Source of the DNA: Escherichia phage LHE287
Sequence record: PP761450.1
DNA: 64,000 nucleotides
Direction: 5' to 3' (one strand)
In this document: positions 1 to 64,000 of the stretch, piece after piece
Numbering within the stretch: the stretch's first letter is position 1
Layout of the letters: the number at the start of each line of letters is the position of its first letter
Position numbers and translations under genes: made by a program
Notes under the pieces: model-generated
What the model was told of the DNA's origin: nothing
Databases searched by the model: none
What the model saw: only the letters and a program-made list of their open reading frames with translations

Positions 1-224
1 CAGCGTTTAAGGCTGGCGGCGAGTCCATTAACGTCGGTCACGGTCTGGTCAGCGAGGACGATTACAGGCATCGACACGCGCGGCTTACCCGTCAACTGCT
101 GAAGTTCTTCCAGCCGGTAATCTTTGTCCAGCTTGAGGATCTTGTGTTCCAGCCCTTTCATTTTGCACAGATTTTCGGCTGTTACACACTGAGCGCAACC
201 TTGTTTGGAATAGATTGTAATCAT
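1..224 (-). CDS. nrdC: glutaredoxin/thioredoxin-like redoxin, C-terminal end cut by window edge
   Basis: ATG at 224-222 preceded by AGGTGA; own translation MITIYSKQGCAQCVTAENLCK... carries a CxxC redox motif; lies immediately upstream of nrdB; partial, not in ORF track. Confidence 0.55.
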   Translation of the reverse strand, partial: MITIYSKQGCAQCVTAENLCKMKGLEHKILKLDKDYRLEELQQLTGKPRVSMPVIVLADQTVTDVNGLAASLKR

Positions 225-233
225 TTCTCACCT

Positions 234-1337
234 TTAAGCGAATTTGAGGCCATCGGATACCGAACCAGTCAGTACACCCATCAGATAATCAGGAGCTTCC
301 GCTTCCTGCAACGCGTACTGCATTGCCTTATTATCTAGCCAGTCATTAATCCATGGGACTGGGTTCTCCTTGCGAGGTTCACCGGGATATGGATGCCCGA
401 TAGCGCCCATCCGGTGGGTTGCCAGCCAGTCTACCATCTGATGAAGGATCTTGGCGTTCAGCCCCAGGATGGAACCGTCTTTGAATAGGTAGTTCGCCCA
501 CTCCTTCTCTTGATGAACTACGTCCAGGAACATCTGGGTCATCTCACCACGCAGTTCCTCACGGATGATTGCAAAGTCGGGGTCCATGCCAGGCAGGCGG
601 TTTAGCAGCGTCTGGGTCAGGATCAGGTGATCCTGCTCATCACGGGCGATCTGTCGAATGATTTTGGCATTGCCTTCCATCTTCTTCTGGAACTGTGTGA
701 ATGCCCAAGAGCATGCAAAGGACACGTAGAAGCGGATGCCTTCCAGTGTGTTGGCAGCAAACAGAGCACGCCAGAATGCGCGTTTGGCATTCATCAGATC
801 TTCTCGGGTGAAGATGCGTCCGGCCATACGCATGCCACTGTACTGTACCATGTCATCGTAGTACACACTGATCTGGTGAGCACAGTCCACGATCTCCACA
901 ACATCCAGTACGTGGTCAAACACGATACCTGGATCGTTCACAGTATTGCGCAAAATGTGGGTGTACGATAAAGAGTGAATGGCTTCCTGGCGCGTCCATT
1001 CAAGGACAGCAAACTGCATTTCAGGGGTAGACGCCCATGGACCAAACGCCTCGAACGGAGCCGCACCCTGGATAGAGTCCAGCATGGTCTGGCGCTTCAG
1101 GTTGCTGAAGTAGACATGTTTCTCTGCTTCGTTCAGGGTAGCAAAGTCGGCCTTGTCCTTGGTGATGTCCACCTCTTCAGGACGCCAGAACTGGCTGAGA
1201 CCTTTCTCATACCACTTCTGTACGAATGGCCAGGCCACGACATCGTAACGCTGGATGCTCACTGGGTCACCGAAGAACGGTAGACCAGTGTTGTCCGAGC
1301 TTGGGTCGAATACGGAGAATTGTTTCTGTTCGCTCAT
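234..1337 (-). CDS. nrdB: ribonucleotide reductase small (beta) subunit
   Basis: 367 aa; ferritin-like diiron RNR motifs (EAIHSLSYTHIL, EGIRFYVSFA); AGGAAA SD; adjacent to nrdA. Confidence 0.9.
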   Translation of the reverse strand: MSEQKQFSVFDPSSDNTGLPFFGDPVSIQRYDVVAWPFVQKWYEKGLSQFWRPEEVDITKDKADFATLNEAEKHVYFSNLKRQTMLDSIQGAAPFEAFGPWASTPEMQFAVLEWTRQEAIHSLSYTHILRNTVNDPGIVFDHVLDVVEIVDCAHQISVYYDDMVQYSGMRMAGRIFTREDLMNAKRAFWRALFAANTLEGIRFYVSFACSWAFTQFQKKMEGNAKIIRQIARDEQDHLILTQTLLNRLPGMDPDFAIIREELRGEMTQMFLDVVHQEKEWANYLFKDGSILGLNAKILHQMVDWLATHRMGAIGHPYPGEPRKENPVPWINDWLDNKAMQYALQEAEAPDYLMGVLTGSVSDGLKFA

Positions 1338-1407
1338 GTTTCTTTCCTGATTAATAAGGGGTGATCTCTCACCCCTGATGATATAACGGTAGTAGGTTTA
1401 GACCAAC

Positions 1408-3690
1408 TCAGACGATACAACTCTCACAATCAGGTTCCTCAGCCTGTTTCAGCTCTTCGTCTTCCTTGGCGTCTTTGTTTGTGTTGTAATACAGAGTCTT
1501 GCCACCCCACATATAGAACGACAGGATATCCTGCATCATCTTGGCGCGAGGGATCTTGCTGTCAGGGTACTTCTCTGGGTCATACCACGTGTTGGTACTG
1601 ATGGACTGGTCAACCCAGCGCTGGATGACAGCAGCGGTCTTCAGGTACTCAATACAGTCCAGGTCCCACTTGAGGTCATACATCGGCCCAAGGGTCTCAA
1701 CTTCCGGGACGACCTGCTTATAAGTGCCGTCCTTGCTACCCTTGATGCTCACCAAGCCCTTCGGTGGCTCAATGCCGTTCGTTGCGTTGAGGACCTGTGA
1801 GGAGCTTTCGGTAGGGGCTACTGCCAGCAGGGTGGCGTTGCGGATACCATAGGTCTTCAGATTATCCTTCAACTCATCCCAATCCAGCCCATATGCCATC
1901 CCTTCTGGCTTCTTGCCATTTGGTAGGATATCAAGTGGAAGCGGCTGAAGGTCGGCGGTGACCTGCCCATTATTGTGGATGGTTCCGCGTTTACACGCCC
2001 CGAACTTCATAGCCAGACGGTTGGACGCCTTGACCAGATAGAAGTGCAGGTGTGCCATCCACGCATCCAGCATTTCAAGACCAGCTGGTGAGCCATAGCC
2101 CGTGAAGTTCTTGGCCAGGAAGTGAGCCACGTTCACGATACCAACACCCAGAGGACGATAGTCTTCAACAGCTTTACGAGCCTGAATCGCTGGATAGTCC
2201 TGATATTCCAACAGCATGTCCAGCGCAGACACCAACACGAACGCCACGTCTTCCATTTCGGTCGGGTCTTCGAATGCTGTCAGGTTGAAGGAAGCCAGGG
2301 TGCACAGAGCCACGCGCCCGTTTTCATCGTTGTACTGCTCAAACTCACGGGTCGGCAGGGCGATTTCTAAACAAAGATTTGAAGAATAAATCGTGTCTAG
2401 GTTGAATGGACTGTATTCATTCATGTGATCGACAAATGCGATGTAGATGCGGCCTGTGTCCGAACGCTGGTCTAACAGCATCTGGAACACCTCTTCTGCC
2501 TGCAACTTCTTAGCACGAACCAAACCGGCATCGGCGGCCTTGATCATGTTCTCATACAGATTACGGAACTTGTCAACGTCAGCGAAGTATGCTTCATACA
2601 TTTCGCGGTTGTCTTTCGGGTCGAACAGATACAGAGGCTGCTTGGCAACAAGGCGCTCAAACATCACGCGGTTGATCTGAATGCCATAGTCGATACGGCG
2701 TTCGCGGTTTTCTTCAGTACCACGGTTGTTCTTCAGAACAACGACGTCATCGAACTGGTAATGCCACAGAGGGATGTACGCTGTTGCTGCACCACCACGA
2801 ATGCCGCCCTGAGAGCAAGATTTGAGTGCCCCAGTGAGATACTTGATGAATGGGATCAGGCCTGTGTGAACCATCTCTCCGCCGCGAATAGGACTACCAA
2901 TCCCACGGATTGCCCCGACATCGAAGCCGATACCCGCACGTTTGGACACATAGTCAACGATGGTCTTGGCTGTTGCGTTGATAGAGTTCAGGGTGTCATC
3001 AGTCTTGATTAACACACAGGAACTGAACTGACGGGTAGGAGTACGAACACCTGCCATAATCGGGGTGGGAAGACTGAACTTGCCTGTGCTGGCATATTCA
3101 TAGAACTTTTTCACCATCTCCAGGCGGCTGTCTTTGTCCCAGTTAGAGAACAACGCCATGGCGATGCCCATGTACATGACCTGAGGGGTTTCGTAGAAGA
3201 TCTTGCTGTCTTTCTTGGAACGGTCGCACAACAGGTACTTCTCAGTCAGCTGACCCATGGCCGCCCACGTGAAGTTCTTATCGCGTTTGTGATTGATGAC
3301 ATCGTTCAGCTCGTTGAACTCTTCGGTCGTGTAGAGATCAAGGAACTCACGATCATACACGCGCTGTTTGATGTTCTTGACGAAGATGTCCAGCAGGTGA
3401 GGCGGCTTGTACTGACCGTAGACAGCCTTGCGCAGATCATACGACTTCAGACGAGCAGCCACATACTGGTAATTGGGTTTGTCTACAGAGATCAGCGAAG
3501 CCGCAGCCTGGATGAGGATATCCTGAATGCGATCTGTTCTCATGTTGTCGGTGAACTGAATCTTAGATGCAGCGATCACCTCTGACATTGACACACCAGA
3601 CAGGCCATCACATGCGCGGTCTACGACTGCGTGTAGTTTCTCAATATCAAATGGGACAGAAGATCCGTCACGTTTTATAACGTTAATCAT
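1408..3690 (-). CDS. nrdA: class Ia ribonucleotide reductase large (alpha) subunit
   Basis: 760 aa; ATP-cone N-terminus (VIKRDGSSVPFD), active-site NxCxE (SNLCLEIALP), C-terminal CESC redox tail. Confidence 0.9.
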   Translation of the reverse strand: MINVIKRDGSSVPFDIEKLHAVVDRACDGLSGVSMSEVIAASKIQFTDNMRTDRIQDILIQAAASLISVDKPNYQYVAARLKSYDLRKAVYGQYKPPHLLDIFVKNIKQRVYDREFLDLYTTEEFNELNDVINHKRDKNFTWAAMGQLTEKYLLCDRSKKDSKIFYETPQVMYMGIAMALFSNWDKDSRLEMVKKFYEYASTGKFSLPTPIMAGVRTPTRQFSSCVLIKTDDTLNSINATAKTIVDYVSKRAGIGFDVGAIRGIGSPIRGGEMVHTGLIPFIKYLTGALKSCSQGGIRGGAATAYIPLWHYQFDDVVVLKNNRGTEENRERRIDYGIQINRVMFERLVAKQPLYLFDPKDNREMYEAYFADVDKFRNLYENMIKAADAGLVRAKKLQAEEVFQMLLDQRSDTGRIYIAFVDHMNEYSPFNLDTIYSSNLCLEIALPTREFEQYNDENGRVALCTLASFNLTAFEDPTEMEDVAFVLVSALDMLLEYQDYPAIQARKAVEDYRPLGVGIVNVAHFLAKNFTGYGSPAGLEMLDAWMAHLHFYLVKASNRLAMKFGACKRGTIHNNGQVTADLQPLPLDILPNGKKPEGMAYGLDWDELKDNLKTYGIRNATLLAVAPTESSSQVLNATNGIEPPKGLVSIKGSKDGTYKQVVPEVETLGPMYDLKWDLDCIEYLKTAAVIQRWVDQSISTNTWYDPEKYPDSKIPRAKMMQDILSFYMWGGKTLYYNTNKDAKEDEELKQAEEPDCESCIV

Positions 3691-3773
3691 GGTGTTCCTC
3701 GGGTTTGTTTACGCAGGTTTTATTATACGCCGCCCTCGTAGATTGAAGGCGGCAGGGAGGGTTGGTGAGTTAC

Positions 3774-4616
3774 TTAAATGTCGTACAGATCGTTGACTTC
3801 CAGCATCAGGCGGGTGAAGTCGCCGCGCCCGTTGCGGTCAGACTTGTCGAACTCGATGATACTGAACGGCTGAACCCATTCAGGGTACTCATCACCGACG
3901 CCAACACCATCGATCTTCAGGGTTCCGGCCTCCAGCTTGGCGTTGAAGTCGCGGAAGGAACTGACGTACTTTTCAAGGGCGCTGTCGCGCAGGCGCTTGT
4001 TGGACTGTTTGATGTCACCGTTGACAAAGATGTAAGTCGAGTCAGATGCGCGGGTCAGTAGGTTCTTCAGCTGCTCCATATCACATTCCTGCGCTTCTTC
4101 AATGATCAGGAAGGTGTCGTCGAAGGTCATCCCCTTGATGGTCTCCAGATCCTGGATCTCAATAATCCGCTTCTCCCACAGATAGTTGAAGAAACCGTCG
4201 CTACCTGTGTCAGTCTTCAGCACCTTCTTCAGCGTCTGAATCAGGGGCATCAGATATGGCATCAGTTTTTCGTATGTGTCGCCAGGGCGGAAGCCTGCAG
4301 TCTGGCCTGTTGGCAGCGGAGAGCGCGTGATGACGATCTTGCTGACCACTTTATCGATCAGGAGCTTGGCGGCGGCTGAGGCACCACAATACGATTTACC
4401 TGTGCCTGCCGGACCGATTGCGATGGTGAGGTTTTCTTCAAGAGCAGATTGATACGCGAGGTTCTGATTTTCTGAGAGGCCATTGAACGGAGCGATTCTG
4501 AAGTCACCTTTAGAGAACTTCATCCAGTCATCTTCTTTCTGGATTGTCTCTTTCTTACGTGCTGACTTGGTCTTGCCCGCTGGCTTCTTACTTACAACTT
4601 TGGTGGCAGATTGCAT
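3774..4616 (-). CDS. phoH: PhoH-like ATPase
   Basis: 280 aa; Walker A AIGPAGTGKSY; GGAAGG SD. Confidence 0.8.
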   Translation of the reverse strand: MQSATKVVSKKPAGKTKSARKKETIQKEDDWMKFSKGDFRIAPFNGLSENQNLAYQSALEENLTIAIGPAGTGKSYCGASAAAKLLIDKVVSKIVITRSPLPTGQTAGFRPGDTYEKLMPYLMPLIQTLKKVLKTDTGSDGFFNYLWEKRIIEIQDLETIKGMTFDDTFLIIEEAQECDMEQLKNLLTRASDSTYIFVNGDIKQSNKRLRDSALEKYVSSFRDFNAKLEAGTLKIDGVGVGDEYPEWVQPFSIIEFDKSDRNGRGDFTRLMLEVNDLYDI

Positions 4617-4687
4617 GGGAACCTTCCTATATCTCAGGGTGTCATCACCTCTAATTAAGGTGACAACCCCAGCATACCTGAGGATTG

Positions 4688-4713
4688 GATAAAGAAAAGG
4701 CCGTTTCCGGCCT
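4688..4713 (-). terminator. rho-independent terminator after endolysin gene
   Basis: hairpin AGGCCG-TTTC-CGGCCT followed on minus strand by TTTCTTTATC. Confidence 0.65.
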
Positions 4714-4718
4714 TTGAG

Positions 4719-5513
4719 TTAACTGAAACTCTTGTATGCTGCTGCGAGCTTCTTGTCGTACTGGTTCTTGGCATACGCCGGACCATTATAGCGCCGTGCA
4801 AATTCAGACCAGTTCTTGTCCTTCAGAGCCTGCCAGAGCTTGGCGTCAGCCTTGATGAACTTCACGAATGCCATCAAATGAGCACGTTCTCCTGTCAGGA
4901 AGTCGTTGAACATCTCCTTGGCGTTGGCATATCCACAGACCTGGCAGTTGAATCCCATGATCTGGAAGAGACCGTAAGAGGCGCTCTCGTACGCACAATC
5001 CTCATCGATGTTGATGGCCGCATGAAGTCGATCCAACTCCGCGTCGCCTCCCGTGTACCCGCCTGCGGAAGGACTGACCAACGTCGGGTACATATGTCCC
5101 ATGGCATTCGCCCGAGCCTGTCCGAACTTCGCCATCAGCTTCTTATACATGATGTGGCGCTCAAATAATGTCTTGATCTTACCTGACTTGGTGAAGCCCG
5201 TACCGCGCGACTCAACCTGATTCACCGCCTTGACAGAGGCAAGGTCAACACCCAGATCATTAGCAGCATCAATCAGGTCTGACTCAGTTAGATGATCCTG
5301 ATGGGCGTCTCCGGCGTTGCGAATAGCATAGGAGGTCTTTGGACCTACGATACCATCAATGACAAGCCCCGCACCCGCCTGAACAGTCTTGACGGCGTTC
5401 TCTGTTGCCTTGCCAAAGATACCATCAGCGACGAGGGTGAAGCCGATTTTGTTGAGGCTATTCTGAAGTGCCTTCACTTCAGTGCCACGGTTGCCAAGTT
5501 TTAGAATGGCCAT
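4719..5513 (-). CDS. endolysin: peptidoglycan-binding repeats plus muramidase-like C-terminal domain
   Basis: start refined to ATG 5513 (GGAGG SD; track start 5531 is TTG); two PG-binding-like repeats then YGLFQIMGFN...NWSEFARRYNGP region. Confidence 0.7.
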   Translation of the reverse strand: MAILKLGNRGTEVKALQNSLNKIGFTLVADGIFGKATENAVKTVQAGAGLVIDGIVGPKTSYAIRNAGDAHQDHLTESDLIDAANDLGVDLASVKAVNQVESRGTGFTKSGKIKTLFERHIMYKKLMAKFGQARANAMGHMYPTLVSPSAGGYTGGDAELDRLHAAINIDEDCAYESASYGLFQIMGFNCQVCGYANAKEMFNDFLTGERAHLMAFVKFIKADAKLWQALKDKNWSEFARRYNGPAYAKNQYDKKLAAAYKSFS

Positions 5514-5661
5514 AAGAAAATACCTCCACAATGAATGCAGAGGTATTTAAAGTGAAAGTGAACTACTCGAGGAGCTGGGGGAAGACTTTGTTCGAATGTG
5601 TCGGCAACCCAGAGAGTGCCAAAGAGGATTGAATGACTGCGATCTCCTCCCAAGACCTGAT

Positions 5662-5680
5662 AGGGGGAGTTGCCTCCCCT
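5662..5680. other. hairpin sharing sequence with the prs-nampt terminator
   Basis: AGGGGGAG-TTGC-CTCCCCT. Confidence 0.4.
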
Positions 5681-5696
5681 ATGTTACACGTCTGGA

Positions 5697-6185
5697 TTAG
5701 GCCAGTTTGCTCACCAGAGCTTCAACTGCGTCGGCGCTCAGTTTACCCATTTTGACGTACTGAGCTTTTGCTTCGCCACCAACAGCTTTCACGATGTCGG
5801 TGTTGTCATACCCCTTCTTAGGGAAGACCATCACAGAGAAGGAACCGTTGTTCAGCGGGTTCAGCTGGATGCGACCTTTACCGACTACGATGGTGCCGTA
5901 AGTTTCGGTGTTGGCTTCGACAATGTGGATGTCGTGACCCAGGTTTTTCAGCATACCAACTTTGTCGGCAGTCTTAGCAACCACAGCTTTGTCAACCACA
6001 ACCTGCTCTACCAGGGTGAAGCCGTTTGTCGATTTCACTTTACCGTTCAGCAGGTTCATGAAGGAAGTTTTACCACCAGTGAATCCAGCTGCCTGAGCGA
6101 TGCGGAACATTTCAACTTTAGCAACTTCGGTGTTCAGTTCGAAAGAGATGGTGCCGTTGGTGATCAGAGTTTTGGTAGTAGCCAT
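5697..6185 (-). CDS. hypothetical protein (162 aa)
   Basis: ATG 6185 with GAGGA SD (track start is GTG 6221); downstream of an early-type promoter; no recognisable motif. Confidence 0.55.
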   Translation of the reverse strand: MATTKTLITNGTISFELNTEVAKVEMFRIAQAAGFTGGKTSFMNLLNGKVKSTNGFTLVEQVVVDKAVVAKTADKVGMLKNLGHDIHIVEANTETYGTIVVGKGRIQLNPLNNGSFSVMVFPKKGYDNTDIVKAVGGEAKAQYVKMGKLSADAVEALVSKLA

Positions 6186-6258
6186 GATGTAATTCCTCAT
6201 AATGTAGTTGGTGCGTTTCACTTTTCATTCGGCGGTGTGTTGTCGCCCTATGTGAACT

Positions 6259-6288
6259 ATAATAGTGCATCATTATTGAAGAGTAAAG
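6259..6288 (-). promoter_or_regulatory. early-type promoter (-35 CTTTAC, 18 bp, -10 TATTAT) upstream of 5697..6185
   Basis: minus strand reads CTTTACtcttcaataatgatgcacTATTAT; same architecture as repeated cassettes. Confidence 0.5.
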
Positions 6289-6296
6289 TCTTTTTC

Positions 6297-6316
6297 AATA
6301 ATTTTTAAAAATTATT
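6297..6316. repeat. perfect 20-bp A/T palindrome
   Basis: AATAATTTTTAAAAATTATT equals its own reverse complement; between terminator and early promoter. Confidence 0.85.
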
Positions 6317-6319
6317 TTT

Positions 6320-6353
6320 GAAGTATTTTAAAAGGCCTCGTCGAATGAGGCCT
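6320..6353 (-). terminator. rho-independent terminator
   Basis: hairpin AGGCCTC-GTCGAAT-GAGGCCT followed on minus strand by TTTTAAAATAC. Confidence 0.6.
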
Positions 6354-6381
6354 GGAGGGAAGTAATGTGAAGTAAAAAGTT

Positions 6382-6588
6382 TTAGTTCGGGCGAAATCTT
6401 ACAAACTCGCGAGCCAATTCGGCCTGCTCATCACTGATGGGAACCCCATGGAAGTCCGCCTGACCATTCTTCCAGCCGTGGATGAAACTCAGAGACTCTT
6501 CCCCAGATAAGACATACCCCTCACGAGATTTCAAGTACCCCCGCACGATCTCTCCGTCGTCCAGTTTGTTCAGTTCTTCTAACGTCAT
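6382..6588 (-). CDS. hypothetical small protein (68 aa)
   Basis: ATG overlaps the primase stop (ATGA), suggesting translational coupling. Confidence 0.45.
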   Translation of the reverse strand: MTLEELNKLDDGEIVRGYLKSREGYVLSGEESLSFIHGWKNGQADFHGVPISDEQAELAREFVRFRPN

Positions 6589-7643
6589 CGCACTTTCCTC
6601 AGTTCAGCAAATTGTAATGATGCGGCCATACCTTGGTAAACGTTCTTGGCGATTAGCTTCAGGAGGTCTTGTATGGACATGTTGCCCTTTGATGGCATAA
6701 CCATGTCGTTGATATCCTTCCAAGGAACGTCTGGTGGGAACAGTACAACCTTGACACCTTTATCTATCATCTTCTGAATACCGTCACACACCTGCGGGTT
6801 CCGGTACTGATTATCAGGGATATAAATGTCACCCTTCACGCTCAGTAGATCAGCGTCGGCCGATGCAAGACAGTTGGGTAGGAACAGGCTGTCAATCGGA
6901 CCTTCCACAACCAGCTTGGTCTTGTGAATGTTCACCCGGTCTTCACCATACACCTTAGTGTCTTCATCCTTGGGCTTGACTGTTGCGTAGCGCAGTGTCG
7001 CATTCTTGTCGAATGCACGCCCCTGAACGATCTTCATGCGACCATCCTGAGTCCAGAACGGAATCACCAGGCGCTCGTCATCGGGGATTTTCAGCTGCTT
7101 CTCAGGGTTCGTTTCGAACTGGAGTAGATCCTGGCGGAAGTGCTGTGTGTAATACAGGAGGGACAAAGTGCTCTCCGGCAGTCCACGCCACTGTACGTAC
7201 TGTCGAGCCTTATGGTCAGGCGGTAGCAGATCAAGCCGTAGCATATTGCCGAGGAGGCTCTCGTCGCGTTTCGCCGCCACCGAGCCAATACGGGCGGTCT
7301 GTGTCAGCTTTGGTAACGGCTTCAGGGAAGGAAGTGGTCTGCCCGACGTATCACCCAGCAGACGGAACTTCTCCATGTTGTATTCTGTTGAGAGGCGCTC
7401 ATCGAACTTCTTCAACCAGAACTCAAATGACCAGCCATTCATCTGGTTGCAGTTGTGGCACTTGAACCGGAAGCAGTCATGATCCCGATCATAGAAGAAG
7501 TATCCACGGCGCTTGTTAGCAGACTTCGTGGAGTCACCGCACAGAGGGCAACGGAAGTTCGCAACAGAACCCACGCGCTCCCACTTGAACTTGTCAAGGC
7601 GAGGTGACACGTTGTTGATAAATTGCTCGTCAAGAAATTTCAT
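6585..7643 (-). CDS. gp61: DNA primase (T4 gp61-like)
   Basis: zinc ribbon CPLCGDSTKSANKRRGYF...CHNCN resembles T4 gp61 N-terminus; TOPRIM-like VVEGPIDSL; start set to ATG 7643 (track start 7721 is TTG). Confidence 0.8.
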   Translation of the reverse strand: MKFLDEQFINNVSPRLDKFKWERVGSVANFRCPLCGDSTKSANKRRGYFFYDRDHDCFRFKCHNCNQMNGWSFEFWLKKFDERLSTEYNMEKFRLLGDTSGRPLPSLKPLPKLTQTARIGSVAAKRDESLLGNMLRLDLLPPDHKARQYVQWRGLPESTLSLLYYTQHFRQDLLQFETNPEKQLKIPDDERLVIPFWTQDGRMKIVQGRAFDKNATLRYATVKPKDEDTKVYGEDRVNIHKTKLVVEGPIDSLFLPNCLASADADLLSVKGDIYIPDNQYRNPQVCDGIQKMIDKGVKVVLFPPDVPWKDINDMVMPSKGNMSIQDLLKLIAKNVYQGMAASLQFAELRKVR

Positions 7644-7817
7644 TAGATCTTCTGCCTCTGGAACACTTCGGTCACAGTATAGTCTACACCACGACTTTGA
7701 GCTATACACAGTTGTTGCCAAGCCCTATACAAAATATTTGTTTACCAGCCGTGTAGTGTTCGAAGTGGGCGAAGCTGTCCAAGAGATTCATGTAGCTTTG
7801 TATGTGTCGGGGTAAAG

Positions 7818-7861
7818 ATTTTGCTCATTGTCCTTTCCTTTTGGTGAATAATGAGCAAAAT
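7818..7861. repeat. 12-bp inverted repeat with 20-nt spacer
   Basis: ATTTTGCTCATT ... AATGAGCAAAAT. Confidence 0.8.
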
Positions 7862-7885
7862 TATATGCCTTTATTTCGTATTGAC

Positions 7886-8239
7886 TTACGACAGCTGTTT
7901 CAGTTTGTAGATCGTCTGGTAACACAGCGTCTTGATTTCATCAAGAGTGTTCTGAAGGTGGGAGTCACACTGCTTGTAGATGCCATCGACGTCTATCACC
8001 ACACTGTTAATATAGGAGATAGGGTCTGGGTTGTACAATTTGATATTCTCGAATGATGGAACATACTGACCACCCGCACCGATGTATGCTTCGGTAAACG
8101 TGTCCAGCAAGTCCTCTAGATCCCCGTAGAACTCCCCGAGTGCCTTGTGCTTGGCATAGGATGTTGTAACGAAGTGTAAGGCATGAGAGTGGGCTATAGC
8201 AAGCAGTCCACGGTTGATGAAAATACTCGCATTGACCAT
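7886..8239 (-). CDS. hypothetical protein (117 aa)
   Basis: ATG 8239 with GAGGA SD; followed by 12-bp inverted repeat. Confidence 0.5.
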   Translation of the reverse strand: MVNASIFINRGLLAIAHSHALHFVTTSYAKHKALGEFYGDLEDLLDTFTEAYIGAGGQYVPSFENIKLYNPDPISYINSVVIDVDGIYKQCDSHLQNTLDEIKTLCYQTIYKLKQLS

Positions 8240-8250
8240 GATGTTGTCCT

Positions 8251-8285
8251 CAGAAAAAGAAATCCCCCTGTATTTAAGGGGGATT
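8251..8285 (-). terminator. rho-independent terminator after 8325..8630
   Basis: 9-bp stem AATCCCCCT/AGGGGGATT, then TCTTTTTCTG on minus strand. Confidence 0.7.
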
Positions 8286-8324
8286 GTAATCACTGCTTGA
8301 CAAGAACCATCTTGATGGTTTCAC

Positions 8325-8630
8325 TTAGTCTTTGTCGGCAGACTTGCCAAAGAAGAATTCGAAGCCGTCATGGACAGCAACGACTTCCTGACCTTGGGAG
8401 ATACCGTGAGTCTGATCCGGAGTCAGCTTCACCTTGATGGTGTTGCCGTTGGTTAACTCCAGGTTGTAGACATCCGCCTGATTGTCAGGAGTGATCTGGG
8501 TCACGGTAGCGCCGGAACACCACTGGGTGCCGTCAGCTTGCTTGGTGATGGATACGGTCTTACCCTGAACACCAGCATGGGTCTGGGGTTGAGCGGCTTG
8601 TTCTTTAAAATATTCGATAAACGGTTTCAT
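8325..8630 (-). CDS. hypothetical protein (101 aa), probable late gene
   Basis: GAGGAG SD; exact TATAAATA box 24 nt upstream; terminator hairpin downstream. Confidence 0.6.
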   Translation of the reverse strand: MKPFIEYFKEQAAQPQTHAGVQGKTVSITKQADGTQWCSGATVTQITPDNQADVYNLELTNGNTIKVKLTPDQTHGISQGQEVVAVHDGFEFFFGKSADKD

Positions 8631-8654
8631 CTTAATCTCCTCGGGGATTTAAGT

Positions 8655-8662
8655 TATTTATA
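8655..8662 (-). promoter_or_regulatory. T4-type late promoter box TATAAATA
   Basis: exact TATAAATA on minus strand 24 nt upstream of ATG 8630. Confidence 0.55.
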
Positions 8663-8678
8663 AGCCCCCGAAGGGGCT
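8663..8678 (-). terminator. hairpin after the 1124-aa gene (terminator-like)
   Basis: AGCCCC-CGAA-GGGGCT; abuts TATAAATA box. Confidence 0.4.
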
Positions 8679-8686
8679 TTTGATGA

Positions 8687-11600
8687 TCAGATCTTAATCT
8701 GCATGTTGCCACCCAGGGACTGCTCGTACTCGCTGTATGCGCCTTCCCCGTAGTCTCGTGCCCACTGGTCAGACTGCTGGGCGCTATCCAGAGTCATCAG
8801 GTTTGGTTCAGTCGGGTTGTAACCCTTGGACTTCGCATCCCGGTACAGAGTCTGCAGGTACTGGTTGGCGCGGTCAATCTGAGCTTTGAACTCGCGATAT
8901 GCCCCTTCAGTTGTGTTGCGGCGGAAGGTGATATCCCAGTCCACGTTCAGAGTCTGACCATCACGGCTTACATAGATCTGCCAATCCAGGTCGCGACCTT
9001 TTGGTGCGTTGTCGCGGATGGAGTCGGCGTATGCCGCAAGGTCGTCCTTCGGATTGTGCGACGTGCTTTTCAGAAGTAGTGCATGACCCATACCACCGTT
9101 TGGCTGAAGAGACCATTTTCCTGTTTCTCTTCCCAGGCGTTCTATGTTGTTGAGTTGGTTTATCGACAATTCAGAAGAGTCAAATAATACCACATCACGT
9201 TTTTTGGGGGTTCTCACATAATGGGTGAGATCAATGTCGATCATCCGGTTTATAAATTCTACCACTTCAGCTTGTTTCTTTGGCAATGTGGTATTGATAT
9301 CCGGCTTGTTTGCCACTTTCTCTAGGCGTTTGTTTTCTGCGCTTATCATGGACAGCATAATTTGTGTAACTTTGCCGTCAGACAAGTTGTAATCATTCCA
9401 AATCACTTCACCTTTATCCGTGATGGTTATATCGTTCAAGAACACCTGGTTTGGGTTGTATGACTGACTTTTCAACTGTTGGAGGTTTCTGGAAAGATAT
9501 TCCATTCTTGATGATATTTCATCAATCATACTCTGGACCACATCTTTGTTCAAAGTAAGTTCATATGTCTTCGGATTGTTCAGGGTACGCCCTTTCTGAG
9601 AGACAATTGGGGTGAATGCAACTTTACCTTTGTCGTAGTAATAGGTCACGTTGGTTATCATAGAAGTACCGGCGTATTTTCCCGTTTCGGGGAAATTGAC
9701 ATCCCACCGAATGGACATACCGTTGACAGTCTCACCAAACACCATGGCGTTGCGCGGTATCTTCAAATTATCCAAAACGGATTGTTCCCCAGAATCAGTG
9801 TTCGGTGGGGTGATATTTTTCTGTTTCCACCAGGCAGTCGCCGCCTTCGTAAACTCTTTAGCCACACCAGACGGAATCGGTGGGAGTTTCAAGGTTTTGG
9901 CCAGGACACCCAAGTCTGAGCCGGACACTTCTGCAAAGGATCTTAATTTTGAGGAAGCACCGTAATACACACCATATACTGGAGTGCCAGAACTTGGTAT
10001 CACATTGATACCACCACCATACATACCTGATTTCTCACGGAACTCCAATACTGGTTGTCCATCAGGTGCCGTTTTGTTATACCAACCAACGACGACGTTC
10101 TCCAAGTTCTTTTCAACGTAGTCCGTTGCTGTTTGAACAAAATCATCAATAATCTTGGGGAATCGTTTTGGATCGCTGATGTCAACATTTTCTAACACAC
10201 CCACAGATGGCGGGAATGCTACCCATTTTTCTGCTGTTGCGTTCCAGGCATTAACAGACATCTGGACTGATTGATTACGTCGCGCAATTGACAGAGTCAG
10301 TTTGTAACGGTCTTTCACAAAGTTCTTGATGTATTCATCATCACCAAATAATTTGCCGCCAGCTGCCTTACTGTAGCCAATGTAATTCAGTAAATTGAGC
10401 CACTTGGATTTGGTAAGTTCACCGCTGTTGTCATTGCCGGTGTCATTGCTGGTGTCAACGTCCACCACCAGAATTATTTGAGAACCTTTCTTGAAAGTGT
10501 ACTGATCGTACATGCCTTTCTTCTGTTTGGTCATGGACGCACCGACCAAGTCTTGGTTGGTGAAGCCGCGCTTCATATTCCAAGATACCTCAGTCCCGTC
10601 TGGATATTTGTCAAAATTATAACCATAGAATACGGCTACTTCTTTCGAACCGCTTATCAGGCGGACGTAGTTTCCACGAATCGGGTCGCGCCCGCTCTTC
10701 AACTCCAGACCAGTGTCCGAGCTGTTGTACCACTCGCGGTTGACTTCGATTTCAGAAGAACCAGCCCCGGTTCCCACACCCCGAGCACCAATAGTGGTGT
10801 TGGAGTCAGCTGGCGCGGACTTCTGCTGAGAACCTTTCCAAAATTTTGTGGACGCCATGGTGAAATCATTCAGGATACTGATAGGGACTTGCGGTAATTT
10901 CAACTGACGAGCAATGAAATCAGCACTTTGCCCACGCACAGGTTTCTCATTCATGTATGCGCCAACATACACGCCCGGCTCATTGTAGTGGGGAGCGATA
11001 TTTGCCGTGTTCATGCGGCCTCTCTCCTTACCAGCCCATAACAACATGGGCTGATCCCCGTTTGAAGTTAATTTCCATCCGTTGGAATTATCAACAGAAG
11101 ATGAAGAACCAGCCCCGGTTCCCAAGTTTGTTTTTCTGGAATCTTCTACGTTTAGATTGAACAATTGTTTCCCAGATGAGTCGGAAGCAATAAATTCATA
11201 TTTCTTGCCACTGCGGGTACTCGTGCTGTTAACTTTGATGTTTCCAGTGTATCTTCCTGGATTCGTTTTTTGCATGAAATTGGTAATTGCAGCAGAAGGG
11301 GTTTTCATCCCAGAAATGATCCTAGCTGTCTCGGGATCAGTGAAAGACACTACGAGTTTGCGCCCATCCATCACTGTGATATCATTTCCAGACACCGAAA
11401 TATCCAAGTCTTCCATTTCAGAACGGAAATCAACACCAACAACAATGGTTTGACCAGTTCCACCCACAACGCCATCAACGCTGTTCTGAACCGGAACGTC
11501 ACCGACCTTGTCTGGATCATCCCAGGTGATACCCTGCATCTTCGGACCGTCAAATACCTGAGCCGGATCTTTACCCTTGCGCACAAGCCACACATAACCA

Positions 11601-12061
11601 CGGTCAGGGACAGGCGCGTAGGTCAGGTCCATGACATTCAGTTTCTGTTTCAGGCCGGACTGGCGGATGATCTTAGGAATCAGGGTCATACCGCGATCCA
11701 GCGCTTTCTTAGAGAAGTTGACAGCAAAGCCATCGATGGTCTTGCCCAGAGGAGTCGCCATGAATTGTTTGGTCGCTTCGATCATGGAAGCGATAACGCG
11801 CATTGGGTTCTTGAAGCGAGCGATGGCGTCAGGATAGACGGAGCCGCGCTTCTGGCCGATGAAAACCTGACGAACGCTCTTACCCAGCCCCTGAGGAGTA
11901 TAGAACTGAATGCGGTATTCCTTATCATCTTCGTCGACGAAGGTAAAGAACACATCGCCTGCGTTCTTCTTACCCATGGTCAGCTCATACGGAGCGGAGT
12001 TGAACGCTTCGTCTAACTGATCTCTTTCCTGCATGAACTGGAGGAAACTTAGCTTTGACAT
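8687..12061 (-). CDS. large repeat-containing protein, possibly a fibre/adhesin-type virion protein
   Basis: 1124 aa, G/S/T/N-rich; internal duplication (...LKLPQVPISILNDFTMASTKFWKG... vs ...LKLPPIPSGVAKEFTKAATAWWKQ...; two GTGAGSS segments); CAGGAG SD; function is inference. Confidence 0.6.
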   Translation of the reverse strand: MSKLSFLQFMQERDQLDEAFNSAPYELTMGKKNAGDVFFTFVDEDDKEYRIQFYTPQGLGKSVRQVFIGQKRGSVYPDAIARFKNPMRVIASMIEATKQFMATPLGKTIDGFAVNFSKKALDRGMTLIPKIIRQSGLKQKLNVMDLTYAPVPDRGYVWLVRKGKDPAQVFDGPKMQGITWDDPDKVGDVPVQNSVDGVVGGTGQTIVVGVDFRSEMEDLDISVSGNDITVMDGRKLVVSFTDPETARIISGMKTPSAAITNFMQKTNPGRYTGNIKVNSTSTRSGKKYEFIASDSSGKQLFNLNVEDSRKTNLGTGAGSSSSVDNSNGWKLTSNGDQPMLLWAGKERGRMNTANIAPHYNEPGVYVGAYMNEKPVRGQSADFIARQLKLPQVPISILNDFTMASTKFWKGSQQKSAPADSNTTIGARGVGTGAGSSEIEVNREWYNSSDTGLELKSGRDPIRGNYVRLISGSKEVAVFYGYNFDKYPDGTEVSWNMKRGFTNQDLVGASMTKQKKGMYDQYTFKKGSQIILVVDVDTSNDTGNDNSGELTKSKWLNLLNYIGYSKAAGGKLFGDDEYIKNFVKDRYKLTLSIARRNQSVQMSVNAWNATAEKWVAFPPSVGVLENVDISDPKRFPKIIDDFVQTATDYVEKNLENVVVGWYNKTAPDGQPVLEFREKSGMYGGGINVIPSSGTPVYGVYYGASSKLRSFAEVSGSDLGVLAKTLKLPPIPSGVAKEFTKAATAWWKQKNITPPNTDSGEQSVLDNLKIPRNAMVFGETVNGMSIRWDVNFPETGKYAGTSMITNVTYYYDKGKVAFTPIVSQKGRTLNNPKTYELTLNKDVVQSMIDEISSRMEYLSRNLQQLKSQSYNPNQVFLNDITITDKGEVIWNDYNLSDGKVTQIMLSMISAENKRLEKVANKPDINTTLPKKQAEVVEFINRMIDIDLTHYVRTPKKRDVVLFDSSELSINQLNNIERLGRETGKWSLQPNGGMGHALLLKSTSHNPKDDLAAYADSIRDNAPKGRDLDWQIYVSRDGQTLNVDWDITFRRNTTEGAYREFKAQIDRANQYLQTLYRDAKSKGYNPTEPNLMTLDSAQQSDQWARDYGEGAYSEYEQSLGGNMQIKI

Positions 12062-12136
12062 TTTATATCTCCTGATTGAATTAATGGCGGTTTCTTCTAA
12101 TTAGCGAAACCAAAAGGGAGCGTCAGCCCCCTTATC

Positions 12137-12472
12137 TTATTTTTGAACTTGGGCTACAGACATCGCCCAGAGCGGGAGGGTGTGGGGGTCCAGGGCTTCC
12201 AGTAGATATTCGACGCGCTCTGACATGATACCTTCAGGGAAGTTTACTTCTTCTGGTTCGTTGTTGGCCGTCCAGCCCAGAGATAACCCTTCAGCGTGAT
12301 GAATGATATAAACGAAGTCGCCTGGTTCGTAGTCCTTTTCCATCAGGGCGAAGAAATCTTCCATTTCTTCGTCGGAGAAGTAGTAGATGCGAGGTACGGA
12401 GCCGTCAGCAAAGTGCTCAGCACCCTGGAAGGCAAACATGTCATCGGCGGTGAAGTTCTTGAGTTGTGTCAT
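12137..12472 (-). CDS. hypothetical protein (112 aa), moron-like
   Basis: ATG 12472 inside conserved leader ...AGGAACTATATCATG shared with loci at 57.2 and 47.9 kb; own promoter and terminator. Confidence 0.55.
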   Translation of the reverse strand: MTQLKNFTADDMFAFQGAEHFADGSVPRIYYFSDEEMEDFFALMEKDYEPGDFVYIIHHAEGLSLGWTANNEPEEVNFPEGIMSERVEYLLEALDPHTLPLWAMSVAQVQK

Positions 12473-12514
12473 GATATAGTTCCTGCTTTTCAAGTTGGTG
12501 TTGTACTGCTTATG
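12473..12514 (-). repeat. conserved 5' leader, cassette copy A
   Basis: minus strand ATAAGCAGTACAACACCAACTTGAAAAGCAGGAACTATATC-ATG; near-identical at 57179-57220, related at 47921-47963. Confidence 0.8.
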
Positions 12515-12520
12515 GAATGA

Positions 12521-12550
12521 AGTATAGGGAAGGATATTGAAGAAGTAAAG
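12521..12550 (-). promoter_or_regulatory. early-type promoter, cassette copy A (-35 CTTTAC, -10 TATACT)
   Basis: minus strand CTTTACttcttcaatatccttcccTATACT followed by conserved 45-nt leader to ATG 12472. Confidence 0.55.
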
Positions 12551-12564
12551 GGGCAAAAGCCCCT
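12539..12564 (-). terminator. terminator hairpin upstream of cassette A promoter
   Basis: AGGGGC-AAAA-GCCCCT flanked by T/A runs. Confidence 0.5.
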
Positions 12565-12578
12565 TTTATTGAATTATT

Positions 12579-13217
12579 TTACGGCGTCAGATTCACAACC
12601 GGAATGTGGGATCGAATACCTGCGATGATGTCCTTCAGCCGAGGATTCCATCCATCCACCAAACGGGGGAGAGCGATAGCGCCAGGCTGGACCAAAATGA
12701 TGTCGCTGCCTGTGATATTGTGCTGAGGGAACTGGGCAAGGTACTGCTCCATGGTGACACCCTCATCAATCAGAACTGCACCGACGTCAGACGATGCGTA
12801 GGTTGCACCCAGGCCGTCAACACCCCATGCCAAGATACCCCAGTCAGGGATGTTAGCTTCAGATGTGATGGTGAATCCAAACACGGTGTTCAGCGAAGTA
12901 AAGGAGTAGACATCGTGGGTGATGTCATACACCAGATACCCCTTGGCCAGCATATCGGCAAAGATCGCGTCCGTATCGCCAGCAGCCGGAGTCGGTACAG
13001 TAAACAACAGCTCGCCATCAGGAGGAGCAGGATACGTGCCGAGGGCATAGAGGCACCATGCGTCAATACACTTCTTGATAAATGCCTCTGGCGCGACATA
13101 ATCAGCAAGGCGAACCGTACCTGAGTACTCTGATACGATAATGCCTTCCTTCGCACCCTGTAGAGCAATGAAGACCAAGATATGTTCATATCCGGCCTGA
13201 GATGGAGTGATGTTCAT
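12579..13217 (-). CDS. hypothetical protein (212 aa)
   Basis: ATG 13217 overlaps upstream stop (TAATG); AAGAGGA SD. Confidence 0.55.
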   Translation of the reverse strand: MNITPSQAGYEHILVFIALQGAKEGIIVSEYSGTVRLADYVAPEAFIKKCIDAWCLYALGTYPAPPDGELLFTVPTPAAGDTDAIFADMLAKGYLVYDITHDVYSFTSLNTVFGFTITSEANIPDWGILAWGVDGLGATYASSDVGAVLIDEGVTMEQYLAQFPQHNITGSDIILVQPGAIALPRLVDGWNPRLKDIIAGIRSHIPVVNLTP

Positions 13218-13831
13218 TATCTTGTCCTCTTCAGTTTCTCTATTGTGTGCTTGTTCATGGCGATCACCTGAGGATCTACCTCGGAGATGGTCCGGCCTTC
13301 GAAAGACACACATTTCTGAAGATATTTAGCTTTCTTCACGACGTCGGCAGCATAAGCGTTCGATGCGGGATTACGGGCGAAGCCAGCATTGTAAGAGGAG
13401 AGGGATTTGCGGATATTCTGATTGTGATAGGTCAGCCAGAACTGCATCTCATCGAGGGCGGCTTGCGCGGCATATTCTTGGTCGGTCAGCAACTTTATGG
13501 CGACATTGGCATAACACTTGCGATTCTTACAACCTTCGCGATCACCAACTGTCTTCACCTTGTTCTGAAAGGCTCCCATGTTGGCCGCCTTGAGGCCGTA
13601 TCGCATTGACACTACATCTTCGCCAGCGCGGCTCTCTCGCCAAGATATGGCGGCCAGCGTGTAGCCAAGATCTTGTGTCTTGCCTACGTGATAGGCGGTT
13701 GCCATCGTATTAAGTTGTTGCTCGGAGAAATTATAAACACATTGACTTGTATTTTGGGAAGCGTGCACATTCCCGCTGGCAATGGTAAAGGTCACGGACA
13801 AGGCCATGGCCTTCAACGTTGTCATCGTCAT
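13217..13831 (-). CDS. secreted protein, possibly lytic-transglycosylase-like
   Basis: N-terminal signal-peptide-like segment MTMTTLKAMALSVTFTIASGNVHAS; ISWRESRAG...MGAFQ loosely resembles SLT ES...GxMQ pattern; AAGGAA SD. Confidence 0.45.
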   Translation of the reverse strand: MTMTTLKAMALSVTFTIASGNVHASQNTSQCVYNFSEQQLNTMATAYHVGKTQDLGYTLAAISWRESRAGEDVVSMRYGLKAANMGAFQNKVKTVGDREGCKNRKCYANVAIKLLTDQEYAAQAALDEMQFWLTYHNQNIRKSLSSYNAGFARNPASNAYAADVVKKAKYLQKCVSFEGRTISEVDPQVIAMNKHTIEKLKRTR

Positions 13832-13886
13832 GATGGCGTTCCTTATGTTTTGTCGACTTGCAGCTCGCTTGAGCCTCCTGACAGGG

Positions 13887-13923
13887 GTTAAAAGATAAAG
13901 GGCACGTGGTATTTAGTGCCCTT
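13887..13923 (-). terminator. rho-independent terminator after 13929..14213
   Basis: 8-bp stem AAGGGCAC/GTGCCCTT then TATCTTTTAAC on minus strand. Confidence 0.65.
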
Positions 13924-13928
13924 CAGCC

Positions 13929-14213
13929 TCATTCGTAGATGAGGTGGTAGGATTCCTCGATACACTCCAGCCAGCCATAGACGAACTGTAGAGGGTCATC
14001 CCATGCCGTCTTGGTCGCGACGGTAAAGTTGCCGTCCAGGATCTGCATATCTTGGTACTTGTTGAAAGCGAGTACAGCATCAACCACAATCAGGCCGCCC
14101 TGCTCAAGATAACGATTCGGAGTGACGGTCACTTGGTAATGAGGATTCCTGCGATTCCATATCTCCACAGCAATGTCACAGGATTCCTGAATTTCATCTT
14201 TGTTTTCTGACAT
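13929..14213 (-). CDS. hypothetical protein (94 aa)
   Basis: ORF followed by strong terminator hairpin. Confidence 0.45.
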   Translation of the reverse strand: MSENKDEIQESCDIAVEIWNRRNPHYQVTVTPNRYLEQGGLIVVDAVLAFNKYQDMQILDGNFTVATKTAWDDPLQFVYGWLECIEESYHLIYE

Positions 14214-14523
14214 ACGTTTGTCTCAGATGTTCAGTAAAGGATTTACCCAGCTTGCGGAATAGTTTAATACGCCCGACGACTTTGACGTAAACATCTCCGT
14301 GGCAGGGGCGCGGCTTACACCAGCACCCCAATACCTTCCCGTCAAGATCAAGGAGTTCATCCTCAGTGATATCCCCTTCAATCAGGCGCACATACAGGTC
14401 GTCCTCAAACAGTTCGATACAGACGCCTCGTCCATGGTCTTTGACCTCAAACGGGTTCCCCCATTTACCAGGCCGACCAATGTAGACGTCATATGGCTCC
14501 TTCTTGAAGTGGACGACTTTCAT
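14194..14523 (-). CDS. small conserved protein with YIGRP..WGNPF and CWCKPRPCHGDV motifs (DUF4326-like)
   Basis: 109 aa; motif pattern recalled from a widespread uncharacterised family; start ATG overlaps stop of upstream small ORF. Confidence 0.5.
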   Translation of the reverse strand: MKVVHFKKEPYDVYIGRPGKWGNPFEVKDHGRGVCIELFEDDLYVRLIEGDITEDELLDLDGKVLGCWCKPRPCHGDVYVKVVGRIKLFRKLGKSFTEHLRQTYVRKQR

Positions 14524-14684
14524 TTCAGGATTTGACCTGCAAGTAGATAACAGAACCAGACAGAGAACCCGAGATACCCCAGTGATTTCAGGTAGTTTTT
14601 CCTTTCGACTTCACGAGAAAATGCAACGATGTCAATGATGCATGCAAAGATCAGTATTGCGAGTTTAATTTGTTCGTAGTTCAT
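14520..14684 (-). CDS. small hydrophobic membrane protein (54 aa), not in ORF track
   Basis: own translation MNYEQIKLAILIFACIIDIVAFSREVERKNYLKSLGYLGFSVWFCYLLAGQILK; AAGGA SD 7 nt upstream; start 2 nt after gp46 stop, stop overlaps next start. Confidence 0.4.
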   Translation of the reverse strand: MNYEQIKLAILIFACIIDIVAFSREVERKNYLKSLGYLGFSVWFCYLLAGQILK

Positions 14685-14686
14685 GA

Positions 14687-17032
14687 TCAATCCTTCTTGA
14701 TAACTTCAGTCAGGCCGTTTCGCAGGCCGTAGCGAATATTGTGTTGGAAGTATTCCTGGAACTCCTGCTCACGCTGGCTGATGACAAACAGGTTGTTCCC
14801 ACCGAACTTATGCTTCAACATCTCAACCGATTCCTGCACCCCGCGCTCGCTCATGTTCTCAAGGATCTCGTCCAGAACGAACAGGTTACATTGTACAGAC
14901 GCCTTGAGGTTAGCCACATCGCGCAGAGCTAATGTCACCGCCAGATTCAGGCGGCTCCGCTGGCCAGTAGACAGGGAGAAGATACTCTGTCCTTTGCGGC
15001 CTGCTGCGCTCATGGTGATCTCAAAGGTATCGTCAACAACGATGTCCAAGAACATGTTGAGGGCTTCAAGATACTCGTTGATCTTGCTATTGAGGAATGG
15101 CAGATACAGGGCGATGATACGCGCCTTGGTCTGGTCATCTTTCAAGAAGAACAGCAGGTGCTGTAAGTCCTGGAGTTCCTCATCTGCATCTTCACGGAGT
15201 TCATACAGAGACTCCAGTTCACCTTCCAACGCAGCGATAGAGTTCTCTAGGTCGGTGGTAGGTGTTGGCTGTACAGCCAGTTTACGCTCCAGATCGGCAA
15301 TAGACGCCACGAGAGGAGCACGACGGGCTTTCAGCTCGGCGATCTTATCATCGACGGCTTTAATCCCGCTGACGGCGTTCTCTCGCGTCTGTTGCAGCGA
15401 CGCAGTGATGTCTTCAAAACGAACGTTCAGTGCCTTACGGATGTCAAGGATCTTCTGTTGGCATTCACGGTTCAGCGAATTACACTCAATCGTGGCGGCA
15501 TCATGAAAACCTTGAATATCACGGCGCAGCTGCTTGATGTTGTCAACGATTTCGTCGGCCTGCTTGCGCATTGCATCCAGTTCAGCATCTAACACAGCAA
15601 TGTCAGCAACCAACTTATCGTCCTGAGCCTTGTGATCATCGATCAGCACAGTGACTTCAGCGGTGACTTTGTCCAGTTGATCTAACTTCGACTGTAGTTC
15701 CTGGATCTGAGGATTGTACTCGCTTTCAATACGCGCCTTGGTATCGTCGGACACCAGTTGGGTACATGTTGGGCAAGTCCCCATATCGTGGAAGCGCTTG
15801 ATGGCCGACTGGTGGCCATCCATTTCGGTCTGGAACTTGATGCGGAAGTTCTCACCCTGTTGGCGACGCTGGATAGCAGCGTTCAGGGCGTCCAGATTTG
15901 TGTTGCGCTCGGTGAGCAGGGTGTTCTTGCGTTCGGCCACTGTAAAGGCGCGGTCACGCAAGACCTGAAGATCATGCTCCGCAGTAGACACTTCGATGCG
16001 CTCATAATCGTCAGCCTTGTCCTGCGCGGCGTCCTTCACCGCCTGGATCTTGGTATCAAAGTCTTTCTTGACAGCCTCGATCTCTACCATGGATTCATCA
16101 TGCAGGCGGCTTTCCACCGTCTTCATTTCCTGGGTGGCTTCAAACTCCACAGCCGTGAGGCGGGTGCGCTCTTCATTCTGGGCGGCGATGTCAGCGTCTA
16201 GGGAAGTCAGGGCTTCCTGTTGCTGTAGAAGGATATCGGCCGATTGCTGTCGGATCAGGGCGTTGGATTGCTCGATCTGCTGAAGCTGCGTCTTCTTGTT
16301 GGTGTGGTCAACAACCTTCAGTGCGCATTCGTTAGATATAGAGTCCAGAGTTGCATTTGTCCTTTTGATGGCGACCTTGACATCTTCGTTCATCAGGCTG
16401 AAGAAGCCCAAGTCCCAGATAGTCTCCACCATCGCGCGGCGGTCGGCTGTGTACATCTCCGTGAACGGAATGAACTTCTCTTTACCTAACACCAGAGAGT
16501 TCTCAAACATCTTCTGGTCCACGCCGATGAGGTTCACGATGTACTTGTTCATGTCGGCTTTGGCTGCTTCGTTATCGATCTGCAACCACTTGCCGTCCAC
16601 CATCTGGTAGACTTCAACAAAGTCGGGCTTGATACCCCGGCGAACCTTCCATTCGCTACCACGGCAGGCAAACTCCACCTCACCCACACATTCCTTGCGG
16701 CTCTGTGAGTTAACCAGGCCTGCCTTCTTCTCCTTCTTGCTGTATGTGTCGTTGTACAGTACGAAAAACAGCAGCCATACCAGCATCGTGGATTTACCCG
16801 CGCCGTTGTCATCAGACGTGACAAGGGTGGCCGGGTTGCGCTGATAATCAATCTCCATGAACTGATTGCCGATGGAGCGGAAGTTCTTGGCGCGGCCTTT
16901 GCGGAAGGTTAGTTTGTGTGTAACAACGTTACGCACTTCAAATGGGACTTCAACCTCGACCGGGGCGTCGGCTTCCTTCAAAAGATTACCAAATTTGGTC
17001 AAGATATCTGTGCTCTGAGTCATGTTATGCAT
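14687..17032 (-). CDS. gp46: recombination/repair ATPase, SbcC/Rad50-like (T4 gp46-like)
   Basis: 781 aa; Walker A DDNGAGKST, zinc-hook CPTC, ABC signature LSTGQRS, Walker B LFVLDE; long coiled-coil middle. Confidence 0.9.
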   Translation of the reverse strand: MHNMTQSTDILTKFGNLLKEADAPVEVEVPFEVRNVVTHKLTFRKGRAKNFRSIGNQFMEIDYQRNPATLVTSDDNGAGKSTMLVWLLFFVLYNDTYSKKEKKAGLVNSQSRKECVGEVEFACRGSEWKVRRGIKPDFVEVYQMVDGKWLQIDNEAAKADMNKYIVNLIGVDQKMFENSLVLGKEKFIPFTEMYTADRRAMVETIWDLGFFSLMNEDVKVAIKRTNATLDSISNECALKVVDHTNKKTQLQQIEQSNALIRQQSADILLQQQEALTSLDADIAAQNEERTRLTAVEFEATQEMKTVESRLHDESMVEIEAVKKDFDTKIQAVKDAAQDKADDYERIEVSTAEHDLQVLRDRAFTVAERKNTLLTERNTNLDALNAAIQRRQQGENFRIKFQTEMDGHQSAIKRFHDMGTCPTCTQLVSDDTKARIESEYNPQIQELQSKLDQLDKVTAEVTVLIDDHKAQDDKLVADIAVLDAELDAMRKQADEIVDNIKQLRRDIQGFHDAATIECNSLNRECQQKILDIRKALNVRFEDITASLQQTRENAVSGIKAVDDKIAELKARRAPLVASIADLERKLAVQPTPTTDLENSIAALEGELESLYELREDADEELQDLQHLLFFLKDDQTKARIIALYLPFLNSKINEYLEALNMFLDIVVDDTFEITMSAAGRKGQSIFSLSTGQRSRLNLAVTLALRDVANLKASVQCNLFVLDEILENMSERGVQESVEMLKHKFGGNNLFVISQREQEFQEYFQHNIRYGLRNGLTEVIKKD

Positions 17033-18140
17033 CCAGTTTGTTCAGGCGTTGTTGGGCAGCATTATAGAAGTGCTCTGCCAGTTTACAGACATTGTCGGGG
17101 CGCTGAATGTTGTTCCCGGCGCGGATATCCTTCTTCAGGACTTCCACCGCATCGGTCGCCACCATCTCTTCTGTGACCTCAACCTTCTCGGCAGCAACAG
17201 TAATCGTCCGGTCGATGAAGTTGTAGTCAATACACTTGCATCGCTTCATGGCATCACAGAACTTTTCATAATGCTTAGCATTGTCACGGTTCTGTACAAT
17301 AACCTTAACGATTTGCCCTTCAATACCCAAGCCTGTGTTCAACCATTCCGGGTCGATCCAATTACCTTCTTCATCAGAGGACAACTTGGTGTAATCATAT
17401 TCCACATAGCGGAACAGCGTCTGGTGCTCGGCGTTCGGGATAAAGATCTCACCACCACGCATGTCGTCCACATAGAAGCCACGGTTAGTGCCGTCTTTGT
17501 AGTCTTCCCAGTTCAGGTGATATGGAGTCCCAATATATTGAATGTTACCTTCCATCGAACGGGTATGGAAATGACCCGTGTCGACTCTGGTAAACTTGGA
17601 AAGCAGAGCAACGTCGATCTGACCGTGATCACAAGTAGAAGACTGGTACATTTTGAACCCCGCCAGCTCCAGATGCGCAAAACAGTACTCGGCGTCTGTA
17701 TCTTGTATCGCTTTAATAGACGCATCATAGTTCTCCTTGTTGATCCAAGGCAGCAGTAGAGTCTTGACACCCTCGATCATCACTTCGGTCGGTTCGCTGT
17801 AATAGCAGTACACATCCGGGTCGAGTTCGTTCAGGTAGGATGGCCAGTTGATGCGGTTGGACTCTTCCAGGGTGATGTCATGGTTGCCCACGATACCATT
17901 CCACTTGATACCAGCCGCTTTCAACGCAGGGGTGAGTTCATCCTTCAGCCAGTCTTTGTCACGACCGTACATGAATTTGCGGACATCAAACGTATCACCG
18001 AACTGCCAGACCTCTTTGATATCAGAGTCGGCAAGTTCAGGAATGAAATAATTGATGAGATAGTTCTTGATGAAGTCGCGAACGTATCGAGAACCATTAC
18101 GGCTCCCGATATGCAGATCACCAATTTTAGCAATCGCCAT
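17025..18140 (-). CDS. gp47: recombination nuclease, SbcD/Mre11-like (T4 gp47-like)
   Basis: 371 aa; phosphoesterase motifs IGDLHIG and GNHD; overlaps gp46 start. Confidence 0.9.
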   Translation of the reverse strand: MAIAKIGDLHIGSRNGSRYVRDFIKNYLINYFIPELADSDIKEVWQFGDTFDVRKFMYGRDKDWLKDELTPALKAAGIKWNGIVGNHDITLEESNRINWPSYLNELDPDVYCYYSEPTEVMIEGVKTLLLPWINKENYDASIKAIQDTDAEYCFAHLELAGFKMYQSSTCDHGQIDVALLSKFTRVDTGHFHTRSMEGNIQYIGTPYHLNWEDYKDGTNRGFYVDDMRGGEIFIPNAEHQTLFRYVEYDYTKLSSDEEGNWIDPEWLNTGLGIEGQIVKVIVQNRDNAKHYEKFCDAMKRCKCIDYNFIDRTITVAAEKVEVTEEMVATDAVEVLKKDIRAGNNIQRPDNVCKLAEHFYNAAQQRLNKLDA

Positions 18141-18868
18141 TATTCTGTTTCTCCTTCGGTTTCGTCTAGGCCGAATTGGGTATTGCCGAAGTCCTGATCT
18201 AAATTTTCTTCGACCTGCGCTGGTGTCGTATTCTTAGCCTGCGCCATGTATTGAAGTATGCCTTTCGCAATCTTTTTATTCGATTCTGCGAGACGAGCTG
18301 CTTCCACCTTCTCTCGTTCCTTCTGCCTTTGAGCGTCCTTTTTGTTCTCAAAGTTACCGATACGTTCACGGAAGTCCATGCCAATTCCTGTAGCATCAAC
18401 AAAGATCTCTTGTTGGAAGTCGGGATCGTCTGCCAGGCCTGAGAACCCACCCGCCTCTTCAAATGAGCGCAATTTAATGTACGTGTGCTCTTCTTCGATG
18501 TTCAGTTTACGGGCAAATGAGCGATCAGCACACATGGTCACCCAAGAGAAGAAGTTGATCTTCCCTTTCTTTCCAATGTGTTCGACGTCAAATGTGTGGA
18601 GGTAGCGCAGGATGTTGACTATTGCTTCAGAGACCATGTCTTCACGGAAGGGATAGTCGCGATAGTTGTAGCGGGTACTCATCTTGGTGATGATGCGCTG
18701 GACCTGCAGAGCAACATAGTTGGGGATCTTTGGAAGCCTGGTGCCTTCAGCCAGAGCCTTCTTACGAGCAGGGATCCAATCACGAAGGATACTGATGACA
18801 CGCTCGTTATCTTCGTCTGTGAAATATTTGACGACATTCTCCCCTCTGTCCACGAAGTTCATTCCCAT
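18140..18868 (-). CDS. gp55: late-transcription sigma factor (T4 gp55-like)
   Basis: position 5' of gp47 as in T4; segment IPNYVALQVQRIITKMSTRYNYRDYP...AIVNILRYLHTFD resembles T4 gp55 core; longer than T4 gp55. Confidence 0.6.
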   Translation of the reverse strand: MGMNFVDRGENVVKYFTDEDNERVISILRDWIPARKKALAEGTRLPKIPNYVALQVQRIITKMSTRYNYRDYPFREDMVSEAIVNILRYLHTFDVEHIGKKGKINFFSWVTMCADRSFARKLNIEEEHTYIKLRSFEEAGGFSGLADDPDFQQEIFVDATGIGMDFRERIGNFENKKDAQRQKEREKVEAARLAESNKKIAKGILQYMAQAKNTTPAQVEENLDQDFGNTQFGLDETEGETE

Positions 18869-18879
18869 TGTGATAGCCC

Positions 18880-19407
18880 TCAGATACCGATAAATTCATC
18901 AAAAGATCCAACAACCTTCTTCACCGAGATCTTGTCATTCTCAATCAGGAAGTTGCTGTCGTTTTTGGCTGCTGTAGCCCAGTCATCGGCAAGTTCGTTG
19001 CCTTCGTGTCCCGCATGACCCTTAACCCATTTTAGTTCAACATCACAAATTGAACAAACGAGATCATAGATTCTGAACAGATCTTTGATGAGTTCAACGT
19101 TCTTTTCTGGGAAACCCTGATACTCCCACTTCGTTCGCCATTCGGTGACACTCTTGATGGCATATTGGCTGTCAGACCAAATTGTTGCCTTTGGTATTCT
19201 GCGCTCACCCTTTCCTGAGAATGCCCACAGTAGCTTCAATGCGTTGGTCACACCCAACAACTCGGCGATATTGTTAGTGGAAGGGGGAGGTAGATGGCCG
19301 AAGAACACCTTCCATTGCATACCAGTTATTGGCCTGATGACAAATGCCCAGCCTGCGGCCTGGTTGGTCTTCGGGTTAGAACCCCCGTCAGAATAAATTT
19401 CTATCAT
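18880..19407 (-). CDS. rnhA: ribonuclease HI
   Basis: start set at MIEIYSDGG by analogy with E. coli RNase HI N-terminus; catalytic motifs SDGG, AELLGV, WSDSQY, GHAGHEGNELADDWA. Confidence 0.8.
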   Translation of the reverse strand: MIEIYSDGGSNPKTNQAAGWAFVIRPITGMQWKVFFGHLPPPSTNNIAELLGVTNALKLLWAFSGKGERRIPKATIWSDSQYAIKSVTEWRTKWEYQGFPEKNVELIKDLFRIYDLVCSICDVELKWVKGHAGHEGNELADDWATAAKNDSNFLIENDKISVKKVVGSFDEFIGI

Positions 19408-19409
19408 GA

Positions 19410-19417
19410 TATAAATA
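19410..19417 (+). promoter_or_regulatory. T4-type late promoter box TATAAATA (plus strand)
   Basis: exact TATAAATA 35 nt upstream of plus-strand ATG 19453; overlaps RNase H start region. Confidence 0.5.
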
Positions 19418-19452
19418 TCCCAAACTGGTTTTATAGAAAGAGGAATGAAACT

Positions 19453-20220
19453 ATGGCACCCCGCGCATATCGTTTCAGTCTCACCGCCCCGCAGATTGAG
19501 CAATTGCTCCTCTCTATCTATGATGCTATCAAGTCAGAAGATATCATCTATGATTATGCTGCAGGTGGGACTGCTGGACAAGTCGCAGCAGCGTCTGCTG
19601 TCAAGAACATGTGGTTGAAGCTCAACGAGATGGTGACAGGCCAAGGTCTCAAAGATGCCATCAACGATGCAGAAGACAGCAACGTGTTCACCGACTATTA
19701 TAAGTCTTTACTGGATCGCGAAGGTTGGAAATTTATTGGATCTCCAGCAGATGAACTTCAGCGAGGCGACATCGATACCTCGAACTTCACAGGTGGTGAG
19801 GTCATTCTACTTCAGAAGAACGCTTCAGGCAACCCGGAATTCCAATACTGGAAGCGAACCCCTGTTGCTGGGGGTGATCCTACCTTTGCATGGGCTTCGG
19901 TCTATGAAGGGAACTCCAATGATTCCAGCATAGAGATTCCCGTGGTTGGTACCAGCGTACTCAAGGACATCCCCAAGGCACTCTTCCATATGATCGAGTT
20001 CAGAGTGCATGTCTACGACGAGACACTGGGTCATTGGCAAGACACAGACGGGAAGGTAGGGTATCGTGGCGAGGATTTGATCTACAGTGTCTACAACCAT
20101 ATTCAGACCAAACCTCTCGCCACCATTGACTTCAGCCAAGATACGGACAATATGACGGTTTCTGTGACGTCGTTGGAACCGAATGTCAAGTGCCATCTGT
20201 CCTTCGTTGCGGGTTACTAA
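19453..20220 (+). CDS. hypothetical late protein (255 aa), plus strand
   Basis: ATG 19453 with GAGGAA SD; exact TATAAATA box at 19410-19417; stop abuts DinG stop. Confidence 0.55.
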   Translation: MAPRAYRFSLTAPQIEQLLLSIYDAIKSEDIIYDYAAGGTAGQVAAASAVKNMWLKLNEMVTGQGLKDAINDAEDSNVFTDYYKSLLDREGWKFIGSPADELQRGDIDTSNFTGGEVILLQKNASGNPEFQYWKRTPVAGGDPTFAWASVYEGNSNDSSIEIPVVGTSVLKDIPKALFHMIEFRVHVYDETLGHWQDTDGKVGYRGEDLIYSVYNHIQTKPLATIDFSQDTDNMTVSVTSLEPNVKCHLSFVAGY

Positions 20221-21935
20221 ACCTCAAACACGGCATCAGTGAACCAAGCGGGGAAGAACTCTGGGTTGCGCATCATCAGTGATTCAAAAGAAGAATCAAG
20301 GATGTACGTCGCAGCCCAGTCATTCACGCCCCTGACCGAACGCCCACACATCTGAACGATACGCAGTACCGCCATCCTGAAGTACGCCGATGGGTCCACA
20401 CTGTTGACGTGGGCCACCAGAGGATCACCAAGGTAATCGTATGGCACCTTGATCAAGATCTGAAATCGACTATAATCGCCTTTGAAGTCATACCCCTCTT
20501 CCATGGCCGGACTGGCGATGACACAAGGCGTCTTCGTCCTGAACGCGTGTTCCATGATGTCCATCAGAGCCTTACGAGTACGAGGAACGTGAATCATATT
20601 CCGGTACTTACTGAACTTTTGTAGAGCCAGGGCGCGGTCATAACTGACTGTGTGAATGATGCCAGACTGCCCAGGGTGGAACGCGATAATTTCATCCACG
20701 TATTCAGCCAGCTTCTTCATCTCGTAGTCGCCCATGTTCGCTGTCATCTTCATGATGGGCATGTAGTTGACTTTCCGGTTCTCAATCGGGATAGGGTTGC
20801 CGATCTGTATCTTGTGGTACTCACCCTCGCGGATACCCAGTGACCGGGCGTACGAGTCAATCCCACAAATGGTAGCCGACATGTGGACGTGGTAGTCACC
20901 CTTGCGGAACAGGCCGAACTGGGATACATCAGAGGCGATGACAGGCTTGAACTGAATCATACCCTTGTCCTTCTCCTGTACGATGAAAGTGCTGGCGTTG
21001 GTCTGCCCCATGATACCACAGTAGTCGCTGAGGTTGTGAAGATTATCAATAATATCAGACAGCTTCATCACCTGGGCTTCAGTCAGGCGCTCATCCTCTA
21101 CCAGTTCCTCAAGAGTTTCCAACAGGGCTTCAACCTTGCCGTGTAGTTCATCAAATATCGCATGCATCTCACCAGACAGGGAATACAGCTTGCCCAATTC
21201 ATAGTTCTCTGTGCGGGTGATGATATCCTTGATGGTCTCCACGATAGGCACTCCCTCGGGGATCGTAAGCAACCCTTCCACAGCCTTTATGTTGTATTCC
21301 ATGATCGTGTGCTCTAGGAGCGTAGAGGGCATTTTATGACACTCGTCAAGGATCAGCATATCGGCACGGTTTTCCGGCTTCATACAAATCGTCGTACACA
21401 TCTCCACCATCATGGCGGCGTTGGTGCAGCGCAGGGAGGAGACGTCGGTCCACTGTCGACGCGCCTGAACATATGGGCAACGATTCTTACTACAGTGGCC
21501 ATCACGGCATGCCATACGGCACTGAATGGCGTTGTAGTATAGGTCGGGACTGATGTGGCAACGGTAGTTCTTCTTGCCCTTCAGGATGTCTATCGCCACG
21601 GCTTTCTCTGCTGCATACTGATCCTGTAAACCTTTGGTCGGCGTCGTGATAGACGTGCGGAACTGACCATACGGGTTGTGCTCAAGAACCAAATGGCGAA
21701 GCACGTTATGGATGGTAGTGCCGATGAGGGATTTACCTACACCAGTCGGAGCCTCGATGATCACGTGTTTGAATTTCTTATTCACAAGGGCATCAATGGC
21801 TTCAACGATGCATTCCATCTGGCCGGGGTTGGCGGTGTCATACGGGAAGAACTCAGTGGCAAGAGACTTGATGCGGTCTATGCTGACTGGTCCGACGCCG
21901 TCAAGCGCCTTGGTATATTGGTTGAATGCTGTCAC
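20217..21935 (-). CDS. dinG: DinG/Rad3-family ATP-dependent helicase
   Basis: 572 aa; Walker A APTGVGKS, DECH box (ILDECHKM), Cys cluster CRMACRDGHCSKNRC; GTG start with AGGAGGAAG SD. Confidence 0.8.
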   Translation of the reverse strand: MTAFNQYTKALDGVGPVSIDRIKSLATEFFPYDTANPGQMECIVEAIDALVNKKFKHVIIEAPTGVGKSLIGTTIHNVLRHLVLEHNPYGQFRTSITTPTKGLQDQYAAEKAVAIDILKGKKNYRCHISPDLYYNAIQCRMACRDGHCSKNRCPYVQARRQWTDVSSLRCTNAAMMVEMCTTICMKPENRADMLILDECHKMPSTLLEHTIMEYNIKAVEGLLTIPEGVPIVETIKDIITRTENYELGKLYSLSGEMHAIFDELHGKVEALLETLEELVEDERLTEAQVMKLSDIIDNLHNLSDYCGIMGQTNASTFIVQEKDKGMIQFKPVIASDVSQFGLFRKGDYHVHMSATICGIDSYARSLGIREGEYHKIQIGNPIPIENRKVNYMPIMKMTANMGDYEMKKLAEYVDEIIAFHPGQSGIIHTVSYDRALALQKFSKYRNMIHVPRTRKALMDIMEHAFRTKTPCVIASPAMEEGYDFKGDYSRFQILIKVPYDYLGDPLVAHVNSVDPSAYFRMAVLRIVQMCGRSVRGVNDWAATYILDSSFESLMMRNPEFFPAWFTDAVFEV

Positions 21936-21981
21936 TTTCTTCCTCCTATGGGATTCGCCTATAGTTTACCCGATCCCCAAG

Positions 21982-22012
21982 AACGAAAAAGCCGGAGTAC
22001 AATGCTCCGGCT
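21982..22012 (-). terminator. rho-independent terminator after HU gene
   Basis: 8-bp stem AGCCGGAG/CTCCGGCT with T-rich flanks on both strands. Confidence 0.7.
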
Positions 22013-22063
22013 TTCTCTTTGCCATGCCCTGTAATGCAGAGCCTGGCCGCGCGTCAGATAGAA

Positions 22064-22342
22064 TTACTTGCCGTTGGCAGCGTTCTTCAGACCTTCGCCC
22101 ACTTTGAATTTCACAACGTTTTTCGCCGCGATCTGAATGGTCTGGCCGTTCAGAGGGTTGCGACCTTCACGCGCTTCTTGGTGTTTAACTTCGAACGCAC
22201 CGAAGCCAACCAGCTGTACAGATGCGCCTGCAGCAACTGCAGTTTTAACACCGTCGATAAAGGATGCCACTACTTTCTCCGCTTCGCCTTTGGTGATATT
22301 CTGGGTCGAAGCAATGTGGGCAACAAATTCAGTACGATTCAT
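22064..22342 (-). CDS. HU/IHF-family DNA-binding protein
   Basis: 92 aa; GFGAFEVKHQEAREGRNPLNGQTIQIAAKNVVKFK matches bacterial histone-like arm; GGAG SD. Confidence 0.85.
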   Translation of the reverse strand: MNRTEFVAHIASTQNITKGEAEKVVASFIDGVKTAVAAGASVQLVGFGAFEVKHQEAREGRNPLNGQTIQIAAKNVVKFKVGEGLKNAANGK

Positions 22343-22432
22343 CTGGATTTCTCCGTTGGATTAATGTTTACTTTCATGTTCACTACAAGAGGACTACATC
22401 TTACCTAACAAAACATATTGAATAAAGCGAAA

Positions 22433-22717
22433 TTATTGGGTGTTTCCTTTAGAGATGAATGATTCCATGTCTGTCCGGGAAATAATCGTTTCTACACGAT
22501 CTTCATCGATCAACATTTCGTTCAGAAGATCGTACCCCAGGACTTGTACATCACGCACACCACAAGATCGTTTGTTCAGTTCTGCCTCAACATTGAGAAC
22601 CCGCTGAACCGTCAGGCCACCAGAGGAGAACGGTACTGGATAGAAAGCAGAACACACTTGCGTGCTCCCATTTACGCTGTAACGAACCAGCAAGACATCA
22701 CACCATACACCAGCCAT
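22433..22717 (-). CDS. hypothetical protein (94 aa)
   Basis: ORF only. Confidence 0.45.
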   Translation of the reverse strand: MAGVWCDVLLVRYSVNGSTQVCSAFYPVPFSSGGLTVQRVLNVEAELNKRSCGVRDVQVLGYDLLNEMLIDEDRVETIISRTDMESFISKGNTQ

Positions 22718-22718
22718 A

Positions 22719-23381
22719 TTACACCTCCACCGCGTGAGACTTCAGGAGTTCATCAATCTCTTTCTGTCCCATGTATGAGAACGGGGTGCGCTGGTAGAAC
22801 GCCCAGAGTACTAACTGGACAACAGCACGGGAACGGGTTTCGGCCGTCATCACCAGGCCACTGAAATGAGGAGACTCAGCTGTCCATTGTATCTCTTCGC
22901 CCAGGTCTTGATTACAGGTCACCGAGATGCGGAACTTGTTGCACAGATTGTCGACTTCTTTGTACGCATCGGTAGACACACGAAGTTGTTCCGCATGCGC
23001 CCACGGAGTTGTGACGATTCTTTCACCCATCACTTTATCAGAGATAAACCAATCAATACATTCGGTAAACTCACTAAAATGGTCGATACGATAAATGCAG
23101 TCTCCCCCTTCCATAGAACGCATGGCATGATAGCGAGCGTCGATTTCGTTGTTGTGCATCGCGTTGAAGTCGATGAACACGCGACGCGCCAGCACAACAT
23201 CTTCTGGTTGAAGTGCCAAGAAATCGTTCAGGCGGCTATAATGGAGGATATTGGAACCGTCGTGGCCACGTGTGCAATATGCGTAATAGCTACCGATACG
23301 GGCGTGGGCAATATAAGACAACGGGGCGAAGAATAATCCGTCAGGATCAGGACCGACGATAATAGAATAAAGTTTTTCCAT
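22719..23381 (-). CDS. hypothetical protein (220 aa)
   Basis: ATG 23381 in ...GACTATATCATG leader-type context. Confidence 0.5.
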   Translation of the reverse strand: MEKLYSIIVGPDPDGLFFAPLSYIAHARIGSYYAYCTRGHDGSNILHYSRLNDFLALQPEDVVLARRVFIDFNAMHNNEIDARYHAMRSMEGGDCIYRIDHFSEFTECIDWFISDKVMGERIVTTPWAHAEQLRVSTDAYKEVDNLCNKFRISVTCNQDLGEEIQWTAESPHFSGLVMTAETRSRAVVQLVLWAFYQRTPFSYMGQKEIDELLKSHAVEV

Positions 23382-23437
23382 GATATAGTCACTCAAATGA
23401 AAGGGCAGCTTTATGATAAGCCGCCCGAGGTTATTGA

Positions 23438-24292
23438 TTATTGGAAATCGCCAACATACATGTTCAGCTTGTCGTCCCAGTTCAGAACGACACGGATCGT
23501 TCCGGTATCTTCTGGGAAGGTCAGTCTGTCACACATGGCGCGATTAACATAAGTCCCGCTCTGGTTGACGTTGTAGTCCTTGCCTTGCATGATACCAAAA
23601 CGCTTGAAGTCGCGAGTGACCATCATGTTCAGAGTTGTCCAAGGGATTGCATCGCGCAGGGCTTTGCACAGGATGATCTTACCATCCGACCTGAACGACA
23701 CAAACAGCTCGTTGGCGATACGACGGCGAGTAGGCGGTTCAAGTTCACGCAGGGAAATGAATTGTGAATTCTTTACCTTTTCTGCCAGCGTCTGTACTTC
23801 TGCTGGATCCGGCTTGAACGACTCCACTGAAGAGTCAGACTTCATCACAACGTCACCCTTGCGCTTCTCAACCAATTGCTCCACAGCCTTTTGACTGTAT
23901 TTGGACTTAGGAACAACCGCTGGCTTGATGACAGGGCTTGCATCTGGTTTCGCCTTTGGGGTACTCCGAGCCGCACGCAGCTTTTCCTGGGCTTCCAGAA
24001 TGCGCTCTTGACGAGAAAGCGGAGCCTTTGGGGTGATCTTCGTACTGAAGTCAGAAACGCCGACCCAGTCACCCTGGTCATTACGCTTGGCGACCAGAGT
24101 CAGTTTGTGGATGATACCCTGAAGTTTGCTCTCACGTAAGTTGTCGGCATACCAGAACTTCGCGCCCATCTCGAACTTCTCGGCGAAGATCACGCGAGCG
24201 TCTTCGTGTACCAACATAACTTTGGCTGCGTTGGGGGCAAAAGCCTTATTCTTTTCGATAATCGCCGCAGCGATTGTTTTGGTCAGGAGCAT
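23438..24292 (-). CDS. hypothetical protein (284 aa)
   Basis: ATG 24292 with GAAGGAA SD. Confidence 0.5.
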   Translation of the reverse strand: MLLTKTIAAAIIEKNKAFAPNAAKVMLVHEDARVIFAEKFEMGAKFWYADNLRESKLQGIIHKLTLVAKRNDQGDWVGVSDFSTKITPKAPLSRQERILEAQEKLRAARSTPKAKPDASPVIKPAVVPKSKYSQKAVEQLVEKRKGDVVMKSDSSVESFKPDPAEVQTLAEKVKNSQFISLRELEPPTRRRIANELFVSFRSDGKIILCKALRDAIPWTTLNMMVTRDFKRFGIMQGKDYNVNQSGTYVNRAMCDRLTFPEDTGTIRVVLNWDDKLNMYVGDFQ

Positions 24293-24332
24293 CACAGTGT
24301 ATTCCTTCAGTTCACAATGTAGGGCTAAAATT

Positions 24333-24662
24333 TTAACCCGAAACTTTATTTTGAAATCCGACAAAGTCCTGGGCAATCCCCCGGCAATACATCAGGTCTT
24401 TCTTCGTTTGTGGACTGTTATCAGCCGCAGTCAGCATCATGGGAAGATCCAGCGCATTCTCTATCTGATCAACACTGAACAGATCAAGGCGCTTCAGCTC
24501 TCCCTCGAAGTCAGACAGTAGGATAGATGTGTCTTTGTCATCTGGGTGGAACTGCTGATACGTCTCCATCCATGCCACACATGTGTTCAGTTTGGACGGT
24601 GGTGCGGCGTTTACACACCCGGCTATCAGTACCAACAAGAGCAGGATTTTACATTTCATCAC
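24333..24662 (-). CDS. putative lipoprotein (109 aa)
   Basis: signal peptide with lipobox MKCKILLLLVLIAGC; start overlaps upstream gene end. Confidence 0.55.
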   Translation of the reverse strand: MMKCKILLLLVLIAGCVNAAPPSKLNTCVAWMETYQQFHPDDKDTSILLSDFEGELKRLDLFSVDQIENALDLPMMLTAADNSPQTKKDLMYCRGIAQDFVGFQNKVSG

Positions 24663-25345
24663 TCGTTCTCCTTCATCATATTGTCACAGTCAACACGAGT
24701 CTGCTGGAGTTCGCGCGACATGCGAGGATCATCAAGGTTCACGCTCAGATTCGTGGCCAGGTCTTTCAGACCGTTCTGAACCCTGTCTTCAAAGTAATAA
24801 TCGTTCTCAACCAGCCAGGCTCTGAGACCAAGAGCGCGGGTGCGCCATTCCTTCTTCAGGATGCGATCAGAGGTCTGCGTGGCGCTGTATTCGAATACTT
24901 TGACGCACTGGTTGCCATCGTTGATGAGGTTCAGGTGACGGCGGCCTATCTGCACACCCTTCTGTAATGCCGGAGAAGGGAGCGAACGGCACTGTCTTAC
25001 GGTCATTCGGCCTTGGGTGCCCATACGCCCAGTCATGATCAAATCGCCAGCCTCCATGCCTCCACGGTTAAATTCGTCGTCATTGAGGTAGCCTTTGAGG
25101 TTATAGGCTCCCTGTTTGTAACGGTTGAACTCAATTCCGGCATTGACGACAGCGGTGGAGACGTTGCCTGTGTTCCAGAGTTCAGCGAAGTTCTCTATGG
25201 AACCAGACTTGTCGATGGCAACCGCCTGGGAGAACCCAGCACAATAGGAAAGGTCGGACCACAGTTTATCACCTGTGGAGTTCAGCTTGGCAGCGGCGGG
25301 TAATGCCAGACCAGCCAGCACAACCCCGAGGATTAAACGTTTCAT
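24659..25345 (-). CDS. secreted or membrane-anchored protein (228 aa)
   Basis: ATG 25345 with AAGGAGAA SD; N-terminal MKRLILGVVLAGLALPAAA. Confidence 0.5.
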   Translation of the reverse strand: MKRLILGVVLAGLALPAAAKLNSTGDKLWSDLSYCAGFSQAVAIDKSGSIENFAELWNTGNVSTAVVNAGIEFNRYKQGAYNLKGYLNDDEFNRGGMEAGDLIMTGRMGTQGRMTVRQCRSLPSPALQKGVQIGRRHLNLINDGNQCVKVFEYSATQTSDRILKKEWRTRALGLRAWLVENDYYFEDRVQNGLKDLATNLSVNLDDPRMSRELQQTRVDCDNMMKENE

Positions 25346-25424
25346 GGCGATTCTCCTTATTTCATTGGATGAAATGATAGGCGGCTCACCATGATGAGTA
25401 AAGGGATTCAATAAACTATCGTAT

Positions 25425-25874
25425 TCAGAAACGGGTATCGCTGACCGTTCTGTATCGCACACCCTGAAACTGTTTAGCGAGTTTAACAAATTCCATCGCT
25501 GGCAAATCAACTTTGTAGACCTTCATGCGCTGTTTGCCGTCCATGTTCAACGCAGCGACAAATCGGTGAGAACCGTCAACAACGTAATTGTCAGAAGATA
25601 CCCAAACTCGACCCATAGGTTTCTTATTTCTGATCTGCTTCATAATCTTCCAGACCTTCATTTTATTGATTTCGTTCTGGGTAAGACGAAGCGTTTTGAT
25701 GGGCACTTGCGCAGCATCTATGGACACGCCGTTGTCTTCAAGATATTTGTGAAAATCTTCTTGTTTGTCGGCATCGATTTGCGGCATAGAAGAACGAGAA
25801 AGCCCGAGGTTCCCAACAGGAATCCTCAGGCCGTTAATGATGTTCAACCAGTCAATAAAAGATGTAAGGAACAT
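25425..25874 (-). CDS. ParB/sulfiredoxin-like nuclease-domain protein
   Basis: 149 aa; DGSHRF motif resembling ParB-type DGxHR; GAGGTG SD. Confidence 0.4.
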   Translation of the reverse strand: MFLTSFIDWLNIINGLRIPVGNLGLSRSSMPQIDADKQEDFHKYLEDNGVSIDAAQVPIKTLRLTQNEINKMKVWKIMKQIRNKKPMGRVWVSSDNYVVDGSHRFVAALNMDGKQRMKVYKVDLPAMEFVKLAKQFQGVRYRTVSDTRF

Positions 25875-25906
25875 GACACACCTCGGGATATAGGGTTATC
25901 CCTTAG

Positions 25907-26107
25907 TTAGCGCATCCATCGATCCTTTCTCTCTTTCTCCTTGCGTTCGCGACGTTTCTGGTCGGATCGGAATAACCAATAGAAGAAGTTCCCACCCAAG
26001 ATGAAAACCACCGCGATTATTACTAGGACACCCTTCACAATTTCCCAAACCAATTCTTTATCCAAATTATACCTCTTCTTCTTCTTCTTCTTCAGGTCCA
26101 CCGTCAA
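25907..26107 (-). CDS. doubtful small membrane ORF (poly-Lys then TM helix)
   Basis: no ATG start (TTG/GTG only), no SD; overlaps upstream gene across (AAG)6 repeat. Confidence 0.25.
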   Translation of the reverse strand: MTVDLKKKKKKRYNLDKELVWEIVKGVLVIIAVVFILGGNFFYWLFRSDQKRRERKEKERKDRWMR

Positions 26108-26363
26108 TCAGGATACGAGCGGCGTCGAAAGTTTCCCCGCCCGTGTTCAGCAGCTTGGTCAGATCGTCAAGATATCGGACCGTGCCAAGATCAGATGACC
26201 GCGATATGAACTCCAGCATACCATACAACGCTGTTTGGAATCGGCTGTTATCGATATCGTTCTTTATTACCATCAGGCGCAAGATGTTCTCTGACTGAGT
26301 ATGGCCAACACACGCCTTGTCTCTGATCATCTCCTTGATAGAACTTCTCTCTGATGGTGTCAT
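26067..26363 (-). CDS. hypothetical protein (98 aa) with poly-Glu C-terminus
   Basis: ends ...GGPEEEEEEEV encoded by (GAA)6 repeat. Confidence 0.45.
   Translation of the reverse strand: MTPSERSSIKEMIRDKACVGHTQSENILRLMVIKNDIDNSRFQTALYGMLEFISRSSDLGTVRYLDDLTKLLNTGGETFDAARILIDGGPEEEEEEEV
26075..26092. repeat. (CTT)6 trinucleotide repeat, (AAG)6/(GAA)6 on coding strand
   Basis: reads as EEEEEE in one ORF and KKKKKK in the overlapping frame. Confidence 0.85.
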
Positions 26364-26734
26364 AACGTACCCCCGACAGAGATCAAGAACTCTTCTTGCA
26401 TGGTCTTGACCGGGTGGTGGTTGCGGGTTTCGAACATGAAGCCCCAGCCACCGTCGGCGACGTTGCCAAAGGTCTTGACGCCAAAGGACTTCGTCCCGTT
26501 GGAGCAGGAATAGATGTCCAGGACGTATGGGCTACCCTGATTGTCGATCCCACGATTCACGTCGTCTGATACGCAGCGCTCAATCATCTTCCCGTTCTTA
26601 TACAGAACGAGGTCTTGGCCATACGCCTTGAAAGCATAAACACCGTTGGTAGACACTCCGGTGATGACAGGAGGGGCGGAAACAGCAGCAAAGGAAGCGC
26701 CCAGCAGGGCAACAGCGAGGATTAACTTTTTCAT
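26360..26734 (-). CDS. secreted protein (124 aa)
   Basis: ATG 26734; signal peptide MKKLILAVALLGASFAAVSA. Confidence 0.55.
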   Translation of the reverse strand: MKKLILAVALLGASFAAVSAPPVITGVSTNGVYAFKAYGQDLVLYKNGKMIERCVSDDVNRGIDNQGSPYVLDIYSCSNGTKSFGVKTFGNVADGGWGFMFETRNHHPVKTMQEEFLISVGGTL

Positions 26735-26749
26735 GATATAGTCTCTTGG

Positions 26750-26778
26750 TTTCAAATAGACGGGGTAATCATACCCCG
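26750..26778 (-). terminator. rho-independent terminator after 26794..27033
   Basis: CGGGGTA-ATCA-TACCCCG then TCTATTTG on minus strand. Confidence 0.65.
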
Positions 26779-26793
26779 CCCAAAGTTATAGAA

Positions 26794-27033
26794 TTAACTG
26801 ATGTGCTTCAGAAGAGCGAAGAGGATCGCGGCCTTGGCCTTTACCTTTCCTACGATGCCTGTTTCGACATCAACTTCTTCAGCAACCCACTCTTTTCCCT
26901 TCTTGCTGATGATAACGTCACGACGCTGTGCGTAGACTTCTTTGGTCGCATACACACGGCGGAACCCTTTAGCGCGGAGCAATCCCCAATTGCGATCAAT
27001 TTCTACTGAGGTTTCTACCATTTTGTTCTTCAT
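26794..27033 (-). CDS. hypothetical small basic protein (79 aa)
   Basis: own promoter-terminator cassette (copy 1 of 57-bp repeat). Confidence 0.5.
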   Translation of the reverse strand: MKNKMVETSVEIDRNWGLLRAKGFRRVYATKEVYAQRRDVIISKKGKEWVAEEVDVETGIVGKVKAKAAILFALLKHIS

Positions 27034-27084
27034 GATATAATCTTACCTTTCAACCCGGTGAACCCATCGTTCGCCAGTTATTGA

Positions 27085-27114
27085 ATAATACGCATTTACC
27101 TTATAGAAGTAAAC
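27085..27114 (-). promoter_or_regulatory. early-type promoter in 57-bp repeat copy 1 (-35 GTTTAC, -10 TATTAT)
   Basis: minus strand GTTTACttctataaggtaaatgcgTATTAT upstream of 26794..27033. Confidence 0.55.
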
Positions 27115-27118
27115 CCCT

Positions 27119-27149
27119 AAAAGTAAAAATCCCCAACAAACGTTGGGGA
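27119..27149 (-). terminator. rho-independent terminator (repeat copy 1)
   Basis: CCCCAAC-AAAC-GTTGGGG then ATTTTTAC on minus strand. Confidence 0.7.
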
Positions 27150-27166
27150 TTTAATAAAAGTTATGC

Positions 27167-27391
27167 CTATTTAATTTCTCGGCTTGAATTTTCTAGTTCT
27201 AATTTTCTTATAGCGGAAATTCTGCCTTCATCAGTTGCGGGAAACTCCCAAACAGCACGACGCCCATTGTTGGTATCACAACTTGCCAGCCAGCAGAAAT
27301 TAGAGGGGTCCTTAAACAAGACCAACTTCGGATTTCCTAAATTGATGAGGTTAAACGGGGTGAGGTCAACAACACATGATATAGCAGACAT
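27167..27391 (-). CDS. hypothetical small protein (74 aa)
   Basis: flanked by both copies of 57-bp promoter/terminator repeat; GAAGG SD. Confidence 0.5.
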   Translation of the reverse strand: MSAISCVVDLTPFNLINLGNPKLVLFKDPSNFCWLASCDTNNGRRAVWEFPATDEGRISAIRKLELENSSREIK

Positions 27392-27440
27392 AACATATAC
27401 CTTCTTTCAATGAACGGGAACGCCCCGATCTATGAATTCA

Positions 27441-27470
27441 ATAATACGCATTTACCTTATAGAAGTAAAC
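27441..27470 (-). promoter_or_regulatory. early-type promoter in 57-bp repeat copy 2 (-35 GTTTAC, -10 TATTAT)
   Basis: identical to copy 1; upstream of 27167..27391. Confidence 0.55.
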
Positions 27471-27474
27471 CCCT

Positions 27475-27505
27475 AAAAGTAAAAATCCCCAACGTTTGTT
27501 GGGGA
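27475..27505 (-). terminator. rho-independent terminator after ACP-like gene (repeat copy 2)
   Basis: CCCCAAC-GTTT-GTTGGGG then ATTTTTAC on minus strand. Confidence 0.7.
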
Positions 27506-27511
27506 CTTCTG

Positions 27512-27835
27512 TTATTTGCGCAGGGCAACCACGAGTTCAGCGAGTTCACCCATGGTCGGGTCGTCGCCTTTACTACCTAGCCACCCGTCGTCGATTTCGA
27601 CCTGAAACTCTTCTTCGAGGTCCATTACAATTTCGATAGCGTCCAGTTCATCACCGCCGAGGTCTTTCTTGGTACGGAGGCCAGCCAGCTTGTCCAGGGC
27701 GTCCTCGTTCTGAGATGCCACGTCGTCCAGCAATTTGCGCTTGTCATCGTCACGCCACAGATCCATATTCAGATTGTCAGTGGCGTACTGAGCCAGATGA
27801 CGCATGACTTCAACATATGTTGGCTTACTGCTCAT
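27512..27835 (-). CDS. acyl-carrier-protein-like protein with Glu at the phosphopantetheine-site position
   Basis: 107 aa; DLGGDELDAIEIVMDLEEEFQVEID aligns with E. coli AcpP [26 protein letters not shown], with Ser replaced by Glu; GGGAGAAG SD. Confidence 0.7.
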   Translation of the reverse strand: MSSKPTYVEVMRHLAQYATDNLNMDLWRDDDKRKLLDDVASQNEDALDKLAGLRTKKDLGGDELDAIEIVMDLEEEFQVEIDDGWLGSKGDDPTMGELAELVVALRK

Positions 27836-27840
27836 GCTAC

Positions 27841-27870
27841 TTCTCCCAAAGAAAGGCGGGTTGCCCCGCC
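27841..27870 (-). terminator. hairpin between vWA gene and ACP-like gene (attenuator-like)
   Basis: GGCGGG-TTGC-CCCGCC then TTTCTTTGGG on minus strand; only about 20 nt before ACP start, so read-through must occur. Confidence 0.45.
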
Positions 27871-27877
27871 CGTTGGA

Positions 27878-30079
27878 TTAGATTTTGATTTCTTTCTCTG
27901 TCAGTTCGGCAGTGACCTTGTACTTCACGCCATCCACTTCAACTTCCATGGTGGACTCTTCCAGGTCGAGGTCGGTGAACCAGCCGTGGCCAGCAACGAT
28001 ACCATACACCACTTTAGACAGTGTCTTGTTCAGGGCACGGACTTCGGTGATGGCCGCCTTGGCAGCAGCGTCGATCCAGTTTTCGATCAGCTGTTTCTGT
28101 AAGGCTTCAGGCACGGCAGTGATCATAGGAGACTTCACGAATGCTTCGTACTCTTTCAGAGCATTGGCGATGAACAAGTCACCAGCATTGAGTTTCTTGT
28201 TCTCTGCGATCTTCTTCTGTACTGCCGCGATGCTCGGTAGTGAAGACGCCCCGGCGATCTTCACGTTCAGCTCACGGCTCATGTAGAAGTCGGTAGACTC
28301 TTTGGTCTCAGTCTTCGGTGAGAAGCCGTAATCGCGGATGCCGTAGGAGGACAGGAACTCGGCCGCCTCAGCGCCGTACTGTACTGCCAGGCCTTTGGCG
28401 TTACCCTTACCAACCAGGGCGTCTCGATAGAACTTCAGCACCTTCTGCTTGCCTTTCAGGGCTTCCAGACGGACATTATCCGCAAAGAACTGAGCAGCAC
28501 TGATGTTCTTGACCATGGCGCGGTTGACCAGCGGTACGCTTTCCAGGTTCAGGACAAACACTTCCGGGCCACCAAACACGTGGACGCCCATTTCGATCAG
28601 CTTCTGTACAACTTCGATATCAGCCTTGAACGGCAGAGTCTTCACGTTAATGATACCGTCTTTGACGATGGTGTAGTTGCGCCACTGGAAAGTATCCAGT
28701 TCTTCAGGCAGGCCAAACTTCTTCTGTGCGAATTCAGGCACAGCCACAGTACCGTGTTGAATTGTACGCACACTGATGTTCGGGCGCTCGGAGTTATAGA
28801 CCAAATCACTGATTGGCACAACACCCAGATCGTTGGTAGGTTCGAACGTCGGGTTCCACTCTTCGTGTTCTGCCAGCTTGAGAGCCAGGGCTTTACGCTC
28901 TTCTTTGGACTGAGCATTCGCGATCTGTTCTGCCAGCTTGTCTTCGGTGTCGTCGGTTTTCTGCACAGTACCGCGCCCGATACTCTTATAGGAGAACATC
29001 GGATGCTTGGTAGCAACAGGTACACCAGCTTCAGCCAGGTACGTCAGCACATCAACGACGGTGGTCGCATCTTCAGCCGGAACCAGGTCATAGTCAATAC
29101 CGTCAACGCCGCGCAGCTGGTCGTCAACAATCGCCTGAACCAGATCGTTCTTGATGTTGGAGTAGTCCTGCTTGGTGAAGCAGTTGCTGTACTGTTTGAT
29201 GAAGCGAACGTCGCCCGTCTTCTTCAGCGCAGCCCAAACCAGATCTGCGTCCATAGTGTGTACACCGTAGAACGCCAGCACGTATGCCGCCTGGATGTCC
29301 GTCAGGCTATCCATCTGGTCGATCATGTTAGGGTTTACAACCCACAGCTTGGTGACGCTCTCAGGGATGCTCACATAGCCGACCGGGTGAGAGTCATCGT
29401 CCTGCACCGCCAGTACTGTTGCCACACCGTTTTCGACGTAGATGGCATGGGTGTAGATGACTGGGACATCAACTTTCACCTTCGGCACTGATGACTTCAG
29501 CACGTTTTCCAGTTCGGTCTGGTATTCGGTCTGACCTTCGGCAAACACATGAGTCGCGCCAGAGCGCTCGGACATCAGAGCCAGCAGTTCGCGGTTACAG
29601 TGCCAGCCGTATTCGATGAAAGTAATGTTATCGAACGCAGAAGGCAAGGTTTCGGCGACGGCCAGGATTTCGTTTGAGCGCCAGCAGTTGTCATAACCAT
29701 CGGTCATGAATGCCAGGTTGTTGACGTAACCAGGTTTCTTCAGGTCACGCGCAGTATCCATCGCCAGTTTCAACGGCTCAACGAAGCCAGTACATCCGGA
29801 CGGTTGCAGGAAGCGATCGATCAGTTTGTTCAGCTCGCTCAGGTCAGACGCAGCACTAACCTGGCGGCCAGCGAACACAGTACCAAAGTCGCCTTTGGAG
29901 GAGAAATACAGAACGCTCACAGTGTCTTCCGGTTTCACCAGGGAAGGCAGGTTCTCCTTCAGATGCTTACGGACTTCAGGGAGCGCACGGTACATAGAGC
30001 CGGAAATGTCTACAACGATTACATGGTTGGACGGGGTAGCAGTCGCAACCGCATTCTTAAATTCTAATGATTCAATCAT
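27878..30079 (-). CDS. large protein with N-terminal von Willebrand factor A domain
   Basis: 733 aa from ATG 30079; MIDAS motif VVDISGSM plus downstream T and D (FMTDGYDN); rest unassigned. Confidence 0.7.
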   Translation of the reverse strand: MIESLEFKNAVATATPSNHVIVVDISGSMYRALPEVRKHLKENLPSLVKPEDTVSVLYFSSKGDFGTVFAGRQVSAASDLSELNKLIDRFLQPSGCTGFVEPLKLAMDTARDLKKPGYVNNLAFMTDGYDNCWRSNEILAVAETLPSAFDNITFIEYGWHCNRELLALMSERSGATHVFAEGQTEYQTELENVLKSSVPKVKVDVPVIYTHAIYVENGVATVLAVQDDDSHPVGYVSIPESVTKLWVVNPNMIDQMDSLTDIQAAYVLAFYGVHTMDADLVWAALKKTGDVRFIKQYSNCFTKQDYSNIKNDLVQAIVDDQLRGVDGIDYDLVPAEDATTVVDVLTYLAEAGVPVATKHPMFSYKSIGRGTVQKTDDTEDKLAEQIANAQSKEERKALALKLAEHEEWNPTFEPTNDLGVVPISDLVYNSERPNISVRTIQHGTVAVPEFAQKKFGLPEELDTFQWRNYTIVKDGIINVKTLPFKADIEVVQKLIEMGVHVFGGPEVFVLNLESVPLVNRAMVKNISAAQFFADNVRLEALKGKQKVLKFYRDALVGKGNAKGLAVQYGAEAAEFLSSYGIRDYGFSPKTETKESTDFYMSRELNVKIAGASSLPSIAAVQKKIAENKKLNAGDLFIANALKEYEAFVKSPMITAVPEALQKQLIENWIDAAAKAAITEVRALNKTLSKVVYGIVAGHGWFTDLDLEESTMEVEVDGVKYKVTAELTEKEIKI

Positions 30080-30287
30080 TGTTCTCTTCGCCTTGTGCGT
30101 AAGGGTTAAGTTCAGACTCATCAGCGGCTTCGATGCGCGTCTTTACAGAGTCCAGCATATTGTTGATAAATTCACGAGACTGCTCCAGCTGAGCCAAGAG
30201 CACATCCTTTGGAGCATAGTTCTGAATGCAAGCCGGAATACTTTCAGACGTCGCCTTCAGGTCGGTAAAACATTCTTTCAGTATCAT
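30072..30287 (-). CDS. hypothetical small acidic protein (71 aa)
   Basis: stop 5 nt before vWA ATG; weak SD. Confidence 0.4.
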   Translation of the reverse strand: MILKECFTDLKATSESIPACIQNYAPKDVLLAQLEQSREFINNMLDSVKTRIEAADESELNPYAQGEENND

Positions 30288-30354
30288 TTGATCTCACTTA
30301 ACAGAGACGACGCCCTGTTGGGATTTAATAGCGGTCTTCACAGGCATCAGGTTT

Positions 30355-30382
30355 CCCTCAAAACAGGGGAGTTGCCTCCCCT
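30355..30382 (-). terminator. rho-independent terminator after prs-nampt operon
   Basis: AGGGGAG-TTGC-CTCCCCT then TGTTTTGAGG on minus strand; same hairpin sequence recurs at 5662-5680. Confidence 0.65.
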
Positions 30383-30389
30383 TCGGTTA

Positions 30390-32054
30390 TCAGATTTGTG
30401 AGGCCAGTTCTGTCACCAGAGGAGCGGCACGAACACGCGCATCTTCCAGTGTTTGAGTATTGAAGAACTCGCCATCACGATACACCAGCTGGTGCTGGTT
30501 GTCGGCGTCTTGCACCTGATCAAAGGTGATACCGTCAACCAACACTAGTTTACCCTGAGAGTCTTTAATGACTTTAAGGAAACCACGCGCAGACTTTTTA
30601 GTCCCGCCTTTATCGGTCTTCGGCTCTTTGAAGATCTCACGGAATTCACCGTTCACTTTACCAGCCGTGGCTTTCACTGCTGTGCCAGTACTGTCACGGG
30701 TGTTCATCTGGTAGGTGTAGGAACCGATACCGAACACCACGTTGATGGAAGCGAAGTTCCGGTCAGCCAGACGGCTAAAGATCTGGTCTTCACGCGCCAG
30801 GGTGATAGAATCACCGTAGATCAGGCCGATGTGCTCATCCAACAGGAAGTGCCCAGTTTCAGTCTGGGTGCCACCAAAGATCTCCCACAGGCGCTGGATA
30901 GAGCCGACCGCTTCTGAACGGCTGATGATATTACGGTCATCTACCATCAGAGAGTTGATCGTGCCTTCGCCTGTGATCAGGTGATAGGTGTTCGTCTCTT
31001 CGATGTGGATAACTTCGGTGCTGCTAGACACGCCGCTGATGTTCAGCGTAGCGCGGTCTTTGAACCCCTCGATGCGGTAGCCGCCAACGATGTGTACAGG
31101 GTCGCCCGAGTCGGGGCGAATCACGACTTTACCATTGCGCGCCATGATAATGTCTTTCAGGCGAGGCAGATAGTCGTCGATGACCTGCCAGTAATCCCAC
31201 GCATCAGACACGATGCTGACGATGCCATCAGGATACACGTCCTGCACCAGGCGGCGGAAGGTTTCGAATTCGCCATCCTTCGTGCCCATACACATCACCG
31301 CATGTTCCGTTGCGGCAACCGACCCAGCAACGACATAGTCTTCGTCGATGTCTGCGCCATAATACTCTTCTACGAAGTCCAGGGCAGGGTTGGTATCGGT
31401 GCCTTTGAAGAACACCAGATGACCGGAACCGGAAGACGCGGCATCATGCCACCCGCTCATACCACGAAAGGAGAAGTCGTGGCCTTGGTAGTCGATGAAC
31501 CAATGGTCCGGTGATACTCCCGTAGCGAGGGCAGCTTTCACCATCAGTGCCTTGTAATGCAAAGCTATGGTGGCGTTCGTCATCGGCTTCCAGATCTCAG
31601 AGCTGAACACAGTCTCCAGATAGTTGGTCAGCCAGTAGAACTCCGGCAGGGTATTGAACATCACATACACCGGAACGCCATACGGGCACATGGTACCTTC
31701 AGGCAGCGCGCGGACTTCGATAGGCAGGTAGCCGAGGTCATGCAGGGCTTCAATATGCTCTGTGCCGACGCGGCCTGGACCCAGGACTTTGTTCATGCGA
31801 CGGGCATACTTCTTCAGCACCTTGGCCTTCGGGCGCTGGAAGAATGCTTCGTCAAACAGTTCGTGGAACCAGGTCATGAAGCCCTGGATGCCCCAGACCA
31901 CCACGCCGTTCTTCGGCAGGTGAGAGTTGAACAGTTTGTTAGAGCGCGGAGTTCCGTTGGAGAACACCAGCTCACTGCCTTCAGGGAACTGATAGATGTG
32001 CCCCGATTTGTAGAAGTCGATCGCATGGATTGGGTCTAAGTGGCGCATGCTCAT
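30390..32054 (-). CDS. nadV: nicotinamide phosphoribosyltransferase family protein (NAMPT/NadV-like; possibly Namat)
   Basis: 554 aa; start ATG overlaps Prs-like stop (ATGA); family call by recognition of length and N-terminal region typical of NAMPT-type enzymes. Confidence 0.8.
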   Translation of the reverse strand: MSMRHLDPIHAIDFYKSGHIYQFPEGSELVFSNGTPRSNKLFNSHLPKNGVVVWGIQGFMTWFHELFDEAFFQRPKAKVLKKYARRMNKVLGPGRVGTEHIEALHDLGYLPIEVRALPEGTMCPYGVPVYVMFNTLPEFYWLTNYLETVFSSEIWKPMTNATIALHYKALMVKAALATGVSPDHWFIDYQGHDFSFRGMSGWHDAASSGSGHLVFFKGTDTNPALDFVEEYYGADIDEDYVVAGSVAATEHAVMCMGTKDGEFETFRRLVQDVYPDGIVSIVSDAWDYWQVIDDYLPRLKDIIMARNGKVVIRPDSGDPVHIVGGYRIEGFKDRATLNISGVSSSTEVIHIEETNTYHLITGEGTINSLMVDDRNIISRSEAVGSIQRLWEIFGGTQTETGHFLLDEHIGLIYGDSITLAREDQIFSRLADRNFASINVVFGIGSYTYQMNTRDSTGTAVKATAGKVNGEFREIFKEPKTDKGGTKKSARGFLKVIKDSQGKLVLVDGITFDQVQDADNQHQLVYRDGEFFNTQTLEDARVRAAPLVTELASQI

Positions 32055-32905
32055 TTTACACGTCCTGTATTTTCAGTTTTGAAAGGGAGCCCGTCGGCGG
32101 TGATGTTCTCCCACCAGACGGTGTCGGCATACACAGCATCATAGATCCCGTCGAAAACAGAGAGACCTTTGCTGAAGATGCCATGGGTAACGAAGAGCGT
32201 CATGTGCTTAGGCTTGTGCTTCTGAAGCTCTTTGCCTAACTCAACGAACGTGCGCCCACCGTCGCAGATATCATCGACCACCACCAGATAGCGGTCTTTG
32301 ATCAGTTCAGGGTTTGTAACACTCACCCCAATGATCTCACCAGTCTTGGTGTCACGGTTCTTGTGACCGTAGACAACAGGAACACCGTCCAACGACAGGC
32401 TGAGGGCTTCGGTCTTCTTAGCCGCGCCGCCGTCAGGGGCTACCAACACAGCGTTGTTCCCACGGATGAACCAGCCCAGATACTGACGCACGATGTAATC
32501 TTGCGGGACAACATGGACGTTGTTGATCAGAGAAGACACAACATGGCTGTGAGGATCTTTGATCGCCACGCGGTCAAAGTTCATGCTATTGATGAACTCA
32601 GCTGCCCACTTCACAGACAGAGGCTCACCGAAGTCACAATGGCGGTCCTGGCGAGCATACGGGAAGTAAGGGATATACGCATGGAATGTCGTCAGACGGT
32701 CCACGTTACCCAGACCACGAACGGCGTTTACCAGAAGCGCCAGCTCAATGAAGTCAGCCGATGATTTGATGTGAGCATCAATCGCCACGTTCTGAACGTG
32801 GCCGATAGGGATACCAGACTTTTGAATCTTGATATGTTCCTCACCACCTGGGAAGGTGAAGTGTTTGTAGAACACATCTTGGTCGTTCAATTTCAAACGA
32901 AACAT
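32051..32905 (-). CDS. prs: ribose-phosphate pyrophosphokinase family protein (Prs-like; possibly ADPR-PP synthetase)
   Basis: 284 aa; PYFPYARQDRH, KDPHSHVV, VAPDGGAAKK and PRTase loop VVVDDICDGGRT align with E. coli Prs; GAGG SD. Confidence 0.85.
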   Translation of the reverse strand: MFRLKLNDQDVFYKHFTFPGGEEHIKIQKSGIPIGHVQNVAIDAHIKSSADFIELALLVNAVRGLGNVDRLTTFHAYIPYFPYARQDRHCDFGEPLSVKWAAEFINSMNFDRVAIKDPHSHVVSSLINNVHVVPQDYIVRQYLGWFIRGNNAVLVAPDGGAAKKTEALSLSLDGVPVVYGHKNRDTKTGEIIGVSVTNPELIKDRYLVVVDDICDGGRTFVELGKELQKHKPKHMTLFVTHGIFSKGLSVFDGIYDAVYADTVWWENITADGLPFKTENTGRVK

Positions 32906-33013
32906 AATGTAGCCTCATGGTGTATTGTACAGCCGTATTATACTGTGATGCACAAATTGAAACGCCCAGCATTTACGCTGGACGTTATTGATATTGAAAA
33001 GGTTTTGACAAAC

Positions 33014-33247
33014 TCAGGATTTGGAGGAAGCGCCCTTCCATGTCTGACGTTTGTAGTAGGAAGCCATGGCCATCGACCCGGCGTATTGCGTTTCACCCCT
33101 GACTACCACAGCCACAACCAGCTTATGTCGCAACAGGAAGTCCAGACCTGACTTAGACGGGATATCGCCAATGCTCAGTGGACCACGATTGTACAGGGCA
33201 TACATGGTGTCAAGCGCCGCCCCGGTAAAGATAATCTCTTTAGACAT
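33014..33247 (-). CDS. hypothetical small protein (78 aa)
   Basis: start at MSKEIIFTG; same MSKEI N-terminus as neighbouring gene. Confidence 0.4.
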   Translation of the reverse strand: MSKEIIFTGAALDTMYALYNRGPLSIGDIPSKSGLDFLLRHKLVVAVVVRGETQYAGSMAMASYYKRQTWKGASSKS

Positions 33248-33254
33248 GGCGGTC

Positions 33255-33560
33255 TCACTTAAACGAGTCAACGATGGATGTAAGAATTTCGGGGGTGGGT
33301 TTGGCGTCTTGTGGTTCACGGAAACCCACCTTTGCGATGCGACCCAATACATTGTACACTTCGCGCGGAAGGGTGTCTACGACCGTGTCCGACATGAACA
33401 CCACGTCTTCTTGGATGGCGTTGTATTCGGCCAGTTTAGCCAGTTCTGATTCTACCAGGGACTTCAGCTTTTGCAATGGGTCGTTGCAATAGTTGAGACG
33501 GTTACAGTTGGTGAGCGCCTGAGTTAGATTCTCAAACGCTTCTTGTATTTCCTTTGACAT
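33255..33560 (-). CDS. hypothetical small protein (101 aa)
   Basis: ATG 33560 with GAGG SD (track start 33593 is TTG). Confidence 0.4.
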   Translation of the reverse strand: MSKEIQEAFENLTQALTNCNRLNYCNDPLQKLKSLVESELAKLAEYNAIQEDVVFMSDTVVDTLPREVYNVLGRIAKVGFREPQDAKPTPEILTSIVDSFK

Positions 33561-33942
33561 TGATATGTGCCTCGTATTGTTGACAGACAACAACTACTTT
33601 ACGGCACATGTCGATATCGAACAAGCCAATATGACACTCACGCTTCTTTATCCCCAGCTTATGCGCCAGCCAACTGTAAGCGTCGCTCCTGCTCCTCTCT
33701 CCGCTTTTCCACAATGGGTCAAACGATCTATGGGCTTCCTGCTTAGCAGCACGGAGAGCGGCATTCGCCATCCTTCCCAAAGGTTGTCTGCCGTCGCCAT
33801 GGGCATGGCAACCGACACGGGCATCACATGGAGTGCACACCCAGAACTTCAGATTGCGGAGGTCAGGGCGATGAGGGTAGAGAACATCACCACCGACGAA
33901 TTCGGCTGGGAGGCCACAGTAATCACATATAACAGGTTTCAT
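33532..33942 (-). CDS. zinc-ribbon protein (CxxC...CxxC, HIGLFD motif)
   Basis: start at MKPVICDYCG; Cys pairs CDYC, CTPC. Confidence 0.45.
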   Translation of the reverse strand: MKPVICDYCGLPAEFVGGDVLYPHRPDLRNLKFWVCTPCDARVGCHAHGDGRQPLGRMANAALRAAKQEAHRSFDPLWKSGERSRSDAYSWLAHKLGIKKRECHIGLFDIDMCRKVVVVCQQYEAHINVKGNTRSV

Positions 33943-34002
33943 ATTCTTTGTCCAAAAGAAACCCCGCACATGGCGGGGTTGCTCAGGCTGAGGTCAGACA
34001 GA

Positions 34003-34374
34003 TTATTTCAGGAGTGCTTCCAGTTCTTCAACAGATTTGCTTTCCAGCTCTTGCTGTTTCTTACGCTGGATCAGCTCCAGGATAATCTGGTTGTTCGCCT
34101 TACGCTCTGCCGCGTCTCTGCTGTCGTCACGTTCTTTCAGCTTAACACCGATGATGTGCTTGACAACGTCGAAGCGCAGCTGCAGTTCGGAGTCAACGTT
34201 GCTTTTGGTGCCAATGAAATCTTCTTCATCGGTTTCTGCTGCTTTCACCTGACGGCTCAGACCTTTCGCCATTTCGTTCAGGGCAGTCAGGCTCAGGTCC
34301 CAGACCTGCTCAACAGACAGCAGACCTTTGTTAGACTCGAAGCGCAGTTTCATACGGGTTGCTTTATCAAACAT
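34003..34374 (-). CDS. hypothetical protein (123 aa), charged helical
   Basis: ORF only. Confidence 0.5.
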   Translation of the reverse strand: MFDKATRMKLRFESNKGLLSVEQVWDLSLTALNEMAKGLSRQVKAAETDEEDFIGTKSNVDSELQLRFDVVKHIIGVKLKERDDSRDAAERKANNQIILELIQRKKQQELESKSVEELEALLK

Positions 34375-34418
34375 TTTACTATCCTCAATGATGAATGGGT
34401 TACAATTTCAAATCAGGT

Positions 34419-36437
34419 TTAGAACACAACTTTCACAGTGCGGTTGAACGAACCGCTCACCTTCACGAACACGTGGTTGCGTTGGGTGGTAGAGAAGCCC
34501 AGACCGGACAGCTGCTCAGTGCTTGGCTGTACTTTAATCTTACCACCTAACATTTCAAAAACCTTGCGGTGTTTATCAAGTTCCGGCTTCAGATATTCGT
34601 TATAGAAACCACGGGTGCCGACAGGGTTAGCACAACCTTCCAGGATGAAGAACACGTGCTTGTTGCCAGTCTGCTCGCCGTCCCAATGGTTTGGTGAGTT
34701 CAGAACCAGCTGTACCTTCTGGAAGACGGAGGTCTTGATGCCCCAGATTTCCTGAGAGCGAGCGTCGTCTTTCAGGGTAGAACTGATGTCAACCACCTGA
34801 CCAGCGCGAACCTGAACCACAACAGCCAACGTGCGATCTTTGTTACCCAGGCCAGGGTGTGAGAAGCGCTTAGTCTGACCTTTGTATTCAACTTCGATTT
34901 CGAAACCAACGTCACAGGTTTCACGCTTGTTGAAGTTGGTGACATAGAACTCATAATTCCCGTCACGCAACTTGCGTTCATCGCTAAAGAAGATGTTCTC
35001 CACCGGACGGCGGTTTGGATCAATGCCGTCCATACCGTTCATGTCGATGTCCAGAGTTGCGCCAGTTGTCGAACGACGGTTGCGAAAATATACGTGGTTG
35101 TGAAGAGGATCGTTCATGCTCAGATCCAGGTCGTCGTTGTTATGCCAAGCCAGTGACACGCGGAGGAAGCTGTCGACATTGCCGCCTGCGGTCTTCACGC
35201 GCTCTTTGATGGAGTCGGCCACTTCGCCATTGTACGACCAGCTGAAGCCGTTGTTCCACTTGAACAGGTTAGGAGCGCCTGCGGTAGCCGGAGCGATCAG
35301 GGACATCAGGTTGCCAATGTGAGAGTTTTCGACCAGCACTTCCAGGGAATGCGCCTTTGGCAACACGTTGGTCAGGAAGTCGTCGATCGTGATCTCTTCA
35401 ACCTTGTCCAGGGACTTGGTCGGAGTCTTCACTTCAGACGCCAGCTGAGCAAACGGGTCCATCTTCTTCTGAGCTGCCAGATCGGCGAACAGAACGTTGT
35501 TGATGGTCAGATCGTCATACACGGCATAACGGCGACCCAGTGAATCGGTCAGACCCAGCGCTTCGACTTCTTTCTGCGCGTTTTCAATCATCGACTTCGT
35601 GACCAGCGCGGTTGGGCGCTTGTAGTTCGTCGGAGCGACTTTGGCTTCAAAGGACTTCACGGCGGTTTCCAGATCCCGGCCTTCATTGAGGTCTACCAGC
35701 AGAGAGCCAATCACGGTATTACGAATGCCGTGAGGGGTATGACCGTTTGCACGGTAGCCAGTGCGCCAAGCCCACAGAGCGCGTTTCTCTTCTGCAGTTT
35801 GTTCGTACAGGGTCTTGTTCACCACGAACGCCTGCACTGCCGCTTTGTGCTCTTCACCGCGATACAGAGAATTCTGGTCAATCAATTCCAGAACGATTTC
35901 AGCCGATTCCAGAGACAGTTCACGCAGGCCGCGCTCAAACACTTCAATCGCCTGGCGGATTTCACCCTTCTTAGAAGCGATGGTATCTGCCCGCAGAACA
36001 TAGCTGCCCAGCAGGTCGGTGTGGAAGTGGTTGTAGGTACGGACAATACCATCTTTCATTTCGTGATTCGACTCAACACCAACTTTCTTGGTGTCGTTGA
36101 AGTACACGTCGACGATTGCGTGCTGCTTAACATATGCTGACAGCGCCGCAGCGACAACGTCGTATTCGTTACCCAGCTGAATGTTATCCCAGATAGAGAT
36201 CACGTTCAGATCGGAGTCGATGGTGACTACACCGCCGATGTTACGGATGAATTGTTTGCAGCAGGTGCAGTCGTGCTCGGTACGCTCACGATAAAGCGGG
36301 TTAGTGCCAGCAGGGAAAGAAGACAGATACAGATCCCACAGAGCATCTTTATCGATGTTGGTCATGAACAGACCAGTTGCTGACATGGCCAGCACGTTAT
36401 TGTTGACAGCTACTGCGAAGGGCTTAAAATCTGACAT
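34419..36437 (-). CDS. large hypothetical protein (672 aa)
   Basis: no P-loop or polymerase motif; CTCC and His-rich segments; function unknown. Confidence 0.6.
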   Translation of the reverse strand: MSDFKPFAVAVNNNVLAMSATGLFMTNIDKDALWDLYLSSFPAGTNPLYRERTEHDCTCCKQFIRNIGGVVTIDSDLNVISIWDNIQLGNEYDVVAAALSAYVKQHAIVDVYFNDTKKVGVESNHEMKDGIVRTYNHFHTDLLGSYVLRADTIASKKGEIRQAIEVFERGLRELSLESAEIVLELIDQNSLYRGEEHKAAVQAFVVNKTLYEQTAEEKRALWAWRTGYRANGHTPHGIRNTVIGSLLVDLNEGRDLETAVKSFEAKVAPTNYKRPTALVTKSMIENAQKEVEALGLTDSLGRRYAVYDDLTINNVLFADLAAQKKMDPFAQLASEVKTPTKSLDKVEEITIDDFLTNVLPKAHSLEVLVENSHIGNLMSLIAPATAGAPNLFKWNNGFSWSYNGEVADSIKERVKTAGGNVDSFLRVSLAWHNNDDLDLSMNDPLHNHVYFRNRRSTTGATLDIDMNGMDGIDPNRRPVENIFFSDERKLRDGNYEFYVTNFNKRETCDVGFEIEVEYKGQTKRFSHPGLGNKDRTLAVVVQVRAGQVVDISSTLKDDARSQEIWGIKTSVFQKVQLVLNSPNHWDGEQTGNKHVFFILEGCANPVGTRGFYNEYLKPELDKHRKVFEMLGGKIKVQPSTEQLSGLGFSTTQRNHVFVKVSGSFNRTVKVVF

Positions 36438-36551
36438 GATGTAATCTTCCTGTTTCAGTTCAAATGTGCGCCCCGTTTGCTAGGGCGCTTCGTTTAAGTG
36501 AGGTCAATATACGCTGGATTGAGTTATTGAAGAACGAAGTAAAGGAAATCT

Positions 36552-37775
36552 TTATTCAGGTTTCTTCAAACGGTCCAGCAAATTGACGGAACCACGTTTG
36601 AGAACGACTTCATCACAGCGCTTTTTGTATTCCCCACCGCCGTCATAGCTGACCTTGCCCCGAGGTTTTTCACCGCGCCCAACCGCCTCAACACAGCGAG
36701 TGTACTTGCTCAGTTCACAGAACATGTTCTCCAGCTGCATAACGTTCATGCACTGATCTACAGGCTCTTCAGCCGACCAGAATTGCTCACGAACATACCC
36801 ATATTGGGAATACACCGCGTCCTGATTGTCCCGCAACCAGAAGATGCATTCTTCATGCGTCATGCCATCTTTGTCCTGGAACATCAGATCAATCCCTGCG
36901 CGACAGCCTGGTCCAGCAACCGTGAAGTGGTTCTCACTGAAAGGATATCCAGGAATGTACGTGAAATCAACCCAGATCTGGTAGGCCAGGAATGGACCAA
37001 GCCCTTCGATGTCGTCATACATGCGCTGGTATACTTCCAGAGGAGTACCAAGGCGCAGCAAGTCATGGAAATAGTTTGGATACTTGTTGACGAATGCCTT
37101 CAGGGAGCGGATGACACGCATTGGCATGTACGGTTCCCATCCCTCGATGGTATATTCACCAGGATTCTCTTCGACCAGCTTCTTGGCGACCTTGTAGTCC
37201 ATCTCTTCCACAATACCCTGGCCAACACGATACACTTTCACCATCATCCCACCGAAGCGCTGCTCCTTGTGGTTGACAACCATCTCAGGGAAAGCCAGGC
37301 ATTGTTTCAGGCCGCCCGTGTTGAAGGCATTGGTGAATACCTTACCACCGTCGGCCTCGAACTTCTGAAGTCGTTCGCGGGTTGCATCGAGGTTGATCTC
37401 GGCGAATTCTTTGATCGTCATCGCGCCGCCGATAGCCTGGATTGGATCCCAGAGGTTGAACATGCGGAACAACACGCAGTTGAACATCTTGTCGGCCATA
37501 CCCAGAGCATCATTCTTGGCGATGTTGTTGATCAGGTTGAGAGACTGCCTGTCGTGCTCTCTCCGGACGTTACAGAATTTAACCTGGCGTAATATGGGAT
37601 TATCAGTCCAAGGAGCAGGAAGGCGCTGGACGTCCTTCTTGACGTGGATCTGATAACGATCGCGCATCCATTCGTAAGACAGGCAGGTATGGGTCGGACT
37701 GAGAACCGGTTTGGCCGACTTTATCTTTTCTTCACGGACACCGCAGTACGGGACGTCCAGGGCTTTATCTTTCAT
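36552..37775 (-). CDS. hypothetical protein (407 aa)
   Basis: no nucleotide-binding motif recognised. Confidence 0.6.
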   Translation of the reverse strand: MKDKALDVPYCGVREEKIKSAKPVLSPTHTCLSYEWMRDRYQIHVKKDVQRLPAPWTDNPILRQVKFCNVRREHDRQSLNLINNIAKNDALGMADKMFNCVLFRMFNLWDPIQAIGGAMTIKEFAEINLDATRERLQKFEADGGKVFTNAFNTGGLKQCLAFPEMVVNHKEQRFGGMMVKVYRVGQGIVEEMDYKVAKKLVEENPGEYTIEGWEPYMPMRVIRSLKAFVNKYPNYFHDLLRLGTPLEVYQRMYDDIEGLGPFLAYQIWVDFTYIPGYPFSENHFTVAGPGCRAGIDLMFQDKDGMTHEECIFWLRDNQDAVYSQYGYVREQFWSAEEPVDQCMNVMQLENMFCELSKYTRCVEAVGRGEKPRGKVSYDGGGEYKKRCDEVVLKRGSVNLLDRLKKPE

Positions 37776-37843
37776 GGTATCCTCTTAGAATACGAAAACA
37801 GAGGCCATTATAGCCTCTGTTGTTTAGTGAATAACTGTATATC

Positions 37844-38716
37844 TTAATCGATACGGGTCAGTTGGGTGATAGATGATTGCACTGGGCTGGCCACATAGAT
37901 ACGGACGTTGGCTTTCCATTCACCCCAGATCAACGGCAGAGTTGGGAAGTTGTCTTCATTGAAAACAAACACGGGAATGTAGCTCTCGACTGTTTCGCCA
38001 GAGAACGCCTGAAAGCCCATCTTGGTGTATCCCATGATCTCGTCAATAAAATCGAACGGAGCGAAGGCAACACCAGCGTGTTCGTTGCATCCGAGCTGGC
38101 CTGGAGTGGCCGTACCTGTCAGAATGATTTCGGTGATCTGGCGCTTAGGCTCGGCGGTCAACATATCAGAGAAGTCAGGCTCTTTGAAGGTTGCCATGTT
38201 CTTCAGGAACTTGCCAGCCGGGTACTCTTTGCCGTCGACAGTGATGGTGTCTACCACTTTGATGCACGCCTGAGGGAATTCCCCTTCGATGCGCAGACTT
38301 TCGCGTGGGAAGCCTTTGTTGTAGTAGTAATCCAGTGCTGGCACAACTTCACCTTCATTACGGATGAACTTGCTCATGTTAGAGGCATACACGCGCTGTA
38401 GACATTCGTCACCGTCGAAACCAGCAATATGAGCCACACCGTCGTTGACTGTTGTGATGTCGCCCTGGGCATCCATGATCTGGCGCATAATGTCTTTGAT
38501 GTCGACAACAACGGGTTCTTTCAGGACTCGCGGAGATGCGGTGAACTCAATTTTCACCTCGTGGTCGAAATACGCCGCTTCCAGCAGTTCACGGGTTTCT
38601 TCCAGCACCAGTTTCGCCTGATTGCGGATCTTACCAAAGTCGGGCGATGTGACGTCGCCCTTTGCATTACCGAAAGCCAGATTCAGATTCACGTTCTTGG
38701 AAAATGTAGTTGTCAT
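37844..38716 (-). CDS. hypothetical protein (290 aa), possibly all-alpha NTP pyrophosphohydrolase-like
   Basis: N-terminal acidic helical pattern (KLVLEETRELLEAAYFDHE ... DIKDIMRQIMDAQGD) loosely MazG/dCTPase-like; weak. Confidence 0.5.
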   Translation of the reverse strand: MTTTFSKNVNLNLAFGNAKGDVTSPDFGKIRNQAKLVLEETRELLEAAYFDHEVKIEFTASPRVLKEPVVVDIKDIMRQIMDAQGDITTVNDGVAHIAGFDGDECLQRVYASNMSKFIRNEGEVVPALDYYYNKGFPRESLRIEGEFPQACIKVVDTITVDGKEYPAGKFLKNMATFKEPDFSDMLTAEPKRQITEIILTGTATPGQLGCNEHAGVAFAPFDFIDEIMGYTKMGFQAFSGETVESYIPVFVFNEDNFPTLPLIWGEWKANVRIYVASPVQSSITQLTRID

Positions 38717-38732
38717 GATTTAGCGACTCCAG

Positions 38733-39197
38733 TTATTCGCTTTTTGCCTTCGTAGGCCGGATGATGTATTTTGGAACCAGTTTCCATTCAGGAACCTGAT
38801 CGTGTTTAACCACTTTAATGCGAGACATATCGGCTGCTTCAGTGACCTGCTCAGGATGAATGACCTTCACCATGTTCCACTGCTCCAGCAGCTTGATGAT
38901 TCGGTTCATCCTCAGGACATCTTCGCGGTTAAATCCGTTGTAATGCCCGTCCAGCATAAATAGATGCTTAAAGTGGACGATATAATACTTGCCACACTTA
39001 TGAAGAATATGGCAAGTCTGATACAGAGTATTCGGCTCTTGGCGCGTGTTTACCCCAATTCGACTCAGTGTTTCCTTGATCCCCAGGAATATACCTGGCC
39101 GATCTTGGTTCAATTGAACTTCAACCATACAATCAACGATGCTGGCCTCATCGTTGACTGCTGAAATATTCAATATGTCTAGCGTATTACGCGCCAT
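38733..39197 (-). CDS. regA: translational repressor RegA
   Basis: YQTCHILHKCGKYYIVHFKHLF and EWKLVPKYIIRP resemble T4 RegA (YQSCHILQKKGLYYIVHFKEM, EWKLVPKYTIGN); first ATG has AAGGGGA SD, internal start at 39128 is alternative. Confidence 0.75.
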   Translation of the reverse strand: MARNTLDILNISAVNDEASIVDCMVEVQLNQDRPGIFLGIKETLSRIGVNTRQEPNTLYQTCHILHKCGKYYIVHFKHLFMLDGHYNGFNREDVLRMNRIIKLLEQWNMVKVIHPEQVTEAADMSRIKVVKHDQVPEWKLVPKYIIRPTKAKSE

Positions 39198-39226
39198 GAC
39201 TCATTCCCCTTTTACAATAGTTTGAA

Positions 39227-39649
39227 CTATTTAGCCTTGCGCGGTTTCGCTTTGGCGTTCAGCTCAGTGCGTCTCATCTTCTCGCGTATCTCGGCCAGGA
39301 CTTCCTTCGGCAAGAAACGGACGTACTCCGATGCCTTCTCCATGCTGATGTAGAAGTACTCGGAGAGTAACTTCACGTCAGGATCAATCGGACCTTTCTT
39401 AGACCATTTGTCGTAGCGTTTCCGAGCCGGAATGGTGTAAAAGGCATATGACCATTGCATCCATGGAGTGATAGCATGTAGCTTATTCATCTGTTGTGCA
39501 GCCACTAGTGTGTCTTTGCTCTGAGCTAAACCACGCCGCGTCATAAACGGGTCGAATCCTTTCAACACTTCTGGGTCATCAGACCGCAAAAGGTTTTCTT
39601 TGCTGCTGTTCAGAGCAGCCAGGTAATCGAACAATCCAAGGGCGGCCAT
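39227..39649 (-). CDS. gp62: clamp-loader small subunit (T4 gp62-like)
   Basis: AFYTIPARKRYDKWSKK vs T4 gp62 AVPRGKRYGKWAK; follows gp44 as in T4. Confidence 0.65.
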   Translation of the reverse strand: MAALGLFDYLAALNSSKENLLRSDDPEVLKGFDPFMTRRGLAQSKDTLVAAQQMNKLHAITPWMQWSYAFYTIPARKRYDKWSKKGPIDPDVKLLSEYFYISMEKASEYVRFLPKEVLAEIREKMRRTELNAKAKPRKAK

Positions 39650-39653
39650 AATA

Positions 39654-40643
39654 TCACTTCCACTTGATGTTGAGCATGACATTGGTCAGGAAAAACACAG
39701 CATGCAGCCAGACATCGCCGACTTGACGGTGTTCAATCTGAGACTGACCACACACGCATACCAGATCAGGGATAGACTCATTCTGAACCAACATTTGCTT
39801 CTCTTTATCCTGTGGTACACAGAACTGGAAGAAGCGGGAATAGAAGTCTTCAGTGATATAGTTCTGGTTGTCGGTCACCCACTGCTTCATCCCAGCCCAG
39901 TCATTATCCTTCAACATATTCACCAACATGCCCATATCGGCCGATTTTAACACAGCCAGTGCACGTTCGTCGATCTTGCCGTAAGTGGTGACGTTATCCT
40001 GTAGAACACCCATGATGCGGCGGTTATCAGGGAAATGGCGCTTGACAATAGCAGCCAACACAGGAGGGTCATACTCAACACCTTCGCAGCGAAGGATTTC
40101 AGCACAGCGGCGCATGAACTGAAGTTTTACCTCATCAGCCTCAGCCTCATTCCAGATAAAGTCGATTTCACGGCAACGAGAGCGCAGAGGTTCGTTCACA
40201 CGTTGCTTGGCGTTGGTGGTCAAGATGAATGAACAGTTCTTGGAGACCTTCTCCACAATACCCTTCAGCGACTCCTGTGCCGCCATAGACAGACGCTCTA
40301 CTTCGTCGAGGATAACGACTTTGCGGCCACCGAATACGCTCACACCAGTAGAGTACTGAATCACGCGGTCACGGATAACGTCAATGCTGTTGTCCAGGGA
40401 TGCGTTGATCATCAGTGGTTGCTTACAACCGATTTCATTACACACGGCCAGGGCAGAGGTAGTCTTGCCAGTACCAGGCTGAGGAGAGTAGAACAGCATA
40501 GACGGGATGTTGCCGTTGCCGCTGGTGATGTAGCCATGGATTTTAGCGCGGACGTCTTGAGGGATGATAATCTCGTCCAGGTTGTCAGGGCGATACTTGT
40601 TTTCCCATGCGTACTGGTCGGAAACGATAGTGATATTAGACAT
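39654..40643 (-). CDS. gp44: clamp-loader ATPase (T4 gp44-like)
   Basis: ENKYRPDNLDEIIIPQ, P-loop YSPQPGTGKTT, SRC motif; C-terminus IKWK vs T4 MQWK; start ATG 40643 with GAGG SD. Confidence 0.85.
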   Translation of the reverse strand: MSNITIVSDQYAWENKYRPDNLDEIIIPQDVRAKIHGYITSGNGNIPSMLFYSPQPGTGKTTSALAVCNEIGCKQPLMINASLDNSIDVIRDRVIQYSTGVSVFGGRKVVILDEVERLSMAAQESLKGIVEKVSKNCSFILTTNAKQRVNEPLRSRCREIDFIWNEAEADEVKLQFMRRCAEILRCEGVEYDPPVLAAIVKRHFPDNRRIMGVLQDNVTTYGKIDERALAVLKSADMGMLVNMLKDNDWAGMKQWVTDNQNYITEDFYSRFFQFCVPQDKEKQMLVQNESIPDLVCVCGQSQIEHRQVGDVWLHAVFFLTNVMLNIKWK

Positions 40644-40723
40644 TTCAGCCTCGTGTAGAAGAATCATTTCAAATAGGCGGGGAACGCCCCGCCCACACAT
40701 TATAGCATCAGGCTGGAGATTGA

Positions 40724-41392
40724 TTACTCAATCTGTGCGCCGACGAAGTAATTGATCGTCGCGTCGGATGATTGGAAGTTCACCATCTGTAGATCAGCAC
40801 AGGCACGCAGAGTGTAGTTGCCTTCGATCATTTTCAGGTTGGCAACATCCAGTGGCATTACGAAGTCCGGCAGCGCGGTTTCGCCCAGCTCAACAGTGTA
40901 GTTGTTGGAGTTGTCTAGGGTAGTGGTGGTTGCAACCAGGCGTGTTTTGCCACCCTGAGCAACCAGACGCACAGTCTTGTGTCCGAGGGTAGAGCAGGCG
41001 CGGGTCAGTTCTTTCATCTTCTCTGGAGTGATGATCGCTTCAAAGTCAACAGACGGCAGTTCAATAGTATCAGCCGGAACAACAGTGAGTTCTTTAGCAG
41101 AACGCCAGAATTGCAGCTGAGAGCTTTCGCCTTTCAACAGGATGTAGTCCTGATGAAATTCGGCTTTGGCACCTTTGAAGGAAGGTAGGCGCTGGATGGC
41201 CAGAAGTTTGGTCAGGTCCAGAATCGGGAACTCAAACGGGAAGTCTTCTTCGATCTGCGCCACGGCGATCACAGTAGAAGAATCATTAATACTGCGCAGC
41301 ATCTTGCCTGGTGTCAGAACGATAGATGGGTTGATGGTCTCAAAGTTGGCCAGCAACTGAAGTGTACGTTCGGAGAGAGTGATCTCTTGCAT
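40724..41392 (-). CDS. gp45: sliding clamp (T4 gp45-like)
   Basis: 222 aa; LQLLANFETINPSIVL vs T4 gp45 TALLKNFATINSGIML; GAGGA SD. Confidence 0.85.
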   Translation of the reverse strand: MQEITLSERTLQLLANFETINPSIVLTPGKMLRSINDSSTVIAVAQIEEDFPFEFPILDLTKLLAIQRLPSFKGAKAEFHQDYILLKGESSQLQFWRSAKELTVVPADTIELPSVDFEAIITPEKMKELTRACSTLGHKTVRLVAQGGKTRLVATTTTLDNSNNYTVELGETALPDFVMPLDVANLKMIEGNYTLRACADLQMVNFQSSDATINYFVGAQIE

Positions 41393-41502
41393 TTGTATGT
41401 ATCCTCAAAATATAGTGGGGGTTCAAGTCATGTTTGACGCAATCTAGTATCGCTGTGTTTTGCTTATAGAACAAGTGGCAAATTGCGCTACGCGTTATTA
41501 AT

Positions 41503-41519
41503 AAATGCCTTCGGCATTT
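41503..41519. other. AT-flanked hairpin AAATGCC-TTC-GGCATTT in divergent intergenic region
   Basis: 7-bp stem, A/T flanks on both sides. Confidence 0.5.
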
Positions 41520-41524
41520 ATGGA

Positions 41525-41571
41525 CTTTATTAAAGATAATAACCTTTATTAAAGATAATAACCTTTATTAA
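41525..41571. repeat. 19-bp tandem repeat, 2.5 copies
   Basis: CTTTATTAAAGATAATAAC x2 plus CTTTATTAA. Confidence 0.85.
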
Positions 41572-41753
41572 TCCTATTCGCTTCGCTCATAAAACAAATA
41601 CTCGTTGTTCGCTAACGCTCACAACTCGTATAATACCACGCCATTGTTCAACAAGAAAGCAGTTTTTATTCAACAGCAAAAATAATTTATTTGGTCTAAA
41701 CATGCACGCGAAATAATATGTATGTCATGTTAACCAACACACGAGAGTAATAT

Positions 41754-42125
41754 ATGAAACAGTTCGTAGGATTATACGCAGTCGGGTGTAGTAAGCCAGA
41801 CGCCAACCTCACCACAGGTCAATTTATCACAGGCACCCCAGTTTATCTGACACAGCTGGCGTCAGACAAGAACTTACCATCGGAGCCGCGATTTGTCCCT
41901 CTGGGTTTGATGACAGGCCTGAAAGTTGGTCTGTATGTCGGTGCGGTGACGTTTGAAAACGGCATCGAAGCGAAGGTTCTGCCATTCAAATTGGGTAGCG
42001 AACAAATGCTGAAGGATACGATCAGTGAACACCTGAACTCACAATGTCTGGCTTCTCTGGACAAATTGTTCGGTGTAGTAACTGATGAAGGCGAGGCCAC
42101 CCCCGCCTATGTGAATCAAGATTAA
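41754..42125 (+). CDS. hypothetical protein (123 aa), plus strand
   Basis: ATG 41754; follows 360-bp divergent intergenic region containing TATAAT. Confidence 0.5.
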   Translation: MKQFVGLYAVGCSKPDANLTTGQFITGTPVYLTQLASDKNLPSEPRFVPLGLMTGLKVGLYVGAVTFENGIEAKVLPFKLGSEQMLKDTISEHLNSQCLASLDKLFGVVTDEGEATPAYVNQD

Positions 42126-43630
42126 TCGTGATTACCCAGCGCCACCTTCATGAATTCCACAGGGTGGCGCTCTGCCAGGTAAAACTTGTAACGCTCGTGA
42201 GAGTGCCTAAGAGCGTGGTTCGTGCTGGCGTTGTACGATGCATCATCCACTAAGTCCCATATCCACGCGACGTCCTTAGAGGAGTGCTGACGCATCAGAC
42301 GACCCAATGTCTGTATGACGCGGATATATGACTTGCTCGGGTGTGCAAGTACAAGGTGGTGTAGTTTCTTGATCGACACACCCTGCTGCATTGTCCCGTA
42401 TGATGCCAACAGGGTGATGTCCTCTCCATCCTCCATCGCTTTCTGTATGCGGCGGCGGTCTTCGATCTTCACTTCCCCGTTGATGACAAACACGTTGGGC
42501 TTGACTGCGCTCAGCATATCATACACGACCATCATGTGACCATCAATACGCTCGAACATGATGGCCACGTTTCCTTTCAGATTCAGTGCCATCTTGGCGA
42601 TCAGTTCGTTGCGGGACTGGTGTGTGATAAGGTATTCTATTTCCTTGGAATAATCCCCGTCCAGACCAACAGCATCCGCCGGAGTGTGCTTCAGCTGAAT
42701 CATCTTCACTTTGATGTCAGTGGCGTACCCGAGATTGATAAGATCGCGAGCTGTGATGATCTTATGGTACGCCCCGAAGTGAGCCACCACCTGAAGCCCG
42801 GCAACTTTGGTGTTCGCCAGCGTACCTGTAACCCCCAGGCGCTGGTCGGCATAGATGCAGTTGTTTAGGATGTAAGACAGTTTCTCAGACTTGGAGGTGT
42901 GCACTTCATCCACCACGATATCACCGAACTGGTGGAACCATTCCTTCGGTTGATCTTGAATGCCTTGCCATGTACTGATGACGATTGGTTTGCTGATCTC
43001 CTTTGTCGCGCCCTCAAAAATCAGCTGGGTGTTAACAACGGGCTTCCAATCACTGCCATGCGCATACTCTTCGAAGTTGTCGTACAGCTGAGTGACTAAG
43101 TGGATTGACGGCACCACGATAAGCGTCTTCAGAGGACTTTCGAGAGCTTCTCTGCGTCGCCTGTAGTACCGCGCCATGACATACAGAATAAAGGACTTAC
43201 CGGCACTCGTAGCCAGTTCACAGACGCATCTGGTTTGACGCATAGCCTTGGCGATGGTGTCGTACTGGTAGTCACGAGTCTCGGCATCGATATATTCGTG
43301 ATTTTCGGTACGGATCTTTGGATGCAGACTGTCGATGAATTCACGGATTTCTTCATCTGGGATGTCCTGAATGTACTTCAGCGCCGGATCCAGTTCAATG
43401 GTGTATCCGTTGTTCTTACAGAACTTAAATACCTCAAACAGCAGACCGATATCGATTAGACCAGATGACTTGGTAAATAGGCGGACAACCCCGTCCCATT
43501 TAGAGAAGGGGTTGGGAACGAAGTTCGGGTCTTCGAATTTGAAGTAGTCATTAAGTTCTTCCCTGATAGAAAGATCTGCGATGCAACGCATGCGGACTTC
43601 GTTAACCTTAACAATCTGAATGTCTGCCAT
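42122..43630 (-). CDS. uvsW: UvsW-like SF2 DNA helicase
   Basis: start ATG 43630 (GGGAG SD); FKFCKNNGY and ELATSAGKSFILYVMARYY match T4 UvsW; DEVH box, QTLGRLMR motif VI. Confidence 0.85.
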   Translation of the reverse strand: MADIQIVKVNEVRMRCIADLSIREELNDYFKFEDPNFVPNPFSKWDGVVRLFTKSSGLIDIGLLFEVFKFCKNNGYTIELDPALKYIQDIPDEEIREFIDSLHPKIRTENHEYIDAETRDYQYDTIAKAMRQTRCVCELATSAGKSFILYVMARYYRRRREALESPLKTLIVVPSIHLVTQLYDNFEEYAHGSDWKPVVNTQLIFEGATKEISKPIVISTWQGIQDQPKEWFHQFGDIVVDEVHTSKSEKLSYILNNCIYADQRLGVTGTLANTKVAGLQVVAHFGAYHKIITARDLINLGYATDIKVKMIQLKHTPADAVGLDGDYSKEIEYLITHQSRNELIAKMALNLKGNVAIMFERIDGHMMVVYDMLSAVKPNVFVINGEVKIEDRRRIQKAMEDGEDITLLASYGTMQQGVSIKKLHHLVLAHPSKSYIRVIQTLGRLMRQHSSKDVAWIWDLVDDASYNASTNHALRHSHERYKFYLAERHPVEFMKVALGNHD

Positions 43631-43658
43631 ACAAAATCTCCCAAGGATTATGGGGTAT

Positions 43659-44405
43659 TTAGTGATCCGGCCAGACTCCGTTTTGTTCTTTATCCATGCG
43701 ATGATACAGACGAACACGCTCAAACATCTTTGTCAGAATGTCATCACGGTTGAACTCAATGACGGTTGGTAGAGGGGAAGACTCGTTGGCAATCACGTTG
43801 ATGAGGCGGGTGATCTTGACGCCGAACATCTGCTGGAACATGACCGAATATAAGCACAGCTGGATACTGTAATCCTCGATCATGCCCCGCGTCTTCATGG
43901 TGTTCGATGTCTTGAAGTCGATGACAGCAGGTTTACCCTCATAAACCCCGATAAGGTCTACACGGCCTGCAAGACCAAGCACCTCGCTATATAATGGGAT
44001 CTCCTGAGCATAGATCTTTGTCATCTTGTTCAGGTAAGGGAACAGCTGCTTGAACATGAACATGTATTCACCAGCCGCTTCCAACACTTCTTTCATTGGG
44101 CGGTTCTTTAGATACAGTTCACAAGCAAGGTGCAGCTTCTCCCCTCGGTCAGCACAGCGCATGGTCTCAAGATCAGCGGCCTCTGCGCCCAGCTTCTTCC
44201 TCCAAGACTCAAGCCATTCATGATCTCCAGTGCGTCCCAGCATAGTCGTGACGGATGTCAGTTTAACACCAGACGGTGAAACGTAATGACGACCATTCTC
44301 CGTCGTAACACACTCCAGTTCCTTATGAGGAAGTTCGTATTGCTGGAATGTGTAATGACGGTTTTCGAAGTCATTCAGCTTGCGTAGATCCTGGAGAGAT
44401 GCCAT
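43659..44405 (-). CDS. PD-(D/E)XK family nuclease (Cas4/RecB-like)
   Basis: 248 aa; GRVDLIGVY...AVIDFKTS and YSIQLCLY (QxxxY) motifs. Confidence 0.55.
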   Translation of the reverse strand: MASLQDLRKLNDFENRHYTFQQYELPHKELECVTTENGRHYVSPSGVKLTSVTTMLGRTGDHEWLESWRKKLGAEAADLETMRCADRGEKLHLACELYLKNRPMKEVLEAAGEYMFMFKQLFPYLNKMTKIYAQEIPLYSEVLGLAGRVDLIGVYEGKPAVIDFKTSNTMKTRGMIEDYSIQLCLYSVMFQQMFGVKITRLINVIANESSPLPTVIEFNRDDILTKMFERVRLYHRMDKEQNGVWPDH

Positions 44406-44420
44406 TATGTGTGATCCTCG

Positions 44421-44873
44421 TTATACACCATCAATATATTTTCTCCACTCAATAGCATTTTTCACTTCGTATCCCAGTTTGTTCAGGCGATCCAAACAAG
44501 TCTCTATGAACTTGACTTTTGCTTTTTGTTCTTGTAACAGAACAGACAACTCCACATAGTCATCGTCTGCTTTGACCCATGTATCTAGGTCAGACTTCAG
44601 GGGGCGAACCTTCAGGGGGCGATCTGCGTAGATGTTAGGGGGTAACTCCCCTGCATAGTAGCGGCGCAGATAGAGATCGATTTGGCGGAAGCGCCCGTTG
44701 AGAAATTCAAGATAACGTCCCTCGCGCAGATAATGCCGCTGTACAGCCATCCAAGAGCGCCCGATTTTCAGTGAGATCTGGTCAAGGTTCATGTCTTCTG
44801 GGTCCACTGTGATCAGCGGCTCCAGTTCGTTCATGATGTCCTCGGTAGCCATTGTCTGTAGTTGTTCTTTCAT
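44421..44873 (-). CDS. uvsY: UvsY-like recombination mediator
   Basis: 150 aa; weak but consistent similarity to T4 UvsY (YYAGE..., C-terminal LDRLNKLGYEVKNAIEWR vs LDAIKSRGFAIKHIQDMR); sits next to uvsW. Confidence 0.55.
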   Translation of the reverse strand: MKEQLQTMATEDIMNELEPLITVDPEDMNLDQISLKIGRSWMAVQRHYLREGRYLEFLNGRFRQIDLYLRRYYAGELPPNIYADRPLKVRPLKSDLDTWVKADDDYVELSVLLQEQKAKVKFIETCLDRLNKLGYEVKNAIEWRKYIDGV

Positions 44874-44915
44874 AAAATATCCCAGCTTGTCAATGTCATA
44901 GAATTATACCGCATT

Positions 44916-45719
44916 TCATGGATTAGAATCAATCGCCTTCCCACCAGATAGTGGAACCAGCTGTTGGAACTTGAAGGTCACTGTTGTCACCAGCTGAGGT
45001 ACAGCCGCGTCTACGTCCACCAGTACGTTGTCCAAAGCAGTCGGGCGGGCTTCCTCCAGCACGAGAGTGAGGCCAATCGGTCGGTTGAGGTTATCCAGCA
45101 ATTCAATGGTAATGTCCTTGCTGACAGGCAAATCCTTGCCGACGTTGCTGGTAATCCATTGGTGGATCTGTAACCATGATTTCCAGTCCTCGTCTATAAC
45201 GAAAGTAAATACGACGGGATCATAGGTTAAACGCTCTGAAGGTATAGAAACCAACACGTCACCAGGAGACGGACCATCGATGCCTTCGGAGTACACCCCT
45301 GGTATACTGAAGTCGTGGATGTTACGGGTTAGGAGTACAAGGTCTCCGATAGTCAGACGCCACTTATCGGACGCCGCGAAATTAGGGTTTTCGTTCTTGA
45401 ATTGTACGTTGGACATAATAGCACCTTTGCTGTGGAGATATTTTGTGACCCTGATGCGCGGGATCAGTAGATTGTTGTTGGCATGCTCGATGCTCTTGTT
45501 TACGAGCTGTCGCATCTTTGTCACGCCAATAATTTCTGTTTCCGAACTCTGGAACCCAGAAGTGCGCACTGTACCTGTGACGTTGTCGGCCAGCGTTCCC
45601 ACTTGTAACAAGGGTATGCTGGACATCATCGTGCAAGAGTTCCAGCCCTTCCAGAAGCTCGTACCTTTAGGTTGCTTTGATGAGAACATGAGCACCCTCA
45701 AGCCATACTGGAAGACCAC
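44916..45719 (-). CDS. hypothetical protein (267 aa)
   Basis: GTG start 45719 with strong AGGAGAGGAA SD; internal ATG 45417 alternative. Confidence 0.5.
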   Translation of the reverse strand: MVFQYGLRVLMFSSKQPKGTSFWKGWNSCTMMSSIPLLQVGTLADNVTGTVRTSGFQSSETEIIGVTKMRQLVNKSIEHANNNLLIPRIRVTKYLHSKGAIMSNVQFKNENPNFAASDKWRLTIGDLVLLTRNIHDFSIPGVYSEGIDGPSPGDVLVSIPSERLTYDPVVFTFVIDEDWKSWLQIHQWITSNVGKDLPVSKDITIELLDNLNRPIGLTLVLEEARPTALDNVLVDVDAAVPQLVTTVTFKFQQLVPLSGGKAIDSNP

Positions 45720-46095
45720 AATTCCTCTCCTGCGGCATGGCGATGAAGGGAAGATTCCATACCTATCAGCAAGTATTTATTACTCTCAGAACAACAGCAT
45801 CATTATCACCTTTAATCCATCATTCTACGCCAAGCTGAAGCAACAAATGGTTGGACGACTGGGTACAACATCAGATATAATCGTGACGTTCAAGATCATG
45901 AATGACTCAGATAAACCAGTACGAATCGCAACTCAGGGTGTGTTCGTTAACAACGAAGCGGTTGGAAATGGGATGAGTATCTTTGAAGTTAACCCAGGGG
46001 GAACGATCTTGATCAGACTGAGTAATGTGGGTGTGAACTCCCTGCTGTTGGATGGCATCGAACCAGTGGGAGTTCTTCCGGCGCGGGAGCACTGA
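45688..46095 (+). CDS. hypothetical protein (about 135 aa), plus strand
   Basis: C-terminal half of track ORF 45280..46095 looks protein-like and ends abutting next minus-strand stop; start uncertain. Confidence 0.35.
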   Translation: MSTLKPYWKTTIPLLRHGDEGKIPYLSASIYYSQNNSIIITFNPSFYAKLKQQMVGRLGTTSDIIVTFKIMNDSDKPVRIATQGVFVNNEAVGNGMSIFEVNPGGTILIRLSNVGVNSLLLDGIEPVGVLPAREH

Positions 46096-46824
46096 TTACT
46101 TCAGCGCGTTCTTCAGATTATCGGAACCGATGCTGTTGATGACACCTCCGGCGCAGATATCTTTCGCCCACTCTGATATCACGTTGGCAAAAGAGAAGTT
46201 AAGACACTTACCAACCATGTCTTGGATATGGGCTAACTCTGCTGCAATACCGTTCGTGATGTCTTGAGCAATAGAGGCTACTGATGCGACAGCAGTGTCG
46301 ATGGCTTGAGTAACTTCAGCAGCCAGTGCCCGAATAGCATCAAGACCAGCACTGACACCCTGAGCTACCAACTCAGCCAGCTCATTCATCTTGTTTGTGA
46401 TAGTTGTGAGAACACTTTGCATGGTGTTGATCCACTGTTTGCCGAGGTTCTGAATAACCCCAAATGCATTATTGATCAGATCACAGTTGTTCGGTTCTCG
46501 ACCTATAGACTTCAGGGCGGACTTATACGACACAGATGTACCGATGCGGGAATATGCCTCGTTCACTGACTGGTCGCCATAGTTGTTCAAAGTAGTGATG
46601 CTGTTGTTGGCTGAGTTGAACATTGCTGTAGATTCGTTGAGTTTGGCTGTAGTCAACCCACCTGCCGTCAGCGCTTCCTGAATCTGCGCATTTCCGGTGT
46701 TAGCCAGTGACGCTGCAGTCGCCTTACCACTGGTGATTAACCCCTGTGAGGCGCTGCTGAGGGACGGGAGAGGATTGGTAAAGGCGTTGCCCTGTGATAG
46801 GGCGTCATAGATCTGTGCGTTCAT
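46096..46824 (-). CDS. hypothetical A/S/T/N-rich protein (243 aa), possibly structural
   Basis: ATG 46824 immediately after 10-bp-stem terminator hairpin. Confidence 0.55.
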   Translation of the reverse strand: MNAQIYDALSQGNAFTNPLPSLSSASQGLITSGKATAASLANTGNAQIQEALTAGGLTTAKLNESTAMFNSANNSITTLNNYGDQSVNEAYSRIGTSVSYKSALKSIGREPNNCDLINNAFGVIQNLGKQWINTMQSVLTTITNKMNELAELVAQGVSAGLDAIRALAAEVTQAIDTAVASVASIAQDITNGIAAELAHIQDMVGKCLNFSFANVISEWAKDICAGGVINSIGSDNLKNALK

Positions 46825-46856
46825 AAGAAAATACCCCCATGGATGATGGGGGTATT
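46821..46856 (-). terminator. rho-independent terminator
   Basis: 10-bp stem AATACCCCCA/TGGGGGTATT then TTTTCTT on minus strand. Confidence 0.6.
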
Positions 46857-46862
46857 TAGGGA

Positions 46863-47033
46863 TCATGGTAGTTTGTAAACGAAGTTGGACCAGAACTTAC
46901 GAACAAACTTCTTGACATAAACCATTCGGTTGGCGTATTCCCCATCCTTCAGGTCATTGTAGGTCTCGATCCCTACCGCGCCCAAGAAGTACGCCGTGAA
47001 GATATAGCAGAACAGATTGATGACGACAAACAT
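46863..47033 (-). CDS. small membrane protein (57 aa)
   Basis: ATG 47033 with GGAG SD; hydrophobic helix FVVINLFCYIFTAYFLGAVGI. Confidence 0.4.
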   Translation of the reverse strand: MFVVINLFCYIFTAYFLGAVGIETYNDLKDGEYANRMVYVKKFVRKFWSNFVYKLP

Positions 47034-47072
47034 GATGTATCTCCGCTGTGTGCTCAAATTATTTATGATATG

Positions 47073-47495
47073 TTACAAAAGGCGCTTGGTCTTCGGCTTA
47101 CCCATTAGAGTGATATCCACAGGGAGGCCAGCTTTCTTGCAACGGTTGATCATGTCCAGGGTGCCAGTGGACGAACCATCCCACATCGCAATCGGATACA
47201 CTTCCAGCTTGGTCTGTCTGACGAGATCCAATGCCTTGTCTAACATGTCCTGATTGCGTTTGTTGCCCATCCCTTTCCCATACTTTTCATAATAGCTCGG
47301 AGGTATTGGCATAGGAGTGATATGAACATAATTGATTTCAGCCCAATCACGGCAAATCTTGTCCACACCAGAGGCTTCACCCTCAATCAGTGTATAGACC
47401 TCACGAGGATCCAAGAGTTCGTCCAGCTTGGCGAATACCTTATCCCGCTCGGTGATTGAGCGGGAACCCGTAATGAGAACGATATACTTCTTCAT
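47073..47495 (-). CDS. Rossmann-like SLOG/YpsA-family protein
   Basis: start at MKKYIVLITGSRS; motifs IVLITGSRS ... LIEGEASGVDK. Confidence 0.45.
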   Translation of the reverse strand: MKKYIVLITGSRSITERDKVFAKLDELLDPREVYTLIEGEASGVDKICRDWAEINYVHITPMPIPPSYYEKYGKGMGNKRNQDMLDKALDLVRQTKLEVYPIAMWDGSSTGTLDMINRCKKAGLPVDITLMGKPKTKRLL

Positions 47496-47500
47496 AGAAC

Positions 47501-47821
47501 TCACAGCGCCCCAAGATTGCCGATTACGTACAGGGAGCACAGAGGAGTGCCTGACGAACGCGGTTCGATCGTCATCCCGCTCAGGCGGATCAGTTCCAGT
47601 AAGCCGTCAGTGGTCTGATACGCGCGTGTCGAACCGTTCGGTCGATATAGCTCCAGCTCAGTTCGCCCTTCCTTTATTGCATTTCGAATGCGAGTGAACA
47701 CGCTGTGGTCGCCGAACTTCTGTTTCAGAAGATCCAGCTTGGTGGTCAGGCGGCGACGTGGTTTGCGCGCACGAGGGTTCTCTTTTACGACCGCTTCTAA
47801 AATCGGGATGCTGTTAGCCAT
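47501..47821 (-). CDS. hypothetical basic protein (106 aa)
   Basis: GAGGA SD; downstream of cassette copy C and 8-bp-stem leader hairpin. Confidence 0.5.
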   Translation of the reverse strand: MANSIPILEAVVKENPRARKPRRRLTTKLDLLKQKFGDHSVFTRIRNAIKEGRTELELYRPNGSTRAYQTTDGLLELIRLSGMTIEPRSSGTPLCSLYVIGNLGAL

Positions 47822-47920
47822 GATAAAGTCCTCTATTTGTAGGGGATAGGGTATGCGGTTAACATACCCTGTTCAAAGGTTTAGAACAAATTGCTGCAAT
47901 GTTACTTTGTAACGAGAGTG

Positions 47921-47963
47921 GTGATAGTTCCTTCATTTCAGAGTCAGTGTTGTGCTGCTTATG
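47921..47963 (-). repeat. conserved 5' leader, cassette copy C (start codon lost)
   Basis: ATAAGCAGCACAACACTGACTCTGAAATGAAGGAACTATCACC, no ATG at the homologous position. Confidence 0.7.
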
Positions 47964-47969
47964 GAATGA

Positions 47970-47998
47970 AGTATACGGGGTTTATTGAAGAATTAAAC
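47970..47998 (-). promoter_or_regulatory. early-type promoter, cassette copy C (-35 GTTTAA, -10 TATACT)
   Basis: minus strand GTTTAAttcttcaataaaccccgTATACT; -35 sits inside a 10-bp-stem hairpin (47975-48003). Confidence 0.5.
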
Positions 47999-48023
47999 CC
48001 CGTATATTGAATAAATTTAAAAT

Positions 48024-48260
48024 TTATTTGAAGCGATCAGGAAGGGTGTCGTGAACCTCGGCGCTCAGCACCAGAAACTTACCATCCGTCGTTGGGAAGC
48101 AATAGTCTTTCTTGATGTGACGCAAGTGTTCAGCTACAGCTGCTACGCAGTCATCTGTCACGTCGGTCTTCTCACCAACCCACATGCTGGTTTTGGTGTT
48201 CAACCTGCCCTGGAATATAGTACCAGTGAGAGGACTTGCGCCGATCTTTTTGATAATCAT
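48024..48260 (-). CDS. hypothetical protein (78 aa)
   Basis: ORF only. Confidence 0.45.
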   Translation of the reverse strand: MIIKKIGASPLTGTIFQGRLNTKTSMWVGEKTDVTDDCVAAVAEHLRHIKKDYCFPTTDGKFLVLSAEVHDTLPDRFK

Positions 48261-48268
48261 GTTTAACC

Positions 48269-48712
48269 TCAGTTGTTAACGCGGAATGCCGCCGGATACC
48301 CACCTGGATGCCCTTCTCCGGTCACGAAGACCTCGTACCGGGCACCTTTAACCAAACCAGGCAAATTGCCTGAGTCAAGCAGATAGCGGATTTTATCCAT
48401 AGTCTCCATCCAGGACTTAGCAGGTTCGGCCTCGGCCTCCCCACGGTTGATTTTGATCACACCCTCTGAATAATACTTCCCATTGTCCTTCATGTAGTAC
48501 AGCTTGACATCGATAAACTGTGGGGATGGAACTTCTGTCCAACCCTCATCGTTCAAATCCTGGCGATCATTGTCGAAACTCTGAAAATCAACATCACCGC
48601 ATGCCAGGCGATAATCTTTGAATTTACGGAAACCTTCCACCTTGTCCCCAACGGAGCTACGGAAGAACTGTTTCTTGGCGGGACTAATGAAAATGAAATT
48701 CTTGTTACACAT
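48269..48712 (-). CDS. hypothetical protein (147 aa)
   Basis: ATG 48712 with AGGAAGGA SD and ...CTATATCATG context. Confidence 0.5.
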   Translation of the reverse strand: MCNKNFIFISPAKKQFFRSSVGDKVEGFRKFKDYRLACGDVDFQSFDNDRQDLNDEGWTEVPSPQFIDVKLYYMKDNGKYYSEGVIKINRGEAEAEPAKSWMETMDKIRYLLDSGNLPGLVKGARYEVFVTGEGHPGGYPAAFRVNN

Positions 48713-48812
48713 GATATAGATCCTTCCTTTCAAAGAATGTTGTGTTCGTCGATATCGGACTGCGTTGCAATCTCCCAGCGGACGATGTTCTCGGTTGTGA
48801 CGAAATCACGGT

Positions 48813-48956
48813 TCAGGTGAGAGGCTGGCACATACACCATCGTGTCTCGACCATGAAGTAACACTGCTCATTGTTACAAGAATCAACGTAAACCTCGATG
48901 AGGCACACCTCGGCAACACCGGCTTTCGGCTTCTTCACAGTCTTTTTCAAGTACAT
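48813..48956 (-). CDS. small Cys-rich ORF (47 aa), not in ORF track
   Basis: own translation MYLKKTVKKPKAGVAEVCLIEVYVDSCNNEQCYFMVETRWCMCQPLT; GAGGG SD. Confidence 0.3.
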   Translation of the reverse strand: MYLKKTVKKPKAGVAEVCLIEVYVDSCNNEQCYFMVETRWCMCQPLT

Positions 48957-49019
48957 GGTACAACCCTCGGATAGTAGACGGGGCAATAATACCTCTCACC
49001 CCGTTATTGAAATGTTCTT

Positions 49020-50492
49020 TTAGTTCAAGACATATTTGATCAGTCCACAATTCCAAATCCTGACCAGCCCGGCTTCGGTTGCTAACTGGCTTTCTGTTTT
49101 GCCTTCTACGTCATACCCCATGCGAGCAAATGAACCTTTTCTGAAACCGAATTTGTGCTCACGCATAAATGTGCCAGGCTTGTGGTATTTGTAGTCTGGC
49201 TTCTGTACTTCCTCTTCTACGAATCCGTGGGATAGGTAAATGTTGGACAACCTGCTTACAACACACCTATCCCCAAAGGAATAGATTTTGGTGTCGGTAA
49301 ATTTTCTTCTGAAGTGTGAAAGAAGTTTACTGAATGCCCCGTGGCAATCATTAGAGGCAAATCTGACTAATTCCAGGCCATCTTTCCTTTTAGTGAATAG
49401 CATCACGGCTTGTATGACCCCACTCTTGTCAATTAACGACAAATGGTGGGTGGAAGAAACGGAACCTTGTATGTGGTGGTTGTCTAAAAACTCCCTCAAG
49501 CCGCTTATATTCCCCCAAACGACTTTGTGTTGGCGAGCATATGACGCGGGTGTTTTAATGCCAAGTTTAGCTTTCAGAAGAGATTTGACCACTTCCTGTT
49601 TCTCAACCCATTCATCTTCCCAGATGTGGATCAACTGGATACCCTGAGTTTCACATATTTCAGTCTTTTCCAGGTGATAATGTTTCTCTTTAAAAACTTC
49701 TGAATGCCAGTACAGGCCATTAAATTCGATCGCCAATTTGTGTTCAGGGCAATAGATATCCAGTTGTTTACCGGATAATATACTGTAATCAGAAACAGTG
49801 TTTACAACTCCCATTGAGGTGAGAAACTCGGATATTTCCTTTTCATAAGAAGATTTCTTGTTCCTGATAGAACCATTGCTGAACAACGCACGTTTTAGTA
49901 TGTTCGAGTTTTTCATAGGGTTGTCAACACCATAACGTTCTTGTAACGTTGCCAACGCCTTCTCCCTCACACCAGGTAATTGTAGTGTGGAGCAGCTTCC
50001 GTATTTGGATATATTCGAATTCTCTATGGCTTTCCGACCAATCCCACCTTTACACATAGAAACCTGATAACATTCTTCAGAACAATATGTTCTGTAATCT
50101 TTATTATTGATATAAAAGTTGGTTTCCTTGGAACACACCGGGCATATTTTCACGGTTCTATTGTACAGCCAAGCTGTGACTTTACAAGCCAAATCTTGTA
50201 GGGTGTTGTGGGTATTGGCGAACACTAAAAGGTCTACATTGATGTGCTTCATAAGCAGTTCAGATTTGCATTTTTGGATATCCAATTTGTTGTTCTTGGT
50301 AAACATATATTTGTAGAAAAATTGGCGATATGATTCCTCGTCAGACAATTCATTCACTGCTTCAAGGAAACCTTCCGGGAGGTTCTTTAGGGTGTTCGAT
50401 GCGAAGGTCTTGCAAGCATCTGAACAAAATTTCTTATCTTTCCTGGATGCTTTGAACTGTTCATGGCAGACACTACAGATTACCTGATACAT
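49020..50492 (-). CDS. nuclease-like protein with N-terminal zinc ribbons; candidate free-standing homing endonuclease
   Basis: ATG 50492 with GGAGGA SD; CxxC pairs (CSVCHEQ, CSDAC, CPVCSKE, CSEEC); IEFNGLYWHSE block; AT-rich codon usage versus neighbours. Confidence 0.55.
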   Translation of the reverse strand: MYQVICSVCHEQFKASRKDKKFCSDACKTFASNTLKNLPEGFLEAVNELSDEESYRQFFYKYMFTKNNKLDIQKCKSELLMKHINVDLLVFANTHNTLQDLACKVTAWLYNRTVKICPVCSKETNFYINNKDYRTYCSEECYQVSMCKGGIGRKAIENSNISKYGSCSTLQLPGVREKALATLQERYGVDNPMKNSNILKRALFSNGSIRNKKSSYEKEISEFLTSMGVVNTVSDYSILSGKQLDIYCPEHKLAIEFNGLYWHSEVFKEKHYHLEKTEICETQGIQLIHIWEDEWVEKQEVVKSLLKAKLGIKTPASYARQHKVVWGNISGLREFLDNHHIQGSVSSTHHLSLIDKSGVIQAVMLFTKRKDGLELVRFASNDCHGAFSKLLSHFRRKFTDTKIYSFGDRCVVSRLSNIYLSHGFVEEEVQKPDYKYHKPGTFMREHKFGFRKGSFARMGYDVEGKTESQLATEAGLVRIWNCGLIKYVLN

Positions 50493-50540
50493 AATTATTC
50501 TCCTCCATATGGTATCTAGTATAACCTGTTCGATAATATG

Positions 50541-50568
50541 AACAAATAAAAACCCCGCCGAAGCGGGG
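50541..50568 (-). terminator. strong rho-independent terminator after major capsid gene
   Basis: CCCCGC-CGAA-GCGGGG then TTTTTATTTGTT on minus strand. Confidence 0.8.
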
Positions 50569-50596
50569 TTTGTCAGGGTTAAGGACAACTATTCGA

Positions 50597-51919
50597 TTAG
50601 AAAAGTCCCTTAATTAACCCTTTGCGGAAATACACGTTGGTGTCCTTGGCGATACCATCCGCAGTCACATAGACCTGTGGATCCTGGTTCGCTGGGATCT
50701 GAACGAATGGGTTAGCACAAATCCCGTAGCGGGTCTTGAACGCCATACGTGGTGCGAAGGTGGTTTCACCCTGGGTGCGGTACATTTCCAGCGGTACATA
50801 CGGTGCGAAGAAGATACCAGCGTCCAGCGCAGTTGCGCCTTTGTATGCCAGGGTGATGTATTCTGCTACTGCATACGGGTCGATGTAGACACGCATACCG
50901 TTAGACAGCACACCAGCGAAGGTCTGACCAGTCGGATCAATCGCCAGCTTGGTGTTTTCCTGCAGCGCCGGAGCATAATCCAGCATACCGGACATCGCCA
51001 GGGCAGACGCTACGTTCGGGGAGCACAGAACACGGTTGCCTTTACCACGACGGGTGTCAACACCGATGCCGTTCGCTTCAACTTCCAGCATGAAAGTCAT
51101 GTACTTCCATTTTTCCAGCGCCCAACGACCGGAGATGTCAGTGGAGATGTCTACGATACCGTTGGTGCCGAATTTTTTGAAGCGTACTGCGCTGAAGTTC
51201 ATGGTGCGGATAAACTCACGGTTCATCTCTGCCTGAATTTCAGTTACCATCACGTCGGACAGGATGCTGTCAACGTCTTCGCCGTGGATCGCCATCATGT
51301 CCTGGCGCAGTTCATGGCTGTAGTCAGCGTACAGGCCGCGAGACTTCGCAGTCACGGTTGCTTTCTGAACGGTGATACCGACACGTGCCCATGGGTTGGT
51401 GGTGGTGCCCAGCAGTTCAGCGTCGGAAGTTGACATACCTTTACCGATGGTGGTGGTAGCAGCGCCGGAACCTTCGATCTCAGTCTGGGAGAAGCCAGAT
51501 GGGTCGCCAGCCTGTGCAGTGTCGTCACCAGAGTAGCCAGAATCAGCTTCCTGCATGAACAGTTCTTTACGGGACTGTGCGGTGTTGGAACCGTCTGCAA
51601 CACCTTGGCGAGCACGCAGTGCGAAGATCTGACCGTCAGGACCAGACAGCGGTTGAACACCGAAGAAGTCCATCGCGATGTTGACCGGAGCCAGACGTTT
51701 GGCCATGTCGATCAGGACTGGCTGCCATTTACCCACAGAGGTGTTCACGGAGCCAGGAGCGTCGGATTCGCCCAGGTTTTTGGCGTTCCACTCAGCCTGG
51801 TTTTGCAGCAGACGGACGGCAACGTTTTCGGCAGAAAGCGGCTGGATGCTTTCAGATTCTTTCTGAAGAACTGGCAGCCACTGCTCGCGCATTTGTTCAG
51901 TAACAAGTTTCTTAGCCAT
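50597..51919 (-). CDS. gp23: major capsid protein (T4 gp23-like)
   Basis: AQPLSGPDGQIFALRA and C-terminal MAFKTRYGICANPF...YFRKGLIKG match T4 gp23; start at second ATG (AAGGA SD). Confidence 0.9.
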   Translation of the reverse strand: MAKKLVTEQMREQWLPVLQKESESIQPLSAENVAVRLLQNQAEWNAKNLGESDAPGSVNTSVGKWQPVLIDMAKRLAPVNIAMDFFGVQPLSGPDGQIFALRARQGVADGSNTAQSRKELFMQEADSGYSGDDTAQAGDPSGFSQTEIEGSGAATTTIGKGMSTSDAELLGTTTNPWARVGITVQKATVTAKSRGLYADYSHELRQDMMAIHGEDVDSILSDVMVTEIQAEMNREFIRTMNFSAVRFKKFGTNGIVDISTDISGRWALEKWKYMTFMLEVEANGIGVDTRRGKGNRVLCSPNVASALAMSGMLDYAPALQENTKLAIDPTGQTFAGVLSNGMRVYIDPYAVAEYITLAYKGATALDAGIFFAPYVPLEMYRTQGETTFAPRMAFKTRYGICANPFVQIPANQDPQVYVTADGIAKDTNVYFRKGLIKGLF

Positions 51920-52011
51920 GATGGTCATTCCTTACATTGATATTCAGTTAAGTTGAAATTACTTAGTAGTTCAAAATCAAGCCCCCTTTTCGAGGGCTGT
52001 GGCTGCTAAAA

Positions 52012-52863
52012 TTAGCCGTTGATGCCGAAGCGACGATTATAGTCGGCCAACTGACGCTTGATAGATTCTTTCAGCTCTTTGTCTGTTTCATCTTCATCGT
52101 CATCTTCATCGCCTTCTTTCTTAGGCTTTTTGCCTTCGGCTTTAACATCTTTGTTGTCGTCATCGCCGTCTTTACCGCCGACTTTGTCCTGGAAGTCATC
52201 GTCATCGTCATCGCCTTCTTTCTTCACGGACTTACCTTCTACCAGGTTGCGGAAGGTGTGTACGCGGGAAGCGAATTCGCTTTCGGTGGTGAACTGCACA
52301 GCTTCCAGCAGATTGACAACCGTTGCTTTCTTGGTGTCGACCATACCTTCACAGATACGGGCGATCACAGAGTCACGCAGAGTCGCATTCGCGGCTTCTT
52401 TGATTTGACGGTTTTCGCTTTCGGCAATCGCAGCACGTCGTTCTGCTTCGGTCAGGCGGGCAGTCAGCGCAGCGATCTGGCCGTTTTCGTCGGTGGCAAA
52501 GTTGATACCAGCTTCTTTCAGAACACCAGTCAGGCCAGTCAGCAGATTTTCAGCCGCTTCACGTTTGATCTGAGCATCGATTGCAGGAGCGTTCTTGTTA
52601 GCCCACTCTTCTACAACAGCATTCAGGAAGCCATCGACTTTGGTCGCGATTTCCATCAAGTGAGACTCTTTCAGCTGAGCAATCTCAGCCTGATGAGCTT
52701 CAACCAGACGCAGGCGCTCAATATTGGCAGCGTTTTCGGTTTCTTGAATAGCGGTCAGGCGAGCGGCTTCTACTTTAGATTCCAGCAGACCAGACACTTT
52801 ATCCAGGAAGTCGGTGCTGAGGCCGTTAACACCCTCAAACAGTTTTTGCAATTCAGGTTTCAT
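52012..52863 (-). CDS. gp22: prohead core scaffold protein (T4 gp22-like)
   Basis: 283 aa, coiled-coil with acidic D/E/K-rich C-terminus; position between gp21 and gp23. Confidence 0.8.
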   Translation of the reverse strand: MKPELQKLFEGVNGLSTDFLDKVSGLLESKVEAARLTAIQETENAANIERLRLVEAHQAEIAQLKESHLMEIATKVDGFLNAVVEEWANKNAPAIDAQIKREAAENLLTGLTGVLKEAGINFATDENGQIAALTARLTEAERRAAIAESENRQIKEAANATLRDSVIARICEGMVDTKKATVVNLLEAVQFTTESEFASRVHTFRNLVEGKSVKKEGDDDDDDFQDKVGGKDGDDDNKDVKAEGKKPKKEGDEDDDEDETDKELKESIKRQLADYNRRFGING

Positions 52864-52908
52864 GATTGTTTCCTTCTGAACGATTTTCAGTATTTAGTGA
52901 GGCTGAAT

Positions 52909-53577
52909 TCAGCCCAGATGTTTCAATGCGATATCGAGGCGGCGCAGGAAGTCGTCTTCTAACTGAATATTGGTTTTTACCAATGAATCGACCACATGCC
53001 CCTTAATGTCCTTAGGAACCCAAATTCCTGAAGATTCATCAAGCTGCCATTCCACAGATTCGCTCACAGCCTTTACATAACAAACTTGTCCAGAAGGACG
53101 GTCGACTGCATCAACAGCAGTGAGCATAAAGCCGGGTTGAACGTCATCATAGCCGTTCACTGACTTGGTCTCACCAAGGCCACGTGTAGACACTGCCAGG
53201 TTGAAGTCTGCTTCAGCCAGAGCACGAATGATCTGACCTTTCGGTGTATTCAGGATCCGCGCTCGACCGATAGCGTTGGTGCCTTCCCAGCGCAAAGATT
53301 CGGTTTTGAGTGCAGCGTGTTCGATATCGGGGAAAGGATAATCCGGATGCTTGAGTTCACCGATTGCACGACGATCCTGGATATACTCTTTGTCGTATGC
53401 TTCGACAGCAGGGATACCCACTTTTTGGAGATCGTAGTTGCGACCATTACGGTTCACCTGGTTACACATCACGAATGGACCTTCGATGTACATGGCTTTG
53501 CCGCCAGTAGCCGTGGCCGCTTCACCAATCTGAAGGTCTTTCCCTATCGCAGTGATCTCACGCAACAGTTTCATCAT
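52909..53577 (-). CDS. gp21: prohead protease (T4 gp21-like)
   Basis: MYIEGPF..NRNGRNY, AIGELKHP, IGRARI, STRGLG match T4 gp21. Confidence 0.85.
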   Translation of the reverse strand: MMKLLREITAIGKDLQIGEAATATGGKAMYIEGPFVMCNQVNRNGRNYDLQKVGIPAVEAYDKEYIQDRRAIGELKHPDYPFPDIEHAALKTESLRWEGTNAIGRARILNTPKGQIIRALAEADFNLAVSTRGLGETKSVNGYDDVQPGFMLTAVDAVDRPSGQVCYVKAVSESVEWQLDESSGIWVPKDIKGHVVDSLVKTNIQLEDDFLRRLDIALKHLG

Positions 53578-53584
53578 TCGCTCC

Positions 53585-53890
53585 TTAACTCAGTCCCATC
53601 ATACGACGGAACTTCATTGCTTTTTTCTTACGACGCTCGATTTTGCGTTGGTATCCCATACCCATGCGTTTCTTGGCTCGGATCGCCTTGCGGTTGCCCA
53701 GCTTGCGGGTACGGCGCTCACTGGCGACCATCACCTCACAACGGGAACCATCCGCAGACAGTTTGAAACCAGGAGCACACTGCAGACGGCGACGGCGTTT
53801 GCCTTTTGCGTTCACCTTGTCAATGACTTTCTGCTCATCCATGCGGGAAGCCAGGAAATCAGCGAACGTTGCAACTTCTTCGATTTCCAT
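53585..53890 (-). CDS. gp68: prohead core protein (gp68-like)
   Basis: 101 aa, highly basic; position between gp67 and gp21. Confidence 0.6.
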   Translation of the reverse strand: MEIEEVATFADFLASRMDEQKVIDKVNAKGKRRRRLQCAPGFKLSADGSRCEVMVASERRTRKLGNRKAIRAKKRMGMGYQRKIERRKKKAMKFRRMMGLS

Positions 53891-53902
53891 GATACATTCC
53901 TC

Positions 53903-54124
53903 TTACTGGTCGTCGCCGAAAGGACCCATGTCTTGGCTCAGGGAGTTCAAGACATATTCAGTACCCTGCTGGACCAGTTCTTGGGCGCGAGCGGATAGCT
54001 CCATTTCGCATTCAGCAGCAGCGGCATCAGTATCACCGGCGATGATTGCTTTTACCAGATCGATAGCAGCCATGTTCATATCCTCTAAATGTTTTCTATA
54101 CTTAGTCGAATTATTCTTCACCAC
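53903..54124 (-). CDS. gp67: prohead core protein (gp67-like)
   Basis: small acidic ORF between portal and gp68; start uncertain. Confidence 0.5.
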   Translation of the reverse strand: MVKNNSTKYRKHLEDMNMAAIDLVKAIIAGDTDAAAAECEMELSARAQELVQQGTEYVLNSLSQDMGPFGDDQ

Positions 54125-55805
54125 CAGGAGGGTTAGTCGCTGGGATGACGTTAGGTCTGAATTTCAGTGGACTGACTTCCCCGCTGCCGAAGCCGCCGGA
54201 CTCATCTGCCTGCACTTCAGGGTATTTGCCTTCTTTCTTCTCTTTCGCGATCTTCTCTTGCTGGTCTTTGATGTCTTCATCGGACATACGCAGCAAATTT
54301 CGTTGAGCAAAATCGATAGAGAAGAGAGTGCCGATATATGGTTCGATCTGACCGAGAGCCGCCATACGCTGTGACAAGATTTCGTTCTCTTGTTGTTCAC
54401 GGATGAAGCTGTCAGAAGTGAATTCGAACTTGACGAACGGCTTGATCTTCTCATTCCAGTCAGCCTGATCTGTAATGCCTTTCAATATCAGTTGACGGCG
54501 CAGAAGTTCCAGGAAGATACCAGAAGAATAACGACGGCGCAGGCTCGCACAGAACTTGTTGAAGCGCAGTTCTTCCTGTGTGATTTCAGCAAGATTGGAA
54601 CCACCGATGTTGATGGAACCTTCCTCTTGCAGGCGGCTCTTAGGGATCATCAGAGCCTCGTAGAGCTTCTCGCGGAAGTATACCACATGATCCATTTGAC
54701 CCAGTTGATCGCCACCGCCTACGTTGGAGATCTCGGTTGCGTTCTGCCCTTCGCGACGTGGTAGCCAGTAGTCCTCAGCGATACCCATCAAATGAGTGTT
54801 ACCAGCCACCTTACCAGTGGTGCGATCATACGCCAGACGGTTCTTGAATTTGCCCATCATGGCTTGCATGTATTCTTCGGCCGACTTCTTACCCAGCGTA
54901 CCCACGTCGAGATAGAACGCTCGCTTCTCAGGAGCACGTGTGATCGCATAGATCACCGTTGCATCTTCAGTTGTAACAAGGTTGTTCAGGGGACGGATAG
55001 CTGGGTTCAGCAGGCTTGGTACAACCCCATTTGCCAGAGGCTCTTCACCACTGTCCAGATACACTATGCTCTCATCATCAAACACCAGCTCTTGCTGTGA
55101 CGGTTGGAAGTTCTGAGACGTACCGGACTGGCCAGTGAATTGGTTGCGGTTGTAGTTCGGGTTGTAGTAGTATTGAAGTTTTACGTCATTGATGACTTCG
55201 ATACCGTCGCGCATCGCCTTTTGAACGATGTACACTGGGCGGATACAGCGTGAGTCCATCATGATGAGTTTGGCGATACCCGCTTTCTTGTTCTTCGGGT
55301 CCACCACAACGTGGAATGCCTGACGGCCTTCAATATACCATTTGCGGATCTTCTGATACGCTGTGTTGTCAAAGTCAAGGAGATGCATGATCTCTTTGAA
55401 TGCGTCAGTGATCTTCTCTTTGACTTCGTCTGTGATGCCATCTACCTTTTCCAGGTTGATGGTTACAGGAGTCTCTTCCTCTTCACAAGTGACGACGTCG
55501 TTGACAATGATATCCACAGCCTTACGAATCTCAGGCTGCTGAGCCATAGACTGGTACTCTTCGACCAGCTGTTTGACGTTGAGCAACTCATTCTCAACAC
55601 CAACGAAATTGAATGTGTTCGCGCCGCCCTGGAGGATGATGGAACCATCCTGAGAATCGTCCAGCGCAACAACAGTCGCTTTTGAAAGCAACTTCTCTTC
55701 TTGGTTCGTGACCATCTTGTCGGTATCAATCGGCGCTTCTACTTTGCCGCCTCTGCCGAACAAGCCGAAGAACCCATTTCCGAATGCACCATTACCGAAT
55801 GCCAT
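54111..55805 (-). CDS. gp20: portal vertex protein (T4 gp20-like)
   Basis: PEKRAFYLDVGTLGKKSAEEYMQAMMGKFKNRLAYDRTTGKV ... EDYWLPRREGQNATE matches T4 gp20. Confidence 0.9.
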   Translation of the reverse strand: MAFGNGAFGNGFFGLFGRGGKVEAPIDTDKMVTNQEEKLLSKATVVALDDSQDGSIILQGGANTFNFVGVENELLNVKQLVEEYQSMAQQPEIRKAVDIIVNDVVTCEEEETPVTINLEKVDGITDEVKEKITDAFKEIMHLLDFDNTAYQKIRKWYIEGRQAFHVVVDPKNKKAGIAKLIMMDSRCIRPVYIVQKAMRDGIEVINDVKLQYYYNPNYNRNQFTGQSGTSQNFQPSQQELVFDDESIVYLDSGEEPLANGVVPSLLNPAIRPLNNLVTTEDATVIYAITRAPEKRAFYLDVGTLGKKSAEEYMQAMMGKFKNRLAYDRTTGKVAGNTHLMGIAEDYWLPRREGQNATEISNVGGGDQLGQMDHVVYFREKLYEALMIPKSRLQEEGSINIGGSNLAEITQEELRFNKFCASLRRRYSSGIFLELLRRQLILKGITDQADWNEKIKPFVKFEFTSDSFIREQQENEILSQRMAALGQIEPYIGTLFSIDFAQRNLLRMSDEDIKDQQEKIAKEKKEGKYPEVQADESGGFGSGEVSPLKFRPNVIPATNPPGGEE

Positions 55806-55871
55806 GATTAAGTCCTCAACATTTTCTTGTAATTAGTGAGGGGGAATAAAGATCCCCCAGCACTGAGGACA

Positions 55872-56405
55872 TTAGAGAGACTTGTCTGAAATGGCCTGGA
55901 AGTAACGCAGGTCAACAGTGAACTGAGTATAAGAGTCCATTGCAGACATGTCCAGTTCCAGCTGACCGAGGTTCTGAGGCCAGGTGCCCTGAAGGGTCCA
56001 GGTCTTGGTGACGTTGTCATTCGCATCCAGCAGTTCCATGATTACATCACGGAAATAATCATCTGGGTTAGCAGACGCACGGTTGTTGTTGCTGCCGTTG
56101 ATATACTGCTGCCAGACTTCGAATGCGTTGTACGGGGCGTTGTCCACGACGTTGATGAACGTCACAGGCAGAGCCTCGAAACGACGGTCGCCTGGGAATG
56201 GAAGTTCACGACCACCCCATGGGACGAGTATTTCCCCGAGCTGGCCTGTTGGGGTATTTGTGGTCACCGCTAACAGCGAAACATCACGGATGGTATCGCT
56301 TCCAGCCACGAAGGAAGGGAAGTTAACAGTCACACGCCAACGGTGTTGGCGCTGAACGCCGCCCCCGCGTGACATAGCTGCTCTGAATTCATTAACTGTA
56401 GCCAT
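55872..56405 (-). CDS. gp19: tail tube protein (T4 gp19-like)
   Basis: C-terminal TWPQNLGQLELDMSAMDSYTQFTVDLRYF vs T4 gp19 LWPTNVGELQLDWDSNNEIQTFEVTLALDYWE. Confidence 0.85.
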   Translation of the reverse strand: MATVNEFRAAMSRGGGVQRQHRWRVTVNFPSFVAGSDTIRDVSLLAVTTNTPTGQLGEILVPWGGRELPFPGDRRFEALPVTFINVVDNAPYNAFEVWQQYINGSNNNRASANPDDYFRDVIMELLDANDNVTKTWTLQGTWPQNLGQLELDMSAMDSYTQFTVDLRYFQAISDKSL

Positions 56406-56430
56406 GGTCGTTCTCCTCTGAATAGTGTAA

Positions 56431-56438
56431 ATATTTAG
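56431..56438 (-). promoter_or_regulatory. candidate late promoter variant CTAAATAT upstream of tail tube gene
   Basis: minus strand aaCTAAATATt 25 nt upstream of gp19 ATG. Confidence 0.35.
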
Positions 56439-56821
56439 TTTTGAAATAAATGGGGGTTAAAATACCCCAAAGTGAGGATATTTATTATGTCATTCCCCCG
56501 ATAAAATTGTTCATGCTACCACAAACCGTTCACCCCAACCAGGAAGGCTGCGTTGTATTGTAGTGACGAATGTAAATCATTCATGCTGGGAACGATGAAA
56601 CGCAACTCAGATTTATTGGTCAATCTTCCGGCGACCGAAACTGAATGCCGCTCTTGGGTTGATAGTAAACTCAGGAAGAAAGATGGTTCGTTGAACTTGG
56701 ATACGATACAGAAGGAAAACAGAGGATATGCTGGCGATAGAAGCCGGGTTGGGTGTATCTGGGGTGTGGTCTTATCCGGTATGAACTGGAAACTAAAACC
56801 CCGCCTCAGCGGGGTAAACTA

Positions 56822-57178
56822 CTATTTGCGAATGCTAACCTGAGCATAATACACATGATAATCACCATGGGCACGGAAGCTGGTGAGGTGGAATGTGACG
56901 AGGTGGCTCCCGAAAGCTACAACTTTGGTATCTGGGGAGCATAAATCATTAGCCAGTTCACCCAGAACCTTACCACAAAACTCCTCAACGATAGCGTTAA
57001 ATCTGTCAATGTGTGGACTGGTCACCGTCATTGGACCAACATCTGCACAGTAGATCCCTTTTATCATCTTTCCCTGGCTGTCGCGTACTGGCTTTGCAGG
57101 CTGGTAAGGATTGATGCGGCGTTTCAGGTTACAGAGGCCGATTTCTTTCAGGATAGCGTTAATTTCAGTCTTGGTCAT
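56822..57178 (-). CDS. hypothetical protein (118 aa), moron between tube and sheath genes
   Basis: ATG 57178 inside conserved leader ...GAAGGAACTATATCATG (cassette copy B). Confidence 0.5.
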   Translation of the reverse strand: MTKTEINAILKEIGLCNLKRRINPYQPAKPVRDSQGKMIKGIYCADVGPMTVTSPHIDRFNAIVEEFCGKVLGELANDLCSPDTKVVAFGSHLVTFHLTSFRAHGDYHVYYAQVSIRK

Positions 57179-57220
57179 GATATAGTTCCTTCGTTTCAAG
57201 TTGGTGTCGTACTGCTTATG
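57179..57220 (-). repeat. conserved 5' leader, cassette copy B
   Basis: ATAAGCAGTACGACACCAACTTGAAACGAAGGAACTATATC-ATG. Confidence 0.8.
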
Positions 57221-57226
57221 TTTAGA

Positions 57227-57255
57227 ATTATACGTGAGTTATTGAAGAAGTAAAG
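57227..57255 (-). promoter_or_regulatory. early-type promoter, cassette copy B (-35 CTTTAC, 17 bp, -10 TATAAT)
   Basis: minus strand CTTTACttcttcaataactcacgTATAAT followed by conserved leader to ATG 57178. Confidence 0.6.
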
Positions 57256-57278
57256 TAATTCAATAAAATAATCTGGGA

Positions 57279-57305
57279 AAAATTTAAAACCCCGCCGAAG
57301 CGGGG
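57279..57305 (-). terminator. rho-independent terminator, same hairpin as after gp23
   Basis: CCCCGC-CGAA-GCGGGG then TTTTAAATTTTT on minus strand. Confidence 0.8.
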
Positions 57306-57310
57306 TCTTG

Positions 57311-57613
57311 TTACACTTTGCTGTATTTCTTAAACAATTTACCGAGTTCACCTGGGGCTTCTCGAGTTCCAGCAGCTTTGCTAACAACCTGTTTATCTTT
57401 CTTCAGGTCGAATACTTTGATCTCTTTGCCATTATATGTATATTCAAAATCATCAATGGTTATGCGGAAGAAATCTCCAAATACTCCATTTTCGATATCA
57501 CCCTTTTTGAGCCTTACATCTTGGTCTTCCAACCATTCAATCACGGAGTCTTTAACTTTCTGAAGGTCACCTTTTAGGCCTGCTTCTGCTAAAAATTGAG
57601 AAAAACTTTTCAT
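57311..57613 (-). CDS. hypothetical protein (100 aa), moron between tube and sheath genes
   Basis: GAGGT SD; followed by terminator identical to the one after gp23. Confidence 0.5.
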   Translation of the reverse strand: MKSFSQFLAEAGLKGDLQKVKDSVIEWLEDQDVRLKKGDIENGVFGDFFRITIDDFEYTYNGKEIKVFDLKKDKQVVSKAAGTREAPGELGKLFKKYSKV

Positions 57614-57628
57614 AACAATACCTCAATG

Positions 57629-57646
57629 TGCCCTCCGAAGAGGGCA
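57629..57646 (-). terminator. hairpin after tail sheath gene
   Basis: TGCCCTC-CGAA-GAGGGCA; weak U-tract. Confidence 0.45.
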
Positions 57647-57655
57647 TGGAGTAAA

Positions 57656-59551
57656 TTAAGAAACGGCTACGATACCACCACCAGTTTCGATCTCGCTGAA
57701 CTCCATGTCCGGACGTACCGCAGCAAAGTCCAGATACACCCAGTTGATGGAGTATTCTGGTTTCAGCCAGATACCCGCGACCATCTGGTTCGCAGCGATA
57801 ACATCAGCGGTGTTGTTGTCCTCGTCACACTTCACCATCCCGTCATAGATCGCGCCCATGTTGGCCAACTGGCGGATATATGGGCGGACAGCGTTGCTGA
57901 ACAACCCACGAGTGAATGCATCGTTGTTCTCACCAAGGTAGTATTTGGCGATGGCTGCGATGTTCTGCTCTGCCATAATGAACAGACCACGAACGTTGAT
58001 GCGGTCGAACGCAGATGGGCGGGTCAGGCCAGTCTTGTCGCCGTACAACACGATGCCTTCGTTGGAGAAGGTGACGATGCTGTTGATCTGGTTGCGATAC
58101 AGCACAGCACGCTCATCAGAAGACGCAGACCACGCCATTCGATTATAGTTGTTGTATTTACCACGGTTGTGGAACGCTGGAGACTTGTAGATACCCGCGA
58201 TTTCAATGCTTCGCGCCCAAACACCTGCGGTGCCGCCACAAGCCGGAATCCAACGCATTTTGTCGTTGTACTTGTCGTACACATACGCCCAGTTGTCATC
58301 CATGAAGAAGTAGGAGGAGTCGCGAACAAGGCTTTCACGCCAGGCCACAACATCATCCATCTCACGGCCACGGTTTCCGACGACCGTATCGCGAAGAGGA
58401 GACACGAAGGACACTGTGTCTTTACGCTCAGTGGACAGGTCGATCAGCGCCTGCTGCTCAATCAGTTCTTCACAGAAACCGAACACTGGCTTGGCATCAT
58501 ACGCTTCGGCGTTGTTCAGTGCCTGGATAGCCGCAACACGGTTCCCAGTGTAATCGTCTACACCACCTTCGAGTTCAATGACACCAGCAGCCAGGGTATT
58601 GGCGAAGGCGTACACCCAATTTGAGGTGCCGTTGATCACGTCTTTGAAGTACGCATTGGATCCATCAGATTTCTTAGAACCCTGAGCGGTCTGCACCAGT
58701 TCATACTTCTCGATGATCGTACCGGAAGCACCAACAGTGGTGACGGCAGCGGTAGCAGTCAGACCATTCGCGTCTGGAACAATCGCAGTCGCAGCCTGAG
58801 GACCGATTGCTTTGTGAGTGACGGTGACGGTGTTGGACTTCACGACAACAGAAGAATACACTTCAGACAGGGACGTCAGCGCAGTTCCGATCTTTGTCGC
58901 CAAGGTCGCCGGGGTGTCAGCGTCAGTGTACGCCACGGCTTCACCAGCAACAGAGATGGAACCAGCAGCGGTGGCAGTACCGGATACAGAGATACGATCA
59001 ACCTGACTAACAGCGCCAGAAGAGTCGGTGATGCGACCTACTTTGTCAACGATGGCGATATGGTACTCGCCATCCTGCGGAGCATATGCGAAGTTGTTAC
59101 GGAATTCCCAGGTCGGGAACAGCGCAGCGTCACAGATGTTCACAGCAATGTCGTTACCCAGAGAGCCAGCATAGCGGCCTGTCCAGGTAATAGACGCAGA
59201 TGGAGACGCAGTTTCGAAGTCTAGTTTGTTGCGGATAAGGATTGCAGTCTGACCTTTGGTTACAGCGTTGCGTGCCGCCGGACCGACCACACGGGTCACC
59301 CATGCAACAGAGCTGTAAGACAGGAAGTCAGCAATCACCAAGAAGTCGGTGGCAGTTGCATCGTTTGGCTTGAAGAATTTCTTCACCAGACCAGTTTCGC
59401 CACCAGTGACCAACACAGGGAGTTCTGCTTCACCCCATTGGAATTTGCCGACAGTCGCACCCTGAACAACAACGGATGGAGACGTCTGAAGCGTGGCATC
59501 ACGCTCAGTCCACTGTACGGACGGCGCAACGCTGAAGCTTTGAGTTGCCAT
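57656..59551 (-). CDS. gp18: tail sheath protein (T4 gp18-like)
   Basis: start ATG 59551 (AAGGA SD); YDKYNDKMRWIPACGGTAGVWAR, DRINVRGLF match T4 gp18. Confidence 0.9.
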   Translation of the reverse strand: MATQSFSVAPSVQWTERDATLQTSPSVVVQGATVGKFQWGEAELPVLVTGGETGLVKKFFKPNDATATDFLVIADFLSYSSVAWVTRVVGPAARNAVTKGQTAILIRNKLDFETASPSASITWTGRYAGSLGNDIAVNICDAALFPTWEFRNNFAYAPQDGEYHIAIVDKVGRITDSSGAVSQVDRISVSGTATAAGSISVAGEAVAYTDADTPATLATKIGTALTSLSEVYSSVVVKSNTVTVTHKAIGPQAATAIVPDANGLTATAAVTTVGASGTIIEKYELVQTAQGSKKSDGSNAYFKDVINGTSNWVYAFANTLAAGVIELEGGVDDYTGNRVAAIQALNNAEAYDAKPVFGFCEELIEQQALIDLSTERKDTVSFVSPLRDTVVGNRGREMDDVVAWRESLVRDSSYFFMDDNWAYVYDKYNDKMRWIPACGGTAGVWARSIEIAGIYKSPAFHNRGKYNNYNRMAWSASSDERAVLYRNQINSIVTFSNEGIVLYGDKTGLTRPSAFDRINVRGLFIMAEQNIAAIAKYYLGENNDAFTRGLFSNAVRPYIRQLANMGAIYDGMVKCDEDNNTADVIAANQMVAGIWLKPEYSINWVYLDFAAVRPDMEFSEIETGGGIVAVS

Positions 59552-59592
59552 AATCTTATTCCTTCTCTGTAGAGTTTCGCTCAATTTGAAAG

Positions 59593-59600
59593 ATATTTAG
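59593..59600 (-). promoter_or_regulatory. candidate late promoter variant CTAAATAT upstream of tail sheath gene
   Basis: minus strand CTAAATAT about 42 nt upstream of gp18 ATG. Confidence 0.35.
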
Positions 59601-59603
59601 TGA

Positions 59604-61814
59604 TCACCGTCTCAGCCATTCTTCCATAGACACACCAGAGCGTTCATCATAAACCTGAATTCCACCGAACCCTGGGATGTTCTCCACAGAGTGAGGATCT
59701 GGTGTCGACATCATACCCCCAAATGGTAGCATCTGAGATTCTTCCATCGCAGACAACCGTCCTCTCATGTCCACAGAGATATTTGAATTGGTGAGATCAC
59801 TAAACCATTCTTGTTTCACCGCCCATGCATACAACACGAGGGGCATTACACAGTCATCATGACAACCATCATCGGCTTCATACCTTGTTCCAGTCCATAC
59901 GAATGTACTGAGTTCATCTATCGTGTCCTGGTCATCTATCACCAGCATTTCACGTTCAATCAGGGCTTTCAGGTTGGCACAGCCGTTTGTGCGCACCTTC
60001 TTGTTGGTATTGATACCAGGCTCAGGGCGGCGACCACCGATTCTCTTGCCTGTACCCTTGGTATCTGTTGTAGTGAAGATGATCTCGGGATATTCAATTT
60101 CCTGGTATAGAATTGTGATTACCTGACCACCCACGTCGTTGTTGGTCTCGACTAGCATCGGGCACGTTCCATACTTCTCACCCATATCGGCGATTGTGTA
60201 CGCGTACATCATTGGAGGTATCGTGTTATTTCGATACTTGGCTGCGATCTTGTGAGGATAGTCTGTGATGTCGATAATGGTCAGCACAGAATAATCCCCT
60301 TCGACACCCTTGCCTGTATCTGCGATACCCATATAGATGCGCTTAGGATCGTAGTCGTGATAAATCTTGGTGAACTCGTTCGGCTCCTGATACAGCTTCG
60401 AGGTCATCTTGTCCAGACACTTGGCAGGTATCAGTGATCCCACAGAACCACGGAACTTAATGCCAAATTCTTGATCGAAACGTGCATCACCCAGCTTCGC
60501 CCTTTGTTTGGATTCCCAGTCTGGATCTTTGGTGTACGTTGGAACACGATACCATGGGACCTCTGTGAGTTTGAAGTCGTTGTATTGTGGATGTTCTGGG
60601 TTCGCCTTGGTGACGATGTCGTAGAACAACCCGCGCTGACCTTTCGGCGTACTGGTCAGAATACAACGTGAAGTCTCTGCAGATGCAATCGCCGGGAATG
60701 TAGACTCCCAGAATTCAAAGTCGTTTTCAATGAACGCCACTTCGTCCACATACAGGAGCGATACAGATCGACCACGGATGGAGTCGGAAGATGTCGCATA
60801 GGCGTAGATCTTTGATCCGTTTTCGAACTCTATCAGCGTGGAACCGAACTTCTCACAACCCTGTTGGAGGAAGAATGGCAAATCTTGATATGCTTTGCGA
60901 ATACGATCTAGGATTTCAATCGCCTGCTTCTCTTTGTTCGCCAGTACTGCGATCTCTTTGTCGGAGTGGAACATCGCATACCAGAGCAGGAACGCTGCCA
61001 CGACAGTCGTGTTGTGGCTGAGGAAGCCGTTGGTGTAGTAGCGCTGATCACTAGATTTCACCTGTAGGTCATACATGTGATGCGTCTCACCAGTCTGCCA
61101 AACCTCACGGATTTCTTCTGGACCTTCTGACGTCATGATGTATGACCCAGCATTCAGGTCTTTGGCAAATATCTCCTTCATTTCCGGAGTGAAGAATATA
61201 TGTTCGTCGGCCACGTTAATTCGCCGCCCAGTAACAGTCACAATAACGAATTCCGCATATTTCTTCGTCTTATGCGCTGCGATAACCGGAACCCAGCCAC
61301 TATCGGATTGCACAAAGTAACGCTTGCCGAAGCGGCTGTCCACGAACTTGTCATGGTTGCCAATGGTATTCAGCGGCACAGCGTGGTTGACGTCCTCGAA
61401 GCGGCTGTGAAGCTCCCCTATGGTCAGGAGCAACTGCTCTTGGCTGAGAGTATCGTAAACTGTGACAAGCGTGTCACCTTTTACACATTTCCCAGACTGA
61501 CGAGCCTGGACGACCGCATTGAATCGATAGTCCTGGAAGTCATGGAACAACTGCTTCTGGTAATCGTGCATGTCAAAGAGGATGAAGCCTTTATCGATGG
61601 TCGTGATCTTGTAGTAGTTGGCGGCGAAGTAATGGGCGTCCATCGCACACTCGACGAACTCCGATTCTTGTTCGTCGGTTAGCATCAACTCCACACGAGG
61701 TGCACGCACAGACGGCTTGCGCATGAACGTTTGGTCCATACGCAGTCTGACGTCTTCTGTCTTAAACCCCGTCTTGAGCGGGGCGTATTCTACATCACGC
61801 TTCTGATACGCCAT
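59604..61814 (-). CDS. gp17: terminase large subunit (T4 gp17-like) interrupted by an in-frame mini-intein
   Basis: YYKITTIDKGFILFDMHDYQ and RQSGK/TTVVAAFLLW match T4 gp17 Walker A SRQLGKTTVVAIFLAH once residues 116-274 (track numbering) are removed; start at ATG 61814 (GGAGAAGGTG SD). Confidence 0.9.
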   Translation of the reverse strand: MAYQKRDVEYAPLKTGFKTEDVRLRMDQTFMRKPSVRAPRVELMLTDEQESEFVECAMDAHYFAANYYKITTIDKGFILFDMHDYQKQLFHDFQDYRFNAVVQARQSGKCVKGDTLVTVYDTLSQEQLLLTIGELHSRFEDVNHAVPLNTIGNHDKFVDSRFGKRYFVQSDSGWVPVIAAHKTKKYAEFVIVTVTGRRINVADEHIFFTPEMKEIFAKDLNAGSYIMTSEGPEEIREVWQTGETHHMYDLQVKSSDQRYYTNGFLSHNTTVVAAFLLWYAMFHSDKEIAVLANKEKQAIEILDRIRKAYQDLPFFLQQGCEKFGSTLIEFENGSKIYAYATSSDSIRGRSVSLLYVDEVAFIENDFEFWESTFPAIASAETSRCILTSTPKGQRGLFYDIVTKANPEHPQYNDFKLTEVPWYRVPTYTKDPDWESKQRAKLGDARFDQEFGIKFRGSVGSLIPAKCLDKMTSKLYQEPNEFTKIYHDYDPKRIYMGIADTGKGVEGDYSVLTIIDITDYPHKIAAKYRNNTIPPMMYAYTIADMGEKYGTCPMLVETNNDVGGQVITILYQEIEYPEIIFTTTDTKGTGKRIGGRRPEPGINTNKKVRTNGCANLKALIEREMLVIDDQDTIDELSTFVWTGTRYEADDGCHDDCVMPLVLYAWAVKQEWFSDLTNSNISVDMRGRLSAMEESQMLPFGGMMSTPDPHSVENIPGFGGIQVYDERSGVSMEEWLRR
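61011..61487 (-). mobile_element. mini-intein (159 aa) within terminase large-subunit P-loop
   Basis: begins CVKGDTLVTV, ends YTNGFLSHN followed by Thr +1; excision restores RQSGKTTVVAAF; length implies no homing-endonuclease domain. Confidence 0.7.
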
Positions 61815-62496
61815 TGTCTTCACCTTCTCCATTCGGCTCTGCCTGAACGTCGATTACATCTTCTTCGGGATCAGGTCCTTTGGACGCAGCTTTCGCTGCA
61901 GCACGTTCTTCAGCACGTTTACGGGCGTCTTCGATGGTCTTCAGTAGATCACGGGAAGACCTGGCCTGTTTACCGACGTTGACCGTGGTTGTGCCATCAG
62001 GGGACGTGGTGACCTCGACGGTTGTTTCGTCTCCAGGAGGTGGCTCTCTGTCGCCCGTGACCGCCTTGATAGTTTTCTGGTTCTCCATCAGGTCTTTGTT
62101 CAGACCGCGCATGAGTTCACCCAACTCTTTGAAGACTGTGAAAGCACGGGGTGCTTCAGTCGTCGTCGCAAGTTTGGCTGCCTGTCCCATCATGAACATC
62201 GTGGCTTCCTGCATGGCATAAGTCGTGTCACGGATGCGTTTGTAGTCGGTGGTGGCATCAGTATCTTCGAAGTCTGGAACCTTAGACTCCTTGGGCTTCA
62301 GCTCTTCTGGGTCCAATGAAGGAGGAAACACCACAGGCTCATACCCCGCAGGCTTTTCACCCAACCATTCGCCTGTATCCGGATCGTAATCTTTTCCGGC
62401 CATAGGCGAGGTCTTCTCCATGACTTCTTGAGCGACCTCATCCCGCGCTTGGATAGCACTGAGGGTGGATAATAGGCGTTCTGACATAGCACTCAT
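61795..62496 (-). CDS. gp16: terminase small subunit (T4 gp16-like)
   Basis: TTDYKRIRDTTYAMQEATMFMMGQAAK...FTVFKELGELMRG resembles T4 gp16; ATG 62496 with GGAG SD. Confidence 0.7.
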   Translation of the reverse strand: MSAMSERLLSTLSAIQARDEVAQEVMEKTSPMAGKDYDPDTGEWLGEKPAGYEPVVFPPSLDPEELKPKESKVPDFEDTDATTDYKRIRDTTYAMQEATMFMMGQAAKLATTTEAPRAFTVFKELGELMRGLNKDLMENQKTIKAVTGDREPPPGDETTVEVTTSPDGTTTVNVGKQARSSRDLLKTIEDARKRAEERAAAKAASKGPDPEEDVIDVQAEPNGEGEDNGVSEA

Positions 62497-62498
62497 AA

Positions 62499-63194
62499 TC
62501 AATCTCCAGGATGATGTACACCGTCTTTATCAACACGGAACCACTCCGGCAGTTCCGTCCACGGTGTTTTCAAATCATTAGACATTTCGATAATTATCTC
62601 TTTGATCCCGTTAGGATCCCCGCCTCCCTCGTTGTCCACCCAATAGTCATACCCGTAGATGAAGCCGCTCAGCTGGAACATGAAGGAGCAGTCGACGTGT
62701 GGTGAATCAGAAGCATCCCCTTCCCAGTTATCGGACATCTGGTGGCTGATCAGTTGGATCTTGATCTTCTGGTCTTGCTGTAGTGTATCGTTGTCCTTGA
62801 TACCACAGTCTAGAGAGGGAGTGAATACCGAATAAACCTGCTCTAGCACCTGTAACATCTCAACCAATTTCTTGGTTCGGATATTGTACTCAAAATCGAT
62901 AATCAGGGGGATTCGCTGCTTCGCCCCTGCTGTTGGTGTCGATTGTCGATTGTGGTACGTCTTCGTCACCTGTTTGTTGATCTCAAACTGACCAAAAGAG
63001 AAGGTCGCAAATGGAAGCATGTTGGACGGCACGTTCCTGTTGAGGTCATTGCGTCTCCCGATGGCCATGTGTAATGGGACTTCCATAAGACCACGCTCTG
63101 TGTTCACCTTCAGATCAGACATAATGGTGGCAAACAGATTGATGTATTTCATCAATGAATCATGGTAGAAGTAATTTTCAAATGGTCTGGCCAT
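62499..63194 (-). CDS. gp15: tail sheath stabiliser/terminator (T4 gp15-like)
   Basis: N-terminus MARPFENYFYHDSLMKYINLFATIMSDLKVNTERGLMEVPL vs T4 gp15 MFGYFYNSSFRRYATLMGDLFSNIQIKRQLESGDKFIRVPI. Confidence 0.75.
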   Translation of the reverse strand: MARPFENYFYHDSLMKYINLFATIMSDLKVNTERGLMEVPLHMAIGRRNDLNRNVPSNMLPFATFSFGQFEINKQVTKTYHNRQSTPTAGAKQRIPLIIDFEYNIRTKKLVEMLQVLEQVYSVFTPSLDCGIKDNDTLQQDQKIKIQLISHQMSDNWEGDASDSPHVDCSFMFQLSGFIYGYDYWVDNEGGGDPNGIKEIIIEMSNDLKTPWTELPEWFRVDKDGVHHPGD

Positions 63195-63196
63195 GA

Positions 63197-63847
63197 TTAT
63201 TCTCCAAAGTCGATCTTCATCTTGTCTGTTGCAAGCCCCTTCTCAAGATCATCTGCTAAAGCATTGTCGGTCTGCAGAGAAGAATCCTTGTACACGTCCG
63301 GTTCGTTCTCTTCGTCCAAGATGGACAGACGTTTGTCGATATCGTCGATCTCCGGAACGCCCGTATCGAAGTTTTCGTTGCCGTACTGGAACAACGTACA
63401 CGGCAGAGAGAACGTATACCATTTGCCAAATTGCATGAAGTCTTCATCGTTGTTCGGGTTGTTGACCTTGAAGATCTTGTTCGCCAGTGGTAGATAGATC
63501 AGGTCACCTTCCTGAGGTTGTTGTTCAAACCCAACACCGTTGCCTATCACCTCGGCAAATCGGCGGCGCGAGATAGAGAACGTCACTTCGTCTTGCAATT
63601 GGATACCCCCAAACTTCTCCCACATCTGGGTGTTGAAGCCCTGATAATCCTGCATGTATGCTTCGATGTCGAACGCCTGATCGAATCTGTGGTTAGCATC
63701 GTTGGTGATAGGAAATTTTTCAACGATGGAACGGGGTATATACTTGATGTCTATCCCGCGCAACTCAATCATTTCCTGTACCAAATCTTCAATCAGCTTC
63801 TGTGTGCCTTGGTGATTGGTGGCGTTGAAATATTTAGAAGTGGCCAT
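63197..63847 (-). CDS. gp14: neck protein (gp14-like, by position)
   Basis: 216 aa directly 5' of gp15; GAGGG SD; CTAAATA-type box 23 nt upstream. Confidence 0.55.
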   Translation of the reverse strand: MATSKYFNATNHQGTQKLIEDLVQEMIELRGIDIKYIPRSIVEKFPITNDANHRFDQAFDIEAYMQDYQGFNTQMWEKFGGIQLQDEVTFSISRRRFAEVIGNGVGFEQQPQEGDLIYLPLANKIFKVNNPNNDEDFMQFGKWYTFSLPCTLFQYGNENFDTGVPEIDDIDKRLSILDEENEPDVYKDSSLQTDNALADDLEKGLATDKMKIDFGE

Positions 63848-63869
63848 ATCGATACCCTCAATTTTGAAG

Positions 63870-63877
63870 GTATTTAG
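63870..63877 (-). promoter_or_regulatory. candidate late promoter variant CTAAATAC upstream of gp14
   Basis: minus strand CTAAATAC 23 nt upstream of ATG 63847. Confidence 0.35.
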
Positions 63878-63906
63878 TCGAAGTTTATTCTTTTGAGGAA
63901 TAGCTC

Positions 63907-64000
63907 ATGCAAGTGGAAGACATCAAAGAAGTTCGCAGCGGTCGTCGCGTCCGAATCATCTGTGTGGACGCCAAGATTGGAGGTGGTGATTACGACATCG
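63907..64000 (+). CDS. hypothetical protein, 5' part only (continues past window end)
   Basis: ATG 63907 with GAGGAA SD; translation MQVEDIKEVRSGRRVRIICVDAKIGGGDYDI... Confidence 0.4.
   Translation, partial: MQVEDIKEVRSGRRVRIICVDAKIGGGDYDI

What the first reader, a model, noticed from the sequence alone, without database searches (positions are those of the whole stretch)
27081..27505. Tandem duplicated early promoter plus terminator cassette bracketing a 74-aa gene
Two 57-bp direct repeats (one mismatch) each contain a terminator hairpin (CCCCAAC-loop-GTTGGGG, with the loop inverted between copies) followed by GTTTAC-18-TATTAT. They create two consecutive monocistronic units for unrelated small proteins (74 aa and 79 aa), immediately downstream of the ACP-like gene. 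Identical regulatory DNA around divergent coding sequence points to recent cassette shuffling.
Basis: seen in the sequence. Interest (0 to 1): 0.5.

Follow-up and report, generated by a model that had tools for sequence, protein, structure and literature searches.

The report
Repeated terminator-promoter cassette flanking phage gene
A small accessory gene of an Ackermannviridae phage sits between two near-identical copies of a "stop transcription, then restart" DNA cassette; related phages show that this repeat pair is where the gene is lost, swapped and copy-corrected, an ordinary but cleanly resolved case of a mechanism already described in T4-like phages.

Summary
Two direct repeats (27080-27152 and 27436-27508; 54-nt exact core) each carry a stable hairpin plus U-tract followed by GTTTAC-N18-TATTAT (equivalently TTTACT-N17-TATTAT). 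They bracket a 74-aa ORFan (g74) between an ACP-like gene and a 79-aa gene on the minus strand.

The window is an AV101-like Ackermannviridae phage. About 240 of about 271 related genomes lack g74. The closest backbone relative, AV101, lacks exactly one repeat unit plus g74 (356 bp) and keeps one intact cassette.

The hexamers and their spacing are the same in 37 cassette copies, while the spacer occurs in at least 5 sequence types. That pattern fits a promoter.

The near-identity of the two copies in this window is derived. A metagenome contig matches the window across 548 nt except for one base and a 15-nt patch of 10 changes in the downstream spacer. This points to a 15-54-nt gene conversion.

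The g74 module is 97.5% identical to that of Kuttervirus KE31, whose flanks are 74-88% identical, so it moved laterally. The hairpin loop (AAAC/GTTT) flips repeatedly among close relatives.

The closest known kind is the PeSL terminator/promoter cassette of T4-like phages. This one is locus-specific, with two copies rather than many dispersed ones. Promoter and terminator activity are untested. Interest is modest.

The parts
27512..27835 (-). ACP-like gene (107 aa), the upstream neighbour; its stop codon lies 1 nt before hairpin T1
   Evidence: PHROG 4154 'acyl carrier protein', E 2.6e-57. Pfam PP-binding 24.7 bits against a cut-off of 20.8.
27471..27510 (-). T1: intrinsic-terminator-like hairpin (13-bp stem 27481-27510, loop AAAC on the RNA strand at 27494-27497) followed by AUUUUUACUUUU
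   Evidence: RNA fold -18.5 kcal/mol, z = -6.0, 0 of 200 shuffles as stable. Inverted repeat I1.
27441..27470 (-). P1: GTTTAC (27465-27470), 18-nt type-A spacer, TATTAT (27441-27446); equivalently TTTACT-N17-TATTAT. Predicted start about 27433-27435.
   Evidence: The hexamers and spacing are the same in all 37 copies examined. It matches the T4/PST PeSL promoter consensus TTTACW-N17-TAYWAT (PMC4122927).
27392..27440 (-). 5' leader of g74, with GAAGG Shine-Dalgarno
   Evidence: Sequence. It is homologous to the leader that precedes g74, or g79 directly, in Taipeivirus phages.
27167..27391 (-). g74: 74-aa accessory ORFan, function unknown
   Evidence: PHROG 22629, unknown function, E 1.7e-44. 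No Pfam or PADLOC hit. Found in 31 of about 271 related phage records. AF2 model is beta-beta-beta-beta-alpha, pLDDT 85; the only significant fold match is its Magnus orthologue.
27326..27356 (-). About 30-nt patch inside g74 with 12 differences from ZQ1, SW16-7, SNUABM02, CAU_YEP3 and pertopsoe; shared with KE31 and with the metagenome contigs that encode the identical protein
   Evidence: Alignment; contigs.
27115..27152 (-). T2: terminator-like hairpin (11-bp stem 27127-27152, loop GUUU at 27138-27141) followed by UUUUUACUUUU
   Evidence: RNA fold -16.3 kcal/mol, z = -5.55, 0 of 200 shuffles as stable. Flagged by the terminator scan.
27085..27114 (-). P2: GTTTAC (27109-27114), 18-nt type-A spacer, TATTAT (27085-27090). 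Predicted start about 27077-27079. Drives g79.
27091..27105 (-). Minimal gene-conversion tract (maximum 27084-27137): 10 substitutions relative to contig L043 that make the P2 spacer identical to the P1 spacer
   Evidence: across 27016-27563 the only other difference from L043 is at 27266.
26794..27033 (-). g79: conserved 79-aa gene downstream of the second cassette
   Evidence: PHROG 804, E 1.3e-29. Present in all relatives examined.
27080..27152 (.). Direct-repeat copy 1 (downstream cassette)
   Evidence: nhmmer cassette profile E = 1e-21.
27436..27508 (.). Direct-repeat copy 2 (upstream cassette)
   Evidence: nhmmer cassette profile E = 1.7e-23.

Best explanation
Each repeat is a composite regulatory cassette. 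[quoted passage not shown] Transcription coming from the ACP-like gene stops at T1. Host RNA polymerase restarts at P1 and makes a g74 mRNA of about 315 nt that ends at T2. It restarts again at P2 for g79. This makes g74 an insulated, self-sufficient, moron-like unit. Because the two cassettes are direct repeats, they are also substrates for the phage's homologous recombination. Three outcomes follow. (i) Crossover between them deletes g74 plus one repeat unit and leaves one intact chimeric cassette. (ii) Short-tract gene conversion homogenises them; this is what made the two copies in this window almost identical. (iii) The conserved cassettes and neighbouring genes serve as homology arms for exchanging the g74 module between Ackermannviridae lineages. 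The palindromic stem additionally allows the 4-nt loop to invert. Shown here: the repeat, hairpin stability, constancy of hexamers and spacing over variable spacers, the exact repeat-bounded indel, the conversion patch, the phylogenetic incongruence, and the loop flips. Inferred: promoter and terminator activity, early timing, and the recombination mechanisms themselves.
For: Hairpins fold at -18.5 and -16.3 kcal/mol (z = -6.0 and -5.6), each followed by a U-tract. Among 37 cassette copies (29 unique sequences) from Kuttervirus and Aglimvirinae genomes or contigs, [G/C]TTTAC and TATTAT with 18-nt spacing never change, while the spacer has 15 variants in at least 5 types, with pairwise identity as low as 22%. 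The same hexamers are annotated 'putative early promoter' in LIMEstone1. They fit the T4/PST PeSL promoter consensus. g74 is present in 31 records and absent from about 240. AV101 has 98-99% identical flanks and lacks exactly 356 bp, one repeat unit plus g74. Single-cassette genomes are chimeric in two different ways: Marshall has a type-A spacer joined to the g79 leader, while AV101, LIMEstone1 and SKML-39 have type B. This implies independent events. Contig L043 differs from the window across 548 nt by 1 base plus a 15-nt patch of 10 bases that matches the window's own upstream spacer. KE31's g74 module is 97.5% identical to the window's, while its vWA gene is 74-80%, its ACP gene 82-84% and its g79 87-88% identical. 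In Det7 both cassettes carry the same B' spacer, which indicates concerted evolution.
Against: There are no transcript or reporter data for any Ackermannviridae phage in the searched literature. The hexamer constancy is partly circular, because copies were located with a hexamer pattern; however, every expected junction in the 28 non-Taipeivirus genomes had one. In Taipeivirus the same slot is polymorphic (g74, a different 81-aa ORF, or empty) without a second cassette or the CCCCAAC hairpin, so repeats are not needed for cargo exchange there. The left end of the tract shared with KE31 lies in the conserved 3' half of the ACP gene, not in the cassette. The type-A downstream spacer could have been imported from another phage rather than copied from within the genome.
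Confidence: 0.7

Rival explanations
1. Passive duplication. An ancient tandem duplication of the ACP-g79 intergenic region left two regulatory copies that are kept alike only by selection on promoter and terminator function. Gain, loss and exchange of g74 proceed through ordinary homologous recombination in the flanking genes, and the repeats play no special role.
For: Taipeivirus phages swap or lose g74 without flanking repeats. The left boundary of the tract shared by KE31 and the window is inside the ACP gene. The cassette is locus-specific rather than a dispersed family.
Against: Selection on function does not explain identity of the spacer, which varies freely between genomes yet is identical within the window, KE31, L042 and Det7. 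The deletion in every single-cassette genome examined removes exactly one repeat period and leaves one intact cassette, with two different chimeric forms.
Confidence: 0.15
2. Imported allele. The type-A downstream spacer in this window was acquired by recombination with another phage that carried A at that position (Marshall/Maynard-like or KE31-like), not by conversion from the window's own upstream copy.
For: Marshall (17/18) and KE31 (18/18) carry an A-type spacer joined to the g79 leader. Inter-genus exchange at this locus is demonstrated.
Against: An 18/18 donor sits 356 bp away in the same molecule. Sequence on both sides of the 15-nt patch is identical to L043, so an external donor would have had to contribute only 15-54 nt. 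The A-plus-g79-leader alleles of the other phages themselves need an origin, most simply the same conversion or a crossover.
Confidence: 0.25
3. Protein-binding or site-specific recombination site. The 26-nt palindrome AAATCCCCAAC-N4-GTTGGGGATTT is an operator or a recombinase or nuclease target, and loop inversion is enzyme-mediated.
For: It is a perfect 11-bp palindrome placed about 15 nt upstream of the -35. The loop is found in both orientations.
Against: It lies directly after stop codons and is followed by a U-tract, as an intrinsic terminator is. No recombinase or regulator gene is adjacent. Other Kuttervirus genomes replace the stem with a different GC-rich palindrome (CCCCAATAATTATTGGGG) at the same place, so structure rather than sequence is conserved. 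The profile finds no further copy in 64 kb.
Confidence: 0.05

Closest known systems
PeSL (promoter-early stem-loop) cassettes of T4-like phages (Arbiol et al. 2010, PMC2839356; Comeau et al. 2014, PMC4122927)
   Same: [quoted passage not shown] Both lie between the stop codon of one gene and the SD/start of the next. In both, an ORFan is flanked by two copies in one phage and replaced by a single chimeric copy in a close relative (the RB49 ORF192 vs phi1 case). The promoter fits the T4/PST PeSL consensus TTTACW-N17-TAYWAT.
   Different: Only two homologous copies per genome, both at one locus, against about 50 dispersed PeSLs in phi1 and RB49. The host phage belongs to the Ackermannviridae, not the T4-like group in which PeSLs were defined. 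No paper in the searched library links PeSLs to this family. Promoter and terminator activity and mini-circles are not demonstrated here.
Morons of lambdoid phages (Hendrix/Juhala concept; from my own knowledge, not checked in a paper here)
   Same: One extra gene with its own promoter upstream and terminator downstream sits between two genes that are adjacent in relatives. Its G+C is lower than that of its neighbours (41.8% vs 52.8% and 47.9%; 6% of 225-nt windows are as low).
   Different: Morons are defined in temperate phages and are typically expressed from the prophage for the host's benefit. This phage is virulent, and the promoter looks like a lytic early promoter. Here the regulatory elements are duplicates of the resident ones.
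T4 early promoters (Hinton 2010, PMC2988021)
   Same: Strong sigma70-type -35/-10 elements with AT-rich upstream sequence, used by unmodified host RNA polymerase immediately after infection. The LIMEstone1 authors assigned this promoter to the early class by similarity to T4.
   Different: There is no TGn extended -10, and the -10 is TATTAT. Timing has not been measured in any Ackermannviridae phage.
Minute hairpin-loop inversions (known from plastid non-coding DNA) and quasipalindrome template-switch mutation (T4 rII, E. coli); both from my own knowledge
   Same: The loop is replaced by its exact reverse complement while the stem stays intact, and the change recurs among close relatives. AAAC/GTTT are seen at both cassettes, and the 5-nt pair AAACC/GGTTT occurs in other Kuttervirus genomes.
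   Different: I do not know of this being described for phage terminators. The rate and mechanism are not measured here.

Membership tests
PeSL (T4-like phage promoter-early stem-loop cassettes) | sigma70-like -35 and -10 hexamers with about 17-nt spacing | tested here: met
   TTTACT-N17-TATTAT occurs twice. It fits the PST/T4 PeSL consensus TTTACW-N17-TAYWAT.
PeSL (T4-like phage promoter-early stem-loop cassettes) | Stable stem-loop within or next to the promoter, including the subclass with the stem-loop upstream of the -35 in the AT-rich region | tested here: met
   The hairpins are 13 and 11 bp, -18.5 and -16.3 kcal/mol, z about -6, ending about 15 nt upstream of the -35. PeSL subclasses are described.
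PeSL (T4-like phage promoter-early stem-loop cassettes) | Intergenic position, from the upstream stop codon to the SD/start of the downstream gene, usually an ORFan | tested here: met
   g74 has no known function.
PeSL (T4-like phage promoter-early stem-loop cassettes) | Associated with indels between close relatives: gene flanked by two cassettes vs a single chimeric cassette | tested here: met
   The window differs from AV101 by a 356-bp indel. Single cassettes are chimeric (A or B spacer).
PeSL (T4-like phage promoter-early stem-loop cassettes) | Many copies (about 50 per genome) dispersed through hyperplastic regions | tested here: not met
   An nhmmer profile of 29 unique copies finds only the 2 copies in 64 kb (next best E = 0.9). 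Non-carrier genomes have a single blastn place. Three other, non-homologous hairpin-plus-TTTACT-N17-TATNNT composites exist in the window (6259-6287, 12521-12549, 25374-25402), so the architecture recurs but this sequence family does not.
PeSL (T4-like phage promoter-early stem-loop cassettes) | Demonstrated promoter and terminator activity; excised mini-circles | not testable with these tools
   This needs reporter assays, transcript end mapping and outward-facing PCR on lysates.
PeSL (T4-like phage promoter-early stem-loop cassettes) | Host phage is a T4-like myovirus | tested here: not met
   The window is 97.6% identical to Escherichia phage AV101 (Ackermannviridae, Aglimvirinae).
Moron | An extra gene with its own promoter and terminator between genes that are adjacent in relatives | tested here: met
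   (sequence level only).
Moron | Carried by a temperate phage and expressed from the prophage | tested here: not met
   The cassette has no match in 5,426 complete E. coli genomes. All relatives are virulent Ackermannviridae isolates.
Rho-independent (intrinsic) terminator | GC-rich stem-loop immediately followed by a U-rich tract, downstream of a stop codon | tested here: met
   Termination itself was not assayed.

The most novel reading that the evidence does not exclude
The cassette pair is an active excision and re-integration module, a PeSL-type system outside the T4-like phages. In this reading, recombination between the repeats releases g74 mini-circles during every infection. These re-enter other Ackermannviridae genomes at their single resident cassette, which would account for the spread across subfamilies. 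The terminator palindrome would be a structure-prone hotspot, through cruciform formation or template switching, that both flips its loop and initiates the exchanges.
Probability: 0.2. Interest if true: 0.5.

Novelty: new member of a known kind. Interest (0 to 1): 0.3.

Why it matters
It extends the PeSL idea, that regulatory cassettes double as recombination sites for shuffling accessory genes, from T4-like phages to the Ackermannviridae. This family is widely used for biocontrol and phage engineering, and its transcription signals are essentially undescribed: a 2024 family review contains none of the words promoter, terminator or transcriptome.

The locus also shows three micro-evolutionary processes at base resolution in one 430-bp stretch: repeat-bounded gene loss, a 15-54-nt conversion tract, and hairpin-loop inversion.

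In practical terms, the slot tolerates several different cargoes (g74, the Gloob/P46FS4 62-aa ORF, the EspM4VN/L039 79-aa ORF, the 0507-KN2-1 81-aa ORF). It also supplies its own promoter and terminator. That makes it an obvious landing site for engineered payloads, with the warning that perfect 54-nt repeats should make inserts unstable.

Tried and rejected
- **Rfam:** a scan of 26000-28500 at E <= 1 gave nothing, so the hairpins and leaders are not a known RNA family.
- **PADLOC and Pfam on g74, g79 and g124:** no hits.
- **g74 homologue search in 5.8 billion proteins:** only 3 clusters, all in the same locus context.
- **g74 structure:** the AF2 model gave no significant PDB match. The best was E = 0.58 (RadD, with PUR-alpha and Whirly-like folds also listed), which I do not treat as evidence. 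BFVD matched only the Magnus orthologue.
- **Exact-pattern scans:** IMG/VR gave 5 loci and JGI metagenomes gave 1 locus. Neither showed a new cargo between two cassettes.
- **ACP-based locus search in IMG/VR:** 11 loci, useful only for additional cassette alleles.
- **Host origin of the cassette:** rejected, with no match in complete E. coli genomes.
- **Second small hairpin enclosing the -35 in type-B cassettes** (annotated as a terminator in LIMEstone1): it is not more stable than shuffles (z = -1.35), so I do not rely on it.
- **Generic promoter/terminator scan of 20-36 kb:** not enriched over shuffles (15 vs 13.6 and 15 vs 14.0), so consensus matching alone carries no weight here.
- **Assembly artefact:** rejected, because the same two-cassette structure occurs in more than 20 independently sequenced genomes.

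Full report
**1. What is in the sequence**

All genes in this part of the window run on the minus strand. The order is a 747-aa vWA-domain protein (27878-30121), an ACP-like 107-aa protein (27512-27835), a 74-aa ORF (g74, 27167-27391), a 79-aa ORF (g79, 26794-27033) and a 124-aa ORF.

The repeat finder returns one outstanding direct repeat, 27080-27152 and 27436-27508, 356 nt apart and 67/73 identical. A base-by-base comparison gives a 54-nt exact core (27084-27137 = 27440-27493). There is one mismatch just outside the core (27083/27439), four mismatches that are the hairpin loop, and one more at 27150/27506. Strings of 23-30 nt taken from the repeat occur twice in the window against zero in 100 shuffles.

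On the coding strand each copy reads: hairpin CCCCAAC-N4-GTTGGGG, then ATTTTTACTTTTAGGG, then GTTTAC-N18-TATTAT, which is equally TTTACT-N17-TATTAT. The loops, AAAC after the ACP gene and GUUU after g74, are exact reverse complements. g74 and g79 are unrelated (E = 6.2).

**2. Whose genome this is**

The 6 kb around the site is 97.6% identical to Escherichia phage AV101 (Ackermannviridae, Aglimvirinae). It matches 281 phage records, essentially all Ackermannviridae: Kuttervirus, Agtrevirus, Limestonevirus and Taipeivirus.

**3. Whether the elements are credible signals**

Both hairpins are far more stable than shuffled controls: -18.5 and -16.3 kcal/mol, z = -6.0 and -5.6, with 0 of 200 shuffles as stable. 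Both are followed by AUUUUUACUUUU and lie directly after stop codons. This is the anatomy of an intrinsic terminator.

A generic consensus scan is not enriched over shuffles in this region, so the promoter argument has to be comparative. I collected 37 cassette copies (29 unique) from 28 Kuttervirus and Aglimvirinae genomes and contigs.
- [G/C]TTTAC, TATTAT and the 18-nt spacing never vary.
- The spacer has 15 variants in at least five unrelated types, with pairwise identity as low as 22%.
- Fixed hexamers and distance over a free spacer is what a sigma70 promoter predicts.
- Caveat: copies were located with a hexamer pattern. However, every expected junction had one.

The LIMEstone1 GenBank record annotates exactly these hexamers as a 'putative early promoter'. 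It is one of five early promoters assigned by similarity to T4. The motif equals the T4/PST PeSL promoter consensus TTTACW-N17-TAYWAT. No transcript data for this family turned up, so activity and timing are inferred.

**4. Repeat-bounded presence and absence**

The 1,051-bp locus matches 271 phage records, and only 23 cover it fully. tblastn finds g74 in 31 records: 23 Salmonella, Escherichia or Yersinia phages and 8 Klebsiella phages.

The closest backbone relatives, AV101 and YX22, lack it. In the alignment AV101 is missing window positions 27142-27497. That is exactly one 356-bp repeat period, and it leaves one complete cassette.

Within the 95-97% identity clade only the window and ZQ1 carry g74. 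Carriers are scattered through Kuttervirus and Aglimvirinae at every depth. The cassette itself is present in 219 records, at one place in non-carriers and at two in carriers. It is absent from 5,426 E. coli genomes.

**5. Cassette alleles and chimeric singles**

In most carriers (ZQ1, SW16-7, SNUABM-02, CAU_YEP3, pertopsoe, L027, L039-41, L043, L044) the two cassettes differ. The upstream cassette has spacer A (TTCTATAAGGTAAATGCG-like) joined to the g74 leader. The downstream cassette has spacer B (TTCCTCTAAGGAATGTCC-like) joined to the g79 leader.

Single-cassette genomes come in two chimeric forms. Marshall/Maynard have A plus the g79 leader. AV101, LIMEstone1, SKML-39 and others have B plus the g79 leader. 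These are the products expected from crossovers at different points within the repeat, which argues for several independent events. Det7 has the same B' spacer in both copies. The window, KE31 and contig L042 have A in both. Paralogous copies within a genome are thus sometimes more alike than orthologous copies between genomes, which is concerted evolution.

**6. Why the two copies are nearly identical here**

Five assembly contigs encode exactly the window's g74 protein. One of them, L043, is collinear with the window. Between 27016 and 27563 (548 nt) it differs at only two places:
- one base at 27266;
- ten bases clustered at 27091-27105, the downstream spacer, which is B in L043 and A in the window.

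The A sequence is 18/18 identical to the window's own upstream spacer. The downstream copy's loop (27138-27141) and the mismatch at 27083 keep the downstream state, so the tract is 15-54 nt long.

It is not the footprint of a recent insertion of g74.

**7. Lateral exchange**

KE31 (Kuttervirus) compares with the window as follows:

| Segment | Identity to the window |
|---|---|
| vWA gene | 74-80% |
| ACP gene | 82-84% |
| g79 | 87-88% |
| Upstream cassette | 98.7% |
| Leader plus g74 | 97.5% |
| Downstream cassette, apart from the flipped loop | 100% |

Its ACP and g79 genes are the most divergent of all carriers, yet its g74 module nests among the Aglimvirinae-type modules. On the right, the shared tract ends between the -10 box and about 27055. 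On the left, it ends inside the conserved 3' half of the ACP gene. Inside g74, a patch of about 30 nt (27326-27356) with 12 differences is shared only by the window, KE31 and the metagenome contigs. The locus is a fine-grained mosaic.

**8. Age of g74 at this site**

Det7's g74 module is 77-81% identical to the others, similar to its flanks at 82-88%. Taipeivirus phages such as Magnus carry a 79%-identical protein at the same position. g74 is therefore old at this locus, and most absences are losses.

In Taipeivirus there is no CCCCAAC hairpin and no second cassette.
- In Magnus, g74 stops 5 nt before g79.
- 0507-KN2-1 has the same promoter and leader but an unrelated 81-aa ORF.
- May has the leader directly on g79.

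The slot is therefore polymorphic even without repeats. This limits how much of the plasticity can be credited to the repeats themselves.

**9. Loop inversion**

Loop orientation varies independently of everything else:
- after the ACP gene: AAAC in the window, AV101, ZQ1 and KE31; GTTT in pertopsoe, Marshall, SKML-39 and Gloob;
- after g74: GTTT in the window, L040-43 and L027; AAAC in KE31, ZQ1, L039 and pertopsoe.

Near-identical pairs differ: window vs KE31, L039 vs L040, P46FS4 vs Gloob, and pertopsoe vs L027 at both hairpins. A 5-nt loop class also exists in both orientations (AAACC and GGTTT). No intermediates are seen, so these are inversions rather than point changes. They fit recombination or template switching between the palindromic arms.

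**10. The g74 protein**

g74 belongs to a PHROG of unknown function, with no Pfam or PADLOC hit. Only three homologue clusters were found in 5.8 billion proteins. Synonymous changes match or outnumber non-synonymous ones (14/7 vs pertopsoe, 19/17 vs Det7). Protein identity to Magnus (79%) exceeds nucleotide identity (76%). It is therefore a real gene.

The AF2 model is beta4-alpha with pLDDT 85, but the other four models score 58-64. It has no significant PDB match and matches only its Magnus orthologue in BFVD. Its G+C is 41.8%, against 49.5 ± 4.4% for windows of the same length.

**11. Comparison with known systems**

The closest kind is the PeSL of T4-like phages. It is a composite of a strong sigma70-like early promoter and a stem-loop terminator, preferentially upstream of ORFans, and it mediates indels by recombination between copies. 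The published example is RB49 ORF192, flanked by two PeSLs, against a single chimeric PeSL in phi1.

- Met here: promoter, stem-loop, AT-rich upstream region, intergenic placement and the indel signature.
- Not met: being a dispersed multi-copy family. An nhmmer profile finds only the two copies in 64 kb, and non-carriers have one place per genome.
- Other differences: the host is not a T4-like phage, and activity and mini-circles cannot be tested here.
- Related architecture elsewhere: three other, non-homologous hairpin-plus-TTTACT-N17-TATNNT composites occur in the window.

g74 also fits the structural definition of a moron, but not the temperate-phage part of that definition. No paper in the library links PeSLs with Ackermannviridae.

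**12. Verdict**

It is best described as a locus-specific, PeSL-like terminator/promoter cassette pair. It makes g74 an insulated early unit and serves as substrate for deletion, gene conversion and inter-lineage exchange.

It is a new member of a known kind, and the interest is modest. Its value lies in how cleanly the events can be resolved and in its use as an engineering site.

Noticed in passing
window 27138-27141 and 27494-27497; L013, L032-L034: The terminator loop exists as AAAC or its reverse complement GTTT at both cassettes, in combinations that differ between near-identical genomes (window vs KE31, L039 vs L040, pertopsoe vs L027). A 5-nt loop class also occurs in both orientations (AAACC in phage 241, GGTTT in L032-34). 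This is recurrent hairpin-loop inversion, which I have not seen described for phage terminators.
   Followed up: partly
L012 (Magnus) 780-1140; L037 (0507-KN2-1) 540-1210; L038 (May) 560-700: In Taipeivirus the same slot holds g74, an unrelated 81-aa ORF (MEQLLPESV...), or nothing. All three sit behind one identical promoter and leader, with no second cassette and no CCCCAAC hairpin. Cargo replacement there runs exactly from the start codon to the g79 start.
   Followed up: partly
L004 (Gloob) 640-828; L005 (EspM4VN) 650-889; L013 (phage 241) 1246-1485; L039 3359-3598: A second variable position lies between the downstream cassette and g79. It holds a 62-aa ORF (MKDYIMIM...) or a 79-aa ORF (MKLPGH...), each coupled to g79. 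These ORFs are unrelated to g79 and are sometimes present together with g74 (L039, phage 241).
   Followed up: partly
window 26360-26734 and the equivalent position in L015, L007, L003: The gene after g79 is also variable. The window, AV101 and ZQ1 have a 124-aa ORF with a signal-peptide-like N-terminus. KE31, Det7 and SNUABM-02 have a 507-nt gene annotated 'RNA polymerase ADP-ribosylase'. LIMEstone1 and EspM4VN annotate DenV there. The whole stretch downstream of the ACP gene behaves like a hyperplastic region.
   Followed up: no
window 12521-12549, 6259-6287, 25374-25402 (all minus strand): There are three further TTTACT-N17-TAT(T/A/C)(A/C)T sites, significantly more than shuffles give. At 12.5 kb a GGGGC-TTTT-GCCCC hairpin runs straight into the -35, and at 6.3 kb a GGCCTC...GAGGCC hairpin plus a long AT-rich tract lies upstream. 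The architecture is the same as the cassette but there is no sequence homology to it.
   Followed up: partly
window 27326-27356 (inside g74): A patch of about 30 nt with 12 substitutions (protein PFNLINLGNPK vs PFCLNNIANPK) is shared only with KE31 and the metagenome contigs. It is flanked by sequence where the window instead groups with ZQ1 and SW16-7. This is micro-mosaicism inside a 225-nt gene.
   Followed up: partly
GenBank MH709121 (SenALZ1), OL964737/OL964753 (selz), MN871504 (SeTs-2), MH709120 (SenASZ3); contigs L040, L042, L044: Several deposited genomes start within or next to this cassette: the cassette match is at record positions 1-58, or g74 is at positions 34-284. Three metagenome contigs end about 185 nt after g74. 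This suggests that assemblies tend to break here because of the repeat and/or strain heterogeneity.
   Followed up: no
L015 (KE31) 3621-4091; L016 (ZQ1) 3245-3722 and 6282-6452; L017 (SW16-7) 3245-3722: Annotation slips in relatives. KE31 has a plus-strand 'hypothetical protein' called over the ACP-like gene, which is itself unannotated. ZQ1 and SW16-7 do not annotate g74. ZQ1 labels a 56-aa ORF upstream of the vWA gene 'putative acyl carrier protein'.
   Followed up: no
window 27035-27085 (g79 leader) and 27392-27441 (g74 leader): Both leaders begin TT(C/G)AAT and end TTGAAAG(G/A) around a GC-rich internal hairpin. For the g79 leader this folds at -14.1 kcal/mol, z = -3.4. This may be a 5' stabilising stem-loop and a faint extension of the homology between the two units.
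   Followed up: no
window 27854-27871 (minus strand): A terminator-like hairpin, GGGCGGGGCAACCCGCC followed by TTTCTTT, lies between the vWA gene (a confirmed virion protein in LIMEstone1) and the ACP-like gene. It is annotated as a terminator in Marshall and LIMEstone1. The ACP gene has no obvious promoter of its own.
   Followed up: no

What the first reader, a model, noticed from the sequence alone, without database searches (positions are those of the whole stretch)
30390..32905. Overlapping Prs-like and NAMPT-like genes: candidate NAD+ reconstitution (NARP1-type) counter-defence operon
A 284-aa ribose-phosphate-pyrophosphokinase homolog (YARQDR and VVVDDICDGGRT motifs) is translationally coupled (ATGA overlap) to a 554-aa NAMPT-family protein, and the pair has its own terminator. 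From recollection of recent work, phage Prs-like/NAMPT-like pairs can pyrophosphorylate ADP-ribose and condense it with nicotinamide to rebuild NAD+, countering NAD+-depleting immunity (Thoeris, DSR, SIR2-type systems). I cannot tell by eye whether this pair is that type or a canonical PRPP/NMN salvage pair.
Basis: partly seen in the sequence, partly recalled or inferred. Interest (0 to 1): 0.8.

Follow-up and report, generated by a model that had tools for sequence, protein, structure and literature searches.

The report
Phage NAD+ rebuilding operon (NARP1)
This is a two-gene phage operon of the already described NARP1 type, which most likely rebuilds NAD+ from ADP-ribose and nicotinamide so the phage survives bacterial immune systems that destroy NAD+; it is a real but already catalogued example.

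Summary
Two minus-strand genes, 32905..32051 (284 aa, Prs-like) and 32054..30390 (554 aa, NAMPT-like), overlap by ATGA in a phage of the family Ackermannviridae (98% DNA identity to Escherichia phages YX22 and AV101).

Sequence and fold tests favour NARP1:
- The 554-aa protein groups with validated Namat enzymes, not with Nmnat-associated phage Nampt.
- Its predicted fold best matches the SPbetaL1 Namat crystal structure.
- It carries the published Namat adenine-clamp motif (GSYTYQMNTRD), with one variant residue, Met450.
- The 284-aa protein scores 279 bits on an Adps profile and 82 on a Prs profile. It fails every NCBIfam Prs cutoff and keeps the catalytic lysine.
- No NMN adenylyltransferase is found in the window or in the near-identical AV101 genome.
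- Both genes are under strong purifying selection.

Orthologues about 95% identical in DNA (SKML-39, MK-13, P46FS4) are already listed as Adps/Namat in Osterman et al. 2024, so novelty is low. No Ackermannviridae NARP1 has been tested biochemically.

Minor undescribed points are a well-folded 58-aa insertion in Namat and a distant Macro-domain gene elsewhere in the related genome.

The parts
32051..32905 (-). adps: 284-aa ADP-ribose diphosphokinase (Prs-like) gene
   Evidence: ORF. Scores 278.7 bits on an Adps HMM against 82.0 on a Prs HMM. Neighbour-joining split Prs | Adps+window found in 300/300 bootstraps. Below all NCBIfam Prs cutoffs. dN/dS 0.036-0.074.
30390..32054 (-). namat: 554-aa nicotinamide ADP-ribose transferase (NAMPT-like) gene
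   Evidence: ORF. 413-439 bits to validated Namats against 124-184 bits to Nmnat-associated Nampt. AlphaFold2 model pLDDT 94; best PDB fold hit is 9W5X Namat, TM 0.95. dN/dS 0.026-0.057.
32051..32054 (-). ATGA stop/start overlap of adps and namat (suggests translational coupling)
   Evidence: Direct reading of the sequence.
32333..32365 (-). Adps residues H181-I191 (HKNRDTKTGEI). K182 aligns with the catalytic K162 of SPbetaL1 Adps. The pattern K-x-R-[DN]-x-x-T-G is shared by all seven Adps aligned and is replaced by KRRPRANVSQ in E. coli Prs.
   Evidence: Alignment and residue mapping. K162A inactivation is reported in Osterman 2024.
32249..32275 (-). Adps residues D211-T219 (DDICDGGRT), the loop that aligns with DDMIDTGGT of E. 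coli Prs (recalled from the Prs literature as the ribose-5-phosphate loop)
   Evidence: Alignment. The functional meaning of the difference is inferred, not shown.
30693..30725 (-). Namat selectivity-clamp helix motif (SCH), G444-D454: GSYTYQMNTRD
   Evidence: Published consensus GSX-Phi1-X-Phi2-X-Phi3-TRD. Mapping. Nmnat-associated Nampt have GGGLLQEVTRD and mammalian Nampt has GSGGALLQKLTRD. Met at position 7 occurs in 11 of the 118 aligned sequences.
31908..31949 (-). Namat selectivity-clamp loop (SCL) region, residues 36-49 (PRSNKLFNSHLPKN), with K40 at the position of SPbetaL1 R40
   Evidence: K/R/Y at this position is the published pattern, and Bas63 has K.
30906..31079 (-). 58-aa insertion in Namat (residues 326-383) after RPDSGDPVHIVGG; predicted as a small beta/alpha subdomain
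   Evidence: Absent from SPbetaL1, FADO, Staphylococcus and Mycobacterium phage Namats and from Nampt; present in variable form in Bas63, Antha and PaK5. Length ranges from 11 to 91 aa across the 118 aligned sequences. pLDDT 89-97, three strands and two helices. dN/dS 0.19 against 0.034 for the rest of the gene.
30360..32066 (-). Span that holds two small signals. One is the terminator-like hairpin 30365-30382 plus the U-run 30360-30364, downstream of namat. The other is the Shine-Dalgarno-like AGGA at 32063-32066, upstream of the namat ATG.
   Evidence: strand folding and sequence reading. The hairpin was not flagged by the consensus scan. The orthologous site is annotated as a terminator in phage May.
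32913..32986 (-). Upstream boundary region. It holds a terminator-like hairpin at 32961-32986 after the preceding small gene, a perfect TATAAT at 32937-32942 with no recognisable -35, and a Shine-Dalgarno-like GAGG at 32913-32916.
   Evidence: strand folding (z = -2.04) and sequence reading. No sigma-70 consensus promoter was called here, so the promoter remains undetermined.

Best explanation
The two genes form a core, two-gene NARP1 operon in a lytic Ackermannviridae phage.

**Inferred mechanism, by homology to the Bas63, SPbetaL1 and FADO systems:**
1. A host NAD+-depleting defence (SIR2-HerA/Nezha, type I Thoeris, DSR1/2, SEFIR and similar) cleaves NAD+ into ADP-ribose and nicotinamide.
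2. The 284-aa Adps uses ATP to pyrophosphorylate the 1'' position of ADP-ribose, giving ADPR-pyrophosphate.
3. The 554-aa Namat, a dimeric Nampt-fold enzyme, displaces the pyrophosphate with nicotinamide and regenerates NAD+ directly, with no NMN intermediate and no host NadR or PncC.

**Shown here:** gene structure, family and clade membership, conservation of catalytic and clamp residues, the predicted fold, purifying selection, and the absence of a detectable phage NMNAT.

**Inferred:** both enzymatic activities, substrate preference, early or middle expression, and the anti-defence phenotype.
For: **Namat**
- 43-46% identity and 413-439 bits to the validated Namats of Bas63, SPbetaL1 and FADO, against 25-28% and 124-184 bits to Nmnat-associated phage Nampt. 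tblastn over 2,046 phage records shows the same two-level drop.
- Neighbour-joining split Nampt | Namat+window in 200/200 bootstraps.
- phmmer against the PDB: 455 bits to SPbetaL1 Namat 9W5X and 173 bits to mammalian NAMPT.
- AlphaFold2 model (pLDDT 94) best superposes on 9W5X/9W5W (TM 0.95, rmsd 2.0 A), against 3.5 A for human NAMPT.
- Catalytic core conserved: D13, Y15, F194, R197, D220, H251, R313, D315.
- Namat-specific residues present: S195, S416, and the S445-Y446-T447-Y448...T452-R453-D454 clamp motif, plus K40 in the clamp loop.

**Adps**
- 278.7 bits on an HMM of 16 phage Adps (window excluded), against 82.0 on an HMM of 7 bacterial Prs. True Prs give 76-137 and 465-557 bits.
- Split supported in 300/300 bootstraps.
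- All NCBIfam Prs models are below cutoff.
- K182 aligns with catalytic K162.

**Context**
- Adjacent, co-oriented genes with an ATGA overlap.
- No NMNAT/Nudix homologue in the window or in the whole AV101 genome.
- dN/dS 0.03-0.07.
- Orthologues in SKML-39, MK-13, P46FS4, Ag3 and 0507-KN2-1 are listed as 'Namat within 10 genes: Yes' and 'Adps-associated' in Osterman 2024 Tables S1 and S2.
Against: - No biochemical or genetic test exists for this operon or for any Ackermannviridae orthologue. My literature search found none.
- Clamp position 7 is Met450, not the aromatic residue said to stack on adenine. It is Y, F, H, C or M among relatives. In SPbetaL1, individual clamp mutations cost only 1.3- to 1.7-fold.
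- Pairwise scores for Adps are ambiguous: E. coli Prs gives 73 bits, more than FADO Adps at 63.5. Only profiles and trees separate the two families.
- Namat enzymes keep PRPP-to-NMN activity in vitro.
- A true Nampt, H. ducreyi NadV (9KE8), is fairly close at 355 bits.
- NCBIfam NF006629 'nicotinate phosphoribosyltransferase' passes its cutoff.
- No solved Adps structure turned up in my PDB sequence search, and no structural paper in my literature search, so no residue-level rule for ADPR versus ribose-5-phosphate selectivity could be checked.
Confidence: 0.85

Rival explanations
1. Canonical salvage pair. The Prs-like enzyme makes PRPP from ribose-5-phosphate and the NAMPT-like enzyme makes NMN, which host NadR or PncC then converts to NAD+. 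The result is a general boost to NAD+ or nucleotide supply.
For: - Database names and Pfam/NCBIfam hits say Prs and NAMPT; NF006629 passes its cutoff.
- Namats can make NMN from PRPP in vitro.
- E. coli Prs is a detectable homologue at 73 bits.
- Clamp position 7 is not aromatic.
Against: - The Prs-like protein fails all Prs family cutoffs and sits in the Adps clade.
- SPbetaL1 Adps gave no product in the assay for Prs activity, and Bas63 NARP1 works without pncC and nadR.
- The Namat clamp motif is present and the Nampt-type GGGLLQ motif is absent.
- No phage NMNAT was found, unlike NARP2 phages.
Confidence: 0.07
2. The same chemistry as NARP1, but the main role is housekeeping recycling of ADP-ribose and nicotinamide during infection, as in bacterial nrtR-prs-nadV operons, and not counter-defence.
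For: - The nearest non-Ackermannviridae relatives include chromosomal Bacteroidota operons next to an ADPR-sensing NrtR regulator and an ADP-ribosylglycohydrolase.
- The pair matches DNA in 92 phage records, mostly Ackermannviridae infecting Klebsiella, Salmonella, Dickeya, Shigella and Escherichia, which looks like a core gene pair and not a patchy accessory one.
Against: - In Bas63, ADPR-PP appeared only when a defence system was present, and deletion caused a defence-specific plating defect.
- The two roles are not mutually exclusive.
Confidence: 0.06
3. A decayed or inactive remnant, as in Shigella phage Ag3 where the two genes are fused by a deletion.
For: - Ag3 carries an Adps(1-222)::Namat(226-554) fusion, which is the source of phrog_12872.
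- Some relatives retain only fragments (H87 and H90).
Against: - Both ORFs here are full length.
- All catalytic residues are intact.
- dN/dS is 0.03-0.07.
Confidence: 0.01

Closest known systems
NARP1 of Escherichia phage Bas63 / JohannRWettstein (genes 79-80; Osterman et al. 2024, bioRxiv 10.1101/2024.02.11.579819)
   Same: - The same two-gene order, adps then namat, on one strand in a lytic coliphage.
- Adps 36% and Namat 44% identical.
- The same DDICDGGRT loop and K-x-R-[DN]-x-x-T-G motif.
- A Lys at the clamp-loop position.
- An insertion at the same Namat site.
   Different: - A different phage family (Felixounavirus versus Ackermannviridae).
- The Bas63 genes are separated by 45 bp, not overlapping.
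- The Bas63 insertion is longer; its Namat is 593 aa.
- Clamp position 7 is Tyr in Bas63 and Met here.
- Bas63 was tested in vivo; this operon has not been.
NARP1 of Bacillus phage SPbetaL1 (Adps WIT26982, Namat WIT26983; Namat structures 9W5X and 9W5W, PMC12774641)
   Same: - The biochemically defined reference.
- Namat 43% identical; the model superposes at TM 0.95 and rmsd 2.0 A.
- All NAM- and ribose-phosphate-binding residues are conserved.
- Adps K162 aligns with K182.
   Different: - No 58-aa insertion.
- R40, F392 and Y396 in SPbetaL1 against K40, Y446 and M450 here.
- The Adps loop is DDLSSFGGT, not DDICDGGRT.
- Temperate Bacillus phage.
NARP2 (Nampt + bifunctional Nmnat/Nudix; Vibrio phage KVP40 type)
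   Same: A phage-encoded Nampt-fold enzyme used to restore NAD+.
   Different: - Needs an NMNAT partner, and none was found in the window or in AV101.
- Nmnat-associated Nampt are only 25-28% identical and carry GGGLLQ in place of the clamp motif.
NARP1-AP (Adps + Macro-domain phosphatase Adpp + Namat; Vibrio phage Gary; bioRxiv 10.64898/2026.01.28.702374)
   Same: The core Adps and Namat genes.
   Different: - No Macro-domain gene among the seven flanking genes scanned.
- A weak Macro-like 'Tk.4' gene lies about 65 kb away in the related genome AV101, outside the window.
Bacterial class I ribose-phosphate diphosphokinase (Prs) and Nampt/NadV (for example H. ducreyi NadV 9KE8, human NAMPT)
   Same: - The same folds and catalytic chemistry.
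- The PRTase loop is present, and the catalytic Lys (Prs) and His (Nampt) are conserved.
   Different: - The Prs-like protein lacks the Prs N-terminal about 15 residues and C-terminal about 25 residues in my alignment, and the KRRPRANV loop is replaced.
- Scores are below the family cutoffs.
- The Nampt-like protein has the adenine clamp that NadV (GAQTYQRNTRD) and NAMPT (GSGGALLQKLTRD) lack.

Membership tests
Namat (nicotinamide ADPR-transferase) | Nampt-like catalytic core: NAM-stacking Phe and Tyr', Asp215, catalytic His, Arg306, Asp308 (SPbetaL1 numbering) | tested here: met
   F194, Y15, D220, H251, R313 and D315 are all conserved. Residue roles come from PMC12774641.
Namat (nicotinamide ADPR-transferase) | Selectivity-clamp helix motif GSX-Phi1-X-Phi2-X-Phi3-TRD, with aromatic X at positions 3 and 7 | tested here: inconclusive
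   The window has GSYTYQMNTRD, matching 10 of 11 positions. Position 3 is Tyr but position 7 is Met450. Position 7 is Y 91, M 11, H 8, F 7, C 1 across the 118 aligned sequences, and Cys or His in the PaK5 and DuncansLeg Namat homologues that sit next to an Adps gene. The motif is clearly Namat-type, not Nampt-type, but the strict 'aromatic at 7' rule is not met.
Namat (nicotinamide ADPR-transferase) | Selectivity-clamp loop with Arg, Lys or Tyr at its third position, supplying an adenine-stacking residue | tested here: met
   K40 aligns with SPbetaL1 R40 and Bas63 K42. Actual stacking was not modelled.
Namat (nicotinamide ADPR-transferase) | Phylogenetic placement in the Adps-associated clade, separate from Nmnat-associated Nampt | tested here: met
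   Bit scores 381-467 against 124-184. Split found in 200/200 bootstraps. Best fold hit is 9W5X. Orthologues are labelled 'Adps-associated' in Osterman Table S2.
Namat (nicotinamide ADPR-transferase) | Prefers ADPR-PP over PRPP and forms NAD+ directly | not testable with these tools
   Needs purified enzyme and LC-MS.
Adps (ADPR-PP synthetase) | Member of the phage clade separated from cellular Prs | tested here: met
   Adps HMM 278.7 bits against Prs HMM 82.0. Split found in 300/300 bootstraps. NCBIfam Prs models are all below cutoff.
Adps (ADPR-PP synthetase) | Catalytic lysine (K162 of SPbetaL1 Adps) | tested here: met
   K182 aligns with K162.
Adps (ADPR-PP synthetase) | A Namat gene in the immediate vicinity (true of 97% of the clade) | tested here: met
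   The genes are adjacent and overlap by 4 nt.
Adps (ADPR-PP synthetase) | Pyrophosphorylates ADPR and not ribose-5-phosphate | not testable with these tools
   Needs an enzyme assay. No solved Adps structure or published selectivity rule was found.
NARP1 system | Confers resistance to NAD+-depleting defence systems independently of host pncC and nadR | not testable with these tools
   Needs a phage deletion mutant and plaque assays.
NARP2 system | Nampt together with an NMN adenylyltransferase (Nmnat) in the same phage | tested here: not met
   tblastn with the RHph_X66 NMNAT/Nudix protein found nothing at E<=1 in the window or in the complete AV101 genome. A very divergent NMNAT could be missed.
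NARP1-AP system | Macro-domain ADPR-1''-phosphate phosphatase (Adpp) within two genes of Adps/Namat | tested here: not met
   A Pfam scan of seven flanking proteins found no Macro hit at E<=0.1. The defining study used the more sensitive HHpred.
Class I ribose-phosphate diphosphokinase (Prs) | Scores above the curated family cutoffs (TIGR01251 and the NF00xxxx equivalogs) | tested here: not met
   TIGR01251 gives 104.2 bits against a cutoff of 113. The equivalog models give 47-90 bits against cutoffs of 296-536.

The most novel reading that the evidence does not exclude
The Ackermannviridae version may be a functional variant of NARP1, not a plain copy. Two readings remain open:
1. The well-folded, faster-evolving 58-aa insertion subdomain, together with Met450 in the adenine clamp, changes donor selectivity or regulation of Namat.
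2. The operon works in trans with the distant Tk.4-like Macro-domain protein as a split NARP1-AP, which would also defeat aRES-type defence that produces ADPR-1''-phosphate.
Probability: 0.12. Interest if true: 0.45.

Novelty: already known. Interest (0 to 1): 0.25.

Why it matters
NARP1 lets phages undo NAD+ depletion, one of the commonest bacterial abortive-infection strategies. Knowing that Ackermannviridae carry an intact, strongly conserved copy helps predict which defence systems will fail against them. These phages (Agtrevirus, Kuttervirus, Taipeivirus, Limestonevirus) are widely used as therapeutic and biocontrol agents against E. coli, Shigella, Salmonella, Klebsiella and Dickeya.

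The practical lesson is about annotation. Public records still label these genes 'ribose-phosphate pyrophosphokinase' and 'nicotinamide phosphoribosyltransferase'. For basic science this instance adds little beyond what the 2024 NARP1 paper already lists.

Tried and rejected
- **PHROG families as a discriminator.** Rejected. phrog_619 also matches E. coli Prs at 193 bits, and phrog_448 matches both Namat and Nampt.
- **Pairwise BLASTP for Adps.** Ambiguous. E. coli Prs at 73 bits scores above FADO Adps at 63.5. I replaced it with profile HMMs and a tree.
- **First bootstrap runs.** The Biopython run gave meaningless clade supports because of rooting. The Kimura-distance run produced invalid logarithms and 162/200. 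Redone with Poisson distances, the split appears in 300/300.
- **First dN/dS for Namat against phage May.** Out of register because of compensating indels. Redone on a protein-guided codon alignment.
- **Consensus promoter and terminator scan.** It flagged neither flanking hairpin and no promoter directly upstream of adps, so the promoter is undetermined.
- **Accessory genes.** I looked for a Macro-domain (Adpp) or RyR-domain (RyDEP) gene next to the operon and found none.
- **Adps structure.** I looked for a solved structure or a paper giving residue-level rules for ADPR selectivity and found none.
Full report
**1. Observation.** The window carries two minus-strand ORFs exactly where stated: 32905..32051 (284 aa) and 32054..30390 (554 aa). 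The + strand reads tcat at 32051-32054, which is ATGA on the coding strand, so the first gene's stop overlaps the second gene's start. The quoted motifs (PYARQDR, VVVDDICDGGRT) are present. Pfam assigns the first protein to the Pribosyltran and Pribosyltran_N families and the second to the NAPRTase family. PHROGs gives E=2.7e-90 and 9e-194.

A 7-bp GC-rich hairpin with a GNRA loop, followed by GUUUU, starts about 10 nt after the second stop codon (30365-30382). The consensus scan did not call it and its stability is unremarkable (z = -1.28). The orthologous site in Klebsiella phage May is annotated as a terminator. A second hairpin (32961-32986) separates the pair from the preceding small gene and is followed by a perfect TATAAT (32937-32942) with no -35. 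The pair therefore looks like a bounded unit, but its promoter is undetermined.

**2. Genome context.** The region is 98.3% and 97.8% identical in DNA to Escherichia phages YX22 and AV101, and about 95% identical to P46FS4, SKML-39 and MK-13. AV101's taxonomy line reads Ackermannviridae, Aglimvirinae. The window is collinear with AV101 from about 66 to 132 kb.

The pair lies in a long run of minus-strand genes between replication and recombination genes (helicase, clamp loader, regA). This fits early or middle expression, but that is an inference. The flanking genes encode a 747-aa VWA-domain protein, a DUF3268 zinc-finger protein and small proteins of unknown function. None has a Macro or RyR domain.

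**3. What defines the known system.** Osterman et al. (bioRxiv 10.1101/2024.02.11.579819) showed that phage 'Prs/Nampt' operons are in fact Adps and Namat. Adps converts ADPR and ATP into ADPR-PP. Namat converts ADPR-PP and nicotinamide into NAD+. The evidence came from three systems:
- Bas63: in vivo, and independent of host pncC and nadR.
- SPbetaL1: in vitro, with K162A and R306G mutants inactive.
- FADO: in vivo.

Lan et al. (PMC12774641) solved SPbetaL1 Namat (9W5X, 9W5W) and defined a selectivity clamp. It has two parts: a variable loop (SCL, with R/K/Y at its third position) and a helix motif (SCH) with consensus GSX-Phi1-X-Phi2-X-Phi3-TRD, whose aromatic residues stack on adenine. Nampt lacks this clamp.

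**4. Test of the NAMPT-like protein.**

| Comparison | Result |
|---|---|
| Validated Namats (Bas63, SPbetaL1, FADO) | 413-439 bits, 43-46% identity |
| Nampt next to or associated with an Nmnat (RHph_X66, K14-2, GAP161) | 124-184 bits, 25-28% identity |
| Neighbour-joining split Nampt versus Namat+window | 200/200 bootstraps |
| phmmer against SPbetaL1 Namat (PDB) | 455 bits |
| phmmer against H. ducreyi NadV (PDB) | 355 bits |
| phmmer against mammalian NAMPT (PDB) | 173 bits |

tblastn over 2,046 phage records shows the same step, from 37-46% identity down to 25-28%. An AlphaFold2 model built on 118 sequences (the window protein plus 117 homologues) is confident (pLDDT 94.1, pTM 0.93). Its best PDB matches are the Namat crystal structures (TM 0.95, rmsd 2.0 A), ahead of HdNadV and human NAMPT (rmsd about 3.5 A).

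Residue mapping shows the whole catalytic core conserved: D13, Y15, F194, R197, D220, A248, H251, R313, D315, G414, D415. The Namat-specific residues S195, S416, S445, Y446, T447 and Y448 stand where Nampt has G, E/G, G, G, L and L. The helix motif reads GSYTYQMNTRD, so position 7 is Met450 and not aromatic. Across the 118 aligned sequences this position is Y 91, M 11, H 8, F 7, C 1, and all 118 have the Namat-type motif. I treat Met450 as a minor variant and not as a failed test, but I mark the strict rule as not fully met. The clamp-loop residue is K40, as in Bas63.

**5. Test of the Prs-like protein.** Pairwise scores do not decide the question: Bas63 Adps gives 129 bits, SPbetaL1 95, E. 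coli Prs 73 and FADO 63.5. I therefore built two profile HMMs. One used 16 phage Adps (three validated, the rest from Osterman Table S1 with a Namat neighbour, all Ackermannviridae excluded). The other used 7 bacterial Prs.

| Query | Adps HMM (bits) | Prs HMM (bits) |
|---|---|---|
| Window protein | 278.7 | 82.0 |
| True bacterial Prs | 76-137 | 465-557 |

The split Prs | Adps+window is recovered in 300/300 bootstraps. All NCBIfam Prs models are below cutoff: TIGR01251 gives 104 against 113, and the equivalogs give 47-90 against 296-536.

K182 aligns with the catalytic K162. The loop HKNRDTKTGEI follows a K-x-R-[DN]-x-x-T-G pattern shared by all seven Adps in my alignment, where E. coli Prs has KRRPRANVSQ. 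The loop that aligns with DDMIDTGGT of E. coli Prs (recalled from the Prs literature as the ribose-5-phosphate loop) reads DDICDGGRT. My PDB sequence search and literature search turned up no solved Adps structure or structural study, so the link between these differences and ADPR selectivity is an inference.

**6. Other context tests.**
- No NMNAT/Nudix homologue was found in the window or anywhere in AV101, so this is not NARP2.
- Both genes are under strong purifying selection. Against phage May, with dS about 0.8-0.9, dN/dS is 0.036 for Adps and 0.057 for Namat.
- Orthologues in SKML-39, MK-13, P46FS4, Ag3 and 0507-KN2-1 appear in Osterman's Table S1 with 'Namat within 10 genes: Yes' and in Table S2 as 'Adps-associated'.
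- The 90%-identity cluster that holds this protein is represented by Shigella phage ChubbyThor, and ChubbyThor's Adps is a tree representative in Table S1.

**7. Mechanism and confidence.** I conclude, with confidence about 0.85, that this is a core two-gene NARP1 operon. Adps pyrophosphorylates the ADPR released by host NADase effectors, and Namat joins ADPR-PP to nicotinamide to restore NAD+.
- Shown here: gene structure, family membership, residue conservation, fold, selection and the absence of an NMNAT.
- Inferred: both activities, the preference for ADPR-PP, expression timing and the anti-defence phenotype.

Three rivals remain:
- A canonical PRPP/NMN pair (about 0.07).
- The same chemistry with a mainly housekeeping role (about 0.06).
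- Decay or inactivation (about 0.01).

**8. What is not in the literature I read.**
- This Namat has a 58-aa insertion (residues 326-383) after RPDSGDPVHIVGG. Such insertions are shared in variable form by Bas63, phi92-like and PaK5 Namats, and range from 11 to 91 aa across the 118 aligned sequences. Here the insertion is predicted as a confident small beta/alpha subdomain and evolves faster than the rest of the protein (dN/dS 0.19 against 0.034). The NAR paper's main text never uses the word 'insertion'.
- AV101 encodes, about 65 kb away and outside the window, a 'Tk.4' protein. It is homologous (E about 1e-15) to the Macro-domain proteins PaK5 gp019, which lies two genes from PaK5 Namat, and Bas63_0095. 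This could be an Adpp-like activity acting in trans, but it is untested.

**9. Verdict.** The finding is real and correctly interpreted, but it is already catalogued. The remaining value is correcting the public annotation and two small leads: the insertion with Met450, and the distal Macro gene.

Noticed in passing
L016 (Fibrella aestuarina HE796683) 4361-9174: The nearest non-Ackermannviridae relatives of this Namat (about 50% identity) include chromosomal Bacteroidota genes. In Fibrella the gene order is NrtR-like regulator, Adps-type Prs paralogue (266.7 bits on the Adps HMM against 103.3 on the Prs HMM), Namat-type NadV, DUF4291, ADP-ribosylglycohydrolase. This matches the ADPR-derepressed 'nrtR-prs-nadV' operons whose dedicated prs paralogue Rodionov et al. 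2008 (PMC2330246) called unexplained. They are probably bacterial NARP1 pathways that recycle ADPR.
   Followed up: partly
L013 (AV101, OQ973471) 31899-32498; outside the window: The 'Tk.4' protein is homologous (tblastn E about 1e-15) to the Macro-domain proteins PaK5 gp019, which lies two genes downstream of PaK5 Namat, and Bas63_0095. On its own it reaches only 16.5 bits on PF01661, below the cutoff. It is a possible ADPR-1''-phosphate phosphatase acting in trans with NARP1.
   Followed up: partly
window 30906-31079 (Namat residues 326-383): A 58-aa insertion predicted as a confident small beta/alpha subdomain. The site is hypervariable in length (11-91 aa) across the Namat family. Here it evolves faster (dN/dS 0.19) than the rest of the gene (0.034). 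The word 'insertion' does not occur in the main text of the Namat structure paper.
   Followed up: partly
Shigella phage Ag3 (FJ373894; protein P0009); phrog_12872: Ag3 carries an in-frame fusion of Adps residues 1-222 to Namat residues 226-554, that is, a deletion across the gene junction. This single aberrant protein appears to be the basis of PHROG 12872, which explains why the Adps here 'hits' a family named nicotinamide phosphoribosyl transferase.
   Followed up: partly
window 27878-30121 (-): A 747-aa protein with an N-terminal von Willebrand factor A domain (PF00092, E=4e-7) lies two genes downstream of the operon and overlaps a 71-aa ORF (30072-30287). Its function is unknown.
   Followed up: no
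window 33535-33945 (-) and 34419-36437 (-): Upstream neighbours are a DUF3268 zinc-finger protein (E=2e-37) and a 672-aa protein with no Pfam hit at all.
   Followed up: no
window 7644-11482 compared with AV101; also about 26780-27436 and 56405-57629: Collinearity with AV101 breaks at a few places, including a gap of about 3.8 kb in the blastn tiling. These suggest indels or replaced gene cassettes between the two phages.
   Followed up: no
Phage records H87 (Dickeya phage phiDP10.3) and H90 (Escherichia phage vB_EcoM-RPN242): Some relatives match only fragments of Namat: residues 446-554 in H87, and residues 375-418 at 84% identity inside a 'hypothetical protein' in H90. This hints at occasional loss or disruption of NARP1, or at incomplete records.
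   Followed up: no

What the first reader, a model, noticed from the sequence alone, without database searches (positions are those of the whole stretch)
34419..38716. Three large unassigned proteins in the position where T4 carries DNA polymerase, upstream of regA
regA-gp62-gp44-gp45 synteny is T4-like, but the three ORFs 5' of regA (290, 407 and 672 aa) show no polymerase or 3'-5' exonuclease motifs and no P-loops. The 290-aa protein begins with an acidic helical EExxE-type pattern weakly reminiscent of all-alpha NTP pyrophosphohydrolases (MazG/dCTPase). Such enzymes accompany DNA base modification in T-even and other phages, so this block may be nucleotide or DNA modification machinery; that is inference only.
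Basis: inference. Interest (0 to 1): 0.5.

Follow-up and report, generated by a model that had tools for sequence, protein, structure and literature searches.

The report
Known phage thymidine-modification genes plus unrelated module
The three genes after regA in this ViI-like (Ackermannviridae) phage are a MazG-type nucleotide pyrophosphatase, the orthologue of ViI gp160 from the thymidine-hypermodification gene set, and an unrelated widespread phage protein of unknown function; all three are already in public records.

Summary
The three ORFs exist exactly as described. None has a polymerase domain, an exonuclease domain or a P-loop. The window is an Agtrevirus (Ackermannviridae) phage, about 98% identical to Escherichia phage vB_EcoM-ZQ1. 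In this family the DNA polymerase lies elsewhere in the genome.

- **290 aa:** an all-alpha MazG/PRA-PH-type NTP pyrophosphohydrolase with invariant E40, E43, D82 and D86. Its closest solved relatives are DR2231 and 3nl9. It carries a lineage-specific C-terminal domain. Its substrate is unknown.
- **407 aa:** matches Pfam PF18723 (HMUDK_hel, formerly aGPT-Pplase clade 1). It is 87% identical to ViI gp160, one of the five ViI proteins used to reconstitute 5-NeOmdU. The published minimal pathway does not include it.
- **672 aa:** belongs to DUF8224 and is not part of that pathway. In 77 of 80 diverse viral contigs it pairs with a roughly 125-aa partner (here 34003-34374). It usually sits among replication genes, has a TerD-like beta-sandwich, and has decayed in a Dickeya phage.

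Nothing here is new as a gene. The functions of gp160-type proteins and of DUF8224 remain open.

The parts
37844..38716 (-). 290-aa MazG-like protein. The N-terminal domain (about residues 1-190) is an all-alpha NTP pyrophosphohydrolase. The C-terminal domain (about residues 190-290) is lineage-specific and of unknown fold.
36552..37775 (-). 407-aa stand-alone HMUDK_hel / aGPT-Pplase clade 1 protein, the orthologue of Salmonella phage ViI gp160.
   Evidence: Pfam PF18723, E 2.6e-81, 273.5 bits against a cut-off of 25, covering residues 32-364. It is 87% identical over all 407 residues to Vi01_130c, whose note reads orf00160. The orf numbering equals the gp numbering of Lee et al., checked for gp226, gp243 and gp247 (PMC8989533 Table 1). 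It has no Walker A motif. Some records annotate the orthologue as 'Pplase1' (PMC10458263).
34419..36437 (-). 672-aa DUF8224 protein with several domains, including a TerD-like beta-sandwich at roughly residues 420-560. Function unknown.
34003..34374 (-).
   Evidence: A homologue is found next to the DUF8224 gene in 77 of 80 IMG/VR loci. In most it lies 9-100 nt downstream, and in two it lies immediately upstream. The same pairing is seen in two further metagenomic contexts. PHROG 2018, unknown function. No informative Pfam or PDB hit.
33532..33969 (-). 145-aa DUF3268 zinc-finger protein, a frequent third gene after the DUF8224 pair.
   Evidence: Pfam DUF3268, E 2.6e-37. tblastn finds it in 17 of the sampled loci. 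A further DUF3268 cluster follows the partner gene in 11 other loci.
38733..39197 (-). regA translational repressor, the upstream neighbour that anchors the T4-like synteny.
   Evidence: Pfam Translat_reg, E 2.1e-34.
37797..37821 (-). Terminator-like hairpin (11-bp stem followed by a T-rich tail) between the 290-aa and 407-aa genes.
   Evidence: Found by the pattern scan and visible in the sequence. The number of such sites in the region is no higher than in shuffled sequence, so this is only a hint.

Best explanation
The block is a composite of two unrelated units, not one machine.

Unit 1 is the 290-aa and 407-aa genes. It is conserved after regA in all 16 enterobacterial Ackermannviridae loci sampled. 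It belongs to the nucleotide and DNA modification biology of ViI-like phages, which replace about 40% of thymidine with 5-(2-aminoethoxy)methyl-dU.

The 407-aa protein is the stand-alone form of the helical domain (predicted by Iyer/Aravind and by Lee et al. 2018 to be HhH-glycosylase-like). In SP10-like Bacillus phages this domain is fused to the C-terminus of the 5-hmdU DNA kinase. I infer that it binds 5-hmdU DNA and works with the kinases (orthologues of ViI gp67 and gp243). It could raise the yield of phosphorylation, choose which sites are phosphorylated, or decide the fate of 5-phosphomethyl-dU. It is not the amino-acid transferase itself.

The 290-aa protein hydrolyses a nucleoside triphosphate to the monophosphate plus pyrophosphate, using the Mg-binding residues E40/E43 and D82/D86. 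Its substrate is not known. A pyrimidine dNTP such as dUTP or dTTP is the leading guess.

Unit 2 is the 672-aa DUF8224 gene plus the 123-aa gene downstream. It is an accessory two-gene module found in many large virulent phages, usually within replication gene clusters. Its biochemical function is unknown. It contains a TerD-like beta-sandwich that may bind calcium.

Shown here: family assignments, orthology, synteny and co-occurrence. Inferred: every biochemical role.
For: **Identity of the phage.** The finding region (window 34000-39300) is 97% identical to phage ZQ1, and window-wide blastn blocks are 96-99% identical.

**The rest of the pathway.** ZQ1 carries orthologues of ViI gp67 (88%), the ThyA-like dUMP hydroxymethylase (77%), gp226 PLP decarboxylase (91%), gp243 (47%), gp247 (89%) and the DNA polymerase. 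All of these lie outside the window. The paper on the close relative SW16-7 lists the same set (PMC10458263).

**407-aa protein.**
- PF18723 at 2.6e-81.
- 87% identity to ViI gp160, which was one of five lysates sufficient to make 5-NeOmdU (PMC5889632).
- A kinase plus HMUDK_hel fusion was verified in Bacillus phage Goe26: a 636-aa protein with PF18748 at residues 35-193 and PF18723 at residues 312-597, next to a thyA-like gene. SP10 gp186 has the same arrangement (PMC5889632 Table 3).

**290-aa protein.** Evidence, as listed under parts.

**Conserved position.** regA, MazG-like and Pplase1 are adjacent in all 16 Ackermannviridae loci. The arrangement survives in Dickeya phage RC-2014, where DUF8224 has decayed. 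In the Acinetobacter Ackermannviridae phage 15599, the gene after the regA-like gene is the characterised Pplase2 (PMC13458397).

**DUF8224 module.**
- 77 of 80 loci have the partner gene adjacent.
- Neighbours in other phages are ATP-dependent DNA ligase, family A DNA polymerase, DnaB-like helicase and DUF3268.
- 557 phage records across many families carry a homologue.
Against: **407-aa protein.**
- Lee et al. 2021 describe the 5-NeOmdU pathway with the kinase, gp247 and gp226 only, and gp160 is absent from their table of characterised proteins. In phage M6 the other paralogue, gp55, was dispensable for the transfer step (PMC8989533). So no activity of the 407-aa family has ever been demonstrated.
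- The SP10 kinase domain alone is active, so the helical domain is not required for phosphorylation as such.

**290-aa protein.**
- ViI-like phages also carry a dUTPase_2-family protein (ViI orf00063) inside the hydroxymethylase, dNMP-kinase and gp67 cluster. That is the same Pfam family as the proven dTTPase/dUTPase of phage 15599. The thymidine-exclusion role may therefore already be filled.
- The N-terminal domain of the 290-aa protein occurs at 50% identity in N4-like phages where no Pplase1 homologue was seen. In Klebsiella phage FBKp27 it is a lone gene beside tRNAs.
- Profile comparison with 15599 gp18 found nothing.

**DUF8224.** The TerD similarity is at fold level only. No active site can be named.
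Confidence: 0.65

Rival explanations
1. All three proteins form one thymidine or DNA-modification pathway, and the 672-aa protein supplies a missing step.
For: The three genes are adjacent and co-oriented, and this order is conserved in all 16 enterobacterial Ackermannviridae loci sampled.
Against: DUF8224 homologues occur in 557 phage records of unrelated families. In 64 non-Ackermannviridae loci they are never adjacent to MazG or Pplase1 homologues. The gene is fragmented in Dickeya phage RC-2014 while MazG and Pplase1 stay intact. It is annotated as two genes in ViI itself. Its constant companion is the 123-aa gene, not the modification genes.
Confidence: 0.05
2. The 290-aa MazG-like enzyme is the phage dTTPase/dUTPase. 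It empties the dTTP pool so that 5-hmdUTP is incorporated, and it feeds dUMP to the hydroxymethylase. This would be analogous to phage 15599 gp18 and to the dTTPase induced by phiW-14.
Against: A dUTPase_2 protein of the same Pfam family as gp18 already sits in the hydroxymethylase cluster of ViI and ZQ1. No detectable homology to gp18 was found. The N-terminal domain is present in N4-like phages where no Pplase1 homologue was seen.
Confidence: 0.3
3. The 407-aa gp160-type protein is an enzyme in its own right and acts on 5-phosphomethyl-dU in DNA. It could, for example, convert it to thymidine, which would explain why only about 40% of T positions end up hypermodified.
For: Two glycosylase-like paralogues (listed as aG/PT-PPlase1 and aG/PT-PPlase2) are present in three of the four classic hypermodifying phages, and SP10 carries one as the C-terminal part of gp186 (PMC5889632 Table 3). 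Lee et al. state that the way 5-hmdU becomes thymidine in these phages is unknown. The clade 2 enzyme makes T when given borohydride in place of the amino acid (PMC8989533). The 407-aa family has an invariant adjacent C353-E354 pair and an invariant C291, which recalls the essential Cys/Glu of clade 2.
Against: No cofactor-binding domain or source of reductant is evident. Clade 1 and clade 2 could not be aligned, so the equivalence of the Cys-Glu pair is untested. No activity has been reported.
Confidence: 0.12
4. DUF8224 is a DNA-directed RNA polymerase or a protease, as a few GenBank and RefSeq records annotate it.
Against: No Pfam, NCBIfam or PDB sequence match to any polymerase or protease. 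The top structural matches are TerD beta-sandwiches. PHROG lists the family as unknown function.
Confidence: 0.03

Closest known systems
Salmonella phage ViI (Vi01) gp160 (Vi01_130c, YP_004327501), called aG/PT-PPlase1 by Lee et al. 2018
   Same: 87% identical over all 407 residues. It has the same position between the MazG-like gene and the DUF8224 gene downstream of regA, and the same Pfam family PF18723.
   Different: No meaningful difference. It is the orthologue. The function of gp160 itself has not been established (PMC8989533).
SP10 gp186 and Bacillus phage Goe26 636-aa protein (5-hmdU DNA kinase fused to the HMUDK_hel domain)
   Same: They share the PF18723 helical domain and the genomic association with a ThyA-like dUMP hydroxymethylase.
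   Different: Here the domain stands alone, with no kinase domain and no Walker A motif. The kinases are separate genes elsewhere in the genome. Identity to Goe26 is only about 22%.
Amino acid:DNA transferases (aGPT-Pplase clade 2, PF18724 ADDT): ViI gp247, M6 gp51, PaMx11 gp46, 15599 Pplase2
   Same: They belong to the same pathway. The literature treats them as distant paralogues with a predicted HhH-glycosylase-like fold.
   Different: There is no Pfam cross-hit, and hhalign finds no alignment to gp247 or to 15599 Pplase2. The 407-aa protein is therefore not a member of that family.
DR2231 of Deinococcus radiodurans (PDB 2yeu) and Exig_1061 (PDB 3nl9), all-alpha MazG-like NTP pyrophosphohydrolases
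   Different: The 290-aa protein has an extra C-terminal domain of about 100 residues, aligned only in the top three of 150 listed representatives. It does not reach any Pfam threshold directly. Its substrate is unknown.
Acinetobacter phage SH-Ab 15599 gp18, a dTTPase/dUTPase (PMC13458397)
   Same: It is an all-alpha NTP pyrophosphatase encoded by an Ackermannviridae phage with a 5-hmdU-based hypermodification pathway.
   Different: It belongs to a different family (dUTPase_2), and no alignment to the 290-aa family was found. Its same-family (dUTPase_2) counterpart in ViI-like phages is orf00063, not the 290-aa protein.
TerD tellurite-resistance proteins (PDB 2kxt, 2qz7)
   Different: There is no sequence-profile relationship. 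DUF8224 is four times larger than TerD, with additional N-terminal and C-terminal domains of unknown function.

Membership tests
All-alpha NTP pyrophosphohydrolase superfamily (MazG / PRA-PH / dimeric dUTPase), for the 290-aa protein | Acidic metal-binding motifs on the helices of the bundle (EExxE followed by a second [ED]xx(x)D motif) | tested here: met
   E39-E40-x-x-E43 and D82-x-x-x-D86 are present. E40, E43, D82 and D86 are invariant in 60 homologues that fall to 23% identity.
All-alpha NTP pyrophosphohydrolase superfamily (MazG / PRA-PH / dimeric dUTPase), for the 290-aa protein | Significant profile or structural match to characterised members | tested here: met
All-alpha NTP pyrophosphohydrolase superfamily (MazG / PRA-PH / dimeric dUTPase), for the 290-aa protein | Hydrolysis of an NTP to NMP plus PPi, and the identity of the substrate | not testable with these tools
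   This needs an enzyme assay.
aGPT-Pplase clade 1 / HMUDK_hel (PF18723), for the 407-aa protein | Pfam match above the gathering threshold over the whole domain | tested here: met
   273.5 bits against a cut-off of 25. Residues 32-364 cover profile positions 6-278 of 281.
aGPT-Pplase clade 1 / HMUDK_hel (PF18723), for the 407-aa protein | Same genome also encodes 5-hmdU DNA kinase, dUMP hydroxymethylase and the clade 2 transferase | tested here: met
   These genes are not in the window. They are present in ZQ1, which is 96-99% identical to the window over the aligned blocks, and in SW16-7 (PMC10458263).
aGPT-Pplase clade 1 / HMUDK_hel (PF18723), for the 407-aa protein | Biochemical activity on 5-hmdU or 5-PmdU DNA | not testable with these tools
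   No activity is established even for ViI gp160 (PMC8989533).
Amino acid:DNA transferase (PF18724 ADDT, aGPT-Pplase clade 2), for the 407-aa protein | Profile match to PF18724, or alignability with ViI gp247 or 15599 Pplase2 | tested here: not met
   No PF18724 hit at E up to 0.1. hhalign probability is below 1% against gp247 and against 15599 Pplase2. gp247 itself hits PF18724 at 3e-58.
5-hmdU DNA kinase (PF18748, P-loop), for the 407-aa protein | P-loop kinase domain with a Walker A motif | tested here: not met
   No Walker A motif and no PF18748 hit. Despite the Pfam name, the protein holds only the helical domain.
T4 gp43-type family B DNA polymerase, for any of the three proteins | Polymerase or 3'-5' exonuclease domains | tested here: not met
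   No such Pfam, NCBIfam or PHROG hits. The gp43 orthologue lies at ZQ1 17.2-21.4 kb and ViI 145-148 kb.
DUF8224 (PF26675), for the 672-aa protein | Profile match to the family | tested here: met
   PF26675 is precomputed on a 100%-identical database protein and on nearly all (119) of the 120 listed homologues. The local Pfam copy lacks this model. PHROG 1735 matches at E 0 over the full length.
TerD family (PF02342), for residues about 420-560 of the 672-aa protein | Sequence-profile membership | tested here: not met
   No TerD hit from the 65 full-length members, from the 22 excised domains, or from profile searches of PDB.
TerD family (PF02342), for residues about 420-560 of the 672-aa protein | TerD beta-sandwich fold | tested here: met

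The most novel reading that the evidence does not exclude
The stand-alone HMUDK_hel protein (the gp160 orthologue) could be the missing enzyme or specificity factor that decides the fate of 5-hmdU in DNA. It might direct the kinase to particular sites, or convert 5-phosphomethyl-dU to thymidine. Either role would explain the roughly 40:60 mix of hypermodified and plain T. It would also address an old question from phiW-14 and SP10: how thymine arises from 5-hmdU at the polymer level. Separately, the DUF8224 plus partner pair may be an undescribed kind of accessory module in large virulent phages.
Probability: 0.15. Interest if true: 0.7.

Novelty: already known. Interest (0 to 1): 0.25.

Why it matters
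As a sequence feature this is ordinary. The genes are 87-99% identical to deposited proteins of ViI-like phages, and the pathway they touch has been dissected biochemically. Two points have some value.

- **Separation of functions.** The analysis splits the block cleanly into a modification-linked pair and an unrelated module, and corrects stray public annotations such as 'RNA polymerase', 'terminase small subunit' and 'ABC transporter'.
- **Two conserved proteins with no known activity.** One is the gp160-type helical protein. Its fusion to the 5-hmdU DNA kinase in Bacillus phages makes a testable case that it partners the kinase. The other is DUF8224 with its small partner. This pair is widespread: more than 5,000 database proteins (about 50% identical to the query among the 120 best-scoring, found in unrelated phages).

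Tried and rejected
**Searches that gave nothing useful**
- The afdb50 library was unavailable.
- phmmer of each of the three proteins against PDB found nothing.
- Profiles of the 407-aa family (A3), of DUF8224 (A1) and of its beta-sandwich region (A5) against PDB found nothing.
- hhalign of the MazG-like family against 15599 gp18 gave no alignment.
- hhalign of the 407-aa family against ViI gp247 and against 15599 Pplase2 gave no alignment. I therefore could not test whether C353-E354 corresponds to the catalytic Cys/Glu of clade 2.
- NCBIfam found nothing for the three proteins.
- A literature search for DUF8224, HMUDK_hel and Pplase1 found no functional study.

**Weak or chance hits I set aside**
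- The partner-protein profile hit only a 27-residue stretch of an 82-aa PDB 'conserved hypothetical protein' (1puz), which I recall to be SdhE/YgfY-like, at E 0.5. Its Pfam hits were scattered. I treat these as chance.
- DUF2135 and GOLD hits in the DUF8224 beta-sandwich were weak (best E about 0.003-0.005, 5 of 22 members) and not interpretable.

**Ideas tested and rejected**
- I asked whether the 747-aa vWA protein or the NAD-salvage genes belong with DUF8224. They co-occur only within Ackermannviridae.
- I considered that the three genes replace a lost polymerase. The polymerase is intact elsewhere in the genome.

Full report
**What is there.** The minus strand carries, in the direction of transcription:

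| Gene | Coordinates |
|---|---|
| gp45 | 40724-41392 |
| gp44 | 39654-40700 |
| gp62 | 39227-39682 |
| regA | 38733-39197 |
| 290-aa ORF | 37844-38716 |
| 407-aa ORF | 36552-37775 |
| 672-aa ORF | 34419-36437 |

regA, gp62 and gp44 are confirmed by Pfam. The gp45 ORF has no Pfam hit and is named from the relatives' annotation. All three ORFs start with ATG behind a Shine-Dalgarno-like sequence. None has a Walker A motif or any polymerase or exonuclease domain.

**Which phage.** The region is 97% identical to Escherichia phage vB_EcoM-ZQ1. It is 92-96% identical to other Agtrevirus phages such as Ag3, MK-13 and SW16-7, within 282 related Ackermannviridae records. Across the window, blastn blocks are 96-99% identical to ZQ1.

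In this family the gp43 DNA polymerase is not next to regA. In ViI it sits at 145-148 kb, directly upstream of gp243 and gp247. In ZQ1 it sits at 17-21 kb. The 'polymerase position' is therefore just a rearranged gene order.

**The 290-aa protein.** PHROG 2144 ('MazG-like pyrophosphatase') matches over the full length at E 5e-133, but Pfam gives no direct hit.

An exhaustive search of 1.84 billion representatives found 235 relatives. Nearly all share only residues 1-190. In an alignment of 60 of them, E40, E43, D82, D86, K169 and K172 are invariant. Of these 60, 23 hit PRA-PH, 12 hit MazG-like and 10 hit MazG.

The C-terminal 100 residues are aligned only in the top three representatives and are poorly modelled.

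The substrate cannot be assigned. The attractive idea is a dTTPase/dUTPase, as shown for phage 15599 gp18 (PMC13458397). Three facts weaken it:
- ViI-like phages carry a dUTPase_2 protein of the same Pfam family as gp18 inside the hydroxymethylase and kinase cluster.
- No homology between the 290-aa family and gp18 was detected.
- The N-terminal domain occurs at about 50% identity in N4-like phages where no Pplase1 homologue was seen.

**The 407-aa protein.** Pfam PF18723 matches at 2.6e-81. This family is now called 'HMUDK_hel, 5-hmdU DNA kinase helical domain' and was formerly aGPT-Pplase clade 1. The protein is 87% identical over its whole length to ViI Vi01_130c.

gp160 was one of five ViI lysates that together converted 5-hmdU DNA to 5-NeOmdU (PMC5889632). 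The later dissection assigns the steps to the kinase (gp67 or gp243), the serine:DNA transferase gp247 and the PLP decarboxylase gp226. It leaves gp160 without a role (PMC8989533).

The 407-aa protein is neither a kinase nor a clade 2 transferase. It has no P-loop, no PF18748 hit and no PF18724 hit, and hhalign finds no alignment to gp247 or to 15599 Pplase2.

The best functional lead is a domain fusion. In Bacillus phage Goe26 a 636-aa protein joins the kinase domain (PF18748, residues 35-193) to this helical domain (PF18723, residues 312-597), next to a thyA-like gene. SP10 gp186 has the same arrangement. I therefore infer that the stand-alone protein works with the 5-hmdU DNA kinases on DNA.

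Invariant residues include K66, F67, N69, R71, R72, D75, R76, the stretch T148-N152, G288-P-G-C291, and E349, N350, C353, E354.

**Context of the first two genes.**
- regA, MazG-like and Pplase1 are adjacent in all 16 Ackermannviridae loci sampled.
- The arrangement survives in Dickeya phage RC-2014.
- In a Vibrio member the MazG-like N-terminal domain still follows regA.
- In Acinetobacter phage 15599 the gene after the regA-like gene is the characterised diamine:DNA transferase.
- The rest of the ViI pathway is present in ZQ1 outside the window, and the paper on the close relative SW16-7 reports the same set.

**The 672-aa protein.** It belongs to PHROG 1735 and to Pfam DUF8224 (PF26675). 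The family has more than 5,000 database members. Members from unrelated large phages are still about 50% identical to the query. Those phages include Vequintavirinae-like Klebsiella phages, Caulobacter phiCbK, Bacillus cereus myophages, N4-like Vibrio phages and Microcystis phages.

In 77 of 80 IMG/VR loci a homologue of the 123-aa ORF at 34003-34374 lies next to it. A DUF3268 zinc-finger gene, here at 33532-33969, often follows. Other recurrent neighbours are DNA ligase, family A DNA polymerase and DnaB-like helicase. MazG and Pplase1 homologues appear only in the 16 Ackermannviridae loci.

The gene is fragmented in Dickeya phage RC-2014, beside an inserted GIY-YIG endonuclease. It is annotated as two genes in ViI. 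It is therefore dispensable in some lineages. Its function is unknown, and it is not part of the thymidine pathway.

**Verdict.** Everything here is already present in public records, and most of it is annotated, so novelty is low. The open questions are what gp160-type proteins do and what the DUF8224 pair does. Both are real questions, but they are not specific to this window.

Noticed in passing
window 30390-32905 (-), within the insert at about 30083-33785: A PRPP-synthetase-like gene (284 aa) overlaps by 4 nt with a NAMPT-like gene (554 aa; NF006629, 1e-141). The pair fits the phage NAD+ reconstitution pathway NARP1 (Adps plus Namat). The roughly 3.7-kb stretch that holds it is absent from the closest relative ZQ1, so it is a variable accessory island. 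Dickeya phage RC-2014 keeps only a NAMPT remnant.
   Followed up: partly
window 34003-34374 (-) and 33532-33969 (-): The 123-aa gene is an almost obligatory neighbour of DUF8224 across phage diversity (77 of 80 loci). A DUF3268 zinc-finger gene is a frequent third member. The N-terminus of the partner (KLRFxxxKGxLxVEDLWDL) weakly resembles the N-terminus of PDB 1puz, an 82-aa 'conserved hypothetical protein' that I recall to be SdhE/YgfY-like (27 residues, E 0.5). This is probably chance.
   Followed up: partly
window 27878-30121 (-): A 747-aa protein has an N-terminal vWA domain (Pfam VWA, 4e-7) and a long uncharacterised remainder (PHROG 2426). It is conserved in all 16 Ackermannviridae loci sampled but does not accompany DUF8224 elsewhere. 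Function unknown.
   Followed up: partly
window 36552-37775 (-): The 407-aa gene is locally mosaic. It is only 91.6% identical in protein to ZQ1, whereas the two flanking proteins are about 99% identical to ZQ1. It is closer to Shigella phage ChubbyThor (95.8%). It is also closer to ViI gp160 (87%) than the ZQ1 orthologue is (82%). This suggests recombination within this gene.
   Followed up: no
L094 (Dickeya phage RC-2014) 3605-5449; L002 (ViI) 11301-13320: In RC-2014 the DUF8224 gene is broken into three small ORFs, next to an inserted 261-aa GIY-YIG (SegE-like) endonuclease gene. In ViI it is annotated as two ORFs. This could be real decay or a sequencing frameshift, and I did not resolve which.
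   Followed up: partly
window 37797-37821 (-) and about 36458-36478 (-): GC-rich hairpins lie in the intergenic gaps after the 290-aa gene and after the 407-aa gene. The first has 11 bp and a T-rich tail. The second is GCGCCC...GGGCGC with no T run. They may be attenuators or RNA-stability elements. The number of such sites is no higher than in shuffled sequence.
   Followed up: no
L092 (ViI) 11056-13866; ZQ1 64.5-67.2 kb: ViI-like phages hold a compact cluster of dUTPase_2 (orf63), dNMP kinase, ThyA-like hydroxymethylase and the 5-hmdU DNA kinase gp67. The dUTPase_2 protein is in the same Pfam family as the proven dTTPase/dUTPase of phage 15599. RefSeq mislabels gp67 as 'terminase small subunit' and gp243 as 'guanylate kinase'.
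   Followed up: partly
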